The notes under the pieces are model-generated. The model was not told the origin of the DNA. It worked only from the letters and a program-made list of their open reading frames with translations, and ran no database searches. A stretch of DNA of 63,940 nucleotides from an uncultured Planctomycetia bacterium (GTDB taxonomy: Bacteria > Planctomycetota > UBA8108): the NCBI GenBank assembly GCA_964392615.1, contig CAYMRB010000003.1, forward strand, positions 1 through 63,940, read 5' to 3'. The translations under genes were made by a program, and so were the position numbers. Shown in pieces: positions 1 through 63,940 of this stretch. The first letter of the stretch is position 1; each line of letters begins with the position of its first letter.

Positions 1-9
1 GGGGGGGTG

Positions 10-2517
10 TCATAGTCGACGCCGGAGAACGCCCAGGATCTGGCCCGGGAGCGCTTGGTGGGCGAGGTGGGGCGAAGCCTCGCGCCGCACGGATGCGGCC
101 GTCAGTCCCGCTCGGGCGGAGTCCTCCGGAAGCGGGCGCAGCGATGCCGCGGCAGCGGGGAGCTCCGTCGTGAGGCGATACTCGGCGGGATACGGTCGCT
201 GGTAGTGAAGCACGCGTAGGCGGTCGTGTTCGCGATCGAGGAGGCGCAGTGTCATGCTGTCCCTGGCCGCGAGAGGTATGTCGGCGCGGTACTTGCCCAA
301 GCCGACCTCGTCGACACGGACGTCGATCGGCGTGCCGTGATCGCTCAGCGCGCTCGCTTCCCATTCGATGCCCGAGACCGGCGCGTCGCGTTCGTCGCGT
401 CGTCCCACGTCGACGGACCACGTCTCTCTGGAGACGGTCGCGCGAGTCGTGACGCCGCTCGGTTCCGTCTTGCGTAGAATCGCCCGCAGCGCCTGCGCCC
501 AGAAGCGGCCGCAATCCTCCCAGGCGAGCCACTCGCCGCCCCAGCGTTCGGTGAGATCGCTCGAGAAGGCCAGGCCCGTCCCGAGACCGAAGCGCGACAC
601 CGCGAGCAGCGGATCTCCGGTCTCGACGGACAGCAGCACCTGCGCCGTGGGTTTCGCTTCCGTCATCACGTATCCGAGCGTGAACGGCAGGTCGCGTCCG
701 ACGTAGCCGCTCAACAACGGATGGTCGCCGGTCTGAACGGTACCGAAGTAGTCCTCCTTGATCGCCGAGCGCGACGCCTGCATGGTCTCCTTGGTGAAGA
801 TCTGCGGCACGGTCGTCGGATCCATCGTCTCGTAGTAGCGCCCTCGACCCGCCTTGGCGATCTGCGCCATCAGCTGGCGGTCGGCGTCCGGCCCCAGAGC
901 GACCGTCGACACCGTGATGCGCGCGTCGACCATCGCGAGTGTCAGCCCCTCGTGGTCAGCCGGCTGCGTCTGCCCGTCGCCGAGCAAGATCATGTGTTTG
1001 ATCTTCGTGTGGACATTGTCCAGCATGTCCTTCCCGACGCTCATGGCCGGGTACATATTCGTGCCTCCGCCAGCATCCAAGCGGTCGATCGCGTCGCGGA
1101 TAGCGTGGGCATCCGACGCGCTCTTCATCTCGCTGACGACGTACGGCTCACCGTCGAATGCGACGAGTCCGATCTGGTCTTGCCCGCCGAGAATCTCCAC
1201 GGTCGACCTCGCCGCCTGGCGTGCGAGTGCGATCGGCACGCCGGTCATGCTGCCGGACTTGTCGAGGACGAGGACCATCGCGAGCGACGGCTTTTCCTTC
1301 TCCTTCTCGAAACGCGACACGAGCGGCAGAACATCCTCGACGGGAGTCCTGTAGTACCCTCCGAGGCCGAAGCTGCTGTCCGACCCGAGCATCGCGAGTC
1401 CGCCGCCGAACTCCGACACGTATTTCTCGAGAAGCTCCATCTGCCGCGACGTGAGGCTCGTTGCCGCGAGGTTCGCGAGGACGATCGCGTCGAACGCGAG
1501 AAGGCCGGCCAGAGTGTCGGGAAGGCCGTGTTCCCCGCGTACGTCGACCTCGAGCTCCTGCTCCCGCAGCGCTCGCGCGATGGGGCGCATGTCGCGAGGC
1601 TTCTCGTGCAGGATGAGCACGCGCGGCTCGCCCCGCACGGTCACCGTCGCGGTCGAGCGGTTGTTGATCGCGAAGTGGTCCTTCTCGGCGATGAGCTCGG
1701 CCGTCCACACGCTCGATCCGCTCGTTCGCATCTCGACGTCGAGCCGTACCGTGTTGTCCGCGTTCGGATCGAGCTCGACATCTGTTTCGGCGACGGACAC
1801 ACCCCGGTGCAGGATGCGCAGCCGAGCAGCGGTCCTCGCGTTCGTCGCCAGACGCGCGGTCATGCGCACGATCTCGCCCCGAAACGCCACCGGCGTGCTC
1901 GCCTCGAGTGACAGCACCGCGGCCTCCGGAACGGACAGCCCGGCGATCCTCTCGAACGAGATGTCGACACCCTCCTCGCGCAAGGTGTCGATCGCACTCG
2001 CGAGCTCTCCTTCGGTCTCCTGGCCGTCGCTGAAGAGGACGACGCGATGGGCCTTGCCCGCCGGGAACGCCGCACGAGTGCCGAGAAGCGCGCGGCCGAG
2101 GCGGCTCGCACTGCGGAAACGATCGTCCGCGATTCCCTCCCGCCAGCTCTGCAGGGTCTCCGCGAGCTGCCGCGGCTCGTAAGCGCGAACGCCGTTCGCC
2201 ACGGCGAAGAGGGACCAGCCATCCCGCGCGCCGAGGGCGGCGATGTGCCGTTCGATCTCATCGCCGGCTTCCTCGGCCGCCGCGAGGTCGATGGACTCCG
2301 AGACGTCGACCAGGAACACGACGTGGAGGTCGCGGCTCTCGGTCGAGACAAAGGGCCGGCACAGCGCGAGCACGAGAAGAGCGACCGCGGCACACCTCGC
2401 GGCGAACGCCGCGATCCACAGCGCCCGCGGCCGCTCGACCAAGCTGAAGCGCAGGCCGACGGCGAGTATCGCGAGGCCGAGCAACCACCAGAGAGGTTCG
2501 AAAGAGACGATCTCCAT
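10..2517 (-). CDS. Double vWA-domain membrane-anchored protein (BatB-like), terminal gene of the MoxR-vWA operon
   Basis: ORF 10..2775 trimmed to ATG 2515-2517 (MEIVSFEPLWWLLGLAILAVGL, hydrophobic Bat-type N-terminus). This start lies 4 nt after the preceding stop. Two MIDAS-type DxSxS motifs (DVSES, DKSGS). Long C-terminal region as in GATase1-like vWA proteins. Confidence 0.8.
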   Translation of the reverse strand: MEIVSFEPLWWLLGLAILAVGLRFSLVERPRALWIAAFAARCAAVALLVLALCRPFVSTESRDLHVVFLVDVSESIDLAAAEEAGDEIERHIAALGARDGWSLFAVANGVRAYEPRQLAETLQSWREGIADDRFRSASRLGRALLGTRAAFPAGKAHRVVLFSDGQETEGELASAIDTLREEGVDISFERIAGLSVPEAAVLSLEASTPVAFRGEIVRMTARLATNARTAARLRILHRGVSVAETDVELDPNADNTVRLDVEMRTSGSSVWTAELIAEKDHFAINNRSTATVTVRGEPRVLILHEKPRDMRPIARALREQELEVDVRGEHGLPDTLAGLLAFDAIVLANLAATSLTSRQMELLEKYVSEFGGGLAMLGSDSSFGLGGYYRTPVEDVLPLVSRFEKEKEKPSLAMVLVLDKSGSMTGVPIALARQAARSTVEILGGQDQIGLVAFDGEPYVVSEMKSASDAHAIRDAIDRLDAGGGTNMYPAMSVGKDMLDNVHTKIKHMILLGDGQTQPADHEGLTLAMVDARITVSTVALGPDADRQLMAQIAKAGRGRYYETMDPTTVPQIFTKETMQASRSAIKEDYFGTVQTGDHPLLSGYVGRDLPFTLGYVMTEAKPTAQVLLSVETGDPLLAVSRFGLGTGLAFSSDLTERWGGEWLAWEDCGRFWAQALRAILRKTEPSGVTTRATVSRETWSVDVGRRDERDAPVSGIEWEASALSDHGTPIDVRVDEVGLGKYRADIPLAARDSMTLRLLDREHDRLRVLHYQRPYPAEYRLTTELPAAAASLRPLPEDSARAGLTAASVRREASPHLAHQALPGQILGVLRRRL

Positions 2518-2521
2518 CACG

Positions 2522-4339
2522 CTACCCGACCTTGCGACGCTGATAGAGGAGGCTCTCGACGACGAGGACGACGAGCGCGAGTTGCAGCAAGATGGACGCG
2601 GGCCGCGGCCCGTGCTCGATCGGTCGGCTCGAGTCAACCGTCGCGGCGTTGTCGAGCAGCGTCTCCTCCGCCGCGAAGAGGCTGCTGCCGACGGCCCAGT
2701 GTCCGGACGCGTTGGACAGCTCCCAGAATCCTGTCCGCTCGAGCGGTCCGAACGCGTCGCCGTCGAGCTCGCCACTCAGGCCGCCGGGATCCCTCACGCG
2801 CGTGATCTCTCCGTCGCGAGCGCCCGGAACGCGCAGCGCTCTTCCCGTCGGATACGACGCGGCGAGACCCTCTTCGCGTCCGATGAGGTGTGTGACAGCG
2901 CCGTGCACCAGCACCGGAAACCACGCGCTGAGGAAGAACTCGGCCAGGCGGGGATCGGTGTTGAAGACGCACGCACCACGGCCCTCGCGGTGCGCGACCC
3001 ATACGAGAGGCACCCCGTCCTCGCTCTCGACGACGACGACGGCCCCCGGAGGTGCCTGGCACCGGCGAGCGCCGGCGAACGGCACGCCGAGAGCATCGCA
3101 GTACCGCACGACGGGGTGGTCGGCCGTGATGACGCGTGGAACGACCCTGTCGATCTCGTCGCCCAGATCTTCCCACCAGGGCGAATCACCTTCGGGAGCG
3201 AAGATTACCGCGAGCTCGGCGTCCGGATCATCGCCTGACGCGATGACCACGGCGGCGGTCGACGGCTCGCCAGCGTCCGGCGGGGCGTCGTCGGACGTCG
3301 GAGTCGTATCGATCAACGCGAAGCCGTCGGACGACTTTGAGAACGCCAGCACGGTGTGCTCGAAGAAGTACGGGTTGTCGGCGACGACGCGCACCGGAAT
3401 CGGTCGCGGCTCGTGCACCACGAGATGCGCGACGTCGTCGAACCCCAGCCGGTCGGCGTGCGCGGTCGTCACGCGAGCCAGCCACCTGCCGGTCTCGGCG
3501 CCTTCGACGTGGTAGACCTCCGGCGGGTTCACGCCGGGAACGACGCGCACGGGAATCACTCGCGCGATGCGGCCATCGTCGGCATGCGATAGCGTCACCT
3601 CCGCGTCGATCGCGTTCGGGAATGACGACGCGAGCCGGAAGTAGAAGCCGAACCGGCCGCCGCTTCCGGGGAGGCGCTCGAGATCGCATGACACGATGCC
3701 GACGTTGTCGAGCGGCTCGCCGATCTTGCGCAGCTCCACCGCGTCGGGAAGCACGCCTTGGTCGAAGCCGCCGTCGGAAAGGAGAAGGACCCGGTGCGCC
3801 TCCGAGCCCAGGCTGTCGCTCGACAGCTGCCGAAGCGCGGCGGGATCCAGCGGCAGCTGCGCCCCGTCGATGTCTTCGATGGCAGCGAGCAGATCGCGCG
3901 GATTGTCGGTCAGGTGCGAACGGTAGGACAGGGCCGAGTCGACGGTCGCGACGGCCGCGCGCTGGTGGCCATCCATCGCGCGCACGATATCCGCGGCCAC
4001 CTCCTTGGCCGCTTCGAGGCCCGGCGCGCCGGCGTCGCCCGCGCTCATGCTCGCGCTGCGGTCGATGACCAGAAGGAAGTCGCCGCTGTCGTCCTCGCCG
4101 AAGCGAGGGGCCGCGAGGGCCAGCACGACCGCGGCGAGTGCGGCGATCAAGAGCAGCAGGCTCAGGACGTCGCGCAAGCGGTGCAAGAGCCGGTTCGCGC
4201 GCTTCTCGCTCAGGATCGTCTCCCACAGGAAGAACGCGGTTGTCGGCCGGCGACGCGGACGTACCTTCAGGAAGTAGATCGCGACGAGGGGGACGGCGCT
4301 CAGAAACGCCCAGAGGAACGCGGGGCTCAGGAACGTCAT
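2522..4339 (-). CDS. BatA N-terminal domain / vWA-domain transmembrane protein
   Basis: ORF 2522..4561 trimmed to ATG 4337-4339 (MTFLSPAFLWAFLSAVPLVAIYFLKVRPRR, the aerotolerance-regulator BatA N-terminal signature). ATGA overlap with the DUF58 stop. vWA MIDAS motif DRSASM. Confidence 0.8.
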   Translation of the reverse strand: MTFLSPAFLWAFLSAVPLVAIYFLKVRPRRRPTTAFFLWETILSEKRANRLLHRLRDVLSLLLLIAALAAVVLALAAPRFGEDDSGDFLLVIDRSASMSAGDAGAPGLEAAKEVAADIVRAMDGHQRAAVATVDSALSYRSHLTDNPRDLLAAIEDIDGAQLPLDPAALRQLSSDSLGSEAHRVLLLSDGGFDQGVLPDAVELRKIGEPLDNVGIVSCDLERLPGSGGRFGFYFRLASSFPNAIDAEVTLSHADDGRIARVIPVRVVPGVNPPEVYHVEGAETGRWLARVTTAHADRLGFDDVAHLVVHEPRPIPVRVVADNPYFFEHTVLAFSKSSDGFALIDTTPTSDDAPPDAGEPSTAAVVIASGDDPDAELAVIFAPEGDSPWWEDLGDEIDRVVPRVITADHPVVRYCDALGVPFAGARRCQAPPGAVVVVESEDGVPLVWVAHREGRGACVFNTDPRLAEFFLSAWFPVLVHGAVTHLIGREEGLAASYPTGRALRVPGARDGEITRVRDPGGLSGELDGDAFGPLERTGFWELSNASGHWAVGSSLFAAEETLLDNAATVDSSRPIEHGPRPASILLQLALVVLVVESLLYQRRKVG

Positions 4340-5202
4340 GCGATCAGCCCGCCTCGCCGGACGATTTCTTCGATGGCGCGATCGAACGGCACGTCGGGTC
4401 GGGTGTTCGCCAGTCCGATGCCCCGGCGCGCGCAGCACGTCGCGAGGCTGTCGTTCCAGTCGCGTACGGCCGTCTCGAAGAGGCTGGCCTCGCGCGGCGA
4501 CACGGTCACTCGTCGCGTCTGGCCCGTCTCCACGCACTCGAGGTCGACGTCTCCCTTCCACGTACAGTGCGTGTCGTCGTCGTCCTGGACGCTCATGCAG
4601 AATACGTCGTGCTTGCTCCAGAGCAGGAAGCTCAATCCGTCTTCGAAACCTCCCGGGAAGAAGAAGTCCGAGATGACGATCACGACGCCGCGGCGGCGGT
4701 GCCGCGCCCGGAACTCGCGCGTGCAGGCCGTGAAGTCGCTGTCGCTGCCTGTGGTCGTCGCGTCTTCGAGAGCCTGCAAGAACTGCATGGCCTTGCCGCG
4801 TCCCCTGCGAGGCTCGAGCAGCGTGCGCAGCTGGTCCGACATGCTGTACAGGACGACCTCGTCATGCGTGTTGAGAGCGATGTATCCGAGTGCCGCCGCA
4901 AGCTGCTTCGCGTAGTCGAGCTTCCGCCCCATCGACTGACTGCAATCGAGGAAGAGGTAGATCGTCGCGTCCTCTTCGGTCTCGAACAGTTTGATGACGA
5001 GGCTCTCGAAGCGGGCCTTGACGCGCCAGTCGATCGCGCGGAGGTCGTCGCCGAGGGTGTACTCCGCGTAATCGGCGAACGTCACCCCGGATCCCTTCTT
5101 GGTACTCCTACGATCAGCCTGGAGGCTTCCACCGAGCACCTTGCGCGTCAGCAGGTAGAGCGACTCCAATCGGCGAATGAAGGCGGGATCGGTCAGCATC
5201 AC
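4336..5202 (-). CDS. DUF58 domain protein (MoxR partner)
   Basis: 288 aa with a DUF58-like core (FADYAEYTLGDDLRAIDWRVKAR, IYLFLDCSQSMG). It occupies the canonical position directly after the MoxR ATPase. Confidence 0.85.
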   Translation of the reverse strand: MMLTDPAFIRRLESLYLLTRKVLGGSLQADRRSTKKGSGVTFADYAEYTLGDDLRAIDWRVKARFESLVIKLFETEEDATIYLFLDCSQSMGRKLDYAKQLAAALGYIALNTHDEVVLYSMSDQLRTLLEPRRGRGKAMQFLQALEDATTTGSDSDFTACTREFRARHRRRGVVIVISDFFFPGGFEDGLSFLLWSKHDVFCMSVQDDDDTHCTWKGDVDLECVETGQTRRVTVSPREASLFETAVRDWNDSLATCCARRGIGLANTRPDVPFDRAIEEIVRRGGLIA

Positions 5203-5236
5203 GGGGCGCTCGTCAAGGGCCGTTGCATAGCGTCAC

Positions 5237-6241
5237 TCACGCGCTCCGCGTTCTCACGGCAGCGATGGCGCTTCGGATCAGCTCGTCGCGCTGCACTCCT
5301 GCGCTCTCGCCCTCGAAGCTCAGAATCAACCGGTGGCGCAACGCGGGAAGCGCCGCCGCGTCGATGTCGTCGCGTGCGACGTGATAGCGACCATCGAGAA
5401 GAGCCCGCACGCGCGCCGCAGCGAGGATCGCCTGTGCGCCGCGAGGCGACGCTCCGTGGCGGACGTACTTGGCGACCTCTGCGGATGCGTTGCGATCTTC
5501 GGGGTGCGTGCCGCGTACGACGGCGACGAGATAGTTCTCGATCGACTCTTCGATCGGTACCTTGCGGAAGACCCTGTTCATCGCGAGGATCTCGTCGCCC
5601 GTCGCTACGGCGCGGACGATCGGTGAAGTCGAGCCGCCGGTGCGCCGCAGAATCTCGACGTACTGACCATGGTCGGGGAGAGCCACATCGAGCTTGAAGA
5701 AGAAGCGGTCGAGCTGCGCTTCCGGCAGCGGGTACGTGCCGTCTTGCTCGATCGGGTTCTGCGTCGCCAGCACGAAGAACGGGCTCGGCAGCAGATGCGT
5801 CTTCCCGGTCACGGTCGCGGTCCGTTCCTGCATCGTCTCGAGCAGCGCGGACTGTGTCTTCGGCGTCGCGCGGTTGATCTCATCGGCGAGGAGGACGTTG
5901 CAGAACACCGGCCCCGGCTGAAACTCGAGCTCCCTCTCCGCGCCGCGCTCGACGAGGAAGTCGCTGCCGACGATGTCGGCCGGCAGGAGGTCCGGCGTGA
6001 ACTGGATCCTGCGGAAGCTCAGCTCGAGGGTGCGGCTCAACGTCGTCACGAGAGCCGTCTTGCCGACTCCCGGCACGCCCTCGAGCAGCACGTGGCCGCC
6101 GCAGATCACGGCGATCAAGACGTTTTCGACGATGGCTTCCTGACCGACGATGAAGCGTCCGATCTCGCTACGGATGCGCTGAAACGTGCTGATGAAATCC
6201 TCGACGTCGCGATCGACGCCGGCGGCCGCCTGCTGGGTCAT
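5237..6241 (-). CDS. MoxR-family AAA+ ATPase
   Basis: 334 aa with Walker A GVPGVGKT and Walker B LLADEINR, and a MoxR/AAA_3-type layout. 4-nt overlap with the upstream gene. Confidence 0.92.
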   Translation of the reverse strand: MTQQAAAGVDRDVEDFISTFQRIRSEIGRFIVGQEAIVENVLIAVICGGHVLLEGVPGVGKTALVTTLSRTLELSFRRIQFTPDLLPADIVGSDFLVERGAERELEFQPGPVFCNVLLADEINRATPKTQSALLETMQERTATVTGKTHLLPSPFFVLATQNPIEQDGTYPLPEAQLDRFFFKLDVALPDHGQYVEILRRTGGSTSPIVRAVATGDEILAMNRVFRKVPIEESIENYLVAVVRGTHPEDRNASAEVAKYVRHGASPRGAQAILAAARVRALLDGRYHVARDDIDAAALPALRHRLILSFEGESAGVQRDELIRSAIAAVRTRSA

Positions 6242-8112
6242 TCGTTCGGATTCCCCTCTTCGTCGCGGCTCTCGTCCGCTTCGTGGATGTTCTCGAAGTA
6301 CTCCCTGACGCCGTCGCGGACGTCGTCGGGAACGTCTTCACGCGCGACGAACGACTCGAACTGACGTCGGAAGTCGCGCGGTCGCGCGGTCGCCGCGGCG
6401 CTGCTCGTGCCGCTGCCGTCGTCGGCCGACTCGACCGTCGTGACCGAAGGCCCGTCTCCCTTGATGCCCTTGAGTGCCGTCGTCTGGCCGTTGTCGTCGG
6501 CGGGGGCGACGCCGTCGCGCTCGGTTCGCTCGCTCCCCTCGCCGGCCTGCACTCCGCCGCGCGCTCGAGACGCCGTGCGGGCGAGCTCTTCGGAAAGCGA
6601 GTTGCCGTCACGGCTGCCGCGACACAGGTAGCCAGAGCAGGAGGCGAGCTTGCGGCGCATGCGGGCGAGCCGCTGGCGCGTCGTCTTGCGCGCTGCGAGA
6701 CGCCGCAACGTGTCGCCCAGACGCGATAGGCGACGGTTGACGCCGCTGCACTTCGAGTCGCACTTGGCGAGCTGTTCCGCGTCGCACTGGCCGTCCTGCT
6801 TCTCGTCCTCGCGCAGCTTCTCGAGGAGGCGCTCGAGGTCCTCCGCCTCACGCTCGAGAGATTCGAGGAGGTCCGCGAGCTCGTCGGCAGCGTCTTCGTC
6901 GGTCGGTTCCGTCGCGGGCTTCTCCTGCCCGGCGGTGCCGTCCGCGCCCTCCTGGGCTCGCGACGAGCTCGAGCTTTCGGAGCCGGTCGCAGCGCCGCTC
7001 GAGCCGCTGCGCGACGTACGCGCCGGCTTCGCGTCATCGCCGGAGCGGGGCAGGCGTTCGGGATTCTCGCTGCCGCGCGTCGACGCATCGAGCGATGTCT
7101 CGTTCTTTCTGCGCAGCCCCTTCGCTTCCGCAGATCGTTCGCGGTGCGCGCGGGCCGCGAAGGCCATGCGTCGCGCCGCGGCGCGAAGCCGGGCGAGGTC
7201 TTTCTGCCGCGCGGTCAGCGGCTTCTTCGGATCCTGCTCGAGCTCCCCGAGCTGCTGCGCGGCCTTGCGATACTGCTTCTTCTGCAGCGTGACGCCGAGC
7301 TTGCGGGCGTCCGGGAGCTTCTCGAGCTCGCGGGCGACCGCGGCCAGGAGCCGTTCCTGCTTGGCCGTCTCGAGGCGCTCCGAACGTTCGCTCAGGCGCT
7401 TCTCGAACCGTGCGTACTGCCGGAGAGCCTCGTTGCGGTCTTCCGTGTTGTCGAGACTCTCGACCCACTCGCGCAGCTCCGAGGCGCGCAGGATTTCCTC
7501 CTCGTCGTCGTCCTTCGCTGCCTCGATCGCCTCGCGCTCGACCTCATCGGCGAGGAGCTCGTTGATCTCCTCGGTCCTTTCTTGCGTCGCGATCCGCTCC
7601 TGCCGCTCCTCCATGACGCGCGGCGAGTCACCTCGCAGCCCGAGCAGGGCGGACGCGAGCACGAGGACGAGCGCGACCGAGAAGAGCCGCAGCGCGGACT
7701 TGCCGCGAATGTCGCCGACGCGGTATCCCGCCACGTCGAACGCGGTACGCTGCGCCTGGAGCTCGTAGACGCCGTCGTTGTTTCCGGAGGCAGCGAACGA
7801 GCGCGTCGATCGAACGCCGTCCTTCAGGGCGAAGAAGTCATCGGCGAACAGCGCCGCGCGTTCCGCACCGACGCGTCGCAGGCTCCACGCGACGATCGCC
7901 GCGAGAGCGGTCGCTGCGAGGACCGTCGGATACCACACGACGGGCACGCGATGACCCGAGGCGACGTAGACGAGCGCGATGGCCAGCATCGCGGCGCTCC
8001 CGAGACCGAGGCTCCACGCGAGGGTCTGCCACCAGGCCCGACGGTTGAGCCTGCGTCGAACTCGGTCGACGAAGCGATCGACGCGGGCGCGGGATCGATC
8101 AGGTTCGTTCAT
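6238..8112 (-). CDS. Membrane-anchored coiled-coil/low-complexity protein (DUF4175-like MoxR-operon partner)
   Basis: ORF 6238..8307 trimmed to ATG 8110-8112 (MNEPDRSRARVDRF). Two TM helices (WWQTLAWSLGLGSAAMLAIALVYV, VVWYPTVLAATALAAIVAW). Long E/R/A-rich body. C-terminal tail DVPDDVRDGVREYFENI. The DUF4175 resemblance is from memory, not searched. Confidence 0.6.
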   Translation of the reverse strand: MNEPDRSRARVDRFVDRVRRRLNRRAWWQTLAWSLGLGSAAMLAIALVYVASGHRVPVVWYPTVLAATALAAIVAWSLRRVGAERAALFADDFFALKDGVRSTRSFAASGNNDGVYELQAQRTAFDVAGYRVGDIRGKSALRLFSVALVLVLASALLGLRGDSPRVMEERQERIATQERTEEINELLADEVEREAIEAAKDDDEEEILRASELREWVESLDNTEDRNEALRQYARFEKRLSERSERLETAKQERLLAAVARELEKLPDARKLGVTLQKKQYRKAAQQLGELEQDPKKPLTARQKDLARLRAAARRMAFAARAHRERSAEAKGLRRKNETSLDASTRGSENPERLPRSGDDAKPARTSRSGSSGAATGSESSSSSRAQEGADGTAGQEKPATEPTDEDAADELADLLESLEREAEDLERLLEKLREDEKQDGQCDAEQLAKCDSKCSGVNRRLSRLGDTLRRLAARKTTRQRLARMRRKLASCSGYLCRGSRDGNSLSEELARTASRARGGVQAGEGSERTERDGVAPADDNGQTTALKGIKGDGPSVTTVESADDGSGTSSAAATARPRDFRRQFESFVAREDVPDDVRDGVREYFENIHEADESRDEEGNPNE

Positions 8113-8117
8113 GGTCG

Positions 8118-10136
8118 TCAATCCGCCTTCGATTCGGGCTTCGCTGCCGGGGCCGTCTTCTCCCCGGCGTCCAGCTTGGTCAGCAACGAGCTGCGCTCCG
8201 CCGCGTGCTCGGGGCTCAGCCCGTCGACCTTCAGAGCCTCGAGGGCTGTCTTTGCCTGCGCTTCGCGACCGTGCTCGATAAGGATCCGCGCCTTGGCGAG
8301 CGTCCACGTGCCGCGGCGGAAGTTGCTCTTCGCGCCGGCCGCCTCGAGACCCTTGTCATAGTACGCGATGGCGCGTTCGACGTTGCCGGCGCGTTCGTGC
8401 AAGGCCGCGAGCTCCCGCCACGCCCAGCCGCCGCGGGGGTGCGCCTCGGCGAGAGGTTCACCGCTGCCGACGAGCTCCGCTTCGGTCAGCACGTGTCCCT
8501 TGACGAGCGTCGCAAACAGCGCGCGTGTGTTCACGGCCCCGCGAAGAAGCGGCGTGGCCGCGACGTCCGAAAGCACTCGGGTCCGGATCTCGAAAGGCAG
8601 CGATTCGTCGCGGGCCAGGGTGCGGATCAGAGCTCTGCGCAGCGACGTGGCGCTGCGTGTGATCGTCGCACGGAACTCTTCCGAGACGCTCTTCTCCCAC
8701 TCGGCGAGATCCGCACGGCGTCCGGCGACGATCCACGCGAGGAGGCACGTACGGAGACTCGGACCCGAAATCCAGTCACAGGCCCAATCCGGAAGCTCGA
8801 GCAGGCGCCGGCAAGCGGGAAGCAGCTCCTCGAGAGGCACGGCGCGTTCTGGCGACCACGACGCGAGACGTTCCTCGACGACGCGCCGGACGACCTCCAC
8901 CAGCGACGAGACGCCGTTCGAGAGCTCGTACTCGTTGTCGCCGTCGTGTCTCGCGAGCAGGCTGTCGAGCTGCGTGTACAACGGCGCGAAGTCCCCCTGG
9001 CGCAGTCGATTCTCGACGTGCGCCAACACGACCGAGACCTGCGGCGCGTTCAGCTCGTCGTCGTCGAGGAGGACGAGAGCGGCGAGCTGCAGATCCGCTG
9101 CGACCTCGGCGAGGGCGTCTCCCGCGATTCGCGCTGCGGCGGGCTCCACCGCGAGGATTCCGAGGATCCGCGCCCGCATCGCGCCGCCGAGTTTCGGTTC
9201 CGCGACGACTTCCCGCGCGAGTTGCGCCATTCGCGCCGAGCGGTCTTCCTGCGTTTCGCTGGCAGCAGTGCCGTCCGTCGCGTCCGAGTCCGGCGGATCG
9301 GGCAAGGTGGCGAAGAGAGCCCGCGCGAACCGCTTCCGCGCCGGCCGCGACGTCGCGTCGACGAGCGCGGCGACGCGCGCGGCGACCTCCTCGTCGTACA
9401 CGAGACGAGTCACGCTCGCGAGGCTGTTTCCGTACATGCGATCCCGGGCGATTCGTTCCGTATCGTGGTGTGGAATCGTGCGCCAGGTGCTCTCGAGCAT
9501 GCGGCGGACGACGTCGATGCGTTCGTGGCGCAGAAGCGTCACGCAGGCATCGAGCGATTCGCCGAACTCGCCCTCGCAGTCTCTCAGCAGACGTCCCGTG
9601 GAGCCGGCGTCGCCGCTCTCGAGGAAGATCTGCAGGAGCAGGAGCGAGTCCTTCGATTGCCGGTATCCGCCCTGCTTCTGTCGCCGTGCGCGCCAGCCGG
9701 AGCCGAGTCGTTTCGCGTGCTCCTCCCACTCCTCGTCGGCTGCGCGCTTCGCGAACGCGGTGAGTATCGGCGTCGCGCCGTAGGTCGAGCGACCTTCCTT
9801 CCACGTCTGCGCCAGCGTGGCGACGCTTGCCGACACGAGTTCCTTCGACGGTGGCTCGATCTTCCCGCACACGAATGCCGCGACGGTCAAACGGCATCCG
9901 AGGGGCGTCTCGGCGTCCTCGAGGATCGCGCGGTAATGCGTCTCGACCAGTCGCTTGACCTCGAGGGTCTCGGGCGTCGTTTTTCTCGACTCCAACCACT
10001 CGATCCGCGCGACGGCGACGATTTCATCGACGAGCTCCGCGGCCACCGACTCGCCGCCTGGCGTCCGTCGCACGGTCTCGGCATCCCACTGACGGGCCGC
10101 GTCGGTCGCCTCCGCCCCCATCTGGTCGAACCCCAT
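8118..10136 (-). CDS. Cytoplasmic all-helical protein with C-terminal TPR-like repeats
   Basis: 672 aa with no signal peptide. C-terminal TPR-like segment (WAWRELAALHERAGNVERAIAYYDKGLEAAG). Stop lies 5 nt from the next start, consistent with operon membership. Confidence 0.6.
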   Translation of the reverse strand: MGFDQMGAEATDAARQWDAETVRRTPGGESVAAELVDEIVAVARIEWLESRKTTPETLEVKRLVETHYRAILEDAETPLGCRLTVAAFVCGKIEPPSKELVSASVATLAQTWKEGRSTYGATPILTAFAKRAADEEWEEHAKRLGSGWRARRQKQGGYRQSKDSLLLLQIFLESGDAGSTGRLLRDCEGEFGESLDACVTLLRHERIDVVRRMLESTWRTIPHHDTERIARDRMYGNSLASVTRLVYDEEVAARVAALVDATSRPARKRFARALFATLPDPPDSDATDGTAASETQEDRSARMAQLAREVVAEPKLGGAMRARILGILAVEPAAARIAGDALAEVAADLQLAALVLLDDDELNAPQVSVVLAHVENRLRQGDFAPLYTQLDSLLARHDGDNEYELSNGVSSLVEVVRRVVEERLASWSPERAVPLEELLPACRRLLELPDWACDWISGPSLRTCLLAWIVAGRRADLAEWEKSVSEEFRATITRSATSLRRALIRTLARDESLPFEIRTRVLSDVAATPLLRGAVNTRALFATLVKGHVLTEAELVGSGEPLAEAHPRGGWAWRELAALHERAGNVERAIAYYDKGLEAAGAKSNFRRGTWTLAKARILIEHGREAQAKTALEALKVDGLSPEHAAERSSLLTKLDAGEKTAPAAKPESKAD

Positions 10137-10241
10137 CGAGAACGCTTGGGCTAGCGCCGGAACACATCGGGCGACATCCGGATCGAGTGCCGCGGAGCTC
10201 TCGTCGCGGGCCAGCGCGATGGTGAGCTGCGACAGGAGTCC

Positions 10242-13200
10242 TCACAGCGCGGCGAGTCGCGCATCACGCGTGCCGGAGTTGATCTCGGCGCTGCTGCCGA
10301 GCGCTTGGCGAACGGCAGCGGAGCACGCATCCAGGATGTTCGCGGCGCTCTCGGCGACCGCGGGAACTCGCACGATGGCGGCGAACGCGAAGCCGACGGT
10401 GTCGAGATCGCCCTCCGACAGGAGCTCTCGGACGACGCCCGCGGGGAAACTCCGCAGCTCGCGACGGCCGACGCCCGAGCGGCGCACGCCCTTCTCCCAG
10501 AGCTTCGTCGCGTGTTCGAGAGCCGCGAACGCACGGTCGCGATCCGAGCCGACGACCGGCCGTAGCGCGTCGGCGACGTACTCCGGGAAGTCGTATGTCT
10601 CGACGTCCAGATCGCGCAGCCGCTCGGTCTTCTCCAGGCGTGTGAGGGCGGACTCGGTCTCGCCCGACAGGGTGCGCTTCGTCCACTCGAGCGCCGCGCG
10701 CGCGGCGTCGCTGAGCTTCGCGCTTTGACGGCTCGCGCGGGCCTGTCGAGCGGAGCTCGACAGGCCCGCTACGAATCGCGCGATTCTCTCGCGATGTTCC
10801 GGCGGCAGTGCGTCGATTCGGTCGCTCCAGCCGGCGATGTACTCGAGATGCGCGTTGGGCATGTCGTCCCCGAGAAGCGCGACGACCAAGCCCTGTCCGA
10901 ACGTCTTCTGCTCGCGCGCGGCGAGCGCCTTGCGGACCGCCGAACGCGACGCCGCGTGCTTTTCCGGGCGCTGGGCCAGCCAGGCGACGATCGTCCCGAG
11001 CACGGATTCGTCATCGCCGAGATCTTGCGCGTACGTTCGGAACTCGTCGAGGGGGCCGAGGAGCGGCGATTCCTCCAAGAAGGCGACGACCTCTTCGACG
11101 GTGTCGAGCGAGTGGATCCGCACAGTCAGAGAGCTCGACACCTCCCAGCGGTATTGCCTCTCCTTCGCGCCGAGTGCATCGAGCGAGTCCAGGGCCGGGA
11201 ACGTGAGTCCGGTCTCGCGGATGCACATGACCAGGAAGGCGAAGTAGGCCTGGATGCGCGCGTTGATGCTTCCGCTGCTGAAGGACGACGAATCGAGGTG
11301 TTTCGCGACGAGCTCGGCGCGGTACTCGTGGGGGGGCGCGCCGCGCGCGGCCCGCTCCTCGGGCGGCCCGATCCACAGTGCGGCGAGCTTCTCGAGGAAG
11401 GCCGCGGCGGCCTCCGTACCGCCGTCGGCAGCGCGCATGCGAGCCCACTCGGCGAGGAACCGCGGCGACTGTCGTCCGAACATCACCGTGCTACCGGCCT
11501 TCTTCGCTCGCTCGAGCACCCAGGGCTCGAGGTCGATTTCGAGCGCGCGAAGCGACCAGATGCCGATGACTTTCGAGACGGGCGCGTCCACGGCGATCGG
11601 TATCCGTTGCCGCTTGTCCGCGCGTTTCAGGTGCCGCTTCGCCGTCTCGATGAAATCCTCGGGCGCGCAGCGGTGGAGGTCGACCTCGGCGCGCAGCTCC
11701 TCGAGACAGGCCTTGTTCTTCGCGGTCTCGAGGGCCGGCAGGAGCTCGTTCTCGATCGTGGCGAAGTCCTGCGCCTTCCACGCGCGTCGCACGAGGAACT
11801 CGGCCGCGCTCAGACGCTCGACCAGCTCGACGCGGGGGCCTCCGTATCCGAAGTCCATGGCGTTGATCATCGCGTTGATATTCGGCGCACTCGGAGCGCG
11901 CGCCGATTCGGCGAGAAGGACCCTCTGCGCGATGCCGGCGAGCTCGTCGTCGGAGGGGCCCTCACCGCCGGCCCGCGTCGCCGAGAGCAGCCGCCAGAAT
12001 CCTTCGCCCGCCACCTGCGGAATCGTCAGCGCCCGGCGACATACCAGGCCGTGCAGTCGTCGTCGCTCGGCGTCGATCTTCGCGACGCGGGCATCGGGTT
12101 TCCGCGCCGACGAGTCGTCCTCGGACGCCGGCTTCGTGTCGGGCTTCGCGGGACGAGGCTTCGCGTAGAGGTGGGGCAGCCTGTCCTCCTCGTCGTCGAA
12201 GCCGCTCATGTCTTCGAGGTTCCCCGATGCGAGCAAGTCCAGAACCTCGCCGACCCACGACAGGTCGGCGTCCTCGGGCGGGCCGAGCCCGAGGTAGCGT
12301 TCGGCGGTCTCGATGAGACGAAGCACCCGCTCGTGGTCGGCATGCTCGACGTAGCCCAGCTTTTCCTCGATCGCCAGGCTGACGAGTCCGTGGTCGCGCT
12401 TGCGGATCGATCCGAGAAGCTGTGCGGCAGCGTCCGGGTCTTCGCTCGCGACGAGCAGCGCGAGGCGCACCCTGACGATCGACTCGTTCGGGCGCATCTC
12501 GAGCGCGCGTTCGTACGACGTGCGTGCGCGATCATCGTACCGGAGCATCTCGCATACGCGGCCGAACTGAGCGAGCTTGCGGGGCGTCGCGCTCTCGCCG
12601 GGATCGATCGCCTCGAGCACCTTCTCCGCGAGGTTCCGAGAGACGATGAAGTCGGCAAGCGTATTGTCGTCGACGTTTCCGAGCGCGACACCGGAGCGGG
12701 GGGCGTTCGCTGCGCGCGCCATGCTCTCGAGCTCTCGTGCCGCGGTTCTCACCGCCGCGTCGGTCTTGCCCTCGTCGATCTGCTCGATGAGTCGTTGGTA
12801 CTGCCGGCCACCACCGTAGACGCCCGCTGCAGTGATCGACGATGTCGACGCGGCAGCCGGCCCCCGCCTCTTCTCGAACGTCTCGGCCTCCTTGTCGAGG
12901 CCGAGCTCCTCGAGCGCGCTCAGGAGCGTCTCGCGCTCCTCGCCGCCGAGTGTTGCGCGGCGCAACCGCAGAGCCGCCTTGCGCCCCGCGTCGAGAATCG
13001 TCTCGCTGTCACGATGATCGAGCGCCCACGCGACCAACGCGCCGTCGATGGCTCGGCGCGTCTGTGCGGTCATCGGCAGGTACGACGCCTTCGTCAGGAG
13101 CGTCGTCGCCTCCTCGTGTCGGTCGAGGCTCGCCGCTCGACCGGCCGCGAAAAGGAAAGCGTCGATCGATGGCTGCTTCGAGGCGAGCAGCGCGTCGATG

Positions 13201-16200
13201 TTCGCCTGAACCTCGTCGTCCAGTTCAGCGGCGTGGGCCAAGAGGATCCGGAGCTCCCGATCGCGGACCGTGTCCAGTACTCCGGCCACGGCATCGGATT
13301 CGAAACGGATCTGGTCGCCGAACGGATTGCGCTCGGCCCCCAGCAGCGCAGCGACTTGTTGCGGAAAGCCCGGCAGAACCCGCGGCGGGAATCCCAGGGG
13401 CGCGACGAGGCCGCCCGACGACCTCGGTCCGAAGAGCATCGCCTGCGCGTTCGGAGCGGCGCGCTGGCCGCTACGGCGCCACTTGTCGACTTCGTCGTCG
13501 AGGAAGCGCACGAACGCCGACGGGTGCCCGTCGCCCTCGCCCGCGAGAGCCGCCGCGACGACGAAGAAGATCCAGCCGCCCACCTGCTGTGAGACGGTCG
13601 ACTTCGGGTACCACGCGAGGAGCAAGCTCTTCAGACGGCCGCGGAGCTCTTCCGACAGCTCGGCGGCCGATGGCTGGAACCCTCCGATGCCGAGGAGGCC
13701 GCTGAGCCCCATCGTCGTGAAGTAGCTCGGGCGCTCGATGCGATCCGTGAGCTCGAGCGCGCCTTCGAGCACGGGGACGCCCTCCTCGCCCGCCCGGGCT
13801 GCCGCGAACGCCGCGAGGAGCGCGAGCTGCGGCCGCGACTCCCTGAACACCTCGTAGGCCTTTTTCGCCTGCTCGACCTCGACTCCGTCCGCCTCCCACA
13901 TGTGGTTCAGCGTCCACAGCGCGATCACGCTCTCGTTGTCCGGGTGCTGCTCGAGCAGATCGTCGACAGCGGACGTCATCTCCTGCTCGCTCGACGCGCT
14001 CGCCAGGAGCAGGTCGACGTCGACGCCGCGCTCGGCGAGCTCTCGTCGCAACGCTCTCCGATCATCGTCGTCCAGATCGCTCGCGATCGTGATCAGGTGT
14101 GCGAGTGCGAAGCCGCGGACTTGCTCGATCGCGGCCGGCATCGGGATCGCGGCCTGCCGGCGCGATGAGCCTGCGCTCGGCCAGGAGATTCCTTGGCCGC
14201 GCGCGCGATAGCTGTACACGTAGGTACGCAGCCACGAGAGCTCCATCCACTCGACGGCGGCGGGCGGCACGAGCGCGCGGAATTCTTCGATGTAGCCCGT
14301 CCAGGGCATGGGGACGGCGCCGCCCGGAGCCCGGCCCGGGATCTCCCGGTCGCTTTCGAGGACGCGCAGGAAGACGGAGGCCGCGGCCGCCTCGCGCTCC
14401 TCTTCTTCGAGCGCGACGGCGTGGAGGAAGAGCAGGCGGTAGTCGTCGGGATGGCGCTCGACATGCTCGTCGAGGAAGGCCACGGCGCGCGACCAATCGC
14501 CCGCGCCGAGCATCGTGTCGGCGACGCTCTCGATCGCGCGAGGATCGCTGGACGCTCCGCCGGCGAGCTCGAGGAGGATGCGGTAGCCCTCGTCTTCGTC
14601 GCCGATCGACAGGTGAATCCGCGCCATCCGCTGGCGCGTGCGGTCGCTCGGGTCGAGAGGGAGAGCGCGGCGCAGCGTCGACAGCGCCCGCTCCGGCTCG
14701 TCCTCGGCCTCCTCGATGCGGGCGATCTCGTGCAGGAGCGACACGTCGCTCGACTTGATCCGCGAGGCCTCGAGCAACGCGTTGCGTCGATTCTCGTAGT
14801 CGCCAGCGATGCGGTGGACCTCCGCGAGAGCGAGAAGCGGCAGTATCGACGTGCGGTTCGTTCGCCGGCGTTCCTCGAAGCGCTCGATGAGCTGGGCCGT
14901 CCTGCCTTGAGATTCCGCGCTCTCCGCGAGGGCTCCGACCCAACGCAGGCGGCTGGACAGGTCCTTGCCCTCCTCGTAGAGCCGCCAGTAGATTCGTTCC
15001 GCGTCGACCGGCGACCCTCCGTCCGTGTATCGCTGTGCGAGCTTGCCGAGGATCAGCTCGTTGCCTTCGAACTGCTGGTGGGCGACGCGCAGCACGTCGG
15101 TGGCTTGGCGCTGCCGGCCCGCCAGAGCGAGGAGGCGAGATTCCGTCAGCCACGGGTCGACGCTTCCCGGCGACAGCCGCTTCCAATCGGGGATCGCCGC
15201 GAGCGCGGCGTCGAGCTCCCACGCGCGTTCGTGGAACTCGACGACCTTGCGAACATGGACCGACTTCCGTCCGCCGGGAAGCCGAACCAGGCGCTCCGCG
15301 GCCCGAGCCGCGCTCGTCCAGTCGCCCCTACGTCTGTGGAGTCGGATCTCTTGGCTGGTCGCGAGGACGGCGTCGCCTTCGGGAACCGCGGTCAGGGCCT
15401 TCTCGGCCGCGACGGGATCGCCGCCGCGCTCGAGGAGCTCGGCCAGCAGACAGGTCTCCTGGACGGTGAGGTCACCCCGTCTCTTCTGCAGCTCGGCGAG
15501 TACCTTCGTATCCTCACCCGCTTCGGCCGCGATCGTCGCGGCCCGCGCGACCGCGCGGTCGAGCTCGGAGGGCACGTTCGCGAGGCGCAGTGATGCGCGT
15601 GCCCATGGTATGGCCGCGTCGAACTCGCGAACGTGCATCGCGAGCGAGCACAGTTCCGAGAGGAATAGTCGGTCGGTGGAGAAATCGTCGATCCGTTCGC
15701 GCAGGAGATCGAATGCGCCGCGATGCTCGTCGCGTGTCGTCATCGCTCGCGCGATCCGCAGCAGCCGCGATCGGTCCGCGTCTTGCGCCTGAGCGCGCCA
15801 GATCGCGAGGGCCTGCTCTCTGCGGTCGATGCGATGCAAGAACGCGGCATGAGCCTCTTGCGCAGAGGCGCTCTCCGGAAACGCCTTCGTCAGCGCAGCG
15901 TACGTGCGCTCGGTTTCCTCCGACAAACGGTACGCTTCGAACAGCCGTGCGATGCGAAGGTACGCGCGCTCCGACTTGTCCGAGCGCTCGAGGTAGTTCG
16001 ATAGCGCGCTCGACGCGGAGGTCGCGTCGCCGCGGGCATTGTGTAGCGCGGCGAGGCGAAGCAGCAGGTCGACGTCGTCGGGGTATTGTTCGGCCAACGC
16101 TGTGAGTTGCTCGATCGCCTCGTCGCCCTTCTCGATTCGTGCGAGAAGATCAACGTAGGCGAGGCGATTCGCCCGGTCGCCCGGCGTCAGGCGGAGGATC

Positions 16201-17165
16201 GTGCGGAACGCCTCGAGCGCAGCGTCGCTCCTGTCGATCTCGGCGAGCAAGATGGCGTGCTGGCGGCACAGCGCCAGACGTTTCGGCTCCTTTTCGCGCG
16301 CGGCCTTCCAGAACTCGCTGAGCCCTTCGAGGTCGTCCTCGCGACGGAAGACGCGGTCGATCTGGGCCAGGATCTCGCCTTCGATCCAGGTGCCGTGACC
16401 GACCTTCTCGAGCGCCTGCGCATAGGTCGCGACCGCCTTCTTGCGCTGTCCCGCGCGTTGGTGGATGTCGCCGATGCGCATGCGACGAAGCACCGCCCTG
16501 TACGGATCGTCGGTCCGTTCGAGAAGCGCGGTCGCCGTCGTGAGAGCCTGCGCGTGAAGGCCCTCATCGAGCTGCAGCTCGACGACATCCTCGTAGAGGT
16601 CCTCGTCGTCGGAGTGAGAGGCGAGCAGGGCCGTCCAGACTTCCAGCGCCTTCTGCGGCTGCGTGTTTCGCGCGTAGAGACGCCCCTGCAGCTTCGCGAT
16701 GCGGATCGCGAGCTTCGCGTCCGGCTTCGCGTCGCGGGCGTGGTCGAGGTCCGCGAGTGCAGTGTCGAAGTCGAGACTGCGGGCTTCGACTTCGGCCTTG
16801 CGAAACCACACCTCCGCGTTGGCCGGGTCGCCCGCGAGCGCGGCGCGGAATTCCTCGAGAGCTCGGACGCTGTCGCCGTGCTTCGCGTGGAGAAACGCGA
16901 GGAGCAGGCGGTTCGCGACCGAAGGCTGTGCCTCGACGCGCGAGCTCAGGAATGACTCGAGCCCTTCAACGGTCCCGGTGTCGAGGAAGGCGTCGTAGAA
17001 GCGATCGAACAGATAGCCGGGGTTCGGACGTTTCTCGAGCGCGGCGTGGTACCGCTGCGCCCTGGCGTTCGGCTCCTCGCTGTGCCCGGGCGACGACAGC
17101 ATGAGCGCTGTCATGACCGTGAGACAGAACACGGACATGGACGTCGTAAACCCACTACCAGCCAT
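10242..17165 (-). CDS. Giant TPR/helical-repeat protein (2307 aa), first gene of the MoxR-vWA operon
   Basis: AGGAG (17173-17177) lies 7 nt upstream of ATG 17163-17165. Hydrophobic signal-like N-terminus (MSVFCLTVMTALMLSSPGHS). Many TPR-type repeats over at least the first ~900 aa; the rest is helical. Alternative start at ATG 17138. Confidence 0.75.
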   Translation of the reverse strand: MAGSGFTTSMSVFCLTVMTALMLSSPGHSEEPNARAQRYHAALEKRPNPGYLFDRFYDAFLDTGTVEGLESFLSSRVEAQPSVANRLLLAFLHAKHGDSVRALEEFRAALAGDPANAEVWFRKAEVEARSLDFDTALADLDHARDAKPDAKLAIRIAKLQGRLYARNTQPQKALEVWTALLASHSDDEDLYEDVVELQLDEGLHAQALTTATALLERTDDPYRAVLRRMRIGDIHQRAGQRKKAVATYAQALEKVGHGTWIEGEILAQIDRVFRREDDLEGLSEFWKAAREKEPKRLALCRQHAILLAEIDRSDAALEAFRTILRLTPGDRANRLAYVDLLARIEKGDEAIEQLTALAEQYPDDVDLLLRLAALHNARGDATSASSALSNYLERSDKSERAYLRIARLFEAYRLSEETERTYAALTKAFPESASAQEAHAAFLHRIDRREQALAIWRAQAQDADRSRLLRIARAMTTRDEHRGAFDLLRERIDDFSTDRLFLSELCSLAMHVREFDAAIPWARASLRLANVPSELDRAVARAATIAAEAGEDTKVLAELQKRRGDLTVQETCLLAELLERGGDPVAAEKALTAVPEGDAVLATSQEIRLHRRRGDWTSAARAAERLVRLPGGRKSVHVRKVVEFHERAWELDAALAAIPDWKRLSPGSVDPWLTESRLLALAGRQRQATDVLRVAHQQFEGNELILGKLAQRYTDGGSPVDAERIYWRLYEEGKDLSSRLRWVGALAESAESQGRTAQLIERFEERRRTNRTSILPLLALAEVHRIAGDYENRRNALLEASRIKSSDVSLLHEIARIEEAEDEPERALSTLRRALPLDPSDRTRQRMARIHLSIGDEDEGYRILLELAGGASSDPRAIESVADTMLGAGDWSRAVAFLDEHVERHPDDYRLLFLHAVALEEEEREAAAASVFLRVLESDREIPGRAPGGAVPMPWTGYIEEFRALVPPAAVEWMELSWLRTYVYSYRARGQGISWPSAGSSRRQAAIPMPAAIEQVRGFALAHLITIASDLDDDDRRALRRELAERGVDVDLLLASASSEQEMTSAVDDLLEQHPDNESVIALWTLNHMWEADGVEVEQAKKAYEVFRESRPQLALLAAFAAARAGEEGVPVLEGALELTDRIERPSYFTTMGLSGLLGIGGFQPSAAELSEELRGRLKSLLLAWYPKSTVSQQVGGWIFFVVAAALAGEGDGHPSAFVRFLDDEVDKWRRSGQRAAPNAQAMLFGPRSSGGLVAPLGFPPRVLPGFPQQVAALLGAERNPFGDQIRFESDAVAGVLDTVRDRELRILLAHAAELDDEVQANIDALLASKQPSIDAFLFAAGRAASLDRHEEATTLLTKASYLPMTAQTRRAIDGALVAWALDHRDSETILDAGRKAALRLRRATLGGEERETLLSALEELGLDKEAETFEKRRGPAAASTSSITAAGVYGGGRQYQRLIEQIDEGKTDAAVRTAARELESMARAANAPRSGVALGNVDDNTLADFIVSRNLAEKVLEAIDPGESATPRKLAQFGRVCEMLRYDDRARTSYERALEMRPNESIVRVRLALLVASEDPDAAAQLLGSIRKRDHGLVSLAIEEKLGYVEHADHERVLRLIETAERYLGLGPPEDADLSWVGEVLDLLASGNLEDMSGFDDEEDRLPHLYAKPRPAKPDTKPASEDDSSARKPDARVAKIDAERRRLHGLVCRRALTIPQVAGEGFWRLLSATRAGGEGPSDDELAGIAQRVLLAESARAPSAPNINAMINAMDFGYGGPRVELVERLSAAEFLVRRAWKAQDFATIENELLPALETAKNKACLEELRAEVDLHRCAPEDFIETAKRHLKRADKRQRIPIAVDAPVSKVIGIWSLRALEIDLEPWVLERAKKAGSTVMFGRQSPRFLAEWARMRAADGGTEAAAAFLEKLAALWIGPPEERAARGAPPHEYRAELVAKHLDSSSFSSGSINARIQAYFAFLVMCIRETGLTFPALDSLDALGAKERQYRWEVSSSLTVRIHSLDTVEEVVAFLEESPLLGPLDEFRTYAQDLGDDESVLGTIVAWLAQRPEKHAASRSAVRKALAAREQKTFGQGLVVALLGDDMPNAHLEYIAGWSDRIDALPPEHRERIARFVAGLSSSARQARASRQSAKLSDAARAALEWTKRTLSGETESALTRLEKTERLRDLDVETYDFPEYVADALRPVVGSDRDRAFAALEHATKLWEKGVRRSGVGRRELRSFPAGVVRELLSEGDLDTVGFAFAAIVRVPAVAESAANILDACSAAVRQALGSSAEINSGTRDARLAAL

Positions 17166-17352
17166 CGTATCGCTCCTACAGACGGCTCGGCGCCGTCATG
17201 ATCGTCGGGTTTCTGAGAACTGCTACGGCGGAAGGCCCCTTCGAGAGTGCTCCTGAGGGCGGCTCTCCATCTCTCTCCGAACGGCCCTCAGCATATCATC
17301 GTACCCGGCGCGCGTGGAACGGTTTCCTGCGCGCTGCCCGGCGGGGCGGCGG

Positions 17353-17826
17353 TCAGCAGCCCACCTCGCAACTCAGCGCGTCGATAGCTGGATCCGCGCC
17401 GCAACGTAACGGGCCCGGCGCGGCTGGCGGCGGGCCACCGAGGAACAGGTGGGTGAGGAGCCCGATGGCATCGGTCAAGAGGATCACGCCGTCGTCGTCG
17501 ACGTCCGCCGCGTCGAGACACGGAGGCTCCGGATTTCCGAGGAACAGGAAGCCGAGGATCCCCACGGCGTCGCTCACGTCGATCCGTCCGTCGTCGTTTG
17601 TCTCACCGCGCCGGAACGCCACGAGGTCAGCGTTGACGACGATTGTTCCATCGTACAGTTCGAGCGCGTTGGGCGAATCTGTCCGGAAGCGCTAGCCCGA
17701 CACGATGAATCGACGACACGGATGCGCTCCTCATCGAAGTCGAGAGAGAAGGCAAACCCGCGAACGTAGCCCGTCGATCGAATCGTCAGCGGAATCTCGG
17801 CGACGCCTCCAGGGTCACGTCGACCC
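17353..17826 (-). pseudogene. Relic of a cohesin-like + dockerin-like secreted protein (5'-truncated, frame-broken)
   Basis: The minus strand reads GGVAEIPLTIRSTGYVRGFAFSLDFDEERIRVVDSS (cohesin-like start). A frame break or in-frame TAG follows (17692-17694). It then reads LELYDGTIVVNADLVAFRRGETNDDGRIDVSD... to the stop at 17353. There is no N-terminus or signal peptide; the upstream sequence is element copy A. Confidence 0.6.
17356..17607 (-). other. Dockerin-like C-terminal module, copy P1 (in the relic)
   Basis: GETNDDGRIDVSDAVGILGFLFLGNPEPPCLDAADVDDDGVILLTDAIGLLTHLFLGGPPPAAPGPLRCGADPAIDALSCEVGC. It has two EF-hand-like DxDxDG loops and conserved Cys residues. Confidence 0.7.
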
Positions 17827-17829
17827 GCC

Positions 17830-17860
17830 CCGTGACATCGCGGCCGCGCTCGGGCAGGAT
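17830..17860 (+). promoter_or_regulatory. Conserved 31-nt element copy A (GTGACA-N17-CAGGAT; putative promoter/operator)
   Basis: CCGTGACATCGCGGCCGCGCTCGGGCAGGAT. GTGACA at 17832-17837, 17-nt spacer, CAGGAT at 17855-17860. It lies 155 nt upstream of the tatD ATG. Its presence is certain; its function is inferred. Confidence 0.5.
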
Positions 17861-18015
17861 CGGGAACAGCGGCGATGGGCGCCGGTGGCGCCTTCGGTAG
17901 GCGGCGACGTAGCGCCGCGACGTGAACTTCGTTCCAGGTTCCGTGAAGCGTCTTGCAGTAGAGCACTACCGCGCGGCGGTGGCACGGCCGACTATCGCTG
18001 AGGCCCCAGACGAAC

Positions 18016-18801
18016 ATGTTGATCGACATCGGCTGCAATCTGACGAACCGGCGTTTCCGCCATGACTGGTCCGAAGTGGTCGACCGCGCGGCCTTGGCCG
18101 GCGTGAGCCAGATCATCGTCACCGGCACGAGCGTCGCGGCCAGCAAGGCGGCAGCCGACCTGGCTGCAGAACTTCCCGACACCCTTCACGCGACGGCCGG
18201 TGTCCACCCGCATGACGCGAAGGCTTTCGACGATGAGACGCTCCCGGCGCTCAGGCGACTCGCGCGGCGGGAGGAGGTTGTTGCTATCGGGGAATGCGGC
18301 CTCGACCACAATCGCGACTTTTCCCCGCGACCCGACCAGGCTCGGTGCTTCGATGCGCAGCTCGAGCTGGCGAGCGCGCTGAGCATGCCGGTCTTTCTGC
18401 ACGAGCGAGACGCCCACGAGGCCTTCGTCGAGATCCTCGCGCCGCGCCTCGGTGCCCTGCCGGCGGCGGTCGTGCATTGCTTCACTGGCACGCTCGACGA
18501 GTTGCGGGCTTATCTGGACCTGGGTCTCTACATCGGGATCACGGGCTGGATCTGCGACGAACGGCGCGGTCTCGCGCTGAGAGAAGCCGTGCGCTTCATT
18601 CCGCTCGATCGAGTGCTCGCCGAGACCGACGCTCCCTTCCTGTCTCCCCGAGATCTGCGCCCCAAGCCGAAGGGCAACCGGAACGAGCCGGCGTTTCTAC
18701 CTCATATCGTGTCCGCGCTTGCCGAGTGCATGAAGATCGACGTCGACGAGCTGGCTCAGGCGACGGCCGAGAACAGCCGGCGTTGCTTCGGGATCCCATG
18801 A
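18016..18801 (+). CDS. tatD: TatD-family metal-dependent hydrolase/DNase
   Basis: 261 aa. The N-terminus MLIDIGCNLTNRRFRHDW...IIVTGTS...ATAGVHPHDAKAF is collinear with E. coli TatD (MFDIGVNLTSSQF...TAGVHPHD). The HxH-type metal ligands and an E/H/D pattern are present. Confidence 0.9.
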   Translation: MLIDIGCNLTNRRFRHDWSEVVDRAALAGVSQIIVTGTSVAASKAAADLAAELPDTLHATAGVHPHDAKAFDDETLPALRRLARREEVVAIGECGLDHNRDFSPRPDQARCFDAQLELASALSMPVFLHERDAHEAFVEILAPRLGALPAAVVHCFTGTLDELRAYLDLGLYIGITGWICDERRGLALREAVRFIPLDRVLAETDAPFLSPRDLRPKPKGNRNEPAFLPHIVSALAECMKIDVDELAQATAENSRRCFGIP

Positions 18802-18833
18802 GAGCTAGCGTCCTGTGCGGTGGGAGTCGCAGG

Positions 18834-18933
18834 GCCGCAACAGCCGCCTCAGCGCTGGCGATACGATTCGGCTCGCATCGCATCTATAGCATTCGACCTA
18901 CCCCGTGACATCGCGGCCGCGGTCGGGCAGGAT
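18834..18933 (+). repeat. 100-nt extended repeat containing element copy B
   Basis: A 57-nt block, GCCGCAACAGCCGCCTCAGCGCTGGCGATACGATTCGGCTCGCATCGCATCTATAGCA, is identical to 20346-20402. A 9-nt variable patch follows, then the core CCCCGTGACATCGCGGCCGCGGTCGGGCAGGAT (GTGACA 18905-18910, CAGGAT 18928-18933). The repeat starts 33 nt after the tatD stop and ends 78 nt before ATG 19012. Confidence 0.9.
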
Positions 18934-19011
18934 GAGAGCGTCGCACGGGCAGCGCTGCGCGGGCAGCTCGAGGGCGGCGAAGCTGGTTATGGTTTGCAAG
19001 GGCTCTTGTCC

Positions 19012-20310
19012 ATGTCCCACTCACTTCGAACGATTCCAGCGGCTCTTCTCTGTTGGTCGAGCCTGCTGCTCGTGGCCTCGGTTTCAGTCGCCCGGAGTCC
19101 GGAACCGACCAGCAGGGGCGATCGGCGCGATAAGGACGACGACTCGAAGAAGGGGGCGAAGGCGAAGGGCGGCACGGTCGAGCGACCGCTCTACCAGCAC
19201 GCGAACCTCGGACCGGAAGAGTGGGCGACATTGGCCGCGGTGGGGGATGGCGGTATCTGGATGTTCTCGACGACGCAGACGGCGTTGCGTCTTCGCGTCG
19301 ACGCGGGCGACGGAGGAGGTTTCTCGGATCCGAAAGCCGTTGTGGAGCAGCATGACCTCGACAAGTGGCAAGCGGAGAGCCTCACAGCGGTCGAGGCGCG
19401 GGCCGGCGACGACGGCACGTGCCACGTCATCCTCCAGATGATGCCGTTGGCCAGTACCAGTCGCACGTTCCGGTACGCCCCCTTTTCCCAAGGCGGCGAG
19501 AAGCAGCGTGACTGGGTCCAGCTGACCGAGGCCAGCGGCGTCATCCCGTACAGAATGCCGTCATTCGGCCCGCTTCCAACGGGCGACGTGTGGATCGAGT
19601 TGTACGGATATCACATGCGGGAACGAGCCGCGGTGTTCAGCGTGGGAGTGTTCGGAAAGAACGGACTCCGTTCGGTTGGCGGCGGGCCCTCTCTCGCAAG
19701 ACGCGAACGCCATTTCGTCGGTGTGGCTCCGACCAAGGCAAGAAGCCGTTTCCAGCTCCTGTACCATGACAATCTCGGCTTCTACTGGACGACGCTCACC
19801 GATACGAAGCCTGCCTCGGCGACCAAGCCTCGCAAGGGCATGTTTCTCCGGCGAGATACTCCGCTCTTCCACACGTCACGTCGAGGCGACGTCTATGTGC
19901 TGGGGTTCTACTCGACACGGCGCCTTCCCGGTCCCTCCAAGACGAAGCAGGAGCACTGGATCGGGCGCGGAAAGCCGGGGCGAGGTTTGCGCACGCTCAT
20001 CACCTTGCGTTCCGAAAACTGGCGGCCCTACCTGTGGCGATTCGTCGAGTCTCCCGACGGCGCCGTCTACCTGTTCGGCGTCGCCTCGGAGAAGCCGGTC
20101 AAGGGAGTGCGTCTTGCACAGCTTGTTCATTGGCGACTCGATGGCCGACGACCGGGCAAGGCGATTCGCGCGACCGTCGCACTGCCCACGAAGGAGGGGG
20201 AGAACTGCCTCGCACTCGCATTCCGAGGCGAGGACCGGCTGGTGGCTGCGTGGAGAGGGTACGGAGGCCTCATGACGTGCGAGCTGGACGTGAGTTCGTC
20301 GCAACGTTGA
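19012..20310 (+). CDS. Hypothetical secreted protein (432 aa)
   Basis: ORF 18820..20310 trimmed to ATG 19012 (MSHSLRTIPAALLCWSSLLLVASVSVARSPEP, a signal peptide). The longer ORF would read through element copy B. No family recognised. Confidence 0.6.
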   Translation: MSHSLRTIPAALLCWSSLLLVASVSVARSPEPTSRGDRRDKDDDSKKGAKAKGGTVERPLYQHANLGPEEWATLAAVGDGGIWMFSTTQTALRLRVDAGDGGGFSDPKAVVEQHDLDKWQAESLTAVEARAGDDGTCHVILQMMPLASTSRTFRYAPFSQGGEKQRDWVQLTEASGVIPYRMPSFGPLPTGDVWIELYGYHMRERAAVFSVGVFGKNGLRSVGGGPSLARRERHFVGVAPTKARSRFQLLYHDNLGFYWTTLTDTKPASATKPRKGMFLRRDTPLFHTSRRGDVYVLGFYSTRRLPGPSKTKQEHWIGRGKPGRGLRTLITLRSENWRPYLWRFVESPDGAVYLFGVASEKPVKGVRLAQLVHWRLDGRRPGKAIRATVALPTKEGENCLALAFRGEDRLVAAWRGYGGLMTCELDVSSSQR

Positions 20311-20345
20311 GAGAGCTGCTCCTCCCGGGCGTCGAGTGGCAAGCC

Positions 20346-20445
20346 GCCGCAACAGCCGCCTCAGCGCTGGCGATACGATTCGGCTCGCATCGCATCTATA
20401 GCACCGAACCCACCCCGTGACACCGCGGCCGCGGTCGGGCAGGAT
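20346..20445 (+). repeat. 100-nt extended repeat containing element copy C
   Basis: Same 57-nt block as 18834-18890, then a variable patch CCGAACCCA, then the core with GTGACA 20417-20422 (the next base is C instead of T) and CAGGAT 20440-20445. It starts 36 nt after the preceding stop and ends 60 nt before ATG 20506. Confidence 0.9.
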
Positions 20446-20505
20446 CGGGTGATTGCTCGCTCGTTCTCGAAGCACCGGGCGGATTCTCGTGGTTGAGGTC
20501 CCAGA

Positions 20506-21066
20506 ATGGACGATCCCTATCGTGCTCCGAAGAAGCGGTCCGGGAGAAGCCGCGCCGGCTCTGCCACCGGTATGCGTATGTCGGCTCCTGGCTTGCAGGC
20601 GGACAGCGTACCGGACCGGAACTACGCGACCGCCGTTCGACGGTACTTCTCAAGCTCTATCGACGTGCTTCTGGCCTTCGTGGTGGTCGGTATCCTCAGC
20701 GCCTGCGGTTTCCGCGAGGGCCGACTGGCGCTTGTTCCCCTCGGCTTCGTCGCGCTATACGCTCTCGTGTACGAGCCGGTTCTGACGAGCAAGCTCTGCA
20801 CGCTCGGCCAGCTGATCACCGGTATTCGAATTCGATACGACGAGCTGGAACTCGACCGGATCGGGATCGTCGACGCATACGTGCGCTACGCGGCGAAGTA
20901 CTTCCTTGGTGTCCTCTCCATACTGATCATCGCGTTCAATCCGAAGGGCAAGGCGATTCACGACCTGTTCGTCGGCTCCGTGGTCCTGCGGCGGAGGGGC
21001 GCATGGCGTTGGCTACCGACGCGGGCTCCCGATGGAGAACGCTCGGCCAGGGACAGCTCCTCGTGA
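20506..21066 (+). CDS. RDD-family membrane protein
   Basis: 186 aa with GAGG 7 nt upstream of the ATG. TM helices IDVLLAFVVVGILSACGF, LALVPLGFVALYALVY and YFLGVLSILIIAF. C-terminal HDLFVGSVVL motif typical of RDD proteins. Confidence 0.75.
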   Translation: MDDPYRAPKKRSGRSRAGSATGMRMSAPGLQADSVPDRNYATAVRRYFSSSIDVLLAFVVVGILSACGFREGRLALVPLGFVALYALVYEPVLTSKLCTLGQLITGIRIRYDELELDRIGIVDAYVRYAAKYFLGVLSILIIAFNPKGKAIHDLFVGSVVLRRRGAWRWLPTRAPDGERSARDSSS

Positions 21067-21117
21067 TGCCGAACGTGCAGCGAGTCGCGAGGTCCGTCGC
21101 TTTCTGCGATCGGCCAC

Positions 21118-21147
21118 CCGTGACATCGCGGCCGTGGCGGGCAGGAT
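21118..21147 (+). promoter_or_regulatory. Conserved element copy D (16-nt spacer variant)
   Basis: CCGTGACATCGCGGCCGTGGCGGGCAGGAT. GTGACA at 21120-21125, CAGGAT at 21142-21147. One base is missing from the spacer. It lies upstream of the beta-propeller gene. Confidence 0.5.
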
Positions 21148-21304
21148 TGGGGAGTGTGGCTCGAGGCCGCTTCACACACGCTGGTAGGACGGTCCAGCCC
21201 GCCCGCACCTTGCGGTTTGCGGGTCGCGGTGCGATTCGGTAGTCTGAGCGGACGTGGATTGCAGGCCCCAGTTCAGCCTTCCCTTCGCGATTGGAGAATT
21301 CAAA

Positions 21305-22582
21305 GTGCTCTGTAGTCGTGTGCAAGTCGCGCTCTGTCTCGGCCTTGTGTTGTCGTGTTCACTTGCCCTGGGCGAGGAGTGGACCCAGTTCCGCGGGTCC
21401 GACTACGGGCGGACGGCCGAGACGCAGGTCAACCCGGTGTGGGACGCGTCGACGGTCGCCTGGAAGACACCGCTGCCGGGCCGCGGCGCGTCGAGCCCCG
21501 TGTTGTTCGGTGATGTGGTCTACCTGACCGCTTACACCGGTTATGGCTCGACCCGCGGGAATCCCGGCAACGAGAGCGATCTCGAGCGTCACCTGTTCTG
21601 CATTTCGGTGGCCGACGGGAACGTCGTCTGGACGAAGGCCGTGCCGACCACGTCGCCAAAGAACCCGTACAACACCTGGGGCGTTGGCAGGCACGGCTTC
21701 GCCTCGAGTACGCCCGCCGTCGACAGGACCGGCATCTACGTCTTCTTCGGCGCTACCGGCGCGCTGGCGTTCAGCCACTCGGGCAAGGAGCTGTGGCGAA
21801 CCGACTGCGGCAAGGGAGTGCATGTGTTCGGGGCGAGCAACTCGCCCGTGCTCTACAAGGACACTGTGATCATCAATGCCAGTGTCGAGAGCGGCGATCT
21901 GATCGCGCTGAAGAAATCGGATGGCAGCGTCGTGTGGCGCCAGTCGGGGATCGACCAGTCGTGGAGCACGCCGGTGATCTACTCGGCGCTCGGCGGCAAG
22001 ACGGAGTTGGCCCTGTCGATGAAAGGCAAGATCCTGGCCTTCAACCCGGACTCGGGCGAGCCGATCTGGAACTGCGCGGGGATCGGCGACTACATCTGCC
22101 CGACTGTCACCGTGCAGGACGGAGTGCTCTACGCCATCGGCGGCCGATCGAACAAGACGATCGCGGTCCGCTCGGGCGGCAAGGGGGACGTCACCGAGTC
22201 GCACATCATCTGGCGGATCAGCAAGGGCTCGAACGTCTGCTCGCCCGTGTTCCATGACGGCCATCTCTACTGGAGCAAAGAGCAGAACGGCATTCTCTAC
22301 TGCGCCGATGCCAAGACGGGCGAGATCAAGTATGAGCAGCGACTGACTCCGGAGTCGGGGCTGATCTACGCCTCGCCCCTGCTGGCCAGCGGTCGGCTCT
22401 ACTTTTTGAGCCGCGAGAAGGGAATCTATGTGGTGGCGGCGAAGCCGCAGTTCGAGTTGCTCTCACACACCAGGATCGAAGGAGACGACTCGATCTTCAA
22501 CGCGTCGCCTGTTCCCCTACCCGGCGGAGCCGTGCTGCTTCGCAGCGATAAGAATCTCTACCGGATGAAGCCGGCCGGCTGA
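21305..22582 (+). CDS. PQQ-like/BamB-like beta-propeller repeat protein, secreted
   Basis: ORF 21254..22582. The preferred start is GTG 21305, with GGAG 8 nt upstream, giving signal peptide VLCSRVQVALCLGLVLSCSLALG. Repeated blades are visible (VVWTKAV, ELWRTDCG, VVWRQSG, PIWNCAG, IIWRISKG, HLYWSKE). Confidence 0.8.
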   Translation: MLCSRVQVALCLGLVLSCSLALGEEWTQFRGSDYGRTAETQVNPVWDASTVAWKTPLPGRGASSPVLFGDVVYLTAYTGYGSTRGNPGNESDLERHLFCISVADGNVVWTKAVPTTSPKNPYNTWGVGRHGFASSTPAVDRTGIYVFFGATGALAFSHSGKELWRTDCGKGVHVFGASNSPVLYKDTVIINASVESGDLIALKKSDGSVVWRQSGIDQSWSTPVIYSALGGKTELALSMKGKILAFNPDSGEPIWNCAGIGDYICPTVTVQDGVLYAIGGRSNKTIAVRSGGKGDVTESHIIWRISKGSNVCSPVFHDGHLYWSKEQNGILYCADAKTGEIKYEQRLTPESGLIYASPLLASGRLYFLSREKGIYVVAAKPQFELLSHTRIEGDDSIFNASPVPLPGGAVLLRSDKNLYRMKPAG

Positions 22583-22589
22583 GCCGACC

Positions 22590-23155
22590 TGCGGAATTCC
22601 GGAGTCTTGCGGCGCGTTCTTGGCCACAGACGCTGCGCGCCTTTCACGAGTACGGGACGATCCGCTCGCCCTTTTTCGTGAAGTCGGGATTCATGCAGCG
22701 CAGCCTCAGGAATCCGTAGTACGGATCGCCGCAGCGCACGTAGCGCTGCAAGAGATCGACGACGCGTGCCTGCCAGTGCCCTGGGACGATCGCGTTCGCG
22801 AGCACGCGGCTCGGGCGCGTCTCGATCTCTCGCCGGGCTGAGTCGAGCCGGCCGTGGATCGCGACGGCTGGTTCGAGCCGCGAGGCGAGCTCGCTGTCCG
22901 CCAACTCGACAAGGCGCACAGTGCGCTACGGCTCGGCCGAGCGCACGGGCATCGGAAGGCTCGGTGCCCGCAAGGCGAGCGAGCGGTAGGGCGCCGGGTC
23001 CGATCGCTGGATCTCTACCCAACGCTCCAGCGCCGCGGACACCTCGATGTTGATGCGTGCCCTCTCGCTGTCGGCGATGCGGCTCTCACCGCTCTCGAAG
23101 CGGGCCTCGGGGCGGTCCCGATCGGCGATGACGGCGAAGTACGAGCCCCAGCGCA
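22590..23155 (-). pseudogene. Relic of an IS91-family (Y2) transposase N-terminal region
   Basis: The minus frame reads ...GHWQARVVDLLQRYVRCGDPYYGFLRLRCMNPDFTKKGERIVPYS*KARSVCGQ. This is comparable to the IS91-type zinc-binding region (YLxCG..GFARVRCxxC....FSCKxRxFCPSC). There is an in-frame TGA at 22644-22646 and an in-frame TAG at 22926-22928. Cys codons are lost and no catalytic domain remains. Confidence 0.45.
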
Positions 23156-23423
23156 GGATTCCTCAGTCTACAGCATCAGTGTTACTGCCTCGACCCGAAC
23201 GGCGATATACTCTTCCAAGGGCCGCCAGCCTGGAGTTTCTCCCATGATGCCGATCCACTCGATACTCGTCCTGGTTGCATTACCGTGCCTGCCAGCTGCG
23301 CCGGATCAGCTCGTTCTACAGACCTCAGCTGAAGGTGACGAGCGGCTTCCCGTCCCGGTTCCTCTCGCTCGGAAGGAAGCCGAGAAGCTCGTTCGTCAGC
23401 TTTTCAAGGACGAATACGCTAAG

Positions 23424-23446
23424 GCGTTGTCAGAAAATAAGTGAGC
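23424..23446. repeat. IS terminal inverted repeat (left)
   Basis: GCGTTGTCAGAAAATAAGTGAGC, the exact reverse complement of 24684-24706. Confidence 0.9.
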
Positions 23447-23454
23447 CGATCCGA

Positions 23455-24654
23455 CTACGGGCGAATCGTGTAGTTCCAGTCACCATGGAACGCGTTCGGT
23501 TTAATTTTGATCTCTGCCATTTGGTCGTCGGTGACCTTCACACCCTTTGGGTAATTCCGCTTGTCGAGTTCGCATCGAACACGAAGGCCCGCTTCAGTTT
23601 TCGTCGAAGCGATCAGGCTTACGATGGTGGCGAGACTCGCCAGAGGTTTCCCGCGCCAGTTGCTGGTGATGTACGAGAACAATCGGTGTTCGATCTTGTT
23701 CCACTTACTTGTTCCCGGCGGGAAGTGAGACACGGTGATCACAAGATTGATCTCGGTTGCGAGTCGCTGCAACTCCCACTTCCAGAGTCGAACTCGAGAG
23801 CCGTTGCTGCCGCCGCCGTCCGCGGTGATCAGCAGAGAGCGAGCCTTCGGGTAGCGACGAGCTCCCATCTTCTTCCACCACCTCTCGATCGTCCGGACCG
23901 CGAAGCTTGAGGTGTCGTGGTTGACTCCGACGCTCACCCAGCCCGCGTTCCGGGTCAGGTCGTAGACGCCGTACGGAATCGCCTTGCCTTGCTCCGGAAT
24001 CATGAAGTCGTGCACTCGTACGGGCTCTGCGTTTCCCTTGGGACGCCACGTTCTACCGGCGTTCTTGAAGTCTCCGACAAGTTCCTTCTTCTTCGTGTCG
24101 ACCGAAATCACGGGCCTTCGTCCGCGTTGGAAACGGTGGACCTCATCGTTGATGAAGCGAAACTGGGCATCACGATCCGGGTGGTTCGATCCTTCACGTG
24201 TTTTCCGGTTCGCTTGCAAGCTGTACCCGGCGAGGTAGAGAAGTTCCGCTACGAGCTGGTGACTAACCGAGTGTCCCATCGCCCTCAGCTCACCGGCGAG
24301 GTTGCGTACACTCTTCGACATCCAGCGAAGCGGCGACTGAGGGTCGCCCGACGCACTCGGCTCAACGAGTCCTTCAAGGTCGACGAGCAAGGTGGAATCT
24401 TTGTCGATCGCCCGCTTACGACCTGCGCCGTGACGACGAACACGATCGGAGTCTGCGATTTCTCCGGTGTCGAGTTCCTTCAATCCACGCTTGATGGTCG
24501 AGATCGAGATCCCCGTCGCCCGCGATACAGCCACGATGCCTCCGTGACCGAATGCCCTGGCCTCGGTGGCAGCCCATGCTCGCCGCGCTCGCTCGTTCAG
24601 TGCGGGCGCCAAGGCTTCGAACTTGGCCCTGATGATGCCGATATCATCGCCCAT
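23455..24654 (-). CDS. ISAzo13-family DDE transposase (Rhodopirellula-type)
   Basis: 399 aa, uninterrupted. Motifs read by eye: HPDRDAQFRFIN, ISVDTKKKELVGDFKNAGR, IPYGVYD, LLITADGGGSNGSRVRLWKWELQ, VSHFPPGTSKWNKIEHRLFS. Confidence 0.88.
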   Translation of the reverse strand: MGDDIGIIRAKFEALAPALNERARRAWAATEARAFGHGGIVAVSRATGISISTIKRGLKELDTGEIADSDRVRRHGAGRKRAIDKDSTLLVDLEGLVEPSASGDPQSPLRWMSKSVRNLAGELRAMGHSVSHQLVAELLYLAGYSLQANRKTREGSNHPDRDAQFRFINDEVHRFQRGRRPVISVDTKKKELVGDFKNAGRTWRPKGNAEPVRVHDFMIPEQGKAIPYGVYDLTRNAGWVSVGVNHDTSSFAVRTIERWWKKMGARRYPKARSLLITADGGGSNGSRVRLWKWELQRLATEINLVITVSHFPPGTSKWNKIEHRLFSYITSNWRGKPLASLATIVSLIASTKTEAGLRVRCELDKRNYPKGVKVTDDQMAEIKIKPNAFHGDWNYTIRP

Positions 24655-24683
24655 GCCTCCTTATCGGCATGTCACTCGAAACA

Positions 24684-24706
24684 GCTCACTTATTTTCTGA
24701 CAACGC
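24684..24706. repeat. IS terminal inverted repeat (right)
   Basis: GCTCACTTATTTTCTGACAACGC, the reverse complement of 23424-23446. Confidence 0.9.
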
Positions 24707-26235
24707 CTAAGAAGGCGGCGGAGGACCGCAGCAGCCTGGCGCAGAAATTGTACGATCTCGCTGCGGCGGAGGGGAATGACCCGGCTCGTTGCTACGTTGT
24801 TCTGCGGAATGCCCGGGACCTTGCGGCACAGGCCGGCGAGCCGGCCCTCGCCCTGAAGGCAGCTGACGGTATCGCCTCACGTTTTCGCGTCGACGGCCTG
24901 GCTTTGCGCCTGGAGACTCTTGGTCGCGTCCGGAGAGCGGTCAAGAAAGCCGAGGACGCAAGAGAGCTGACGGCGCTCTACCTCGATCTTGCCGACGCGG
25001 CAGTGGATGAAGATCGATTCGAGACAGCAAGCGAGGCGTTGGCTGCGGCGGCGACGGTGTCGCGGAAGGCGAGGGATCGGGCGTTAAGCGCTCACGTGAA
25101 AACGAGGAAAGATGAAGTCAAGACAATCCGTACGGAGTTCAAGCGGATTCTCCCGAGAGTTGCCGCGCTCGCTAACGACCCGGATGACCCCGAAGCGAAT
25201 CTCACCTTCGGCCGCTTTCTTTGCGTATTCAAGAGGAGCTGGAATCGTGGTTTACCCCTGTTGAGGAAGGGCGCTGATTCTGAGCTGAGATCGCTGGCCG
25301 ATCGGGATCTGGAACAGCCCGAGGACGCTGGGCAACAGATGGGACTTGGAGATGCGTGGTGGGAGCTGGCCCAGAAGAGCGACAAGGCGACGAGGCGAAG
25401 CTGGGAAGAGCGTGCAGCCTACTGGTATGAGCGAGTGCTGCCAACGCTTCAGGGGTTGGATCGACAGCGGATAGTGAAACGCCTGTCCGAGTTGACTCCG
25501 AGAGGCTGGCCCCACGTGTTTGAAGGCGTTCTCTTGGTGCTGACCTTCGACAGGAAGACGGTATTCAGTCGGTCCGGAGGCGTCTACGCGAGGGACCTAA
25601 GTGGGCTAGGAAACGACGGCCGCATCCTGGGGAATGCGAGAGCGACGACCGGAGCCGCCGGAGCTGCTGTCAGATTCGATGGAACGGACGATGCCATTCT
25701 GATAGAGGGATTTCGTGAGCACCTGATCAAGAACCTCACGTCTTTCAGCCTGTCAGTGTGGGTGAAATCCGGCCAGAAGTCGGAATCCGGTACCGTCTTT
25801 GACGTGGGCCATTTCGCTGGCACGAGTCTCTCGCTGGTCGAGGCGAACGGTGAGTGGGACTTCAGCATTCCGTTCTACCCGACCGGGCAAGCGGTATCGG
25901 CCGGAAGCGTCGCAACCGGCTGGCATCACTTGGCGTGCACGTGGAGAACCGAGGAGCAGAGGATCTATCTGGACGGCGTCTTGAAGGAGGCGAGAAAGCC
26001 GACTCGGATCGTCTTGAACTCCGAGAGCATCGATAACTACGCTGCACGGATAGGTGGCAGGGCGAAGACAGCCAAGAGGGCGCTACGGTATTACAAGGGC
26101 CTCATTGACGAGGTCGCGGTTTGGGGGCGCGCTCTCAGTCAGGCAGACGTGACGGCGTTGTACCTCCGTGGATTGAGTGGGCAGTCGCTGAAGTAGCAGA
26201 CTCGACCACAGTGGCGGCTTGATGTCGGCGGCTTC

Positions 26236-26266
26236 CCGTGACATCGCGGCCGCGGTCGGGCAGGAT
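26236..26266 (+). promoter_or_regulatory. Conserved element copy E
   Basis: CCGTGACATCGCGGCCGCGGTCGGGCAGGAT, an exact consensus copy. GTGACA at 26238-26243, CAGGAT at 26261-26266. It starts 39 nt after the LamG stop. A Tat-signal-like ORF fragment follows. Confidence 0.5.
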
Positions 26267-26998
26267 GCGGGGCAGCTCGAGAGTGACCTCGTGGCCGCGG
26301 TCCGATACCACAGAAACGAAGGGCTCGCCTCGGTGCAAGACGCCGCCGATTCCTCCGGAGGCCCATCGCCTTCCCGCAGGGCATTGCTCAAGGCAGGCCT
26401 CGGCGTCGCGGGGCTCGCGGCGGTGTCGGGGGGCAGCCGCCTGCTGCTCCGCAGCAATCGCTGGGAGGACAACGACAGCTATTGGGTCAGACACGCGGCA
26501 GAACGAACGGATCGCCCGGCGGAGCCCGGCACCTGTACCCGGTTCTCCAGAGGGTCCTGCGTCGCTTGCACCCCGAGTTCGGCGGCAGGCGCCGCGCGGC
26601 CGCGCTCACCGGGTGTGTCCTCGCCTTGGCGGGAGTCGCGCTGCACTTCTGGATCTGGCGCTTCGGCCATTTGCGCCAGACCTGGCCCCACCGCTCCCCC
26701 TACTTCGGAACCTCCCAGAACTCCGGGTCCCAGAACCGGAAGAGGACGTTGCCGCGGACACCTCCCACGATCTTCCGGACCGCACGAATGTCAAGTCAAC
26801 AACTCCAGCGATGACCACGCATAGTTCAACCAGGCTACTCCGGACCGACAACCGGGGAATCTCTCCAAGACCAGAGGAACACGAGGCCGGCGTCGATCTC
26901 GCCATTCAGGTAGATGGTCGAAACATCAACATGTTCCTGTTCGTACTGCTCGGTGCGTTGGGCCACGCGATATACCTCTGAGCGCGTCAGGACCTCGC

Positions 26999-27029
26999 GC
27001 GTGACATCGCGGTCGCGGTCGGGCAGGAG
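26999..27029 (+). promoter_or_regulatory. Conserved element copy F (degenerate -10, no downstream plus-strand gene)
   Basis: GCGTGACATCGCGGTCGCGGTCGGGCAGGAG. GTGACA at 27001-27006; CAGGAG at 27024-27029, where the final T is lost. It ends 12 nt before the GH92 stop codon, which is on the opposite strand. Confidence 0.4.
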
Positions 27030-27041
27030 CAATGACGTGGT

Positions 27042-29471
27042 TCATGGTTTCGGCGGCGCATCCCCGGCGCGAGCGCCCCAGGCCTTGTTCGGTTTGGGCC
27101 CCATGTCCAGGACGAGTCGCCCCCCGTCGAGGGCCTCTTTGGCGTAGAACCACGGTTTGTTCAGCGGCTTGCCGTTCAACTCGGCGGATTGGATGAAGAT
27201 GTTCTCCGGAGAGTTGTTCTTCACCTCGACGATGAATTGCCCGCCCTTGTGATAGTTCGGATCAAGCCGGACCACGGCGCGGTCGAACAGGGGGGACCCG
27301 ATTTCGTAGATCGGGTCGGTGCGGCAGCCGCCGTCGGTCTGGAACAAGCCCAGGGCGCTCATGACGAACCAGGCGCCGCCCTGTCCCTGGTCCTCGTCGC
27401 CAGGCCATCCGTCGACGGGGTCGTCGCCGTAGTACCGATCCATGATCGACCGGGTCCACTTCTGAGTGAGCCACGGCGCACCGGCATGGTTGAACAGGTA
27501 GGCGACCTGCATGCTCGGCTGGTTGCCGTGGTTGATGGGGACGGTGGACATCCGGTCGCCCGGCGCGTTGAAGTCGTGAACGGATGATTGCTCGAGGCCC
27601 TTATTCAGGCGCTCCACGAATCGATCGCGCCCCATGAGCTCGATCAGCCCTGGCAGGTTCTGCGGCACGAACCAGGTATACTGCCAGGGGTTGCCCTCGA
27701 CCCAGCCGCCCGCCCGGCTATAGGGATCGAATTTCTCCTGCCAGCGCCCGTCCGGGTGGCGGGCCCGCATGAACCCCGTGCCCCGGTCGAACAGATTGCG
27801 CCAGGATTCCCCGCGCCTGGCGAACCGTTCGTATTCGGGCTCCCGGCCCAACGCCCTGGCCATCTGCGCGACGCACCAGTCGTCGTAGGCGTACTCCAGC
27901 GTGTTCGACGCCCACCCCTTCCCGATGGGGACATACCCGTGTTCGAGGTAGGGCGTCAGGTCCTTGTTTCCAACGTGCCCGCCGGCCGGGTGCTTCCGCC
28001 CCGGCGTGGTCTGGCAGTGCACCATCGCTTCGAACGCCTTCTTCACATCATATCCCCGGATGCCGTGCTGGTAGGCGGCCACCATCAGGGGAATCTCGTG
28101 GGAGGCAACCATGATCGATGAATACTCGATCCCCGTCGGCCCCTTGGCCAGCCAGCCGCCCTTGTCGTAGATCTCGAGCAGAGAGCGGACCCACTTCTCC
28201 GAGACATCCGGCGTGACCAGGTTCCACAGCTGGTTCAGGTTCCAGAAGGTGTTCCAGAAGGCATCACAGCCGTATACCGGGGAGTCGGGATCGGGAAGCT
28301 GTTGCACCTTTTCGTGCATGTCCGTGTACTTCCCGTTCACGTCCGACCAGGTGGTCCGCGCGCAATACGCCCGGTACATGTTGGTGTAGAACTTCAGGCG
28401 ATCGACCTCCCGCCCTCCCTCGACTTCGACGCGGCCCAGCAGTTCGTTCCATGTTGCGCGGGCGGCAGCGCGGCAGGCGTCGAAATCCCAGCCGAACGGT
28501 TTCATCTCCGTTTCCAGGTTCAGCCGGGCCTGGTCGATGCTCACCAGTGAGATGCCGGTCTTCAGCAGGATCCGCTCGCCCTGCTTCGTTGTGAAATTCA
28601 GGCAGACGCCGGTATCGCCCTGGCCTGTGAGCTCTCGGATATCCCGCGACACCGCATTGCCGCGCCAGCCGTCCATGGCGTCGAACGCCTTGCTGGTGCG
28701 TGCCACGAAATGCAGCGTGTAGTTCTGGTAGTCCGGAATGTGGGCCCGGCTGGGCTTCTTGGCGATTCCGGCGGTCATCTCCGCGGTTCCGGCGATCTCG
28801 GTGTCACTGATCTTGACCACCTTCGCGTCGGCGACCTGCTTGCCGTACTCGGTGGGGAAGAGGAGGTCGAACAGGATGCGCGCCTCGGCGGATTCCGGGA
28901 AGGTGTAGCGTTGAAAACCCGCGCGGGTGGTACAGGTCAGCTCGGCTCGGATGCCGTAGTCGTCCAGCGTGACGGCGTAGTATCCGGGTTTCGCGGTTTC
29001 CGTGTCGTGGCGGAACCGGCTCCGGTATCCGCGGTCGGGATCGCTCTCCGTCCCCGGCTGCGTCTGCAGCTTGCCGGTGGCCGGCATGGTGAGCAGTCCG
29101 CCCATCGTCCAGGCGTGGATATGGCTGAACCCCATGATGTTCCCGATGCTGTATTCGTAGCCCGCCTTCCAGTGGCGCCGGGCCGGATCATCGCCCTGGT
29201 TGTCCGGGCTCAGCTTCACCATCCCGAACGGCATCGAGGGACCGGGGTATAACATCCATCGCGAGCTGGAACTCCCGACCAGGCAGTCCACCCAATCGAC
29301 CGGCTCGCGCATTCGTCTCGGCGCCCGGTCTGCCGTTCGTCGTTCGAGAACCGTCTCACGGAGGGGGTCGGGCGGCGCTGCCGATCCGTGACTAACGGCA
29401 GCGACGATCCATGCTCCGATCCATCCAAGAACGCTCGGCTTCATGCCCGCATCTGAGGGGAATTCGCCCAT
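27042..29471 (-). CDS. GH92-family glycoside hydrolase (putative alpha-mannosidase), secreted
   Basis: 809 aa. Signal peptide MKPSVLGWIGAWIVAAVSHGSAAP (alternative start ATG 29444). GH92-like signatures read by eye: GFSHIHAWTMGGL, YDDWCVAQMARALG, GNQPSMQVAYLFNHAGAPWLTQKW. Confidence 0.8.
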   Translation of the reverse strand: MGEFPSDAGMKPSVLGWIGAWIVAAVSHGSAAPPDPLRETVLERRTADRAPRRMREPVDWVDCLVGSSSSRWMLYPGPSMPFGMVKLSPDNQGDDPARRHWKAGYEYSIGNIMGFSHIHAWTMGGLLTMPATGKLQTQPGTESDPDRGYRSRFRHDTETAKPGYYAVTLDDYGIRAELTCTTRAGFQRYTFPESAEARILFDLLFPTEYGKQVADAKVVKISDTEIAGTAEMTAGIAKKPSRAHIPDYQNYTLHFVARTSKAFDAMDGWRGNAVSRDIRELTGQGDTGVCLNFTTKQGERILLKTGISLVSIDQARLNLETEMKPFGWDFDACRAAARATWNELLGRVEVEGGREVDRLKFYTNMYRAYCARTTWSDVNGKYTDMHEKVQQLPDPDSPVYGCDAFWNTFWNLNQLWNLVTPDVSEKWVRSLLEIYDKGGWLAKGPTGIEYSSIMVASHEIPLMVAAYQHGIRGYDVKKAFEAMVHCQTTPGRKHPAGGHVGNKDLTPYLEHGYVPIGKGWASNTLEYAYDDWCVAQMARALGREPEYERFARRGESWRNLFDRGTGFMRARHPDGRWQEKFDPYSRAGGWVEGNPWQYTWFVPQNLPGLIELMGRDRFVERLNKGLEQSSVHDFNAPGDRMSTVPINHGNQPSMQVAYLFNHAGAPWLTQKWTRSIMDRYYGDDPVDGWPGDEDQGQGGAWFVMSALGLFQTDGGCRTDPIYEIGSPLFDRAVVRLDPNYHKGGQFIVEVKNNSPENIFIQSAELNGKPLNKPWFYAKEALDGGRLVLDMGPKPNKAWGARAGDAPPKP

Positions 29472-29678
29472 GCGTCAACCATTGTCTCTCTCTCGGGCAC
29501 CGTGGGCGGACTTCCGGGCTCGTTGTTCGCGCGCTACACTGCTCGCATTCCTTCAGCCGCGATGGGCGCCGTCGAGCTACCGCGCTATTTGGCGTGAACA
29601 CGCCCGGCGTCGCACGAAGAATGCTCTCTTGACTTCCAGCGAGACACGCACATCACCAACGTGGGAAGGAGGCCTCGC

Positions 29679-30488
29679 ATGGCGAATCGCGGACAGAACG
29701 GCTGGAATGCAAGTGACTATGCGGCCAACTCTGTCGCTCAAGCGGCGTGGGCGACAGAGCTGCTCGGGCGCCTGGACCTGAGAGCCCACGACTCAGTGGT
29801 GGATCTGGGCTGTGGCGATGGGGCTGTCACTGCCGAGATCGCGCACCGAGTCCCGGATGGCTTTGTCTGCGGAGTCGATTCGTCCCCCGATATGATCGCC
29901 TATGCCCGGAGCACTTATTCGTCTTCGAAGATTCCCAATCTGGCCTTTCACCACCAGGATATTTCTTCTCTGAGCCTGCCAGAGAAGTTCGACGTTGCCT
30001 TCTCGAACGCCGCCTTGCACTGGGTCCAAGACCAAGCCGCTCTTCTCACTCAGCTCGCGACTTGTCTGAACCCGGGCGCACGAGTCTGCTTCTCCTGTGG
30101 CGGCATTGGGAACGCTGCGGCCGTCCTCGCCGCCGTGGAAGCGACCACCCAGGACCCTGTCTGGTCCGGCGCTTTCGACGAGTTCACGTGTCCTTACCAC
30201 TTCCACGATAGCGCCGAGTATCGCCGTTGGCTCGAGCAGGCGGGCTATAGCGTCATTCGAGTGGATCTTGTCCACAAGGATATGGCCCACGCAAGCCCTG
30301 AGGGGTTCCGCGCCTGGCTCCGGACCACGTGGCATCCGTACACGGACTGTCTCCCTGAGACCGAGCGTGAGCGATTCATCAGTGCCGTGACGGCCCGCTA
30401 CCTCGACAGCCACCCGACAGACTCGAACGGTCGAGCCCATGTCGCCATGGTTCGTCTCGAGGTCGAAGCCACCTTGACAGCCCGCTGA
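29679..30488 (+). CDS. Class I SAM-dependent methyltransferase (trans-aconitate methyltransferase-like)
   Basis: AAGGAGG lies 6 nt upstream of ATG 29679; the listed ORF start, GTG 29661, overlaps that SD. SAM motif I VVDLGCGDG. Tam-like length and layout. Confidence 0.8.
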   Translation: MANRGQNGWNASDYAANSVAQAAWATELLGRLDLRAHDSVVDLGCGDGAVTAEIAHRVPDGFVCGVDSSPDMIAYARSTYSSSKIPNLAFHHQDISSLSLPEKFDVAFSNAALHWVQDQAALLTQLATCLNPGARVCFSCGGIGNAAAVLAAVEATTQDPVWSGAFDEFTCPYHFHDSAEYRRWLEQAGYSVIRVDLVHKDMAHASPEGFRAWLRTTWHPYTDCLPETERERFISAVTARYLDSHPTDSNGRAHVAMVRLEVEATLTAR

Positions 30489-30638
30489 ACAAGCCCATCC
30501 GGCGCGATGGCGGCCATTTCGCCCCGGCTCTTCGTTGTCAGAACTCGACAATGCACCAACCGGCGTACCCGTGAGGCTCGCCGCATGAGCGCGGCTCGAG
30601 TACGCGGGCGCGGTAGGCAGCTAGTTGCCCACGTCCGC

Positions 30639-31907
30639 TCAGGAACTCAGAAACCGTAGCCACTCCTTCTCAGCCTCGTCGAGGCGCGTGCCGTAGACCG
30701 CCTCGAAGCGGCGCGGCAGCGCTTTCACTGGGTCCTCGGCGGCCGGCAGGACGTAGAGCGCCTTGAACTTCTTCATGCCCCAACGCTCGACGAGGAACCC
30801 GACGAAGGACCCCGACTCTCCGTAGGTGACCAGCTCGGGAAGGGCGCGGAATCGCCGCAGGTCGACGAGCTCCGCGATCGGCAGCAGGCGCCCGTCGGCC
30901 TTCAGGGACCTCGCGAAGGAGTGGACGGGCTTTCCCTGCCACGCCCCCGAGAGGTAGACGGCGATCCCCTCGCCGAGGAGGGCTGTCGACGTCGGGCCGA
31001 GCTTCTCGTTCAGCAGCACGTGGACGACTTCGTGACGGTCGGACCAGAAGATCGAGTGGATTTCGGCGCCCTCGACGTGCGCGTTGCCACGGTTGCCGGT
31101 GACCTCGCCCTTGCGCTCGTTCGAGGTGTACTTGTAGAAGGCGATCTTGTCGGGGTACTCGAGGCCGAGCAGTTTCTCCAAGCGCGCCAGGTTACGGTCG
31201 TTGCCGGCCAGTGCGCGCTGCGGCGGCCGCTGGCGGGTCTCCCAGAAGTACCTGAATCGCTTCGACTCCCCGCGAACCCAGTCGATGCGCTGTTCCTGGA
31301 GCTCCACACTGTCGAACCACGCCGTCCCGGAGCACGACAGGAAGCAGCCGACCACCGCCGTCGCTGCACGCGGGGGGGCGCGCACGAGCCGCTCGACCTC
31401 TCGCCAGTCACGTGTTCCGAGGAGCACTTCCGTCCCCTGCACCGGATAGCCGCCGATGCGGATCACCCGACCCCGGCGGTCGCGGAACTGGACGAAGAGG
31501 TTCGAGTTCACGTACTGGCGGCCGAACTTCTCGACGTCCACGGTTCGCATCTTGCCCGCGAGCCGGAGGCGTGCGCCGGGCTTCACCTGGACCGCCTTGG
31601 ACTGAAGCGAGCAGAAGACTCGATCGTCGTCCTCGACGGCGATGCGAAGGCTTCGCGTGCCGTCGGCCTTGACGGCATGGTCGAGGGCGAGCTCGGAGCT
31701 GGAGCCGACCCCGATGCGCGCACCGACGTCCTGCGACCAGCCGTTCGGCAGGCCCTTACCCGCTTCGAAGGAGGGGTTCGCGAGCAGGTTCTCAGACCAT
31801 ATGCCGTCGCCCGCCGCAGCTGGGGAGACGGCGACCGAGATCGAGAGGCCGGCGACGGCAAGGGCCATCGCGACACGGTGGAGACGTCGCGAGGGGAGCG
31901 TGAGCAT
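30639..31907 (-). CDS. Secreted CBM-like + MA-clan peptidase-like (HExxH) protein
   Basis: ORF 30639..32060 trimmed to ATG 31905-31907 (MLTLPSRRLHRVAMALAVAGLSISVAVSPAAA, a signal peptide). CBM4/9-like start LLANPSFEAGKGLPNGWS. HEVVH motif with a downstream GEGIAVY. Confidence 0.6.
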   Translation of the reverse strand: MLTLPSRRLHRVAMALAVAGLSISVAVSPAAAGDGIWSENLLANPSFEAGKGLPNGWSQDVGARIGVGSSSELALDHAVKADGTRSLRIAVEDDDRVFCSLQSKAVQVKPGARLRLAGKMRTVDVEKFGRQYVNSNLFVQFRDRRGRVIRIGGYPVQGTEVLLGTRDWREVERLVRAPPRAATAVVGCFLSCSGTAWFDSVELQEQRIDWVRGESKRFRYFWETRQRPPQRALAGNDRNLARLEKLLGLEYPDKIAFYKYTSNERKGEVTGNRGNAHVEGAEIHSIFWSDRHEVVHVLLNEKLGPTSTALLGEGIAVYLSGAWQGKPVHSFARSLKADGRLLPIAELVDLRRFRALPELVTYGESGSFVGFLVERWGMKKFKALYVLPAAEDPVKALPRRFEAVYGTRLDEAEKEWLRFLSS

Positions 31908-32113
31908 GGCGCGTAGATCCGATCGGCGGGAAAGATCGATCGCGTCCATTGTGACCGAGGCGTTCGCCATACGAAAGGACGGCTGCCGACGGCAGACCGC
32001 GCGGACGACGAAGCGGATCGTCATGCGCGGACGAAAAAGATCGCGACGGCCTGTCGACACGTCGTAGAGGTGAACGACTCCCGGTCACCGCTCACCATGC
32101 GCTTGTCTTGAAG

Positions 32114-35100
32114 CTAATTGTGCCAATCGGGGGCCCGGCGGCTGGTCGCCTCCTCGAACGTCGGCGCTCGCCGGAATCCGAGATGTGCCTTGTGGGCGCT
32201 GTGATGCCGACCGTAGTACGTACCGTAGAATTGATAGTTGCTGTCCACCCAACGAATGACCTTCAACAGATCGGCCTGCGACAACAACCGGTGGTGCGGG
32301 TCACGGACGTTCGCGGTCCGTAGCGTCGACACCAGGACACTCGTGTGTGAACCGAGGCTCTTGGGCGGAAGGTAACTACCGTAGCGGTTGGCATGGTCGG
32401 CCCCGGTGTGATGCACGAATTCGGCAATGATCGGACCTGCCAGTTCCCGACGGCGAATCTGTTCGTAGGAGATGTTGTGAAAGACCGTGATGGTCCCGAC
32501 AAGGCTCAAGCCGGCGTCCGGTTCCGAAGCGCCGTGGCACGAGACACACTTGGCGTCAAGGATCGGCTGTATATCGGACGGATAGTGGATCACCTGGCGC
32601 GGATCGGTTTCACCCGGCTGGGGGGCCGGTCTGCTCGGCGCGCGTCCTAACGCGAGCGGCGCATTGTTGGCCGAAGCCTGCGGTGCCTTGCCAGAGCGTT
32701 CGTGGCAGCCGATACATGTTCGAGTCTCGCCCGGCCGGTAGTTGACGTAGGTCCGCTCCCGCTGGACTTCCATGTAGTTCTCGTCCAGAGCCTGGAAGAA
32801 GAGATTCCGGTCGGCGGGCACGATGAAGTGGGCGGAGCCGTCTTCCTCGACAGGCACGATCCCCCACTGCACGCGAGGCCACAACGCCGCCGACCACTGC
32901 GCGCTATGATAGTTCGGGCTCCACTTGCGCTTGGTGTCCCAGTACTGGGGGACCGCTTCGTTGATCCGCAGATAGCGTATCGAACCGGGTTCAACTCCCT
33001 CCATGCCTTTATAGACGTCTATGACAACGCACCGAGCCTCGTCTCTCTCCAGCAGGTCTGCGGAACGAGACGAAGGGATCACGTCCGGCACCTCTCGGGC
33101 AGACAACGGGGTGGGATGCCAGCAAGACACGGTGCCGTCCTCATCTTCATGGATGAACGCCTTGCTGCCCGACGTGTCGATCACGTAGAGCCCGTAGGCG
33201 CCGGCCGCCATGTAATGGTCCGCCGCGTTCTCCTTGTGCGAGACCAGGAACCGTCCCTCGCCGAGAGGGTAGGGATGCGCATAGAGCAGGCCGCCGATGC
33301 CGTTGACGTTGACGACCCGGGAGTTGGTGCCGGCGAAGAGCCAGCCGCCCTGATTCGGTGCCACTTCGACTTCTGGCGTGAGATTCGTCAGGGGGGCGGA
33401 GGTACGAGGGTCCTCCGTCAGGTCGATGAGCTTGATCGGCCCCACGCTGTTTCCCTGCGGGTAATGTGGACCCACGGCGCAGACGATCAGCGGATCGTCG
33501 CCGGGTACCGGCTGGGGATACATGAAGGCACCTGTCGCGTACTCCGAATCGGATAGCCCGAATAGCTCTTCGCTCTTCGAACCGTCGGGATTCATGGCCC
33601 AGAACGTCTTTCCCACCCGCGCGCCCTTGTCGACGTACTCCCAGCGGTGATAGAGGATTCGGCCGTCATCGAGAACCGCGGGGCTGAATTCGCTGACGGG
33701 ACTCCGCGTCAGCTGCGTGATATTGCCGCCGTCGGCGTCCATGCGGTGGAGAACAACTGTTACCACGTTGGGCTGCGTGAAACAGAGGATGCCGTGCTCG
33801 CAACGCGAGGAAGTGAACACGATCCCGCCGTCCGGTAGGTAGCAGGGGTGCATGTCGTCCGTGTGAAAACCAGGGATGCCGTACCGGGCCACCTTGGCCG
33901 CCTCGTCTGCCGGCGGGAACGTCAACTGACGCAGATCGGTCCCGTCGATGTTCACATCCCAGATCCGGAATCCCGACGAGGTATCTTGCCGGTGATCAAA
34001 GACGACTCGCTTGGCATCGAAGGAGAGACTGATCTTGCCGATCACCCCCGTTCCGCCCGGCATGTTCGCGGCGGTGACCACCGGCCGCGCCCGGCTCGTC
34101 CGCAGATCGTAGATATAGATTCCGTTCTCGGCGAGGAACCGGTCGGCACTGGTCCCGTTGTTCACCACGGAATAGTTGTGGTCTGACGAATAGGGCTTTC
34201 GCTTGACGAATACGATCGCGTCGACCCCGAGGGTCTGCGGCCGAATCCTCGTCCGGAACGACCAGATTCGCCCCGGGATCGCCTTGCCATCGATGATCGG
34301 GTCGACGCGCCAGAAGTACTTGGCGCCTTCAGCAAGGGCCGAACTGAGCGCGAATTGCGTATTCGTGGTGTCACCATCGGCGTCGGACGCGGTCACGCTC
34401 AGTGATGCATCCCCGGCGGCGACCTCGCGGCGATCGCGGCCCAAGTACACTTCGTAACCGGAGGGCGAAAACAAGTCGGGCTTCGTCCAGGACAGGACCC
34501 GGTCACGTCGGGCGATCGTCTGCATGTTCGCTGGAACCGGGTCGACCGCGACCGGGCTCTTGCCCGTCACCTGGATGTACGACAGGCCCGGCGCGTTCTT
34601 GGTGTACGGATCTCGTCCCCAGCGGCTGCCGATGTCGATGCCTACATAGCGGATGCCGGTCTGCCCGGTCACATCAAACACGTTGGTCGGGCCAATATCG
34701 CCAACCGGGGCAACGGTGGACGGGCCCGCGACCAGCTCACCAGCCCAAACTCGCGTCCACCCCGTGGCCGAGGCAAACGCGGCCGTACCCTCACCGGTAG
34801 GCTTTCCGGTTTCCGGAAGAGCCGCGCCGTCGGGAGCAACCCAGAGGGAACAGGCCTTCACGCCGCGCCCCATCAGTTCCGGAATCCCCGGCCCGGCGTC
34901 TTCGTGGTAGTTCCAGACACGAATCTCGTCGAGGTTGCACGGCGCCCCCAGGTCGACGTAGACCCAGTTGTCGTGGGTGGGCAACCTGTCGTCGGCAAGC
35001 CAGTTCCCTCCCCACGCGATCGGGACATGCCGGTTGGAGGCACTTAGACGCACGGGGTCGATCAGGTGTCGCGGCCCGACCGACGAGGTGTACTCCGTGT

Positions 35101-35200
35101 TTGCCACGGCCGAGGCGGGGGTGAGGATCTGGGCACCGGCAGCAGGGGCCAGAAGCGCCATCAGAAAGGTCGCCATCAACAAGACTCCGACCCTCGTCAT
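32114..35200 (-). CDS. Secreted discoidin-domain / beta-propeller protein with two C-terminal CxxCH motifs (PSCyt-type)
   Basis: ORF trimmed to ATG 35198-35200 (MTRVGVLLMATFLMALLAPAAGA). F5/8 type C-like N-terminal domain (NWVYVDLGAPCNLDEIRVWNY). Central PD40/TolB-like region. CIGCH at 32702-32716. CVSCH at 32534-32548, in the context IQPILDAKCVSCHG typical of planctomycete cytochrome c domains. Confidence 0.7.
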   Translation of the reverse strand: MTRVGVLLMATFLMALLAPAAGAQILTPASAVANTEYTSSVGPRHLIDPVRLSASNRHVPIAWGGNWLADDRLPTHDNWVYVDLGAPCNLDEIRVWNYHEDAGPGIPELMGRGVKACSLWVAPDGAALPETGKPTGEGTAAFASATGWTRVWAGELVAGPSTVAPVGDIGPTNVFDVTGQTGIRYVGIDIGSRWGRDPYTKNAPGLSYIQVTGKSPVAVDPVPANMQTIARRDRVLSWTKPDLFSPSGYEVYLGRDRREVAAGDASLSVTASDADGDTTNTQFALSSALAEGAKYFWRVDPIIDGKAIPGRIWSFRTRIRPQTLGVDAIVFVKRKPYSSDHNYSVVNNGTSADRFLAENGIYIYDLRTSRARPVVTAANMPGGTGVIGKISLSFDAKRVVFDHRQDTSSGFRIWDVNIDGTDLRQLTFPPADEAAKVARYGIPGFHTDDMHPCYLPDGGIVFTSSRCEHGILCFTQPNVVTVVLHRMDADGGNITQLTRSPVSEFSPAVLDDGRILYHRWEYVDKGARVGKTFWAMNPDGSKSEELFGLSDSEYATGAFMYPQPVPGDDPLIVCAVGPHYPQGNSVGPIKLIDLTEDPRTSAPLTNLTPEVEVAPNQGGWLFAGTNSRVVNVNGIGGLLYAHPYPLGEGRFLVSHKENAADHYMAAGAYGLYVIDTSGSKAFIHEDEDGTVSCWHPTPLSAREVPDVIPSSRSADLLERDEARCVVIDVYKGMEGVEPGSIRYLRINEAVPQYWDTKRKWSPNYHSAQWSAALWPRVQWGIVPVEEDGSAHFIVPADRNLFFQALDENYMEVQRERTYVNYRPGETRTCIGCHERSGKAPQASANNAPLALGRAPSRPAPQPGETDPRQVIHYPSDIQPILDAKCVSCHGASEPDAGLSLVGTITVFHNISYEQIRRRELAGPIIAEFVHHTGADHANRYGSYLPPKSLGSHTSVLVSTLRTANVRDPHHRLLSQADLLKVIRWVDSNYQFYGTYYGRHHSAHKAHLGFRRAPTFEEATSRRAPDWHN

Positions 35201-35752
35201 CGCGGTCTCCCGTTTCGTCCTCGCCACGCTCTTCCTCTCGTCTTCCTGATCGCCCCTTCTTCTGCCGCCAAGATTCCTTTTCTTCAGCTGAACTCGACGA
35301 GTGAAGTTGTGGGCCATCTTTGCCTTCTCAGGGCCGTCTCCACAGGATTCTCCATCGGCGCCAGCATAAACGCCGGGAGCCAACGGTGGCGAGCCTGACG
35401 ATCGGCAGCTCCTTGCTCCCCCTCATGGTACCGAACGACGAGTTCGGGTGCTTCCTCCATCCGCTGTTGTCAGGCACCTGCGCGACGCGGACCACGAGCA
35501 CGATCGAACACGAGGTGCTGGTCCCGCGCTGCCGGAGTTCCGCGCCGCCCTCATCCGTGACGAGGGGGGCGAGCAGAGGCGCGCGATCGTCGCGGTCGTC
35601 GGCTCGGGCACCGTCGCCGGAGGTCGGGGGCGCCGAACACGTGGCGGTCGCAGTGCCGCGAAGTGCAGCTGCCATCAGAAAGTCGGCTTGCGTGACGGTC
35701 GATCGTTCAGTCCGTACACTGGAGGCTTCCCGACACGACCTGAGGAAGACCG

Positions 35753-36910
35753 ATGCTACGAGACGCCACTTCAATACCACCCTGGGCGGCCGCGGCCCGC
35801 ATCTTCGTATCGTTGTTGTTTCTCCTGGTGACAGAGCCCGGGAGATGCGGTGAAACGCTTTGTTTTCGCCCTCTGGGCCGGCCCACCGCGGAGAAGGCAG
35901 AAGCCGCGCGGGGCATCCACGAGTTGATGCTCCATGACCGTCGGCTGTATCTGGGCCACGGGGATTGGAGTAGGAATACGGGTCCAACGGACGTGATCTA
36001 CTTCGACTTGGCTCGTCGGAGTTTCGTCAAGGAGTTTACGGCCGACGAGGAGTCCATCGTCCGGTATCGGCGGTACGCGAATCGCCTGTATCTGCCCGGC
36101 CTGGACTCCACCGAGAGCTGGGAGTTCGGCAACCTGTACGTTCGTGAAGCGACGGGTTGGCGGAAGTACCGGACAATCCCTCGCGGTTTGCATGTCTTCG
36201 ACTTCGCAGAATTCGCCGGCCGGTGGTACGTGGCCACCGGCAGCAACTTCGGCGATCTCGCGACAGGACCGGCGATCGGTGCGATCTACTTGTCCGAAGA
36301 TCAAGGGACGACCTGGCGGTACGAGTACACGACGTCTTCGGCACGTGGCGCCGTCCACCGGTTGAACGCCTTGATGCCGTACAAGGGTCGCTTGTTCGCG
36401 TTCGGGTACGTCGACGGCCGGGTCGCCCGAGACTCGGTACCGCAGCAGTACCGCTCCGGCGACGGCCCGCAGCCTCGTCGGGCTGGAGAGTCGTTCGTCT
36501 TCGACGGCGTCGCGTGGTCCCGGGTCGACATCGTGCCGATCACGCTCGTCCAGACGATAGAGCCTCTTGTCTTCGCCGACCAGCTGTTGCTATGGGTACA
36601 CCGCGGTCACTATGGTCACGAGATGAGGGACGGGTGGCTCTTGTTCGCCCACGACGGCAAGGACACACGCCGCGTGCCGCTGGAGTGCGATCGGATCGTG
36701 GACGCGCTGGCCAAGCACGATCGGCTGATCCTGCTCCTGACGCGTCAGGGGAAGCACGTGCTGGCGGAATCGACGGATCTCGTCCACTGGACGTATCGCG
36801 GCATCGGTGCGGAGATCGAGCAGCCACTTTCCATCGAGTGCGACGGCACGTCGTACTTCCTGGGCCTTGCGGACGGTACCGTGCTGGCTGCGGCGAGTTC
36901 CAGCGACTGA
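35753..36910 (+). CDS. Hypothetical secreted protein, possibly beta-propeller
   Basis: 385 aa with a signal-like N-terminus (AAARIFVSLLFLLVTEPGRC). Repeated strand-like segments. No family recognised. Confidence 0.55.
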   Translation: MLRDATSIPPWAAAARIFVSLLFLLVTEPGRCGETLCFRPLGRPTAEKAEAARGIHELMLHDRRLYLGHGDWSRNTGPTDVIYFDLARRSFVKEFTADEESIVRYRRYANRLYLPGLDSTESWEFGNLYVREATGWRKYRTIPRGLHVFDFAEFAGRWYVATGSNFGDLATGPAIGAIYLSEDQGTTWRYEYTTSSARGAVHRLNALMPYKGRLFAFGYVDGRVARDSVPQQYRSGDGPQPRRAGESFVFDGVAWSRVDIVPITLVQTIEPLVFADQLLLWVHRGHYGHEMRDGWLLFAHDGKDTRRVPLECDRIVDALAKHDRLILLLTRQGKHVLAESTDLVHWTYRGIGAEIEQPLSIECDGTSYFLGLADGTVLAAASSSD

Positions 36911-37136
36911 TGCCGTTGCGACGAGTCGCGATCTCCTCGCGGCGCTCGTCCTCGACGACGGTACGTGTAGCTACGAGTTCACCGACAAGAGACGGAAGCC
37001 AACCGAACGCGGCATCCTCCTCTACGACCGCGAATCGCACCACCACAACGGTGTACGCATGGTTCTCTTCACGGACGGACGAAGCGATGTCACGGGGCGG
37101 TCTCGTCGGGATCGCCGGTTCGCCCCGCCTCGTTGA

Positions 37137-37405
37137 CGGCTCCACTCGAACCGAGTCTTCAAGACGACCATTCGGCCGCACTGGTTCGCGGACGGCGACC
37201 GGTTCTGGTACTGCAACGACCTGCGCGATGGCGTTCGCGAGTACATCGTTGTCGACGCGGTTCGGGGAGCGCGCGAGGCGGCGTTCCGGGTGCGGGCCAC
37301 AGCAGCGGCGGCTCGTATGGGCAGCGCCGCATGGAGGACTTCTTCGTCCGGCATCTGCAGGGAGTCGAGCCGCCTCAACGCAACGCGCCCGCGGCCGGGC
37401 ACTGA
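37137..37405 (+). pseudogene. Deletion remnant of an S9 (DPP-IV/prolyl oligopeptidase-like) peptidase gene
   Basis: Frame A (37137-~37285) reads [45 protein letters not shown], which is like S9 N-termini (rPnWi.dg..FWYr....g.eFvlVDa..G.r..aF). Frame B (~37330-37405) reads [15 protein letters not shown], which is like S9 C-termini. Roughly 600-700 aa between the two are missing. Confidence 0.4.
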
Positions 37406-37488
37406 GTGATCGAGACCGTCGGCAGGATGGCGGTGCTAACGCTCGACCGGCCTCGCGACGGATATCGCCTCGATGTTTGCGCTGGCCG

Positions 37489-40400
37489 TCAGGGGCACCC
37501 GTTGATCGGGATGCACGCGGTCGTCTCACGGCCAGGAATCGCGAGCGCATGGGGCGGCGCGTCGAGGAACAGGAACCCGAGGATCCCGATGCCATCGGAC
37601 ACGTCGATGACACCGTCGGGCTGCCAGTCCAGTAGCGTAAGATTGGCCGGATCGCCGCCCCTGCCGTCACCGCACGCGAACCGAGCGGGCGCGCCGAGGA
37701 ACAGGACGCCGAAAACGCAAACCGAGTCGGAAAGGTCGAGCTCGTCATTCCCGTTGCAGTCTCCCGGAACCCGGCAGCTGACGATCTCGCAGTCGTCGGG
37801 GATGCCGTTCGCGTCGATGTCGGTATGGTCGCCGGACGCGATCTCGCAGACATCCGGAACCCCGTTTTCGTCGCAGTCGGTGAGATCGCCGGACGCGATC
37901 TCGCACACATCGGGAATCCCGCTCTCGTCGCAGTCGGCGAGCGCGCCGGACGCGATCTCGCACATATCGGGAATCCCGCTCTCGTCGCAGTCGGCGAGAT
38001 CGCCGGACGCGATCTCGGCGTCGTCCGGAACGCCGCTCTCGTCGCAGTCCGGCTCGCAAGTGTCCGGCACGCCGTCGCGGTCGACGTCGGGAACGTCACC
38101 CGCCGCGATCTGACAGACATCGAGAACGCCGTCGCTGTCGCAGTCGTTGTTCGAGGTCGACGCCGACACGTTGCGAACGAGGCTCAACGTGCCCGTCCTG
38201 CCGTTCGAGCTGACGAAGTCCATCCGGCCGTCGAGGTCGATGTCTGCATGCGCGAGGCCCAGAGGGCGGTTGCCGACCCCGAGGCCCAGCGTGTCGCGAA
38301 AGGTGCCGTCTCCGTCGCCGAAGTAGATCATCGCGAGACCGCGCTGGCTCAGCCCGGCGACGTCGAGTGCACCATCCGCGTCGAAGTCCCCGATGCTCAG
38401 GTTGTCCAAGTAGTAGTCGAACGTCAGGGCCGCGGAGGCCGTGAAGCTCCCGGCGCCTTCGTTCGTGAGCACGACCAGATCGTAGTCCGGCCTGTGCGTC
38501 GCGACGATGTCCCCGCGGCCGTCGCCGTTCAGGTCTCCCACGGCGAAGCTGATCAGGCCGCGCCCGGTGAGCACGAGGTAGGGCGCTGCGAAGGTCCCGT
38601 CTCCGAGTCCGGGGTAGATCGCGATTCCGTCGAGACCCGTATGGTTGTCATCCACGCCGATCGCGATGTCGACGGTCTGATCGCCGTCCACGTCCGCGGT
38701 CGCGAGCCAGCGCGACCGGCGAGACCACGGGGGATTGAGAACCTCCGGATCGCCGAAATTCCCGCCGCCCTGGCCACGAAAGACCAGCACATCGTGTCCA
38801 GTCCCTACGATGAGGTCCGGTTGTTCGTCGCCGTCCACGCTCGTCACGGCTAGACGGAACGGGGTATCCCTAGTGGGAATCTCGGTACGCTCGAAGCGAC
38901 GGGCCTCGGTCTGATGGAGAATCGAGACGACATCGTCGCCCCAGTCCGCCGTCACCAGATCGAGAAGTCCGTTGCCGTCGAGATCGAACGCGAGCACATG
39001 GGCCTGACGACTCGCGGTGTCGAGCGTCTGCCGTTCCGGGTCAGCGAACACGTCTCCCCAGAGAACCGTCACGTGCGGCCGCTCTTGATCCGCGACGACC
39101 ACGTCCGGGCTGCCGTCGCCGTCGAGGTCATCCGCCAGGACGAATCCGGGCTGCACTCCGACCGGTGGAACCGGCGTCCACGACACATGGCCGGTCGGGC
39201 TGCCGCGGACGATGAGCAAGTCGACGGCGTCCGCGACGAGAAGGTCACCGTTGCCGTCGTCGTCGAGGTCCGCCGGCAGGACTCCGACCTGTGTGGCGCC
39301 GATGGAGACCTGCTCGGGTTCCGCGAAGAGCGGCACGCCATCGGCGGTCGGAGTGTAGACGAACAGGGCCTCGTCGTCTGACGTCGCGACGATCAGACTT
39401 GGCGTGCCGTCCCGTTCCGTCACGGCGAAGGACCAAACTCCCCCCGGGAGGTTCGTCGGCACGCCGGCATCGAAGGAACCGTCCTCCTGGGCGCGATGCG
39501 TGATGAATCGCCCGCTGAAGCCGCCGGCCCACGTCAGGTCGAGGCGACCGTCGCCGTTCCAATCGGCGACGGCGAGCGCATACGGATTGGTGATGTCGGG
39601 GAGATCGAGTTCGTGCGCGCCGGGCTCGTCGTGTCCGAGGAGGTCGGAGTAGATCACGATGCGGCCACGGAACGAGACGACGATCTCCGCTCGACCGTCT
39701 GCGAGGAAATCCGCGACGATGCTCGTGTGCGCGTTCGTGACCGGGACATCTCGAACGTGCTCGAACGATCCGTCGCCCTGTCCGGAGAGGACGGCGATCC
39801 GGTCGACGGACCGGGAGTGCAGCACGAGATCGAGAGTGCCGTCGCCGTCGAGGTCGCAGAGGTGAGCCGCTTCGCTTCCGTCCGGCGCCGAGGAGTGGTA
39901 GTCGAGCTCGAAGAACGCGCTGTCGGGGTCACCGTTGCCGAGCGCGACCGTGAATCCCCGCTCGTGACCGATCACGGCGTCGGGGATGCCGTCGCCGTTC
40001 ACGTCTTCGGCCGCGAGGCTCATTCCCGGTTCATCGAGAAGCAGTACCGCTTCTCCAGAGATCGCGGATGTCCCCTGGTGCTCGAACACGGTGAATTGCG
40101 GTTGCTCTCGGTCCACGCTGATGATCTCGTCGACACCGTCTTGATCCACGTCAACCAGCGCGACCGTCGGACTTCCGTGCAGCAAGCGGGGAAAGCGCAG
40201 CGGTGCGGCCCAGGCCGGCTCCACGGTCATCTCGCAGGAGTCCGGCACGCCATTGCCGTCACAGTCCTCGAGCCTTCCCGCCTCGATGTCGCAAGCGTCC
40301 GGGATGCGATTGCGATCGCAGTCGAGGGACGGGTCGTCGGCGATGGCGAAGTCGTCCGGCACACCGTCGCGGTCGCAGTCGACCTGACAATCGTCGGGCA

Positions 40401-43008
40401 GTCCGTTCTCGTCGAAGTCGGTGCTGGTACCGGATGCCAGGTCGCAAGCGTCCGGCATGCCGTTCTCGTTGCAGTCCTGCGCCACGCCGAGGGCGATATC
40501 GCACGCGTCGGCAAGGCGGTTCTCGTTGCAATCGGTGTGGGCGCCCGTCGCGATCTCCCAATCGTCGGGGACGTTATTGCCGTCGCAGTCGAGCTCGCAC
40601 TCGTCCGGCGTGCCGTCGGTGTCGACGTCCGCGCTGGTTCCCGCGAGGATGTCGCACGCGTCGAGGATGTCGTTGCGGTTGCAGTCGGTGCCGTTCCTGT
40701 GGCGCGACACGTTCTGAGTGACCGAGAGGGCTCCGGAGCGAGCGTGAGCCACGACGATCTCCGGGAAGCCATCGCCTCCGATGTCGATGAGCACGGCAGC
40801 CGCCTCGTGAGCCCCCATCGGAACGTCGACCTCGGTGTCGAAACCGCCGTCTCCGAGGCCGCGGAGGACTCCGAGGCGCGCCGCCTCGGTGCTGCCGTAG
40901 AAGAGATCGGTGGTGCCGTCCGCGTCGGTGTCGCCCGATCGGAGCCAACGCGCACCGGTCGCGAGCGTCATGTGGCGCGGAGGCTCGAATCCACGGCCAG
41001 AGGTGGCCAGATGGAGGGTCAGCTCCCCCGATCGGAGGTCGGCTACGGCCACGTCGTTTCGATCGTCGCCATCGAGGTCCGCCACGGCGACGGCCGCCGC
41101 ATTCGCGCTGGCGGGCAAAGTCAGGGTGGCCGCGAAGTTTCGTTCCGCGTCGCCGAAGACGACGGTCGCGTCGCCTGAGCTCTGGTTCGCCGTCACGATG
41201 TCGCTGATGCCGTCGCCGTCGACGTCCGAGATGGCGATATCCACCGGACGCCGGCCGACCGTGCGATCGATCGGTTCCAGATAGCCGCCATCCGAGTCGG
41301 CCAGTGCGATCGACACCAGGCCTGCCGGGTTCGATACCGTCACGATGTCGACTCTGTCGTCGCCGTCGACGTCACCGACAGCGACCCGGTCCGAGCGCGT
41401 GAATCCGGTGACCTCTGCGGCGTCGCCAAAGGTGCCGTCGCCCTGGCCGAGCGCAATTCCCACCGTGTCGCGTCCATCGAGAATCACGACGATGTCGAGC
41501 TCGCCGTCCCCATCGACGTCGAAGAGCTTCACATCCCGGGGCGAACGGCCGACCTCGACGCGCGAGCCGAAGCGAAATCCACCGGCAGCGTCCCCGAGCC
41601 AGACGTCGACCCCTCCGAGAGAATAGCTCGGGGTGACGACGTCGACGCGCAGATCGGCATCGATGTGTCCCGCTGCGAGGGAGTTGAGGGTGCGCTCGTC
41701 GTCGGGCTCCCAGGGACGAATCACGCGCCCGGTGCGAAACGTACCGTCGCCATTGCCCAGGGCAACCGCTATGGCGGGCGGCGTCAGATCGAGCGTGACG
41801 AGGTCGCCGTTCCCGTCGCCGTCGACATCCCGGACGACCAGATCGAAGGACCACTGTCCGACGAGCCAGGTGGCGCCCACGACAGGGTCTCCCTCCTCCG
41901 CGAAATCGCGAATCGAGACGCCGCCGAGACGCATCGAGCCGATCAGGAGCTCGTCCTCTCCGTCGCCGTCCACGTCGTGTACCGCGTGCCCGAAGGTGTC
42001 CGGAGCGGCACGGAGGGACTCCAGATCGCTGAACGCCCCGCCACCGAGGCTGCGGAACACGCCCAGCCAGTCGTCGTCGTACACCGAGGCGACGATGTCC
42101 GGCATCGCATCCGCGTCAACGTCTTCGAGAAAGACGCGAGCGAGGCGTCGGGGACCGTTCAAGAGCACTGCGGGCGCAAAGTCGCCACCTCCCATGCCGA
42201 GTAGGACCGACACGTCGCCGCTAGTGTCGAGCCCGACGACGATGTCCGCCGTGCCGTTCGCGTCGACGTCGCCGATCGCGAGGGTATCGGGATCCTCGCC
42301 GGCCGCGTGGTCGATGGGGTCGGCGAACTCGCCATCGCCCTGTCCGTAGAGCACCGAGATGCCGTCGTCCGCCCGGTTGGCCGTCACGATGTCGACGTGG
42401 CCGTCGCCGTCGACGTCCGCGGCCGCGATCGCCCGCGGCTGAGTCCCGGTGGCGAAGAAATCGGGCCCGGAGGGGGTGTTGCCCTCGCGGCCGAGGAAAA
42501 CGCTGACGCCGTCTTGCCCGAGTCGCGACTCGTTCGCCGTCGCCGCGACATCCGCGATGCCGTCGCCGTTGAAGTCGGCGCTGACGACGCCTTCGGGAGT
42601 CCCGAACACGTTCGAGTCGTAGAACGCCTCGAACCGCCCGTCGCCTAGCCCGCGGTGAAACGTCACGCTGTCGTCGGGACGCGAGTGACCGACGGCGACA
42701 TCGAGTACGCCGTCACCGTCGAAGTCGTCGATCGCGAAGGCCTGCGGATACTCGGGGATCGCGTGATGGAACGCCGTCTCGAAGCCCGCGACGAGCGCCA
42801 GGTCGCAGCCGTCGGGAATGCCGTTGCCATCGCAGTCCTGAACGAGCCCGTCGGCGATCGCGGTGGCGTCATCGACTCCGTCGCCGTCGCAATCTTCGGA
42901 GAACGCGTTGGACGCCACAGAGGCGATGGTCGCGACGACGACGAACGCGGCAGTCGACCATCGACTCGCGGCGGGCAGCGTAGGGCGGGGAAGGCGGAAT
43001 GAGGTCAT
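37489..43008 (-). CDS. Giant FG-GAP/VCBS-repeat + thrombospondin type 3-like repeat protein with dockerin-like C-terminus (1839 aa)
   Basis: ORF 37489..43089 trimmed to ATG 43006-43008 (MTSFRLPRPTLPAASRWSTAAFVVVATIASVASNAFS). Three blocks of DCDxNGxPDxC(D/E) Ca-binding-type repeats separate two long runs of FG-GAP/VCBS-type repeats (DxDGDG). Dockerin-like tail. Confidence 0.85.
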   Translation of the reverse strand: MTSFRLPRPTLPAASRWSTAAFVVVATIASVASNAFSEDCDGDGVDDATAIADGLVQDCDGNGIPDGCDLALVAGFETAFHHAIPEYPQAFAIDDFDGDGVLDVAVGHSRPDDSVTFHRGLGDGRFEAFYDSNVFGTPEGVVSADFNGDGIADVAATANESRLGQDGVSVFLGREGNTPSGPDFFATGTQPRAIAAADVDGDGHVDIVTANRADDGISVLYGQGDGEFADPIDHAAGEDPDTLAIGDVDANGTADIVVGLDTSGDVSVLLGMGGGDFAPAVLLNGPRRLARVFLEDVDADAMPDIVASVYDDDWLGVFRSLGGGAFSDLESLRAAPDTFGHAVHDVDGDGEDELLIGSMRLGGVSIRDFAEEGDPVVGATWLVGQWSFDLVVRDVDGDGNGDLVTLDLTPPAIAVALGNGDGTFRTGRVIRPWEPDDERTLNSLAAGHIDADLRVDVVTPSYSLGGVDVWLGDAAGGFRFGSRVEVGRSPRDVKLFDVDGDGELDIVVILDGRDTVGIALGQGDGTFGDAAEVTGFTRSDRVAVGDVDGDDRVDIVTVSNPAGLVSIALADSDGGYLEPIDRTVGRRPVDIAISDVDGDGISDIVTANQSSGDATVVFGDAERNFAATLTLPASANAAAVAVADLDGDDRNDVAVADLRSGELTLHLATSGRGFEPPRHMTLATGARWLRSGDTDADGTTDLFYGSTEAARLGVLRGLGDGGFDTEVDVPMGAHEAAAVLIDIGGDGFPEIVVAHARSGALSVTQNVSRHRNGTDCNRNDILDACDILAGTSADVDTDGTPDECELDCDGNNVPDDWEIATGAHTDCNENRLADACDIALGVAQDCNENGMPDACDLASGTSTDFDENGLPDDCQVDCDRDGVPDDFAIADDPSLDCDRNRIPDACDIEAGRLEDCDGNGVPDSCEMTVEPAWAAPLRFPRLLHGSPTVALVDVDQDGVDEIISVDREQPQFTVFEHQGTSAISGEAVLLLDEPGMSLAAEDVNGDGIPDAVIGHERGFTVALGNGDPDSAFFELDYHSSAPDGSEAAHLCDLDGDGTLDLVLHSRSVDRIAVLSGQGDGSFEHVRDVPVTNAHTSIVADFLADGRAEIVVSFRGRIVIYSDLLGHDEPGAHELDLPDITNPYALAVADWNGDGRLDLTWAGGFSGRFITHRAQEDGSFDAGVPTNLPGGVWSFAVTERDGTPSLIVATSDDEALFVYTPTADGVPLFAEPEQVSIGATQVGVLPADLDDDGNGDLLVADAVDLLIVRGSPTGHVSWTPVPPVGVQPGFVLADDLDGDGSPDVVVADQERPHVTVLWGDVFADPERQTLDTASRQAHVLAFDLDGNGLLDLVTADWGDDVVSILHQTEARRFERTEIPTRDTPFRLAVTSVDGDEQPDLIVGTGHDVLVFRGQGGGNFGDPEVLNPPWSRRSRWLATADVDGDQTVDIAIGVDDNHTGLDGIAIYPGLGDGTFAAPYLVLTGRGLISFAVGDLNGDGRGDIVATHRPDYDLVVLTNEGAGSFTASAALTFDYYLDNLSIGDFDADGALDVAGLSQRGLAMIYFGDGDGTFRDTLGLGVGNRPLGLAHADIDLDGRMDFVSSNGRTGTLSLVRNVSASTSNNDCDSDGVLDVCQIAAGDVPDVDRDGVPDTCEPDCDESGVPDDAEIASGDLADCDESGIPDMCEIASGALADCDESGIPDVCEIASGDLTDCDENGVPDVCEIASGDHTDIDANGIPDDCEIVSCRVPGDCNGNDELDLSDSVCVFGVLFLGAPARFACGDGRGGDPANLTLLDWQPDGVIDVSDGIGILGFLFLDAPPHALAIPGRETTACIPINGCP
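37492..37776 (-). other. Dockerin-like C-terminal module, copy P2
   Basis: CRVPGDCNGNDELDLSDSVCVFGVLFLGAPARFACGDGRGGDPANLTLLDWQPDGVIDVSDGIGILGFLFLDAPPHALAIPGRETTACIPINGCP. Confidence 0.7.
37831..38058 (-). repeat. In-frame tandem repeat, 4 x 57 bp (19-aa unit DCDESGIPDxCEIASGxLx)
   Basis: Units start at 37831, 37888, 37945 and 38002. Units 2 and 3 differ at 3 of 57 positions. The array encodes the last TSP3-like block of the giant protein. Confidence 0.9.
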
Positions 43009-43055
43009 GAGTCGGGATCTCGGTGGATGGGGCGCGTGGTGAGGCGCGCGACGCG

Positions 43056-46000
43056 TCAGGGCGCGTCGCAGGAGATGAAGGGGACGCATACGTTCGACGG
43101 AGAGTCGCGGTCAGCCAGCGGATGGGGAGGTCTGTCGTCGAATAAGAAGCTCAGCCCGGCGACGACGTCGGAGAGGTCGATCTGTCCGTCGCCCTGAAAA
43201 TCGAGAAGCTCCACATTGCCCATGTCGTCGGCGGAGCCGCTCCCGCAAGGCAGCCTCTCCGGTGCGCCCAGGAACAGGAAGCCGACGAGGCAGATCGGAT
43301 CCGAGATGTCGAAGAAGCCGTCCTCGGAGCAGTCTCCCGGTACGAGGCAGCGCGTTTCGCACTCGTCGGGAATCCCGTCGCCGTCCTCATCACGGGCGGT
43401 GCCGTTCCGGACCTCACACGCGTCCGAGACGCCGTCGCCATCGCAGTCCGCCAGCTCCTCGCAGCTGTCCGGTACGCCGTTTCCGTCGCAGTCCTCGGCG
43501 CGCTCCGGCGACCGATTGCTGAAGAGCAGCGGTCCGGGGGACTCCTCGTTCACACCGATAGCATCGACACCGACGAGGTCGGCGGCCCCGTTGCGGTCGA
43601 AGTCCCCCGACGCGATCTTGCGCACGCGTCGTCCGCGTCCGAGTCGCGTCGCGACATCGAACGAGCCCGTCGGCGTCGCGGTCAGGAGCACGATGCTCGA
43701 CGTGTCGCCTCGAGAGTCGGCCGCAGCGATATCGACGCGCCCATCGCGGTTCCAGTCCCCGGTGGCGAGATCCTCGATCCAGCCGTTTCCGAGCGGGATG
43801 CGCTCGGCGAACGAGAAGCCGCTTGCGGTTCCGCGGAAGAGGGCGATCTCGGCCCGTTCGCGACTCGCGACGACGAGGTCGAGAAACCCGTCCTGGTCGA
43901 GCTCCATCGTCAACATGGACTCGACCGATTGAATCGTCGTCGACGTGAGCGTGGGCGGGTTGAACGAACCGTCGCCGCGACCGCGGTAGATCGCGATCTG
44001 CGCCGGCGACAAGCCGCGCGAGACGCCGACGACGTCCGCGTTTCCATCGCGGTCGACGTCGATCGTCTCGATGACGTTGAGAGACGTGCCGATGGACTCG
44101 ATCGGTGGCGAGAACGTGCCGCCGTCGCGTCCCCTGCGCACCGACAGGCCGGAGTTGATCGCGGCGACGAGGTCGAGGAGACCGTCTGCGGTGACGTCCC
44201 GTGCGACGACGTGCTCCTGGAACTCGCCGAACGCGATCGCGGTTCTCGTGATCTGCGTGCGGTCTACGCTCACAGAGAGGATCGACGCCTCGACCGCACG
44301 GCCCGAGTGGGCGATGACCATCTCCGGGCGCGCGTCACCGAGGACATCGACCACGTCGACTCGGGACGGCCACGGGGGCACCTCGACCTCGCCTCCGGGT
44401 ACGAACCTGCCCGTCCCGTTGCCGAAGAGGACCGAGACCGGAATCGAGTTCTGCGTCGAGACCGGTACGAACGAGAGGTCGAGGGTTCCGTCACCGTCGA
44501 AGTCCGCAGCGACGGGAATGCCGCCGGGCGGGCCCGACTGGATGCGCGAGACGACCGGGAACGACGCCGGCGCGACGGCTCGAGAGAGCGCGAGCCCACC
44601 GAACGTCGCGTCGCCAACGAGGACGTCGAGGACTCCGTCGCGATCGAAGTCGGCGACCGCGAGCCCCTCGATCTGTTGCCCGAGCTCGAACTCGCTACCG
44701 GCCTGCGGCAGTCCGTCGACGGTGCCCGCGTCGTGAAAAACCGTTCGGTAGTCAGCGGAGACGATGTCGTCGACGCCATCGTGGTCGAGGTCGGCGATGA
44801 CGACGTAGGGCGGGAACTCCGAACGTATCGGGGTTCCTTCGTCGAACGTCCCATCGCCCGCGCCACGCCAGATCGTGAGGCCATCGTGCTCGCGGGAGTC
44901 TCCGAGGAGGTCGACGTTCCCGTCGCGGTCGAAGTCGAACGCTTCGAGGATCCTGACGATCCGGGTCGGCGACCAGCTCTCACCGCGTGTGAAGCCGCCG
45001 TCTCCGTCGGCCAGGTACACTTGCCGTTCGCGGTCTCCCGCGACGATCAGATCCGGCAGCGAGTCGGAGTTGACGTCGGCGACCTCGACGAGGCTCGGTG
45101 CCTCCTCGAGGCGCACGTCGAACGGGGGCAGGAGGTCACCATTGCCGTAGCCCGGAAAGATCTGCAGCACGCTCTGGCGGTCCGGGATCGTGACGATGTC
45201 GAGCGTTCCGTTGCGATCGAGGTCCTCGATGACGAGGAACCCCACGCGATCGTCCTCCCACCAGATGTTGTGCAGGACCGGGGGGGCGAACTCGCCGTCG
45301 CCGAGCCCGAAGAAGATCGCGAGCTGCCGTTCGAACGAAGCCGTGACGAGCAGATCCAGAACCCCGTCGCGATCGAAGTCTCGGAGCATCGGCAAGCCGG
45401 GATCGCGAGCCTCGTACTCGGTGGGCGACAGAAGACCGCCGAAACCGTCGCCGCGTGCGACGCCGATGCCGAAGCGCTCGCGGAATCGCCACACGATGTC
45501 GGTATTGCCATCGCCATCGAGGTCGCCGGCAGCGATCCCGTCGACGCCGCCGGGTAGCTCGATCATCTCGATCTCGCCGAAGGACATCGCGCCAGGGTCG
45601 ACCTCACACGCGTCGAGGGTGCCGTCACCGTCGCAGTCTGTGGCAGTGCCGATCGCGACCTCGTGGCTGTCAGGAACGCCGTTGCCATCGCAGTCCGGCT
45701 GCGCTTCGTCCGGTACGCCGTTCCCGTCGATGTCGTCGCTCTCCATCGACGCGATGTCGCACGAGTCTGGGATCCCGTTGCGGTTGGCGTCGTCGACGAG
45801 ACCGTCGCGGATCGCCGAGCGATCCGGATAGCCGTCCTCGTCGCAGTCGCTCTCGACCTCGTCCGGCACCCGGTTCTCATCGACGTCGGCGCTGAAGCCC
45901 GTGGCGATATCGCAAACGTCCGGAATGCCGTTCCCGTTGCGGTCGAAGCTCGCGTGTGTGTCGAGATCGGACGCGTCGAGCGTTCCGTTGCCGTTGCAGT

Positions 46001-48695
46001 CGTCCTGGCATTCGTCGGGCACGCCGTTCTCGTCGCGGTCGTCGCTATTGCCGAGGATCAGGTCGAGGCGGTCCGGCTGCCCGTTCTCGTTGCAGTCGGG
46101 CTGGCAGTCGTCCGGGACGCGATTGCCGTCGAGATCCGAACTCGAGCCCGTCGCGATGTCGATGGAGTCCGGAACACCGTTCTCGTTGCAGTCGGGCTGG
46201 CATTCGTCGGGCACGCCGTTGCCGTCGAGGTCGGTCGCGTCTCCCGAAGAGATATCGAGCGCGTCGGGGCGACCGTTCTCGTCGCAGTCCGGTTGGCACT
46301 CGTCGGGCACGCCGTCGCCGTCGATGTCGGCACTCTCTCCGGATGCGATGTCGCACGAATCGGCGCGTCCGTTGCCGTCGCAGTCGCGCGAGTCGCGGAT
46401 CGTCGTCAGGTTGCGTGTGATGACGATTCCGTTGTTCGCCCGCTCGTCGAAGGGATTGTGCAGAGTGTACAGGTCGGGGATACCGTCGCCGTCGATGTGT
46501 CCGAAGCCCGCATGCCAGACTTCGTGGGCGGGCAGGAAGAAGACGGGGGAGTGGGGGATGCCGCTCGAGTCGGTCCGGTAGACGCCGAGTCGTTCGCCGG
46601 TCGTGACGATCTCCGGGATACCGTCGAGGTCGAGGTCCATCGCATCGACGAAATCGAACTCGATCTCGGGCGAGAGGTGGACTTGCTCTCCGAAGCCGCC
46701 GCTTCCGTCGTTCAGGAGCACCGTCATGCCATCGGTACGGACGACGACGAGATCAGAGTCCAGGTCGCCATCCGTATCGACGAGCAACGCCTCCCGGACG
46801 AGCCGGTCGCCCGGGATCGTGAACTCTCCGGCCGGCGTGAAGTGGCCCGTGCCGAGCCCGGCGAAGAGACCGAAACGGTAGTCGCGCGTGTTGATGAGAA
46901 CGACGTCCGGTACCCGATCGCCGTCGAAATCGCCGGTAGCGAGCGATGACCCGTAGGCGACAGGCGTTCGCGGCCCCGGCACGAAGGTGCCGTCTCCGCT
47001 GGCCTTGACGACCTCGATGAAGAGATGCCTGAATTCTCCTACCGAGACGACGCGGGCGAGATCGTCGGTTCCGTCGCCGTCCACGTCAAGCCATGCGTGA
47101 ACTCGTGAGGGATCCAGGGCGACGACCGGCCCCGCCGTGAACGTGCCATCACCGTTTCCGGGGAAGACCGTGACGTGCTCCTCGTCCAAGACGACCAGAT
47201 CGAGTGTCGCGTCGCCCGTGACGTCGCGGGCCGACAGATCGATGCTCCCGGGCTCGATGGGGTAGATCGCGCCGTCGGCGAGGCCTCCGGCGCCGTCGGC
47301 GAGGTGGATACGCAGCTCCCGTCGGAAGGAGAGCAGTGTCGCTGCGTCGTCGAAGGAGTCTCCGTTGAAGTCCCCGACCGCGAACGAATGCGCTGCGACC
47401 GGCAGCAGGTGGAGCGGGGAGAGGGCGGTGCTCCCGTCGCGTCCGAAGGCGACCGAGAGCCCGCGCTCGCCCGCGGCCGCGATGTCGGGCGACCCATCTT
47501 CGTCGAGATCGACGACCCGAACCTCGCGCACGTCGTTCATCCCGGGGTGGATTCGCGGTGGGGCAAAGGTCCCGTCGCCTGCACCCACGAGCACCTCGAG
47601 CTGCCAGCGGGTCGCCGTCACGAGGTCCAGCACGCCGTCGCCGTCGAGGTCGGCCGCGTCGAGCGCGCGAGGCTCCACGCCGACGTCGATCTGGACCGCC
47701 GCCGCGAACACTCCGCCACCGTTGCCGCGGTGGAGTGCGATCGCAGCGCTGTCGAACCCCGCGACGGCGAGGTCGAGCTCGCCATCCCGGTCGAAGTCCG
47801 CCAGGGCGAAATCGGCGGGCCAGGTGACGGTGGGCACCGATGTCGTGCGGACGAACCTCCCGTCGCCACGGCCCTGCATCAGGACCACCTCGGAGGTAGC
47901 CCCCCTCAGCCCCACGAGCACGTCGAGTGTGCCGTCGCCGTCGAAATCGCCGAGCAGAGACGTGCGGGGCTGGGCGTCGACGGTCGAATCCCGATGGATC
48001 TGGAATCCGCCGTCATCTTCTTGCAGGAGCGCGGAGACGCGTCGCTCGTTCGTGCTGACCGTCAGCAGGTCGGTCCGCCCGTCCCCGTTCAGGTCACCGG
48101 CGTGGATCTGGTTGGAGCCGTCGGACGTCAGGTACAGCTCGGGCGCCGCGAAGGTTCCGTCGCCGGCGCCGCGAAACACGGACACGGTCCCTCGGCCGCC
48201 GACGGACGCGATGTCGATGATGCCGTCGAGATCGAGGTCGGCCGCGACAGGGGACCCGGCGCTCGGCAGAGGCTCGGGGAGCTCGCCCTCGCCCAGCGGT
48301 CCGCCGAAATCGTAGACGGGCGGCACCGCGAGACCGGAGCGGAGGCGACCGAAGAAGAGCCGGGCACCGCCCAGGATGTCGAGTCGGCCGTCGTCGTCGA
48401 AGTCCGCGATCTCGAGAGAGCCGATCCGGTCACCCGTCGGCCAGTTCCGCGGGGCGTCTAACAGGATCGCGGGCGTCGCTAGCTCACAGCTGTCGAGTCG
48501 CCCGTTGCTGCCGCAGTCGAGCGACGGGTCGGCCGCGATCTGCGTCGCGTCCTCGACACCGTTTCGGTCGCAGTCCTCGCAGTAGCTCGCAGCCGGGCAA
48601 GCAGCGATCGTGATGACCGCCAAGAAACGCCCGGTTCTCTGCCGAAGCCACTCGTAACCCGGGCGCTGCGGCCCCATCAGAAGCGTCAGCTTCAT
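43056..48695 (-). CDS. Giant FG-GAP/VCBS-repeat + TSP3-like repeat protein with dockerin-like C-terminus (1879 aa), paralog of the downstream gene
   Basis: ORF 43056..49382 trimmed to ATG 48693-48695 (MKLTLLMGPQRPGYEWLRQRTGRFLAVITIAACPAASYC). The 229-codon upstream extension runs through element copies G and H. Same block architecture as 37489-43008. The stop lies 47 nt from the next start. Confidence 0.85.
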   Translation of the reverse strand: MKLTLLMGPQRPGYEWLRQRTGRFLAVITIAACPAASYCEDCDRNGVEDATQIAADPSLDCGSNGRLDSCELATPAILLDAPRNWPTGDRIGSLEIADFDDDGRLDILGGARLFFGRLRSGLAVPPVYDFGGPLGEGELPEPLPSAGSPVAADLDLDGIIDIASVGGRGTVSVFRGAGDGTFAAPELYLTSDGSNQIHAGDLNGDGRTDLLTVSTNERRVSALLQEDDGGFQIHRDSTVDAQPRTSLLGDFDGDGTLDVLVGLRGATSEVVLMQGRGDGRFVRTTSVPTVTWPADFALADFDRDGELDLAVAGFDSAAIALHRGNGGGVFAAAVQIDVGVEPRALDAADLDGDGVLDLVTATRWQLEVLVGAGDGTFAPPRIHPGMNDVREVRVVDLDEDGSPDIAAAGERGLSVAFGRDGSTALSPLHLLPVAAHSFAVGDFNGDSFDDAATLLSFRRELRIHLADGAGGLADGAIYPIEPGSIDLSARDVTGDATLDLVVLDEEHVTVFPGNGDGTFTAGPVVALDPSRVHAWLDVDGDGTDDLARVVSVGEFRHLFIEVVKASGDGTFVPGPRTPVAYGSSLATGDFDGDRVPDVVLINTRDYRFGLFAGLGTGHFTPAGEFTIPGDRLVREALLVDTDGDLDSDLVVVRTDGMTVLLNDGSGGFGEQVHLSPEIEFDFVDAMDLDLDGIPEIVTTGERLGVYRTDSSGIPHSPVFFLPAHEVWHAGFGHIDGDGIPDLYTLHNPFDERANNGIVITRNLTTIRDSRDCDGNGRADSCDIASGESADIDGDGVPDECQPDCDENGRPDALDISSGDATDLDGNGVPDECQPDCNENGVPDSIDIATGSSSDLDGNRVPDDCQPDCNENGQPDRLDLILGNSDDRDENGVPDECQDDCNGNGTLDASDLDTHASFDRNGNGIPDVCDIATGFSADVDENRVPDEVESDCDEDGYPDRSAIRDGLVDDANRNGIPDSCDIASMESDDIDGNGVPDEAQPDCDGNGVPDSHEVAIGTATDCDGDGTLDACEVDPGAMSFGEIEMIELPGGVDGIAAGDLDGDGNTDIVWRFRERFGIGVARGDGFGGLLSPTEYEARDPGLPMLRDFDRDGVLDLLVTASFERQLAIFFGLGDGEFAPPVLHNIWWEDDRVGFLVIEDLDRNGTLDIVTIPDRQSVLQIFPGYGNGDLLPPFDVRLEEAPSLVEVADVNSDSLPDLIVAGDRERQVYLADGDGGFTRGESWSPTRIVRILEAFDFDRDGNVDLLGDSREHDGLTIWRGAGDGTFDEGTPIRSEFPPYVVIADLDHDGVDDIVSADYRTVFHDAGTVDGLPQAGSEFELGQQIEGLAVADFDRDGVLDVLVGDATFGGLALSRAVAPASFPVVSRIQSGPPGGIPVAADFDGDGTLDLSFVPVSTQNSIPVSVLFGNGTGRFVPGGEVEVPPWPSRVDVVDVLGDARPEMVIAHSGRAVEASILSVSVDRTQITRTAIAFGEFQEHVVARDVTADGLLDLVAAINSGLSVRRGRDGGTFSPPIESIGTSLNVIETIDVDRDGNADVVGVSRGLSPAQIAIYRGRGDGSFNPPTLTSTTIQSVESMLTMELDQDGFLDLVVASRERAEIALFRGTASGFSFAERIPLGNGWIEDLATGDWNRDGRVDIAAADSRGDTSSIVLLTATPTGSFDVATRLGRGRRVRKIASGDFDRNGAADLVGVDAIGVNEESPGPLLFSNRSPERAEDCDGNGVPDSCEELADCDGDGVSDACEVRNGTARDEDGDGIPDECETRCLVPGDCSEDGFFDISDPICLVGFLFLGAPERLPCGSGSADDMGNVELLDFQGDGQIDLSDVVAGLSFLFDDRPPHPLADRDSPSNVCVPFISCDAP
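43059..43349 (-). other. Dockerin-like C-terminal module, copy P3
   Basis: CLVPGDCSEDGFFDISDPICLVGFLFLGAPERLPCGSGSADDMGNVELLDFQGDGQIDLSDVVAGLSFLFDDRPPHPLADRDSPSNVCVPFISCDAP. Confidence 0.7.
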
Positions 48696-48927
48696 GTTCG
48701 AAGGCCCCTGTACGATGGAAGAACGTGCCAGGCGAGGTTCGGGGCACCTATGAGCCACAATCTGCCGCTGGGGCAGTGAGACGAACCGCCACTCTGCGGC
48801 TCTATGTATCCCGTGAACGCCATCGATGTCAACTCCTGATCGAAGCGACGAGCGCCCGCGTCTTTCCGACTCCGCGCTGGCAGAGTGGGGACGCGTGGTC
48901 GCAACGCCGAGAACGCGACTGCCGACC

Positions 48928-48958
48928 CCGTGACATCGCGGCTGCGGTCGGGCAGCAT
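48928..48958 (+). promoter_or_regulatory. Conserved element copy G
   Basis: CCGTGACATCGCGGCTGCGGTCGGGCAGCAT. GTGACA at 48930-48935, CAGCAT at 48953-48958. It lies 40 nt upstream of GTG 48999. Confidence 0.5.
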
Positions 48959-48998
48959 AGGGGTGTGTAGAGCGGTGGGCACCGCAGGAGGCTTGACG

Positions 48999-49229
48999 GT
49001 GCGCAGCGGCGCACAGAGAACGGTGGTCTGGATGGGTGGTCTCGGCGTAGTCGTGCTCGTCGGCGCGACGGTTGCGTCGTGGGACGCGCTGTCGGAGCGG
49101 TACTGGCTGTGGAAGCTCGAGACGGGTGACGCGGAGACCGCGCTCGCGGCGGCGCGGGAGCTCTCGGCGAGAGGATGTCGAGCGAACGCTCCACGCGCTG
49201 CGCTGTGTGCGGCGAGCGTGGCGGGATAG
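48999..49229 (+). CDS. Small TM protein, possibly the truncated N-terminus of a HEAT-repeat protein (76 aa)
   Basis: AGGAGG (48986-48991) lies 7 nt upstream of GTG 48999. TM helix VVWMGGLGVVVLVGATVASW, then YWLWKLETGDAETALAAARELSARG, which resembles the first HEAT-like repeat of longer proteins. Confidence 0.35.
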   Translation: MRSGAQRTVVWMGGLGVVVLVGATVASWDALSERYWLWKLETGDAETALAAARELSARGCRANAPRAALCAASVAG

Positions 49230-49320
49230 CCGGCTCATCGTGCGCGACGAACCGCCGATCCGAATCATCAGATGACACATGCTTCCTGGCGTGCGCCTCT
49301 CGGGCGGGATCGTGACCGCC

Positions 49321-49351
49321 CTGTGACATCGCGGCCGCGATCGGGCAGGAT
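49321..49351 (+). promoter_or_regulatory. Conserved element copy H
   Basis: CTGTGACATCGCGGCCGCGATCGGGCAGGAT. GTGACA at 49323-49328, CAGGAT at 49346-49351. It lies 69 nt upstream of ATG 49421. Confidence 0.5.
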
Positions 49352-49420
49352 GCGAGTATCTCCTCTTCGGCAGGACAGCCAAGAGTGGAACGATGAGCGT
49401 ACTCGTTGAGGCTTCGGAGC

Positions 49421-49927
49421 ATGAGAGTTCGCTTCACGCTGACGATTGCCGCGGCCACGCTCCTCAGATCTGTCAGCGTCGCGGTCGTGGCTCCCGGCCT
49501 TGGACTTGGTGACACCGTGGTACCGACCGGTTGGAGTTACACCGAGATGTTCCCTGACGACCCCCAGCAAGGCTGCCACATTCCCTGCGTCGACTGCACC
49601 GTGCTCGAACCCACCGCCGTCCCCTGCCCGACCTGTGGCGGTGCCGGCATGCTGTTTCAGGCAGCGCAGATGTGCGACGCTTCGACCGCCCGGAGTTTCG
49701 GTGTCCAGGCCCGCGAGATGTTCGAAGCCGCGATCGACCCGACCCAGCGCTTGCGAGCTGCCCGCGCTTGCCTGGTCGAACTGCTGATCTACGGCACCCC
49801 CTTCGCCGCCGGCTTCTCCAGCAGCGAGCTGCCCGACGATCAGGCGGCCGCCGAGTCGTTGTGCGCGGCGGTGCGCGACCCGCTGCGCGCCGCCTGGTTC
49901 GCCGCCCGCGAGGCCGAGCGACGCTGA
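49421..49927 (+). CDS. Hypothetical secreted Cys-rich protein
   Basis: The listed ORF starts at TTG 49406; ATG 49421 gives signal peptide MRVRFTLTIAAATLLRSVSVAVVAPG. Cys cluster CHIPCVDC...CPTCGG. No family recognised. Confidence 0.5.
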   Translation: MRVRFTLTIAAATLLRSVSVAVVAPGLGLGDTVVPTGWSYTEMFPDDPQQGCHIPCVDCTVLEPTAVPCPTCGGAGMLFQAAQMCDASTARSFGVQAREMFEAAIDPTQRLRAARACLVELLIYGTPFAAGFSSSELPDDQAAAESLCAAVRDPLRAAWFAAREAERR

Positions 49928-49980
49928 TCCACGTTCGGGAGCTTCTGTCGCCCGATCCAGCAACCGGCCCACCGATCGGC

Positions 49981-50373
49981 TCAGGAGTCGGAAGGCGTGT
50001 CGCTCTGCCGGGGAAAGTAGCGCCTGCGAATAGGCGTCGCCACCTTGACCTCCCCGACGCCGTCGGTGCGGCGAACCCAGAGCAGTCGGAGGTCCGTGAG
50101 CAGCCGGATCGAGAGATCGTCAGCAAGCAGATCGGCGAGTGGAGCCCAGCCGGGCCGCTCGCCGAGTTCGTCGAAGATCGCGGCCGCTCGTGCGAGATCC
50201 TCATCGCTCGCCGTGTGACGCGAACGCAGCCGCAGGATCCCGGCGAGGAGCGAACGCGGGGCGCACAGGAGAACCTGAGAGATGATCCAGGCGAGGGCGA
50301 GCGGGTTCCTGTGTCGAAGGATCGACGCCGGCCCTCGGGCGGTGCTGAGGCGTCGGAGTTCGGAGGGGCTCAT
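49981..50373 (-). CDS. Hypothetical protein (130 aa)
   Basis: The ORF has consistently G/C-rich third positions. It is convergent with 49421-49927. No family recognised. Confidence 0.45.
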   Translation of the reverse strand: MSPSELRRLSTARGPASILRHRNPLALAWIISQVLLCAPRSLLAGILRLRSRHTASDEDLARAAAIFDELGERPGWAPLADLLADDLSIRLLTDLRLLWVRRTDGVGEVKVATPIRRRYFPRQSDTPSDS

Positions 50374-50567
50374 CGATTTCGTTGTCGACAGAATCCCGGC
50401 CGGCTTTCGCGGGCGCTCGATGCGGGATATACGGAATCCTATCAGAAACGGACTCTGCCTGCGTGCCGCGATCGATCGCGATGAAGACGACCGGGCACAG
50501 GACCGAACCCGTGCCGCCGCTCCGCGAACGTCAACGAGGCCGAGGTCGCCGAGGGGCCTGCCCGTGT

Positions 50568-51353
50568 CTATCTCCTGCGCACTCGAACCTTCGCGGTCAC
50601 CGGACGGTGATCGGAGAGCTTCTGGCCGTCGATGACCTGACCACCGACGCTATCGAGCGTAAGCTCGCCGCCGTTTCGGATCAGGACGTGGTCGATGTCG
50701 ACTCTCGGCTTGTCGGAACTGAAACTGGGTTCCAGCCGGTCGACTTGTGTGAAACCGGCATCGTAGAAGAGTCTGAGCGTGCGGCTTTCCGGGACGTCGT
50801 TGAAGTCGCCTGCGACGATAGCGGCGACGTCGAAGGTGTCGAGGTGGTCGAGAAGGGCCTTGGCTTGCGCGAAGCGGGCTGTGTCGTCGCGGATCCAGTT
50901 GAAGTGGACGTTGGCGGCGATGACAGGTCGATCGAGGACGGTGGTTTCCAAGATGAGGGCAACGCGAGGCTCGTTGCCTTCGGGGAGTCGTAGGGAACGG
51001 TACTTGGTGACCGGGAGGCGGCTGAGCATGCCCATGCCGTATTGGCCACCTTGAAAGGGCATGAAGGAGCCGAAGCCGGGCACGCGGTCGCTGTCCTCGG
51101 CGAGGAAGAGCATCTGGTCGACGCCGGCGGAGCGTTTGCAGCGATCGTCTACTTCTTGAAGGAAGACCAGGTCTGCGTCGCTCTTCCTGAGGTAGTCGCG
51201 TTTCTCGACGAGGTTGAGCTCGCCACCGGCGTTGGCGCCGTGGAGGATGTTCCAAGAGAGGAGCTCAACCTCTTGGCTGGCGGCGCAGGACGAGAGGACC
51301 AAGAGGGCGCACAGCGTAGTTTTCGGCACGGCTCGATTCCCGATCTCCATCAA
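50568..51353 (-). CDS. Endonuclease/exonuclease/phosphatase (EEP) family lipoprotein
   Basis: 261 aa with a lipobox-like LVLSSC. EEP motifs LLSWNILHG, DLVFLQEVD, GDFND and SDHRPV. Confidence 0.85.
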   Translation of the reverse strand: MMEIGNRAVPKTTLCALLVLSSCAASQEVELLSWNILHGANAGGELNLVEKRDYLRKSDADLVFLQEVDDRCKRSAGVDQMLFLAEDSDRVPGFGSFMPFQGGQYGMGMLSRLPVTKYRSLRLPEGNEPRVALILETTVLDRPVIAANVHFNWIRDDTARFAQAKALLDHLDTFDVAAIVAGDFNDVPESRTLRLFYDAGFTQVDRLEPSFSSDKPRVDIDHVLIRNGGELTLDSVGGQVIDGQKLSDHRPVTAKVRVRRR

Positions 51354-51545
51354 CCAATGCAGCTAGGTCTATGGCGATGATGATTGTCGAAAGGTGAATC
51401 GGCATCAAGGTGAGAGGACCCGTGCCGCATCGGAGCTTCGCCCGAGAAGTGCAGAATGTCGAGACACACGGCAACTGCGAAACGTCACCTCAGCTCGGAC
51501 CTGACGCTTCGAAGACACCCAACACCTCAATCCCTGATCGCACCC

Positions 51546-54194
51546 TCACAACTCCGCCCAAATGCGGTGGATGCTCTTCTTGCGAGGGGCGTTCGAGGTC
51601 TTGTACCCGTCGATCACCTTCTCGAGGCCGTCGCACAGCTTGGCGGTGGTCTCGAGGTAGGACCGATCGGCGGCCGAGGCCGACGGCTCGGCCAGCGGCT
51701 TGAGCTTGCCTGCCTTCAGGAGGGACGTGCGTTCGTTCGTCGCCGCCAGATACTCTACAACGAGCCTCGCGTGGGCCGCTTCGTAGCTGTCGCCCAGACC
51801 GGCCGCGGCCAGGCGCTCGTGGAACCGGTGCATCTTCCTCACCTTGCCGGGAAGATCGCTCCACTTCGGAGCGGGCGGCTTCGGCTGCTGAGCAACTGCC
51901 TTACCGTCGACAAACAGCGTCATTCCGCCGTTGTCCGCGATGGTCGCGGCGACGTGAACCCAGCGGCCGGGCGTGAGCTTCGCATCGTGCGACAGCATCC
52001 CGGAGCGGCAGATGGCCCTGAGTGAATTGCCCGGATGAGTGTCGAGCAAGAAGCCGTCTGACGCGCCGACGGTCGTCTTGTCGATGATTCGTGCGCCTCC
52101 GACCGGAAGCGTTCCCGGCTTGATCCACGCGACCATCGTGCATGCCTTCGCGAAGTCCAGCCTCGGGTCGTCAGCGACTGCCACGAAGCCGGCGCCGGAG
52201 AGGCGCAACGCCTTCCCGGCCGGGTCGCCGACTACTTCGACCTTTCCCACGGGCTTTGCGACGAGCGCGCCTCCCGGTGCGCCGACGAATTCGCCGGCGC
52301 GCTTCGTGTCGAACATCCAGTCGCCCACGAGTTCGGCATCATCGATTGGCTTCGCCGATCGCCCGGACGCGAGCGCGGCGACCTCGCGATCGGAGAGCGC
52401 GCGACTGAAGACCATCGCCCGGCCAATGTCGCCGACGAACCGGCTGCCGCCGCCGCTGTCGGCGCCGATCCGCAAGGGCAGGCGGTTCGGCGTTATGACC
52501 GACGACGCGATCTCCGGCACGATATCGGATGGGGGGGCGAGCTTGGCTGAGACGGGCGGCGGAGCGAACGGCATCGGCTTCGCGTTGCCCATCGCTATGC
52601 TGATCGCGGCCCGGCGTGGCGTCTGGTCAAACGGAAGCGAGACGGATTCGCCGTCGAAGGCCGTCCACGCCTTGCCGTTGACGGTAACCGATGTGATCGG
52701 GCCGGTTCCGGCTGTTGCGAGGAACAGCCGCTTCGCGCCGAAGCGGACGCCGAACCGCTGTTCGAGGCGAGTGATACCCGGCGGGATGTGCGGCACGAGT
52801 GTCAGGCCTTTGGCGGCGTAGTTGTATTCGAACAGCCCACGCAGCAAGCCGGCTGGCGGACCGAAGCTGTCGTAGCACAGGTTGATCGGCTGGTTCGGCT
52901 GATAGACCTTCGCACCGAAGTCGACAAGCGGATTGTCCATCCTGAACCGCCGCGCGAAGGTCATCAGTTGTTTCATCGAGCTTCGCGCGTCCTCGAACTT
53001 GCCAAGCCGCGAGTAGGCCATCATCATCCTGCCCTCGCACGTCGACCAGTGGCCGCCGTTCACCCACGTGCCGAACATCCACAGCCAACTGTCCGGCGAG
53101 GCGTACATGTCGTCCAGCCCGGGGCAGTTCGCGATGATGAAGTCATTCGGGCGCAGCCCCGGGATCGATGCGATCTTCGCGTAAATCTTCGCGGCCTGGC
53201 CGTCGTCGACGACGCCGAAGCAGACGGCGTCGTGATTGGGTGAGGCGGCGAAATAGCCGTGCTTCGCGGCGCCGTAAACGCCGTGCTTCGTGCCGTCGGG
53301 GTCGATGTACTTGACGAGATAGCCCTCATCGGTTGTCAGCAGCGGGAGGCCCTTGCGTGCGAGGTCGCGGCGTTTCGCGTATAGCTCGACCCTATCGGGA
53401 TTGCCCGCCAGCTTCTCAAGCTCGATCACCCGGTCGAGCGCGGCGATGTAGGTAACCGAAAGCCCGGCGAGATAGGCCTTTCCGTAGGTGCCGTCGGGCT
53501 TCTTCCAGCCGGCGTAGTTGGGCGCCAGCAGGTTGCCCGCGGGGCCGGCGAGGAATAGGTTGTTCTTCGGATCGCGGCGCGTCTCGATGAAGTCCGCGCA
53601 GCGTTCAAGCTTCGGCAGATAGCGCTCTATGGCCTTCGCGTCGCGGCTGATCAGTAGCAGCTCCGCCTGCATCACCAAGCCCGCCGCCGTGAAATCCACC
53701 CCCCAGTCGTGGATGAGAACGTTCCCGTCGCCCTGCTTGTAGATGGCCCCCGATGGCATAGCCGCGTCGCACAATTGCCCGTCGGGCACGACGCCGTGGT
53801 TGCCGCGCCAGACCCACTCCTTCTTGCCGTCGCCCATATGATCGAACCACAGGTCCTGGGCGTTCTGCAGGAAGGTGACGAGCGGCTCCTCGTAGAAGGG
53901 CAGCGAGCAATACGTCGGCCCGTAGCTGTTCTGCACCCACCACGCGCCCCACGTGGGGCCCTCGACGAGGCCGTTCCAGGCGGGATTGTAGAGCATCGGC
54001 ACGTTCTGGAACTCGGGATCGGCGTGATACATCCTCCGCGCGATGTCGAGCAACTGCAGATACTCGACGTCGCCCTCGCCCCGGAAGAACTCCCCGTCGA
54101 AGCGCCCGCCGGCGCCCAGAGACTCACTCGGATGACAGCACGCAATCGCCCCGAACAAGAGAATGCTGCGAATAGGATCGCGCATGCCGATCAC
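51546..54194 (-). CDS. Secreted six-hairpin glycosidase-like domain fused to two LamG/concanavalin-like modules
   Basis: 882 aa with a signal peptide (IRSILLFGAIACC). The N-terminal ~520 aa look (alpha/alpha)6-like by eye only. The C-terminal LamG-type modules carry typical tails (VFSRALSDREVAAL; MTLFVDGKAV). Confidence 0.6.
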   Translation of the reverse strand: MIGMRDPIRSILLFGAIACCHPSESLGAGGRFDGEFFRGEGDVEYLQLLDIARRMYHADPEFQNVPMLYNPAWNGLVEGPTWGAWWVQNSYGPTYCSLPFYEEPLVTFLQNAQDLWFDHMGDGKKEWVWRGNHGVVPDGQLCDAAMPSGAIYKQGDGNVLIHDWGVDFTAAGLVMQAELLLISRDAKAIERYLPKLERCADFIETRRDPKNNLFLAGPAGNLLAPNYAGWKKPDGTYGKAYLAGLSVTYIAALDRVIELEKLAGNPDRVELYAKRRDLARKGLPLLTTDEGYLVKYIDPDGTKHGVYGAAKHGYFAASPNHDAVCFGVVDDGQAAKIYAKIASIPGLRPNDFIIANCPGLDDMYASPDSWLWMFGTWVNGGHWSTCEGRMMMAYSRLGKFEDARSSMKQLMTFARRFRMDNPLVDFGAKVYQPNQPINLCYDSFGPPAGLLRGLFEYNYAAKGLTLVPHIPPGITRLEQRFGVRFGAKRLFLATAGTGPITSVTVNGKAWTAFDGESVSLPFDQTPRRAAISIAMGNAKPMPFAPPPVSAKLAPPSDIVPEIASSVITPNRLPLRIGADSGGGSRFVGDIGRAMVFSRALSDREVAALASGRSAKPIDDAELVGDWMFDTKRAGEFVGAPGGALVAKPVGKVEVVGDPAGKALRLSGAGFVAVADDPRLDFAKACTMVAWIKPGTLPVGGARIIDKTTVGASDGFLLDTHPGNSLRAICRSGMLSHDAKLTPGRWVHVAATIADNGGMTLFVDGKAVAQQPKPPAPKWSDLPGKVRKMHRFHERLAAAGLGDSYEAAHARLVVEYLAATNERTSLLKAGKLKPLAEPSASAADRSYLETTAKLCDGLEKVIDGYKTSNAPRKKSIHRIWAEL

Positions 54195-54654
54195 CTCGTT
54201 TGCAGTTACGTTTCATTCTCGAAGCTCGGCGTGGCGCCGGGCTATTCGTGACCGATCCGACGGACGCGTTCCTCCGTCACGGCGGCGTCGATTGCAACAT
54301 CATGGTGCCTGGCAGGGAAGTGTACGCAGCGCCTGCACGTTTGTCATCCGCCCCCGATCGTTGGGGCAACCAGCTGTCGAAATGGCGCAGATACACGCCG
54401 GCCCCGGTACTGGAGAACTCCGTGTGCTGTCCAACGCACGGGGCACACTCAATCTCTGGATCTTGCCCGCCGCCCAGCGCGTGAGCAACTCGCTACGAGC
54501 GTAGCCGAGTTCGTCGGGCGCTTCTACGTTCCGTTTCTCGGCGTCGAGTGGCCGGCCACGGACGAAATCCTTGGCGACGACTGGAGTGATGACGTGCAAC
54601 GGCTGCGACGGGACGGCCGGTGACCGTAGCCGACGTGAGCGCCCACCTTTCTCG

Positions 54655-54681
54655 AGTTCTCACTTTGCAGCACAGAGAACT
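54655..54681 (+). promoter_or_regulatory. Inverted repeat AGTTCTC-N13-GAGAACT in the leader of the radical SAM gene
   Basis: Arms at 54655-54661 and 54675-54681. The repeat sits in a visibly AT-richer stretch 54-80 nt upstream of GTG 54735. Its function is unknown. Confidence 0.3.
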
Positions 54682-54734
54682 TTGTGTATCGTAAGGTGAG
54701 GTAGTGAAGAGCGGCCACGCAGCAGGAGGTCGTC

Positions 54735-56249
54735 GTGCGCATTCTCTTGATCAACGCCCCGCATCCCTCCATCGGCAGTCGGATACCGGATGAACATCTG
54801 CCTCCGCTGGGCTTGTTGGCGGTAGGCGGCCCGTTGCTTGATGCTGGCCACGACGTGCAACTGCTCGACGCGGAGTTCGGTCCCATGTCCAGCGCGGATA
54901 TCGTGGCTGGCGCGGTTGCATTCGTTCCCGATGCGCTCTTCTTGGGACACTCCGGCTCCAGTTCGGCGCACCCGGTCATCTCGGCGCTCACCCGTGCTCT
55001 GAGAAGAGCGTTGCCGAATGCCTGGATCGTCTACGGCGGCGTGTATCCGACCTTCAGTTGGGAGCGAATTCTCGCCGAGGAGCCGCAGGTGGACGTCATC
55101 GTACGCGGCGAGGGTGAGGTCATCGCTGTGCGCTTGGCCGAAGCCTTGGTCGCGGAGAGTGGGCTGGACGAGGTGCGGGGAATCGCCTTGCGGCGGGGAG
55201 GGGTTCCCTTCGCCACGCCGCCGGCGGCAGTCGTGTCGGATCTCGACGCCTGCCGCGTGGGCTGGGAGCTCATCGATCACCGGCGCTACAGTTATTGGGG
55301 GGACCGCCGCGCGGTGGTCGTGCAATTCTCGCGCGGATGCCCGCATGCATGCAGCTACTGCGGGCAGCGTCTGTTTTGGCAACGGTGGCGACACCGCGAT
55401 CCGACGGCCTTCGCAGCCGAAATCGCCCGCCTCTATCGTGATCACGGCGTCGAGGTCTTCAATCTCGCCGATGAGAACCCGACGGCTTCGCGGTCGGCTT
55501 GGCTGGCCTTCATGCGAGCTCTGATCGCGGAGGACGTGCCGGTGACGCTGGTCGCGTCAACGCGGGCGGACGACATCGTCCGAGACGCAGACGTGTTGCA
55601 TCTCTACAAGCAGGCTGGCGTGGCGCGATTCCTGCTCGGTATCGAACAAGTCGACGAGCGGGCGCTCCGCAAGATTCGCAAGGGGAGCTCCACCGCCAAA
55701 GACCGGGAGGCCATCCGCCTCCTCCGGCAACACGACATCCTCTCCATGGCGGCCTTCGTCGTCGGTTTCGAGGAGGAGAGGGATGCCGACTACTGGCGAG
55801 CCTTGCGAATGCTGCTGTCCTACGACCCGGACCAGATTCAGATGGTGTATGCGAGTCCGCATCACTGGACCCCCATCGCCAAGGACGAAGCCGAGCGGAC
55901 CGTCATCCAGAGGGATCTGCGCAAGTGGGACTACAAGCACCAAGTGCTCGCCACGCGGCACGTGCCGCCGTGGCGGGTGTTGTTGTGGGTGAAGTTCATC
56001 GAGACCGTCATGCAGGTCCGGCCGCGCTCCCTGATTCGCCTGTGGACCCACCCTGACAAGGCCATTCGGGCGTCCATTCGCTGGTATTACCGAATCGGCC
56101 GCCGGGTCTGGTCCTACGAGATCCGACAGTTCATTCTCAACGACCAACGGCTCCGGCACGGCCCTTCTCTGCGGCAGTTTCACGGCTCCCTGGAGGCGTT
56201 TCCCGCCGGGGTCCCAGGTGGCCGTCCACCGATCCGGCAGCATCGGTAG
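54735..56249 (+). CDS. B12-binding domain radical SAM enzyme (BchE/P-methylase-like class B)
   Basis: GTG 54735 with AGGAGG (54724-54729) 5 nt upstream. N-terminal cobalamin-binding-like Rossmann region (RILLINAP, LGLLAVGG). CxxxCxxC motif CPHACSYC at 55338-55361. Confidence 0.85.
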   Translation: MRILLINAPHPSIGSRIPDEHLPPLGLLAVGGPLLDAGHDVQLLDAEFGPMSSADIVAGAVAFVPDALFLGHSGSSSAHPVISALTRALRRALPNAWIVYGGVYPTFSWERILAEEPQVDVIVRGEGEVIAVRLAEALVAESGLDEVRGIALRRGGVPFATPPAAVVSDLDACRVGWELIDHRRYSYWGDRRAVVVQFSRGCPHACSYCGQRLFWQRWRHRDPTAFAAEIARLYRDHGVEVFNLADENPTASRSAWLAFMRALIAEDVPVTLVASTRADDIVRDADVLHLYKQAGVARFLLGIEQVDERALRKIRKGSSTAKDREAIRLLRQHDILSMAAFVVGFEEERDADYWRALRMLLSYDPDQIQMVYASPHHWTPIAKDEAERTVIQRDLRKWDYKHQVLATRHVPPWRVLLWVKFIETVMQVRPRSLIRLWTHPDKAIRASIRWYYRIGRRVWSYEIRQFILNDQRLRHGPSLRQFHGSLEAFPAGVPGGRPPIRQHR

Positions 56250-56414
56250 TCCGCCGAGGCCTTACGGTCGGGCAGGTCCACGAGGAGTTCGATTTGTACG
56301 CGCCCGTGGAATGCGCGTAGAACCCGCGTAGAATATGCGCACAGCCATCCACCACCCGATGAGCTGCCACGCTTGGCCGACCCTCGAATTACACGTCACG
56401 GGAGGACACGGCGG

Positions 56415-57401
56415 ATGGAGCATCGCATCGACCGAAGAGACTTCGCAAGGCGTTCATCGATGACCGTCGCCGGCCTCCTGGCAGGGTCGATACCCGGCGG
56501 TGGCTCTTCTGTCGGCGAAGAGCAGAACAAGTCGAGAGGCGCCATCGCCGAGAAGCGCCTCGTGCTGCTGGGGCTCAATGGACTGGCTCGGGCGCCGGAA
56601 CTGAACTACTTCGCGGACGGGCATCGCGGCGCGAGCATGATCGCCGCGCACCTGGAGTGCGTCGACAACGATTTTGACGATCGAGCCACGTCGCGCATAG
56701 TGGAGCTGTTCGACCTCAACTGGGCTTCGTCGAAGCTGTGCAAGCCCTTCCCGGAAGAGGATCCGGCGCCGGAGCGGGTCCGCGAGATCGGAGCCGCCTT
56801 GGCCAAGGGGAGCGGCGTTCTTCGACAAGTCGGCCACGATGCGATATTCGCCATGCACGCGATCAAGGCGTTTCGCATGATGCCCGCCGCGGCGACTCCG
56901 AAGCGGATCGACGGCGTGTGCCGCTTGATCGGCTCCTTCAAGCCTTGGCGCGACGTCGAACCGGACCCCGAGGTGGATCCTCCGCCGTTCAAGGACACTG
57001 CAGCCCTGTCGAAGTACGTCTTGCGCGAGGCGAGTGCATCGCTCGATCGGTGGATCGGCTTCGGCCAAGGGTTCACGGGGCACATGCTGACCTTCGGCCA
57101 GGCGATCGCCGAGCTGGCGGCGATGGGCGATGAGGAGTGGGCCGAGAGTTGCCGAACGGCCTTTCGCAAGTACGTCACGGTGACCCGTCAAGGTCCGGAT
57201 CCGGATGGCAAACGCTACACGGACCGCAAGCCCAGCAAGCTGCGACCGAGCGATGCAGAGTACTGGCAGAAGCGAGGTAAGAAGACCCTGGGCCTTGGTC
57301 ACGTGTTCAAGTACTCGTACAGCTACTACGACCTGCTCCGCCGAGCCGGCGACAAGGAGCTGCGGCAGTCGCTCGACGTCAAGGCGTATCACCTGTTCTG
57401 A
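56415..57401 (+). CDS. Tat-signal hypothetical protein (328 aa)
   Basis: ORF 56373..57401 trimmed to ATG 56415, with GGAGGA at 56401-56406. Twin-arginine signal RRDFARRSSMTVAGLLAG. No family recognised. Confidence 0.65.
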   Translation: MEHRIDRRDFARRSSMTVAGLLAGSIPGGGSSVGEEQNKSRGAIAEKRLVLLGLNGLARAPELNYFADGHRGASMIAAHLECVDNDFDDRATSRIVELFDLNWASSKLCKPFPEEDPAPERVREIGAALAKGSGVLRQVGHDAIFAMHAIKAFRMMPAAATPKRIDGVCRLIGSFKPWRDVEPDPEVDPPPFKDTAALSKYVLREASASLDRWIGFGQGFTGHMLTFGQAIAELAAMGDEEWAESCRTAFRKYVTVTRQGPDPDGKRYTDRKPSKLRPSDAEYWQKRGKKTLGLGHVFKYSYSYYDLLRRAGDKELRQSLDVKAYHLF

Positions 57402-57507
57402 GACGATCGTGTCGGTCGAGGGATCGTCCCGGCCGCCGTTGAAACGAAGGAGGCGACTCCGACAGCTGGCGTTTCGGTGCGGAGATCAACCGAGCGGAGG
57501 GTACGCC

Positions 57508-57729
57508 GTGAGCAGATCGAGCCGTAGAAAAGCGGGCAGTGGGAATCTCGTCACGCGGATCGCCATGCTGGTCGGACTGTTGTTCGCCATCGCCGGCTGC
57601 TACTCGGTCGAGGCCCTGCCAGAGGATCCGAAGCGGACCGGCATCTACGCGATCATGTACAACCGGTTCACCGGGACGTCGTGGGCGCTGGGCCACCGCG
57701 CGATGTGGTATCGAATCGAGACGGAGTGA
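57508..57729 (+). CDS. Small lipoprotein (73 aa)
   Basis: GGAGG (57496-57500) lies 7 nt upstream of GTG 57508. Lipobox LFAIAGC. Confidence 0.6.
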   Translation: MSRSSRRKAGSGNLVTRIAMLVGLLFAIAGCYSVEALPEDPKRTGIYAIMYNRFTGTSWALGHRAMWYRIETE

Positions 57730-57730
57730 C

Positions 57731-58438
57731 ATGCCTCAGTTCGTCGCCCTCGTCGCCCTCGCGTTCGGTTTGCCCCTGGCCTTGCTGCTCGCAGGGGCAA
57801 GTTGGCGCTGGCTTGCCCTCGGGGCCGTAGCCTGGGCCGCAGCCGTTCTCCTGAAAGCTGTTCTCGGTATCGGCGTGGACGCTCTCTCGCGACGTCTACT
57901 GACTGCGAGGCGCTCGCAGGCGGCGGTGTGGGGCTTCTGGTCAGCCGTGTGCGAGCTGGGCGTGGCCACCGCCGTCGTTATCGCAGGCGACGTGACACGG
58001 GTAGCAGATGTCGTAGCGCTTGGTGTTGGCGCCGGCGCCGTTGAGGTCGTTTTCGTCGTCGCCTCCGCAGTGCTCTCGCCCCAGAAGGCACCTCTCGCGT
58101 CTCCCGGCGAGTCGAGCAGTGCGCAGCACGGCCTACAATCCGACTGGGTCGTGGAATGGAACGGTGTCCTTGAGCGGTTCTCGACGATGTGCGGTCACGT
58201 TGGCTCGCGCGGTCTCGTCTGGTTGGGAGTGCAGGCGTGGGTCTATGCCCCGGCACTGCTCCTATCTGTCGCAACGTTTGCGTTGGTCGACGGCGTTGCC
58301 ACCTTCGGAGTTCGCGCCAACTGGAACTGGTCCGACCCAGGCGTCGCACGCAGGTTCCAGTCTTTCCTGGTCGTGGTTGGCGCTTTCGAACTCGCCGTTT
58401 TCGCGGCCGGCACACTGGCGATCCAGGCGAACTGGTGA
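57731..58438 (+). CDS. Polytopic membrane protein (235 aa)
   Basis: ATG 57731 lies 1 nt after the lipoprotein stop. About six hydrophobic helices. A weak resemblance to YhfC-type intramembrane proteases (ER...H segment GVLERFSTMCGH) is speculative. Confidence 0.6.
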   Translation: MPQFVALVALAFGLPLALLLAGASWRWLALGAVAWAAAVLLKAVLGIGVDALSRRLLTARRSQAAVWGFWSAVCELGVATAVVIAGDVTRVADVVALGVGAGAVEVVFVVASAVLSPQKAPLASPGESSSAQHGLQSDWVVEWNGVLERFSTMCGHVGSRGLVWLGVQAWVYAPALLLSVATFALVDGVATFGVRANWNWSDPGVARRFQSFLVVVGAFELAVFAAGTLAIQANW

Positions 58439-58509
58439 GGCGACTCGAGCTTCCCGCTCGGCGTATCGCCCTAGACAGCGGCTCGCTTGGAGAGCATTCG
58501 ATGAGCTCG

Positions 58510-61053
58510 TCAAGGGCTCTCCGCTTTCTCGACGACCTCGGTCAACCAGGTGCGAATCTCCTCGTTCGTCTCCCGGGCCATCGCGTCTCGCAGCACGTCC
58601 AGGGATTCGCTGGCGTGATAGCGCGAGAGGACGCTGAGGATGGCGGCCCTTCGCGCCAAGTTGCCCTCTGACTTCACCATTTCGCCGAGCTGGGCCACAC
58701 CCTCGGGACCGGCGCGCCCGATGGCACGGGCCAGGTGCCGCTGCGTTGCCTCGACATCCTCGCGGCCGAAGGCATCGGCGAGTTCGGGAAGGTGTTGGCT
58801 CGCACCGCGGTCCCCTATGACCTCTGCGGCGGCACCGCGTACGTTGCCATTCGCAGAATCACGGAGGAGGGACAGGCAGCGATCCGTGCCGGATGGGCCG
58901 GCCAGCTGCAGAGCCGTCTCCAGGAGAGACTGCGCAGAATTCTGATCGGGGCTCACCTCGAGGAGCTCGAACAGGCGCGTGGCGTGCTCCGGAGTTCCGT
59001 CGTCCACAATGCCGTCGGAGAGTAAGTAGAACCAATCTGGTGAGATCTTCCTGTCTGCGATGATATCCAGGAGCGTATCCACGCCTTCGCGGCCGCTGGT
59101 CTCACCGATGGCGCGCGCCAGGCGGTGCACCGTTGACCTGTCCTTGACGTGGGCCATGAGTTCCACCATGGTGGGCACGAGTTCCGGTCGCCTCGAATCG
59201 GCGAGGGCCTTGCCGAGGCTGTCCGGATCGATGCCCGCCTCGGGATTCGTGGCGAGATCGAGCAGGCGCTCGGCGCCTTCTCCGCCGCTCCGGACAAGAG
59301 CGCGAGCGAGGTGGGTGCGCACTTTCTGGCTGGACTCCCCGGCGATGGCGTCGATGACCATCTGGTTGTCCAGGGAGGCCCACTCGGCGACACCGGCGAC
59401 GGCGTCGGCGATCGTTTCCCGAGCCACGCCTTCGGGCGGTTCCGCGAGGAGGTCGAAGAGAATCGCGCCGCTGCCGGAGGTGCGGGCGATCGCGCGGAGG
59501 ATCGCCCCTTCCGTCTCTCGGGTCCAGGATCCGCCGAGAAGCGAGAGCAACGCGCTCGTGTCCTCCGAAGTTCCGAGACCTTCGGCTCTCTCGATCAGGT
59601 ACTCGGGCCGGACGCGGCAAGCCGGGTCGTTCAAGAGTCCCATGAGATTCTGAAACGCCAGGGCCTTCGAGGTCTCGGCGACCAGGTCGCCGTATGCGTC
59701 GCAGAGAGTGGACTGGAGCTCGTTCGGAAGACGCTGCGTCATGAGTTCGTACAGCCCTGCCTGCGCCAGAGTCCGCGCCTCGGGCGACACCCCTTCCAGC
59801 GAGCGAATCGCCTCGCGACGCAAATCCATACTTGCCGTGCTGTCGGTGATATAGCCGAGCACCGCGTCCAGGGCTTCATCGCCACCGTAGCTGACGAGTT
59901 CTCGACACAGGTAGACCATGACGCCGCGCTGCTTGACCGAGGAGAGGAGCGGGAGAATACTCGTCGGATCCTCGCGAGCGAGCTCGCAGAGCGTCGCCAC
60001 GGCATCGCGGAATTCGGGATCCTCATCCCCCTTGGCCCCGTTGAGATACGCGACGATATCGGCCGCGCTCATGTCCTGGAACGGGTTCTCCTCTTCCGGC
60101 GGACCGTCTCGGTCGCCGCCGGGCCCCGGCTTGCGGCGAGCCGTCGGGGCGCCTGCCTTCGAAGCTCGCGGCCCGGACTCGGCGGCACTGGCGAACTCCT
60201 GGAGGCGGGCGCGGGCCTCTCGAAGTTCTTCTCGCAGTCGACTGATTTCCTTCCTGTCTCGCGTGTTCGAAGGAGAGGGCGAGCGCACGAGGCCAACCCC
60301 CACCCCCGCAACAATCACGGTGGCCGCGGCCACGGTAAGAAGGGCCTTCTTTGTCATGACAATGGCTCCAATCCAGCCCGCGAGTCCTAACGTCGTAGCT
60401 GTGAACCCTGTACTTGTAGTTGCAACCGCCGTACTCGCCGCCCCACAACTCCCTGCCGTGGACGAAGAGAGCACCTCCACGGGCAGAACGTGGTCTACGC
60501 ACGTGAGGGGTGCGATGGCCAGGTGCCATGCTCGACGGTCTCCTCCATACCTCCGGTCGAGGCGACGCCTGAGCTGGTCGAGCGCGTTTCGCAGGCGTGC
60601 CCTCACGGTGGTCACGGGCGCATCGTGACGGCGTGCAATCTCTTTTGGAGCGAGACCCTCGAAGAACCGCAAGAGAATCGTCGATCGATAGGGCTCGTCG
60701 AGGTCGAGGACCATGTCGACGATTTCACGGTGAAGCTCGGCACGCTCGACGAGCTCGTCCGGTGTCGTGGAGGTCTTCTCCGGCCGTGCGGCCCGTCGTT
60801 CGCGGCGGTGGCGATCCTGGTCCCGCTTGCGGGCGCGGAAGGCGAAGTTGCGCAGCACCTTCCTCAGCCAGGGTTTCGAGGCTTCAGGGTTCCGAGGTTG
60901 GGTCCTGACCGCGGCCAGCCAGGTCTCCTGCAATATGTCGTTCGCTTGCGCCTCGTCGGTGACGAGGCGCAGGGCCAACCTCTTCATCCAGCCGGCATGC
61001 CGGAGGAGTCGCTCGGGATGGAGGCGTTTCTCGTCGCTCTTCATGACAGGCAA
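58510..61053 (-). CDS. ECF-type sigma-70 factor fused to a transmembrane helix and a large HEAT-repeat domain (847 aa)
   Basis: Region 2 (DILQETWLAAV) and region 4 (LAPKEIARRHDAPVTTVRARLRNALDQLRRRL) lie within aa ~20-165. TM helix ALLTVAAATVIVAGVGVGLV (about 60286-60348). A coiled-coil segment follows, then ~550 aa of HEAT/PBS-lyase-like repeats. It is a single uninterrupted ORF. Confidence 0.75.
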   Translation of the reverse strand: MPVMKSDEKRLHPERLLRHAGWMKRLALRLVTDEAQANDILQETWLAAVRTQPRNPEASKPWLRKVLRNFAFRARKRDQDRHRRERRAARPEKTSTTPDELVERAELHREIVDMVLDLDEPYRSTILLRFFEGLAPKEIARRHDAPVTTVRARLRNALDQLRRRLDRRYGGDRRAWHLAIAPLTCVDHVLPVEVLSSSTAGSCGAASTAVATTSTGFTATTLGLAGWIGAIVMTKKALLTVAAATVIVAGVGVGLVRSPSPSNTRDRKEISRLREELREARARLQEFASAAESGPRASKAGAPTARRKPGPGGDRDGPPEEENPFQDMSAADIVAYLNGAKGDEDPEFRDAVATLCELAREDPTSILPLLSSVKQRGVMVYLCRELVSYGGDEALDAVLGYITDSTASMDLRREAIRSLEGVSPEARTLAQAGLYELMTQRLPNELQSTLCDAYGDLVAETSKALAFQNLMGLLNDPACRVRPEYLIERAEGLGTSEDTSALLSLLGGSWTRETEGAILRAIARTSGSGAILFDLLAEPPEGVARETIADAVAGVAEWASLDNQMVIDAIAGESSQKVRTHLARALVRSGGEGAERLLDLATNPEAGIDPDSLGKALADSRRPELVPTMVELMAHVKDRSTVHRLARAIGETSGREGVDTLLDIIADRKISPDWFYLLSDGIVDDGTPEHATRLFELLEVSPDQNSAQSLLETALQLAGPSGTDRCLSLLRDSANGNVRGAAAEVIGDRGASQHLPELADAFGREDVEATQRHLARAIGRAGPEGVAQLGEMVKSEGNLARRAAILSVLSRYHASESLDVLRDAMARETNEEIRTWLTEVVEKAESP

Positions 61054-61333
61054 ATCACCTTCTCTATCTCAGATGATCGCGCCACGCGTCAAAACGACGA
61101 AGGAAAGATGTGAGCGTCACGGAAACGGAACTCACAGAGCCTCCGGCCGTCACGGGGACGGGGGCGCAATCGTCAGTCAATCCACGCCAAGGTAGGAAGG
61201 ATCGTCGAATCCTCGGGCTGCGGAGGCGCGATGGATCGGCGAGCGCCCTTGGCGAAGCTCCGAGCATGAAACTCGCGAACGTCGTGAGCGGCGTCCAGTG
61301 GTGCCTTGCCACGCAGCGGCAGCACCCGAGCCG

Positions 61334-62269
61334 CTACGCGCAGGGACCGGTTGTCGAACACGGTAGCTCGTCTGCGGTCGGATCCGGCCCACACGACAGG
61401 AACGGCGCTGCCGGCGGCAGGCCCGTCAGGAACAGGAACTGAAGGACGCCGACCGCGTCCGTCAGATCGACCACGCCGCTGTCGTCGGTATCAGCGGAGT
61501 CGAGACACGGCGGCGGCTCTTCGCCGAGGAACAGAACGGCGAGCACGTGAACGGCGTCGCTGACGTCGAATGCGCCATCGTCGTTCGCGTCGCCGCGCTG
61601 GAAGACAGGACGCAGCGTGATGCTCGCGGCGACATGTCCCCAATCGCAGCCGTCTTGGCCGCGGGCGTTGGCGCGGAAGCGAATGACATCACCGCGCAGC
61701 ACGGGGATGTCTTCGAACTCGAACGTGCGAATCTGCGCATACGTCGTCGTCCCGACGAAGAGCGTGGACGTGTTGTGCCAGATCGTCCAGCCGATGCCGT
61801 TTCCCGGCGGCGGGCCGCCGCACGCCCGGGGATTCGGGTGTCCGTGGGCGACGCGCCCGGAGATCACCGCGCGGCCCGTAGCTGGCGCCGTCCACGTAAT
61901 GACGACGTCCGCGGGATTGGGGCGGCCGTTCCTCTCGACGTTCGGGTGGACGAAGATCGCGTCCGCGGGTAGCTCGTGACGGACGCCGATCGAGTGCTCG
62001 GGAGCGTCTTCGACCGTGACGTTGAGGAAGGAGTGGTAGTCGACGCCGTCGAATCCACGAGGATCGACCCACGCGCGAGCGACTCCGGGGACAATCAGGT
62101 CCCGAAAGTCGTCGTCGTTCGGCGCGGCGGCTTGGTAGCGCCACGGCGCTGGAAACTCCTCGGTGCTGAAGTCCGCACGCAGGTCCCACGATTGGGCTGA
62201 AACGAGGTTGGGAGCGGCCAGCGCCAGAACGAGATGAAGACGTGACATCACGCGCGGGGACCTCGACAT
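61334..62269 (-). CDS. Secreted protein with dockerin-like C-terminal module
   Basis: 311 aa. Signal peptide MSRLHLVLALAAPNLVSAQS (alternative start ATG 62248). Unrecognised beta-rich body. The C-terminal module is copy P4. Confidence 0.7.
   Translation of the reverse strand: MSRSPRVMSRLHLVLALAAPNLVSAQSWDLRADFSTEEFPAPWRYQAAAPNDDDFRDLIVPGVARAWVDPRGFDGVDYHSFLNVTVEDAPEHSIGVRHELPADAIFVHPNVERNGRPNPADVVITWTAPATGRAVISGRVAHGHPNPRACGGPPPGNGIGWTIWHNTSTLFVGTTTYAQIRTFEFEDIPVLRGDVIRFRANARGQDGCDWGHVAASITLRPVFQRGDANDDGAFDVSDAVHVLAVLFLGEEPPPCLDSADTDDSGVVDLTDAVGVLQFLFLTGLPPAAPFLSCGPDPTADELPCSTTGPCA
61337..61597 (-). other. Dockerin-like C-terminal module, copy P4
   Basis: RGDANDDGAFDVSDAVHVLAVLFLGEEPPPCLDSADTDDSGVVDLTDAVGVLQFLFLTGLPPAAPFLSCGPDPTADELPCSTTGPCA. 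Confidence 0.7.
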
Positions 62270-62490
62270 CGGAATTCCCTCGGCTCAGAAGGGCGGCTTG
62301 TCCGAAGTGTGAACGCGGGAGGCTACGAGAATCGTGAGCATGCTGCCACCATCGTTCGACTTCGCGAACTGCATCGATCGTAGCGCTTCGCTTGACCAGG
62401 CCGCAAGCGGTGGCCAGTGCTGTCTCTTGGATCGGCGCTTTGTTCTCGGGCCGCGAGGTTTCCGCATCGTGCACCAGCCCCGAGACGGGG

Positions 62491-62514
62491 AGTGACATCG
62501 CGGGCGCGGTCGGG
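62491..62514 (+). promoter_or_regulatory. Conserved element copy I (3' part diverged)
   Basis: AGTGACATCGCGGGCGCGGTCGGG followed by CTTGCG instead of CAGGAT. GTGACA at 62492-62497. It lies about 80 nt upstream of ATG 62597. Confidence 0.4.
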
Positions 62515-62596
62515 CTTGCGTCTTCGGTGGAGTCTGCTGACTGCGTGTGGCATCATCGCGAGTAGTCAGTTGCTTCCTCCCTAGAGCCGAGCGGCC

Positions 62597-63940
62597 ATGT
62601 ACCTGCGCGTGCGATGTCCCGAATGCGACGTCGGCCTCCGACTCAGGCCGGAGGACCTCGGGACGCGAAAGCGGTGCCCGCGGTGCCGCCGTGACGTCGA
62701 GTTCGACCGCGACGACATGTCTGCTGGTCGTCCACCGTCGCCTGCGAACGTGGCGGGCGGACGAGCGAAGAGGGGCGGGATTGTCGCCGTGGTCTCGGTT
62801 GTCGCTGTCGTCGTCGGCATCGCTCTCGCGTTCCGGATCCCCTCGTGGTCGTCTCACCGCGAGGAAGAACGGATACGTGCTCTGCTCGAGAGCGTGTTCG
62901 AGAGCCTCGGCGCGAACGAGCAGGGCCACCAGGAGTACCGGCACACGGAAACGGGGATCATCTTCGTTCGGCTGCCCGGCGGCACGTTCGAGATGGGGAC
63001 GTCGGAGGAGGAGGCGAGGACGATCGTCGACGAGCTCATGCTCCTCAAGCGCGAGGAGTACCGCGAGCTCGAGACGTGGACCGAGGAAAAGAGGCGACGA
63101 ATCGTCGGGATCATGCGCGAGTACGACCTGGCGTATCAGATCCCACAGTGGGACGCCGAGAGAGTACGCGTGGAGATCGAGGAGAGCGTGGCGCATGAGG
63201 CACCCCGTCACGGAGTGACTCTGAGCCCGTTCCTGATATCCAAGTACGAGGTGAGTCAGGAGCAGTGGCAACGCGTCATGGGAGATGAACCCACATCGTC
63301 GTGGTTCAAGGGACGCGGCTTGCCCGTCGTCGACGTCGACTGGATCGACTGCCAGCGGTTCTGCGAGAGGACCGGTCTCCACCTGCCGACGGAAGCGCAA
63401 TGGGAGTACGCGTGCCGTGGCGGTACGGAGAGCCTGTACTCGTTCGGTGACGAGATGACGCTCGAGCGCGCGCGATTCCACGACAGCCCGGGTGGCGAGT
63501 GGATTCCCATCGTCTTGGGCGAGTCGTCGCGCGGCCTCGTGCCGGTGGACTCCTCGTCGCCGAACCCGTTCGGCCTGCACCACATGCATGGGAACGCCGA
63601 GGAGTGGTGCCAAGACGTCTACGACCCCGCGTTCTATCGCAGATCCGACAGCGGCCAGCCCGATCCGTGCTGTTCGGATGGTAGCCCGGTTGTCGTACGA
63701 CGCGGCGGTGGGTGTCTGAGTCATCGGCTCTCGTGTCGCTCGGCGAGTCGGCGTCCAGTCGATATCTTGGAAACGCGCCTGGTCGTGGGCTTCCGGCCGG
63801 TGTTCCACCTCGCCGAAGCGGAAGCGGTCCCGAAGCCGGAGGCTTCGATTACCGGGGCGGTCGAGCGCTACGATGACGCGTTCGGGCGGGACCCCGCAGC
63901 GGGAATCCTGATCGCGAAGGCGCGCGTCCTGCGCAAGCTG
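62597..63940 (+). CDS. Formylglycine-generating enzyme (SUMF1/FGE) family protein with N-terminal zinc ribbon and TM helix; 3' end off-window
   Basis: This ORF is not in the supplied track because it has no stop in the window. My hand translation from ATG 62597 is open to 63940 (448 codons). CPEC...CPRC zinc ribbon. TM helix GIVAVVSVVAVVVGIALAF. FGE-sulfatase signatures GVTLSPFLISKYEVSQEQW, LPTEAQWEYACRGG, HMHGNAEEWCQD, VVRRGGG and VGFRPV. Confidence 0.85.
   Translation, partial: MYLRVRCPECDVGLRLRPEDLGTRKRCPRCRRDVEFDRDDMSAGRPPSPANVAGGRAKRGGIVAVVSVVAVVVGIALAFRIPSWSSHREEERIRALLESVFESLGANEQGHQEYRHTETGIIFVRLPGGTFEMGTSEEEARTIVDELMLLKREEYRELETWTEEKRRRIVGIMREYDLAYQIPQWDAERVRVEIEESVAHEAPRHGVTLSPFLISKYEVSQEQWQRVMGDEPTSSWFKGRGLPVVDVDWIDCQRFCERTGLHLPTEAQWEYACRGGTESLYSFGDEMTLERARFHDSPGGEWIPIVLGESSRGLVPVDSSSPNPFGLHHMHGNAEEWCQDVYDPAFYRRSDSGQPDPCCSDGSPVVVRRGGGCLSHRLSCRSASRRPVDILETRLVVGFRPVFHLAEAEAVPKPEASITGAVERYDDAFGRDPAAGILIAKARVLRKL

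Follow-up and report, generated by a model that had tools for sequence, protein, structure and literature searches.

A one-strand intergenic repeat with promoter-like geometry precedes unrelated genes in an uncultured marine planctomycete

Copies of the repeat and the genes downstream

The analyzed window, a stretch of 63,940 nt from an uncultured marine planctomycete, contains nine copies of CCGTGACATCGCGGCCGCGGTCGGGCAGGAT within 45 kb, all on the plus strand. Seven sites matched the 31-mer with at most three mismatches, all on this strand (17830, 18903, 20415, 26236, 26999, 48928, and 49321), and the chance expectation from shuffled sequences was 0. The nine copies listed by an earlier sequence-only reading were recovered by a profile search of the window (E 6e-14 to 6e-06), every one in plus orientation; on the minus strand the best match in this search had an E value of 0.035, and no significant copy was found. 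The copies and fragments are as follows.

17823-17864, plus: copy A, full module, with the -35-like GTGACA at 17832-17837 and the -10-like CAGGAT at 17855-17860; the tatD ATG (18016) lies 155 nt on; E 1.8e-12
18834-18937 (core 18896-18937), plus: copy B with a 58-nt upstream extension identical in copy C; ATG 19012 lies 78 nt on
20346-20449 (core 20408-20449), plus: copy C with the same 58-nt extension as B; perfect 14-bp palindrome; ATG 20506 lies 60 nt on
21114-21151 (element 21118-21147), plus: copy D, with its spacer shortened to 16 nt by a 1-nt deletion and a single C>T substitution; the start at 21305 lies about 157 nt on; E 3.3e-10
26232-26269, plus: copy E, exactly the consensus; the ORF after it is decayed and has a Tat signal
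26283-26302, plus: E', truncated, 5' part only (GTGACCTCGTGGCCGCGGTC), 17 nt after E; weak in the profile search (E 0.53)
26992-27032, plus: copy F, with the -10 reading CAGGAG (T lost); no plus-strand gene downstream; adjoins the stop of a minus-strand GH92 gene
37084-37102, minus: 19-nt fragment GACCGCCCCGTGACATCGC, the sole minus-strand piece, in a convergent intergenic or pseudogene region
48922-48962, plus: copy G, with the -10 reading CAGCAT; GTG 48999 lies 40 nt on
about 49298-49312, plus: H', truncated, 3' part only (TCGGGCGGGATCG), 10 nt before H
49315-49355, plus: copy H, with the perfect 14-bp palindrome ATCGCGGCCGCGAT; the start at 49406 or 49421 lies 54-69 nt on
62492-62515, plus: copy I, 5' part only, ending after TCGGGC without a -10; ATG 62597 lies 81 nt on; E 6.4e-06

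The sequence-only reading had named frequent copies inside coding regions as a result that would speak against it. Within the window, all nine copies were intergenic, although 88% of its sequence is coding and 12% non-coding; by our arithmetic, the chance of nine such placements is 0.12^9, or about 5e-9. Its claim that the copies lie upstream of plus-strand starts held as well: 8 of the 9 are followed by a co-oriented ORF whose start lies 40-160 nt on. The copies form groups at 17.8-21.1, 26.2-27.0, 48.9-49.4, and 62.5 kb and not one contiguous array. The proposed alternation of elements and genes across copies A to D was confirmed from the gene positions: A, tatD, B, an orphan gene, C, the RDD gene, D, and the propeller gene follow one another, with spacings of 1073, 1512, and 703 nt, as single, unrelated, co-oriented genes. 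The genes that follow the copies are listed below.

18016-18801, plus: tatD (TatD_DNase), after A; the divergent neighbor conserved in relatives is absent here
19012-20310, plus: gene after B, N-terminus signal-peptide-like; flanked by the B/C direct repeat
20506-21066, plus: RDD-family membrane protein, after C
21305-22582, plus: PQQ/BamB-like beta-propeller protein, after D
GTG 48999, plus: 76-aa ORF with a hydrophobic stretch, after G
49406-49927, plus: 173-aa protein, function unassigned, N-terminus signal-peptide-like, after H
ATG 62597, plus: FGE-sulfatase-domain protein, after I

These genes are mutually unrelated and not paralogs. From their N-termini or Pfam domains, the 19012 product, the RDD protein, the Tat-signal remnant after copy E, the 76-aa ORF, and the 49406 product look secreted or membrane-bound, and the 19012-20310 product had no homolog among 5.8 billion predicted proteins. 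Because copy A is 155 nt from tatD, this gene may be served by another promoter nearer to it. Nothing about a promoter would confine it to one strand, yet some ten transcription units on the minus strand of the window lack a copy, which counts against a promoter reading. No transcription factor or other regulator gene was found among the window ORFs scanned, and the whole window gave 0 Rfam matches at gathering thresholds and no tRNA or tmRNA.

Block anatomy and promoter likeness

The 31-nt extent assigned to the repeat from the sequence alone was too short: the conserved block measures about 33 nt, and copies B and C have about 100 nt in common. The geometry claimed for it, GTGACA-N17-CAGGAT, was upheld, and the block edges coincide with the -35-like and -10-like hexamers, which are 17 nt apart in the full copies. 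Copy D, described earlier by its 16-nt spacer, counts as full, with one nucleotide deleted and one substituted, and both spacer lengths fit 17 +/- 1 nt. Across the copies of the window and those of a second contig (L002, described below), variable cells numbered 0/72 in the -35, 2/60 in the -10, and 11/202 in the spacer, and reached about 40% in the flanks. The hexamers are thus the columns with the least variation (0-3%), and the spacer (5%) is conserved almost as well, much as the earlier reading had stated (11/202 vs 2/132, p = 0.085). The right edge is sharp in every copy and the left edge variable, and the flanks are unrelated except in B and C.

GTGACA agrees with TTGACA at 5 of 6 positions and is invariant in all 12 copies of the window and L002. 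CAGGAT matches TATAAT at only 3 of 6 positions, with A2 and T6 retained in 9 of the 10 full copies, and is followed by a G-rich stretch. Hexamers in -35/16-18/-10 arrangement occurred in about 0.1% of composition-matched or real window 33-mers. High-GC promoters of the housekeeping sigma factor resemble the element in the five -35 matches, the 17-nt spacer, A2 and T6, and the G-rich sequence that follows; the element differs in that its -10 begins with C and not T. Ordinary promoters lack a conserved spacer sequence, whereas that of the element is conserved. The streptomycete housekeeping consensus was reportedly given by Strohl in 1992 as TTGACR-N17/18-TAGRRT, and the element would presumably match it at 10 of 12 positions. 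Against a promoter reading, only 8 of 12 positions agree with the E. coli consensus, and the element fell below threshold in a generic sigma-70 scan and was not called. A literature search for a planctomycete promoter consensus gave nothing useful.

The palindrome noted earlier within the spacer, CGCGGCCGCG, holds and extends to a 14-bp dyad, ATCGCGGCCGCGGT, located between the hexamers. The dyad is perfect in C and H, where each variant makes the one asymmetric pair symmetric; its covariation had no statistical support, and no inverted repeats were found beyond it. Two exceptions fit the promoter reading. Copy F, which has no plus-strand gene downstream and faces the 3' end of the GH92 gene, has lost the final T of its -10, as had been pointed out. 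Copy I, previously called partial, retains only the 5' 24 nt and is a truncated remnant without a -10.

Truncated copies and occurrence in other genomes

Six partial copies were found in all: I, E', H', the 37084-37102 fragment, and two on L002 at 1895 and 1785. Four of them (E', H', and the two on L002) adjoin full copies. The 5' fragments (I, E', and L002-1895) end within GGTCGGGC and the 3' fragments (H' and L002-1785) begin there, while the 37084-37102 fragment breaks outside it. The direct repeat formed by B and C, about 100 nt at 94% identity, brackets the gene at 19012-20310; other pairs of copies have only 24-42 nt in common. The sequence-only reading had overlooked E', H', the 37084-37102 fragment, and the extent of the B/C repeat.

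Among 185,579 species genomes, one other true match was obtained, the 7.4-kb contig L002 of a Planctomycetia MAG. Its copies form a tight same-strand cluster, 3-4 in about 600 nt, beside a transposon module. A search of 5.8 billion predicted proteins through the translation of the element likewise indicated that it is rare, and its -1 frame peptide appeared in no other protein. No element was found upstream of the tatD orthologs (62-77% identity) of any relative sampled; these orthologs keep the conserved divergent neighbor that the window lacks. Six metagenome contigs from the same population showed no strain variation. No integrase or recombinase domain was found among the window ORFs scanned, and the scanned ORFs of L002 likewise had no integrase domain.

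The earlier reading had left the choice between a regulon and a recently propagated module. The propagated module fits better than the regulon, because the element is absent at tatD in the relatives, occurs in one other contig, is rare and clustered, and has unrelated flanks.

Readings of the element and their meaning

The reading that we favor, at about an even chance, is that of a lineage-restricted, locally propagated promoter module of the sigma-70 type, with a spacer dyad that may serve as an operator. From its sequence, the module most likely drives expression of the unrelated genes downstream. The -35-like GTGACA, the 17-bp spacer with the dyad ATCGCGGCCGCGGT, the -10-like CAGGAT, and the G-rich stretch would together make up a promoter for the housekeeping sigma factor (sigma-70 or sigma-A type). 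Transcription would begin about 6-9 nt past the second hexamer, near 17867, 18940, 20452, 21154, 26273, 48965, and 49358, and RNA polymerase would go on to transcribe the next plus-strand gene. The dyad would most simply be the site of a dimeric repressor, blocking polymerase at all copies together. All copies would share descent from a short DNA piece, ending right after the -10, that was copied repeatedly into new intergenic sites, confined to this 45-kb stretch and this lineage only; B and C would be the most recent pair. The repeat itself, its bias in strand and intergenic placement, the edges of the block, its restriction to the lineage, and the truncated copies were observed, whereas initiation, repressor, and copying route are inferred.

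The element is best read as a fresh case of the "putative mobile promoter" (PMP) kind. As described by Matus-Garcia, Nijveen and van Passel (2012), PMPs are highly similar upstream sequences of non-paralogous genes in one genome, with no known mobile element, that are 80% or more identical across 50 nt or more (summarized in PMC3575422). By that description, the B/C pair (about 100 nt, 94%) qualifies and its downstream genes are unrelated, but most copies here share 33-42 nt, under the length cut-off. Unlike the PMPs described there, the copies are clustered, strictly one-stranded, and in part truncated against full ones. Promoter function alone accounts neither for the strict confinement to one strand nor for the truncated copies, and these copies and the B/C direct repeat resemble the outcome of recombination more than that of an evolving promoter.

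One rival reading is a recombination or cassette-junction site, at which site-specific or otherwise sequence-directed recombination would insert or exchange genes into a co-oriented array and the promoter-like shape would express each of them. Same-strand clustering in both genomes, a sharp right edge with a variable left one, fragments of both kinds breaking within GGTCGGGC, and the direct repeats around a gene without homologs all argue for it. So do the single genes, pseudogenes, and an IS in the intervals between copies, the parting of tatD from its conserved neighbor exactly at copy A, and the transposon module beside the L002 cluster. We nevertheless consider this site unlikely: the ORFs scanned in the window encode no recombinase, the copies fall into four separate groups, the six contigs of the population showed no strain variation, and of only six partial copies one broke elsewhere. 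In addition, no inverse core site and no inverted arm past the dyad were found, and there is no attC-like hairpin (single-strand fold z-scores -1.6 to +1.8).

Integron attC/CALIN arrays show a similar layout, with co-oriented short repeats that start soon after the upstream stop codon and lie between single genes that are unrelated and often orphans. The element's GTCGGGC agrees with GTTRRRY at 6/7 positions. However, gene starts lie 40-160 nt after the repeat, which has promoter-like hexamers of its own. An attC site was rejected, as GTCGGGC has no partner (no RYYYAAC, R''/L''), there is no 55-140-nt hairpin, and folds of both strands are no better than those of shuffles; an integron array was rejected because the ORFs scanned in the window and L002 encode no tyrosine-recombinase integrase. 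The element as junction site of an undescribed Planctomycetes gene-cassette system, short, hairpin-less, and promoter-carrying, through which single genes would enter in one orientation, is a speculative idea that we hold to be rather improbable.

A neutral or selfish short repeat without host function, left at rearrangement junctions and resembling a promoter by chance, also appears unlikely. The lineage-restricted distribution, the truncated copies, the location at a synteny break, and the low copy number inferred from the protein search are consistent with it, but by chance a promoter-like geometry is expected in just 1 of about 1000 blocks, the nine copies, none of them in coding DNA, are directed at a downstream gene, and variation is lowest in the hexamers. 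The element also has neither terminal inverted repeats nor the high copy number of MITE or REP families. Correia elements, ERIC, and REPIN are short intergenic repeats able to provide neighbors with promoters, as cited in PMC3575422. They are marked by terminal inverted repeats or by long hairpins and occur on both strands in tens to hundreds of copies; none of these traits was seen here. A MITE/REP-type element was rejected: no inverted repeats pass the dyad, one strand only is used, and the element is rare in public data.

There is a small chance that the block acts in the transcribed leader, read as RNA or as non-template DNA in transcripts begun further upstream. It would then be a small hairpin or, like ops/JUMPstart, a signal for pausing, antitermination, or processing. 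The ops/JUMPstart element, conserved over about 39 nt, precedes unrelated operons and always has the orientation of transcription; it belongs to the leader transcripts of long operons for polysaccharides or pili and acts via a NusG paralog. The present element is likewise an oriented block before unrelated genes, with no sequence resemblance to it. The orientation here is always that of the downstream gene. Co-directional copies begin 29-52 nt past the upstream stop (B/C extension counted) and no plus-strand terminator-like site lies between the array genes, so read-through across the copies is likely. The dyad can form a stem of 5 bp, with 96.6% of cells paired and two variants changing U-G to C-G or U-A, but neither pairing statistics nor folding energies were better than in shuffled sequence, and Rfam gave no match at gathering thresholds. 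Moreover, a leader signal leaves the promoter-like hexamers at both block ends unexplained, and copies A, G, and I, in divergent intergenic regions, would need a further unseen promoter.

An ancient dispersed regulon, with operator and promoter of one transcription factor maintained independently at envelope-related genes genome-wide, has in its favor a dyad-symmetric site, within a conserved spacer, over the promoter-like core, products that mostly look secreted or membrane-bound, and the same block on the second genome's contig, but it is doubtful at best, given the absence of the site from the tatD orthologs of every relative sampled, its local one-strand occurrence, a 33-nt near-identity far beyond what a binding site needs, the stretch common to B and C, and the lack of a cognate regulator among the window ORFs scanned.

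Both the promoter and the junction readings are testable on existing marine metagenomes and metatranscriptomes, and the 14-bp dyad provides a handle for a regulator search. If the element is an active promoter, it would be a clean natural case of promoter reuse, in which one short sequence wires at least seven unrelated genes, most of them with poorly conserved, envelope-type products, to the same signal, in a phylum where promoters and gene regulation have hardly been studied. Planctomycete genomes are known for scrambled gene order. If the copies are recombination junctions, the locus would show how planctomycetes acquire and express single genes. Were the cassette idea true, an acquired gene would arrive with, or land behind, a ready co-regulated promoter, much as in integrons but by way of another type of site.

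Copies and their placement

The 31-mer CCGTGACATCGCGGCCGCGGTCGGGCAGGAT was found at seven sites in the window with up to three mismatches allowed, every one on the plus strand, and shuffled sequences gave zero matches. The bare GTGACA-N17-CAGGAT frame returned the same seven sites, compared to 0.15 expected. A profile built from the copies detected nine sites, all on the plus strand (E 6e-14 to 6e-06), and no minus-strand match was better than E 0.035. These searches confirmed the nine-copy plus-strand repeat proposed in the sequence-only reading.

The gene map was based on third-position GC, on Pfam matches and on gene calls that came with the matching metagenome contigs. Coding sequence occupied 88% of the window, and all nine copies were located in the other 12%. 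Except for the ends of one insertion sequence, the block was the sole repeat family common to the intergenic regions.

Block copies, fragments and the second element, with the downstream gene and its distance
Copy A, plus strand: tatD, 155 nt
Copy B, plus strand: gene lacking detectable homologs, N-terminus signal-peptide-like, 78 nt
Copy C, plus strand: RDD membrane protein, 60 nt
Copy D, 21118-21147, plus strand: full copy, spacer one base shorter (deletion); PQQ/BamB-like propeller, about 157 nt
Copy E, plus strand: decayed Tat-signal ORF
E': 5' part of the block, 17 nt past E
Copy F, plus strand: T of the -10 lost; no downstream gene; opposite the GH92 3' end
Copy G, plus strand: 76-aa hydrophobic ORF, 40 nt
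H': 3' part of the block, 10 nt ahead of H
Copy H, plus strand: 173-aa protein, N-terminus signal-peptide-like, 54-69 nt
Copy I, 62492-62515, plus strand: 5' part (first 24 nt only), without the -10; FGE-sulfatase-domain protein, 81 nt
37084-37102, minus strand: 19-nt 5' fragment, the only minus-strand piece
CGCATAGTTCAACCAGRCTACTCCGGACYRACAACCRGGG element, window 26817-26858 and L002 (a contig of another genome) 1812-1852: same orientation as the neighbouring GTGACA copy

Copy F had been singled out earlier as the exception without a downstream gene and with the final T lost, and both points hold. Downstream of co-directional genes, the repeat (including the B/C extension) begins 29-52 nt past the stop codon. 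No terminator-like sites were found on the plus strand between the array genes, and transcription factor and recombinase domains were absent from all ORFs scanned in the window.

Genes typical of planctomycetes in the window include giant FG-GAP/dockerin-like proteins, a MoxR-DUF58-VWA operon, GH92, FGE-sulfatase domains, an HZS-alpha domain protein, an ECF sigma-HEAT fusion and an ISAzo13-type "Rhodopirellula transposase". Two giant FG-GAP/VCBS-type proteins (37489-48695, minus strand, about 1870 aa each) bear cysteine-rich DxDGNGxPD modules, and their genes contain many internal DNA repeats with periods of 57, 96 and 147 nt. Both end in a dockerin-like C-terminal double repeat that also occurs in the ORFs at 17353-17691 and 61334-62269. 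The ISAzo13-family insertion sequence (23419-24711; 36-nt terminal inverted repeats, 89% complementary) sits in a low-GC stretch between D and E, apparently interrupting a plus-strand Laminin_G_3 gene. Its 399-aa DDE transposase is encoded on the minus strand, and an exact protein look-up returned the same locus only. Two intergenic stretches appear to be decayed genes: 26300-26815, where a twin-arginine signal (SRRALLKAGLGVAGLAAV) is followed by frame breaks, and 36911-37488, an alpha/beta-hydrolase fragment (GHSSGG) in which the sole minus-strand fragment of the repeat also lies.

Structure of the block and its fragments

Column variability was analyzed in an alignment of the nine window copies and three from another genome, in which the block edges were sharp.

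Cells differing from consensus in the 12-copy alignment
-35-like GTGACA: 0/72
17-nt spacer: 11/202
-10-like CAGGAT: 2/60
Flanks (10 columns before and 6 after the block): about 40% variable

Partial conservation extends to two to four C residues ahead of the -35 and to nGGG behind the -10. According to the variable-cell counts the spacer falls little short of the hexamers in conservation (p = 0.085), in agreement with the earlier claim, and its changes lie mostly at the palindrome centre. The palindrome, described at first as 10 bp, is in fact a 14-bp dyad, ATCGCGGCCGCGGT, in which a single pair is asymmetric; a T>C change in copy C and a G>A change in copy H each render the dyad perfect.

Among 33-mers of the window, real or composition-matched, only about 0.1% combine a 5/6 match to the -35 with a spacer of 16-18 nt and a hexamer that has A2 and T6, so it is unlikely that the edges meet promoter hexamers by chance. 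Against the E. coli promoter consensus the block scores only 8/12 and is not called by a generic scan. The high-GC promoter consensus is TTGACR-N17/18-TAGRRT, which the block would match at 10/12. Other site types were judged by eye. A sigma-54 promoter was rejected (GG-N10-GC present, consensus only about 7/12), as was an ECF promoter, for which a properly spaced CGTC-type -10 is lacking; nor does any copy precede the ECF sigma gene at 58510-61053. The latter gene, on the minus strand, encodes an 847-aa ECF-type sigma factor (Sigma70_r2, r4) fused to a long C-terminal HEAT-repeat region. Readings as parS, Ter, iteron or transposon end were also considered and dropped.

In three of the 5' fragments, one of them from L002, the match stops within GGTCGGGC, and both 3' fragments start within it. 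The second conserved non-coding element, CGCATAGTTCAACCAGRCTACTCCGGACYRACAACCRGGG (40 nt, 90% identical between the window and L002), occurs once in the window. It lies upstream of a GTGACA copy by 140 nt in the window (copy F) and by 43 nt in L002. It includes a CATAGT hexamer, and two relatives (L025, L027) have a similar one immediately ahead of tatD.

Flanking loci and distribution

Copies B and C have identical 58 nt upstream of the block and share about 100 nt in all, with weaker similarity extending back to the stop codons. They form a direct repeat of about 100 nt bracketing gene 19012-20310, a 432-aa ORF with a signal-peptide-like N-terminus. This gene had zero Pfam or NCBIfam matches, and a homolog search of 5.8 billion proteins returned itself alone, so it could not be used for finding relatives.

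The closest tatD orthologs are 73-77% identical, and two more (62-64%) were found on contigs of 2.5 and 11 kb. The block was absent from all sampled ortholog loci (62-77% identity). In most of these relatives, from 77% down to 62% identity, tatD stands head-to-head with a gene for a conserved 114-122-aa membrane protein across a gap of about 25-60 nt (L025, L027, L039, L040). The divergent neighbour is missing at the window tatD, which places copy A at a break in conserved gene order; here tatD and a dockerin-like gene lie apart, with a 390-nt intergenic region (17623-18015) that contains copy A between them. Descent from an ancestral tatD promoter was rejected, as local alignment to the relatives' upstream regions did not exceed shuffles (p about 0.35).

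A degenerate pattern of 20-22 bases was scanned against 185,579 species, with one genome each. Four loci were found, and the sole true relative was L002, a contig (7.4 kb) from an uncultured Planctomycetia MAG. On a single strand it carries two full copies and one truncated copy within 480 nt. About 100 nt ahead of the first copy is a TTGACA-N18-CAGGGG site, of which only the 3' part is common to the block. A transposon module adjoins the cluster (L002 3095-7232, minus strand) and encodes an HTH_32 + rve DDE transposase, an AAA_22 ATPase, an AAA_25 protein and a DUF6431 protein. Between cluster and module lie rearranged FGE-sulfatase gene fragments related to window 62597-63940.

The pattern scan gave 16 loci in metagenome contigs and one match in viral contigs, all by chance, and plasmid and phage collections contained nothing similar to the 111-nt B unit. 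Several marine metagenomes hold contigs with 99.9-100% identity to the window; no structural variation was seen among them, and look-ups of window proteins returned the same population only. Samples containing this population are JGI 3300009008, 3300009128, 3300007510/11 and 3300013118 and ENA ERZ23498639/668. Translated-motif searches were aimed at ORFs called across copies elsewhere. The frame -1 translation of the block had a single match among 5.8 billion predicted proteins, the 65-aa ORF at F in the window itself, and the RDIAAAVGQD frame matched the window's own ORF and one false positive among 1.84 billion representatives. The latter search lists only E up to 0.001 and would therefore miss bare consensus matches; within the window, a frame -1 ORF covers 1/9 copies. 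The frame -1 search argues weakly against hundreds of copies in sequenced genomes.

Proposed promoter module and alternatives

Judged from sequence, we give an even chance to the block being a housekeeping-type promoter module that was copied by descent within the lineage, with predicted promoter activity. This is the simplest account, since it covers the block edges, the intergenic, gene-pointing placement and the exceptions F and I. Promoter function does not account for why the copies keep strictly to one strand, why truncated copies sit next to full ones, or why the repeat brackets a gene that has no homologs. These features keep alive a recombination-junction site, but neither enzyme nor hairpin was found for it, and we consider it unlikely; single-strand folds of the block and flanks did not improve on shuffled sequence and thus give an attC-like hairpin no support. 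Beyond about 14 kb, cumulative GC skew climbs with little interruption to the window end, so the plus strand is G-rich. By the usual rule, should it apply to this organism, the copy-bearing strand would be the leading one.

A neutral repeat, set beside the placement and edges that the promoter module covers, is likewise unlikely. Rfam and tRNA searches of the window gave zero matches, and covariation in the 5-bp dyad stem, by pair counting, was not above shuffles; a transcribed leader element is quite improbable. The sequence-only reading had offered either a regulon or a recently propagated module. Recent propagation is favoured because of the unrelated flanks, the B/C pair, the absence at orthologous loci and the local clustering, and an ancient regulon is held to be as improbable as the leader. 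The conserved dyad may be a candidate operator, or may be too recent to have diverged; the same block in L002 may hint at constraint.

The putative promoter module belongs with the "putative mobile promoters" that were described in 2012 (PMC3575422). The B/C pair comes under the formal criterion for that kind, whereas the remaining copies are below its length cut-off. The window module differs in that its copies cluster tightly and locally on one strand and have a dyad in the spacer. Its layout is also like that of integron arrays, but the block fails the defining attC features. If a cassette reading were true, the interest of the module would be much higher.
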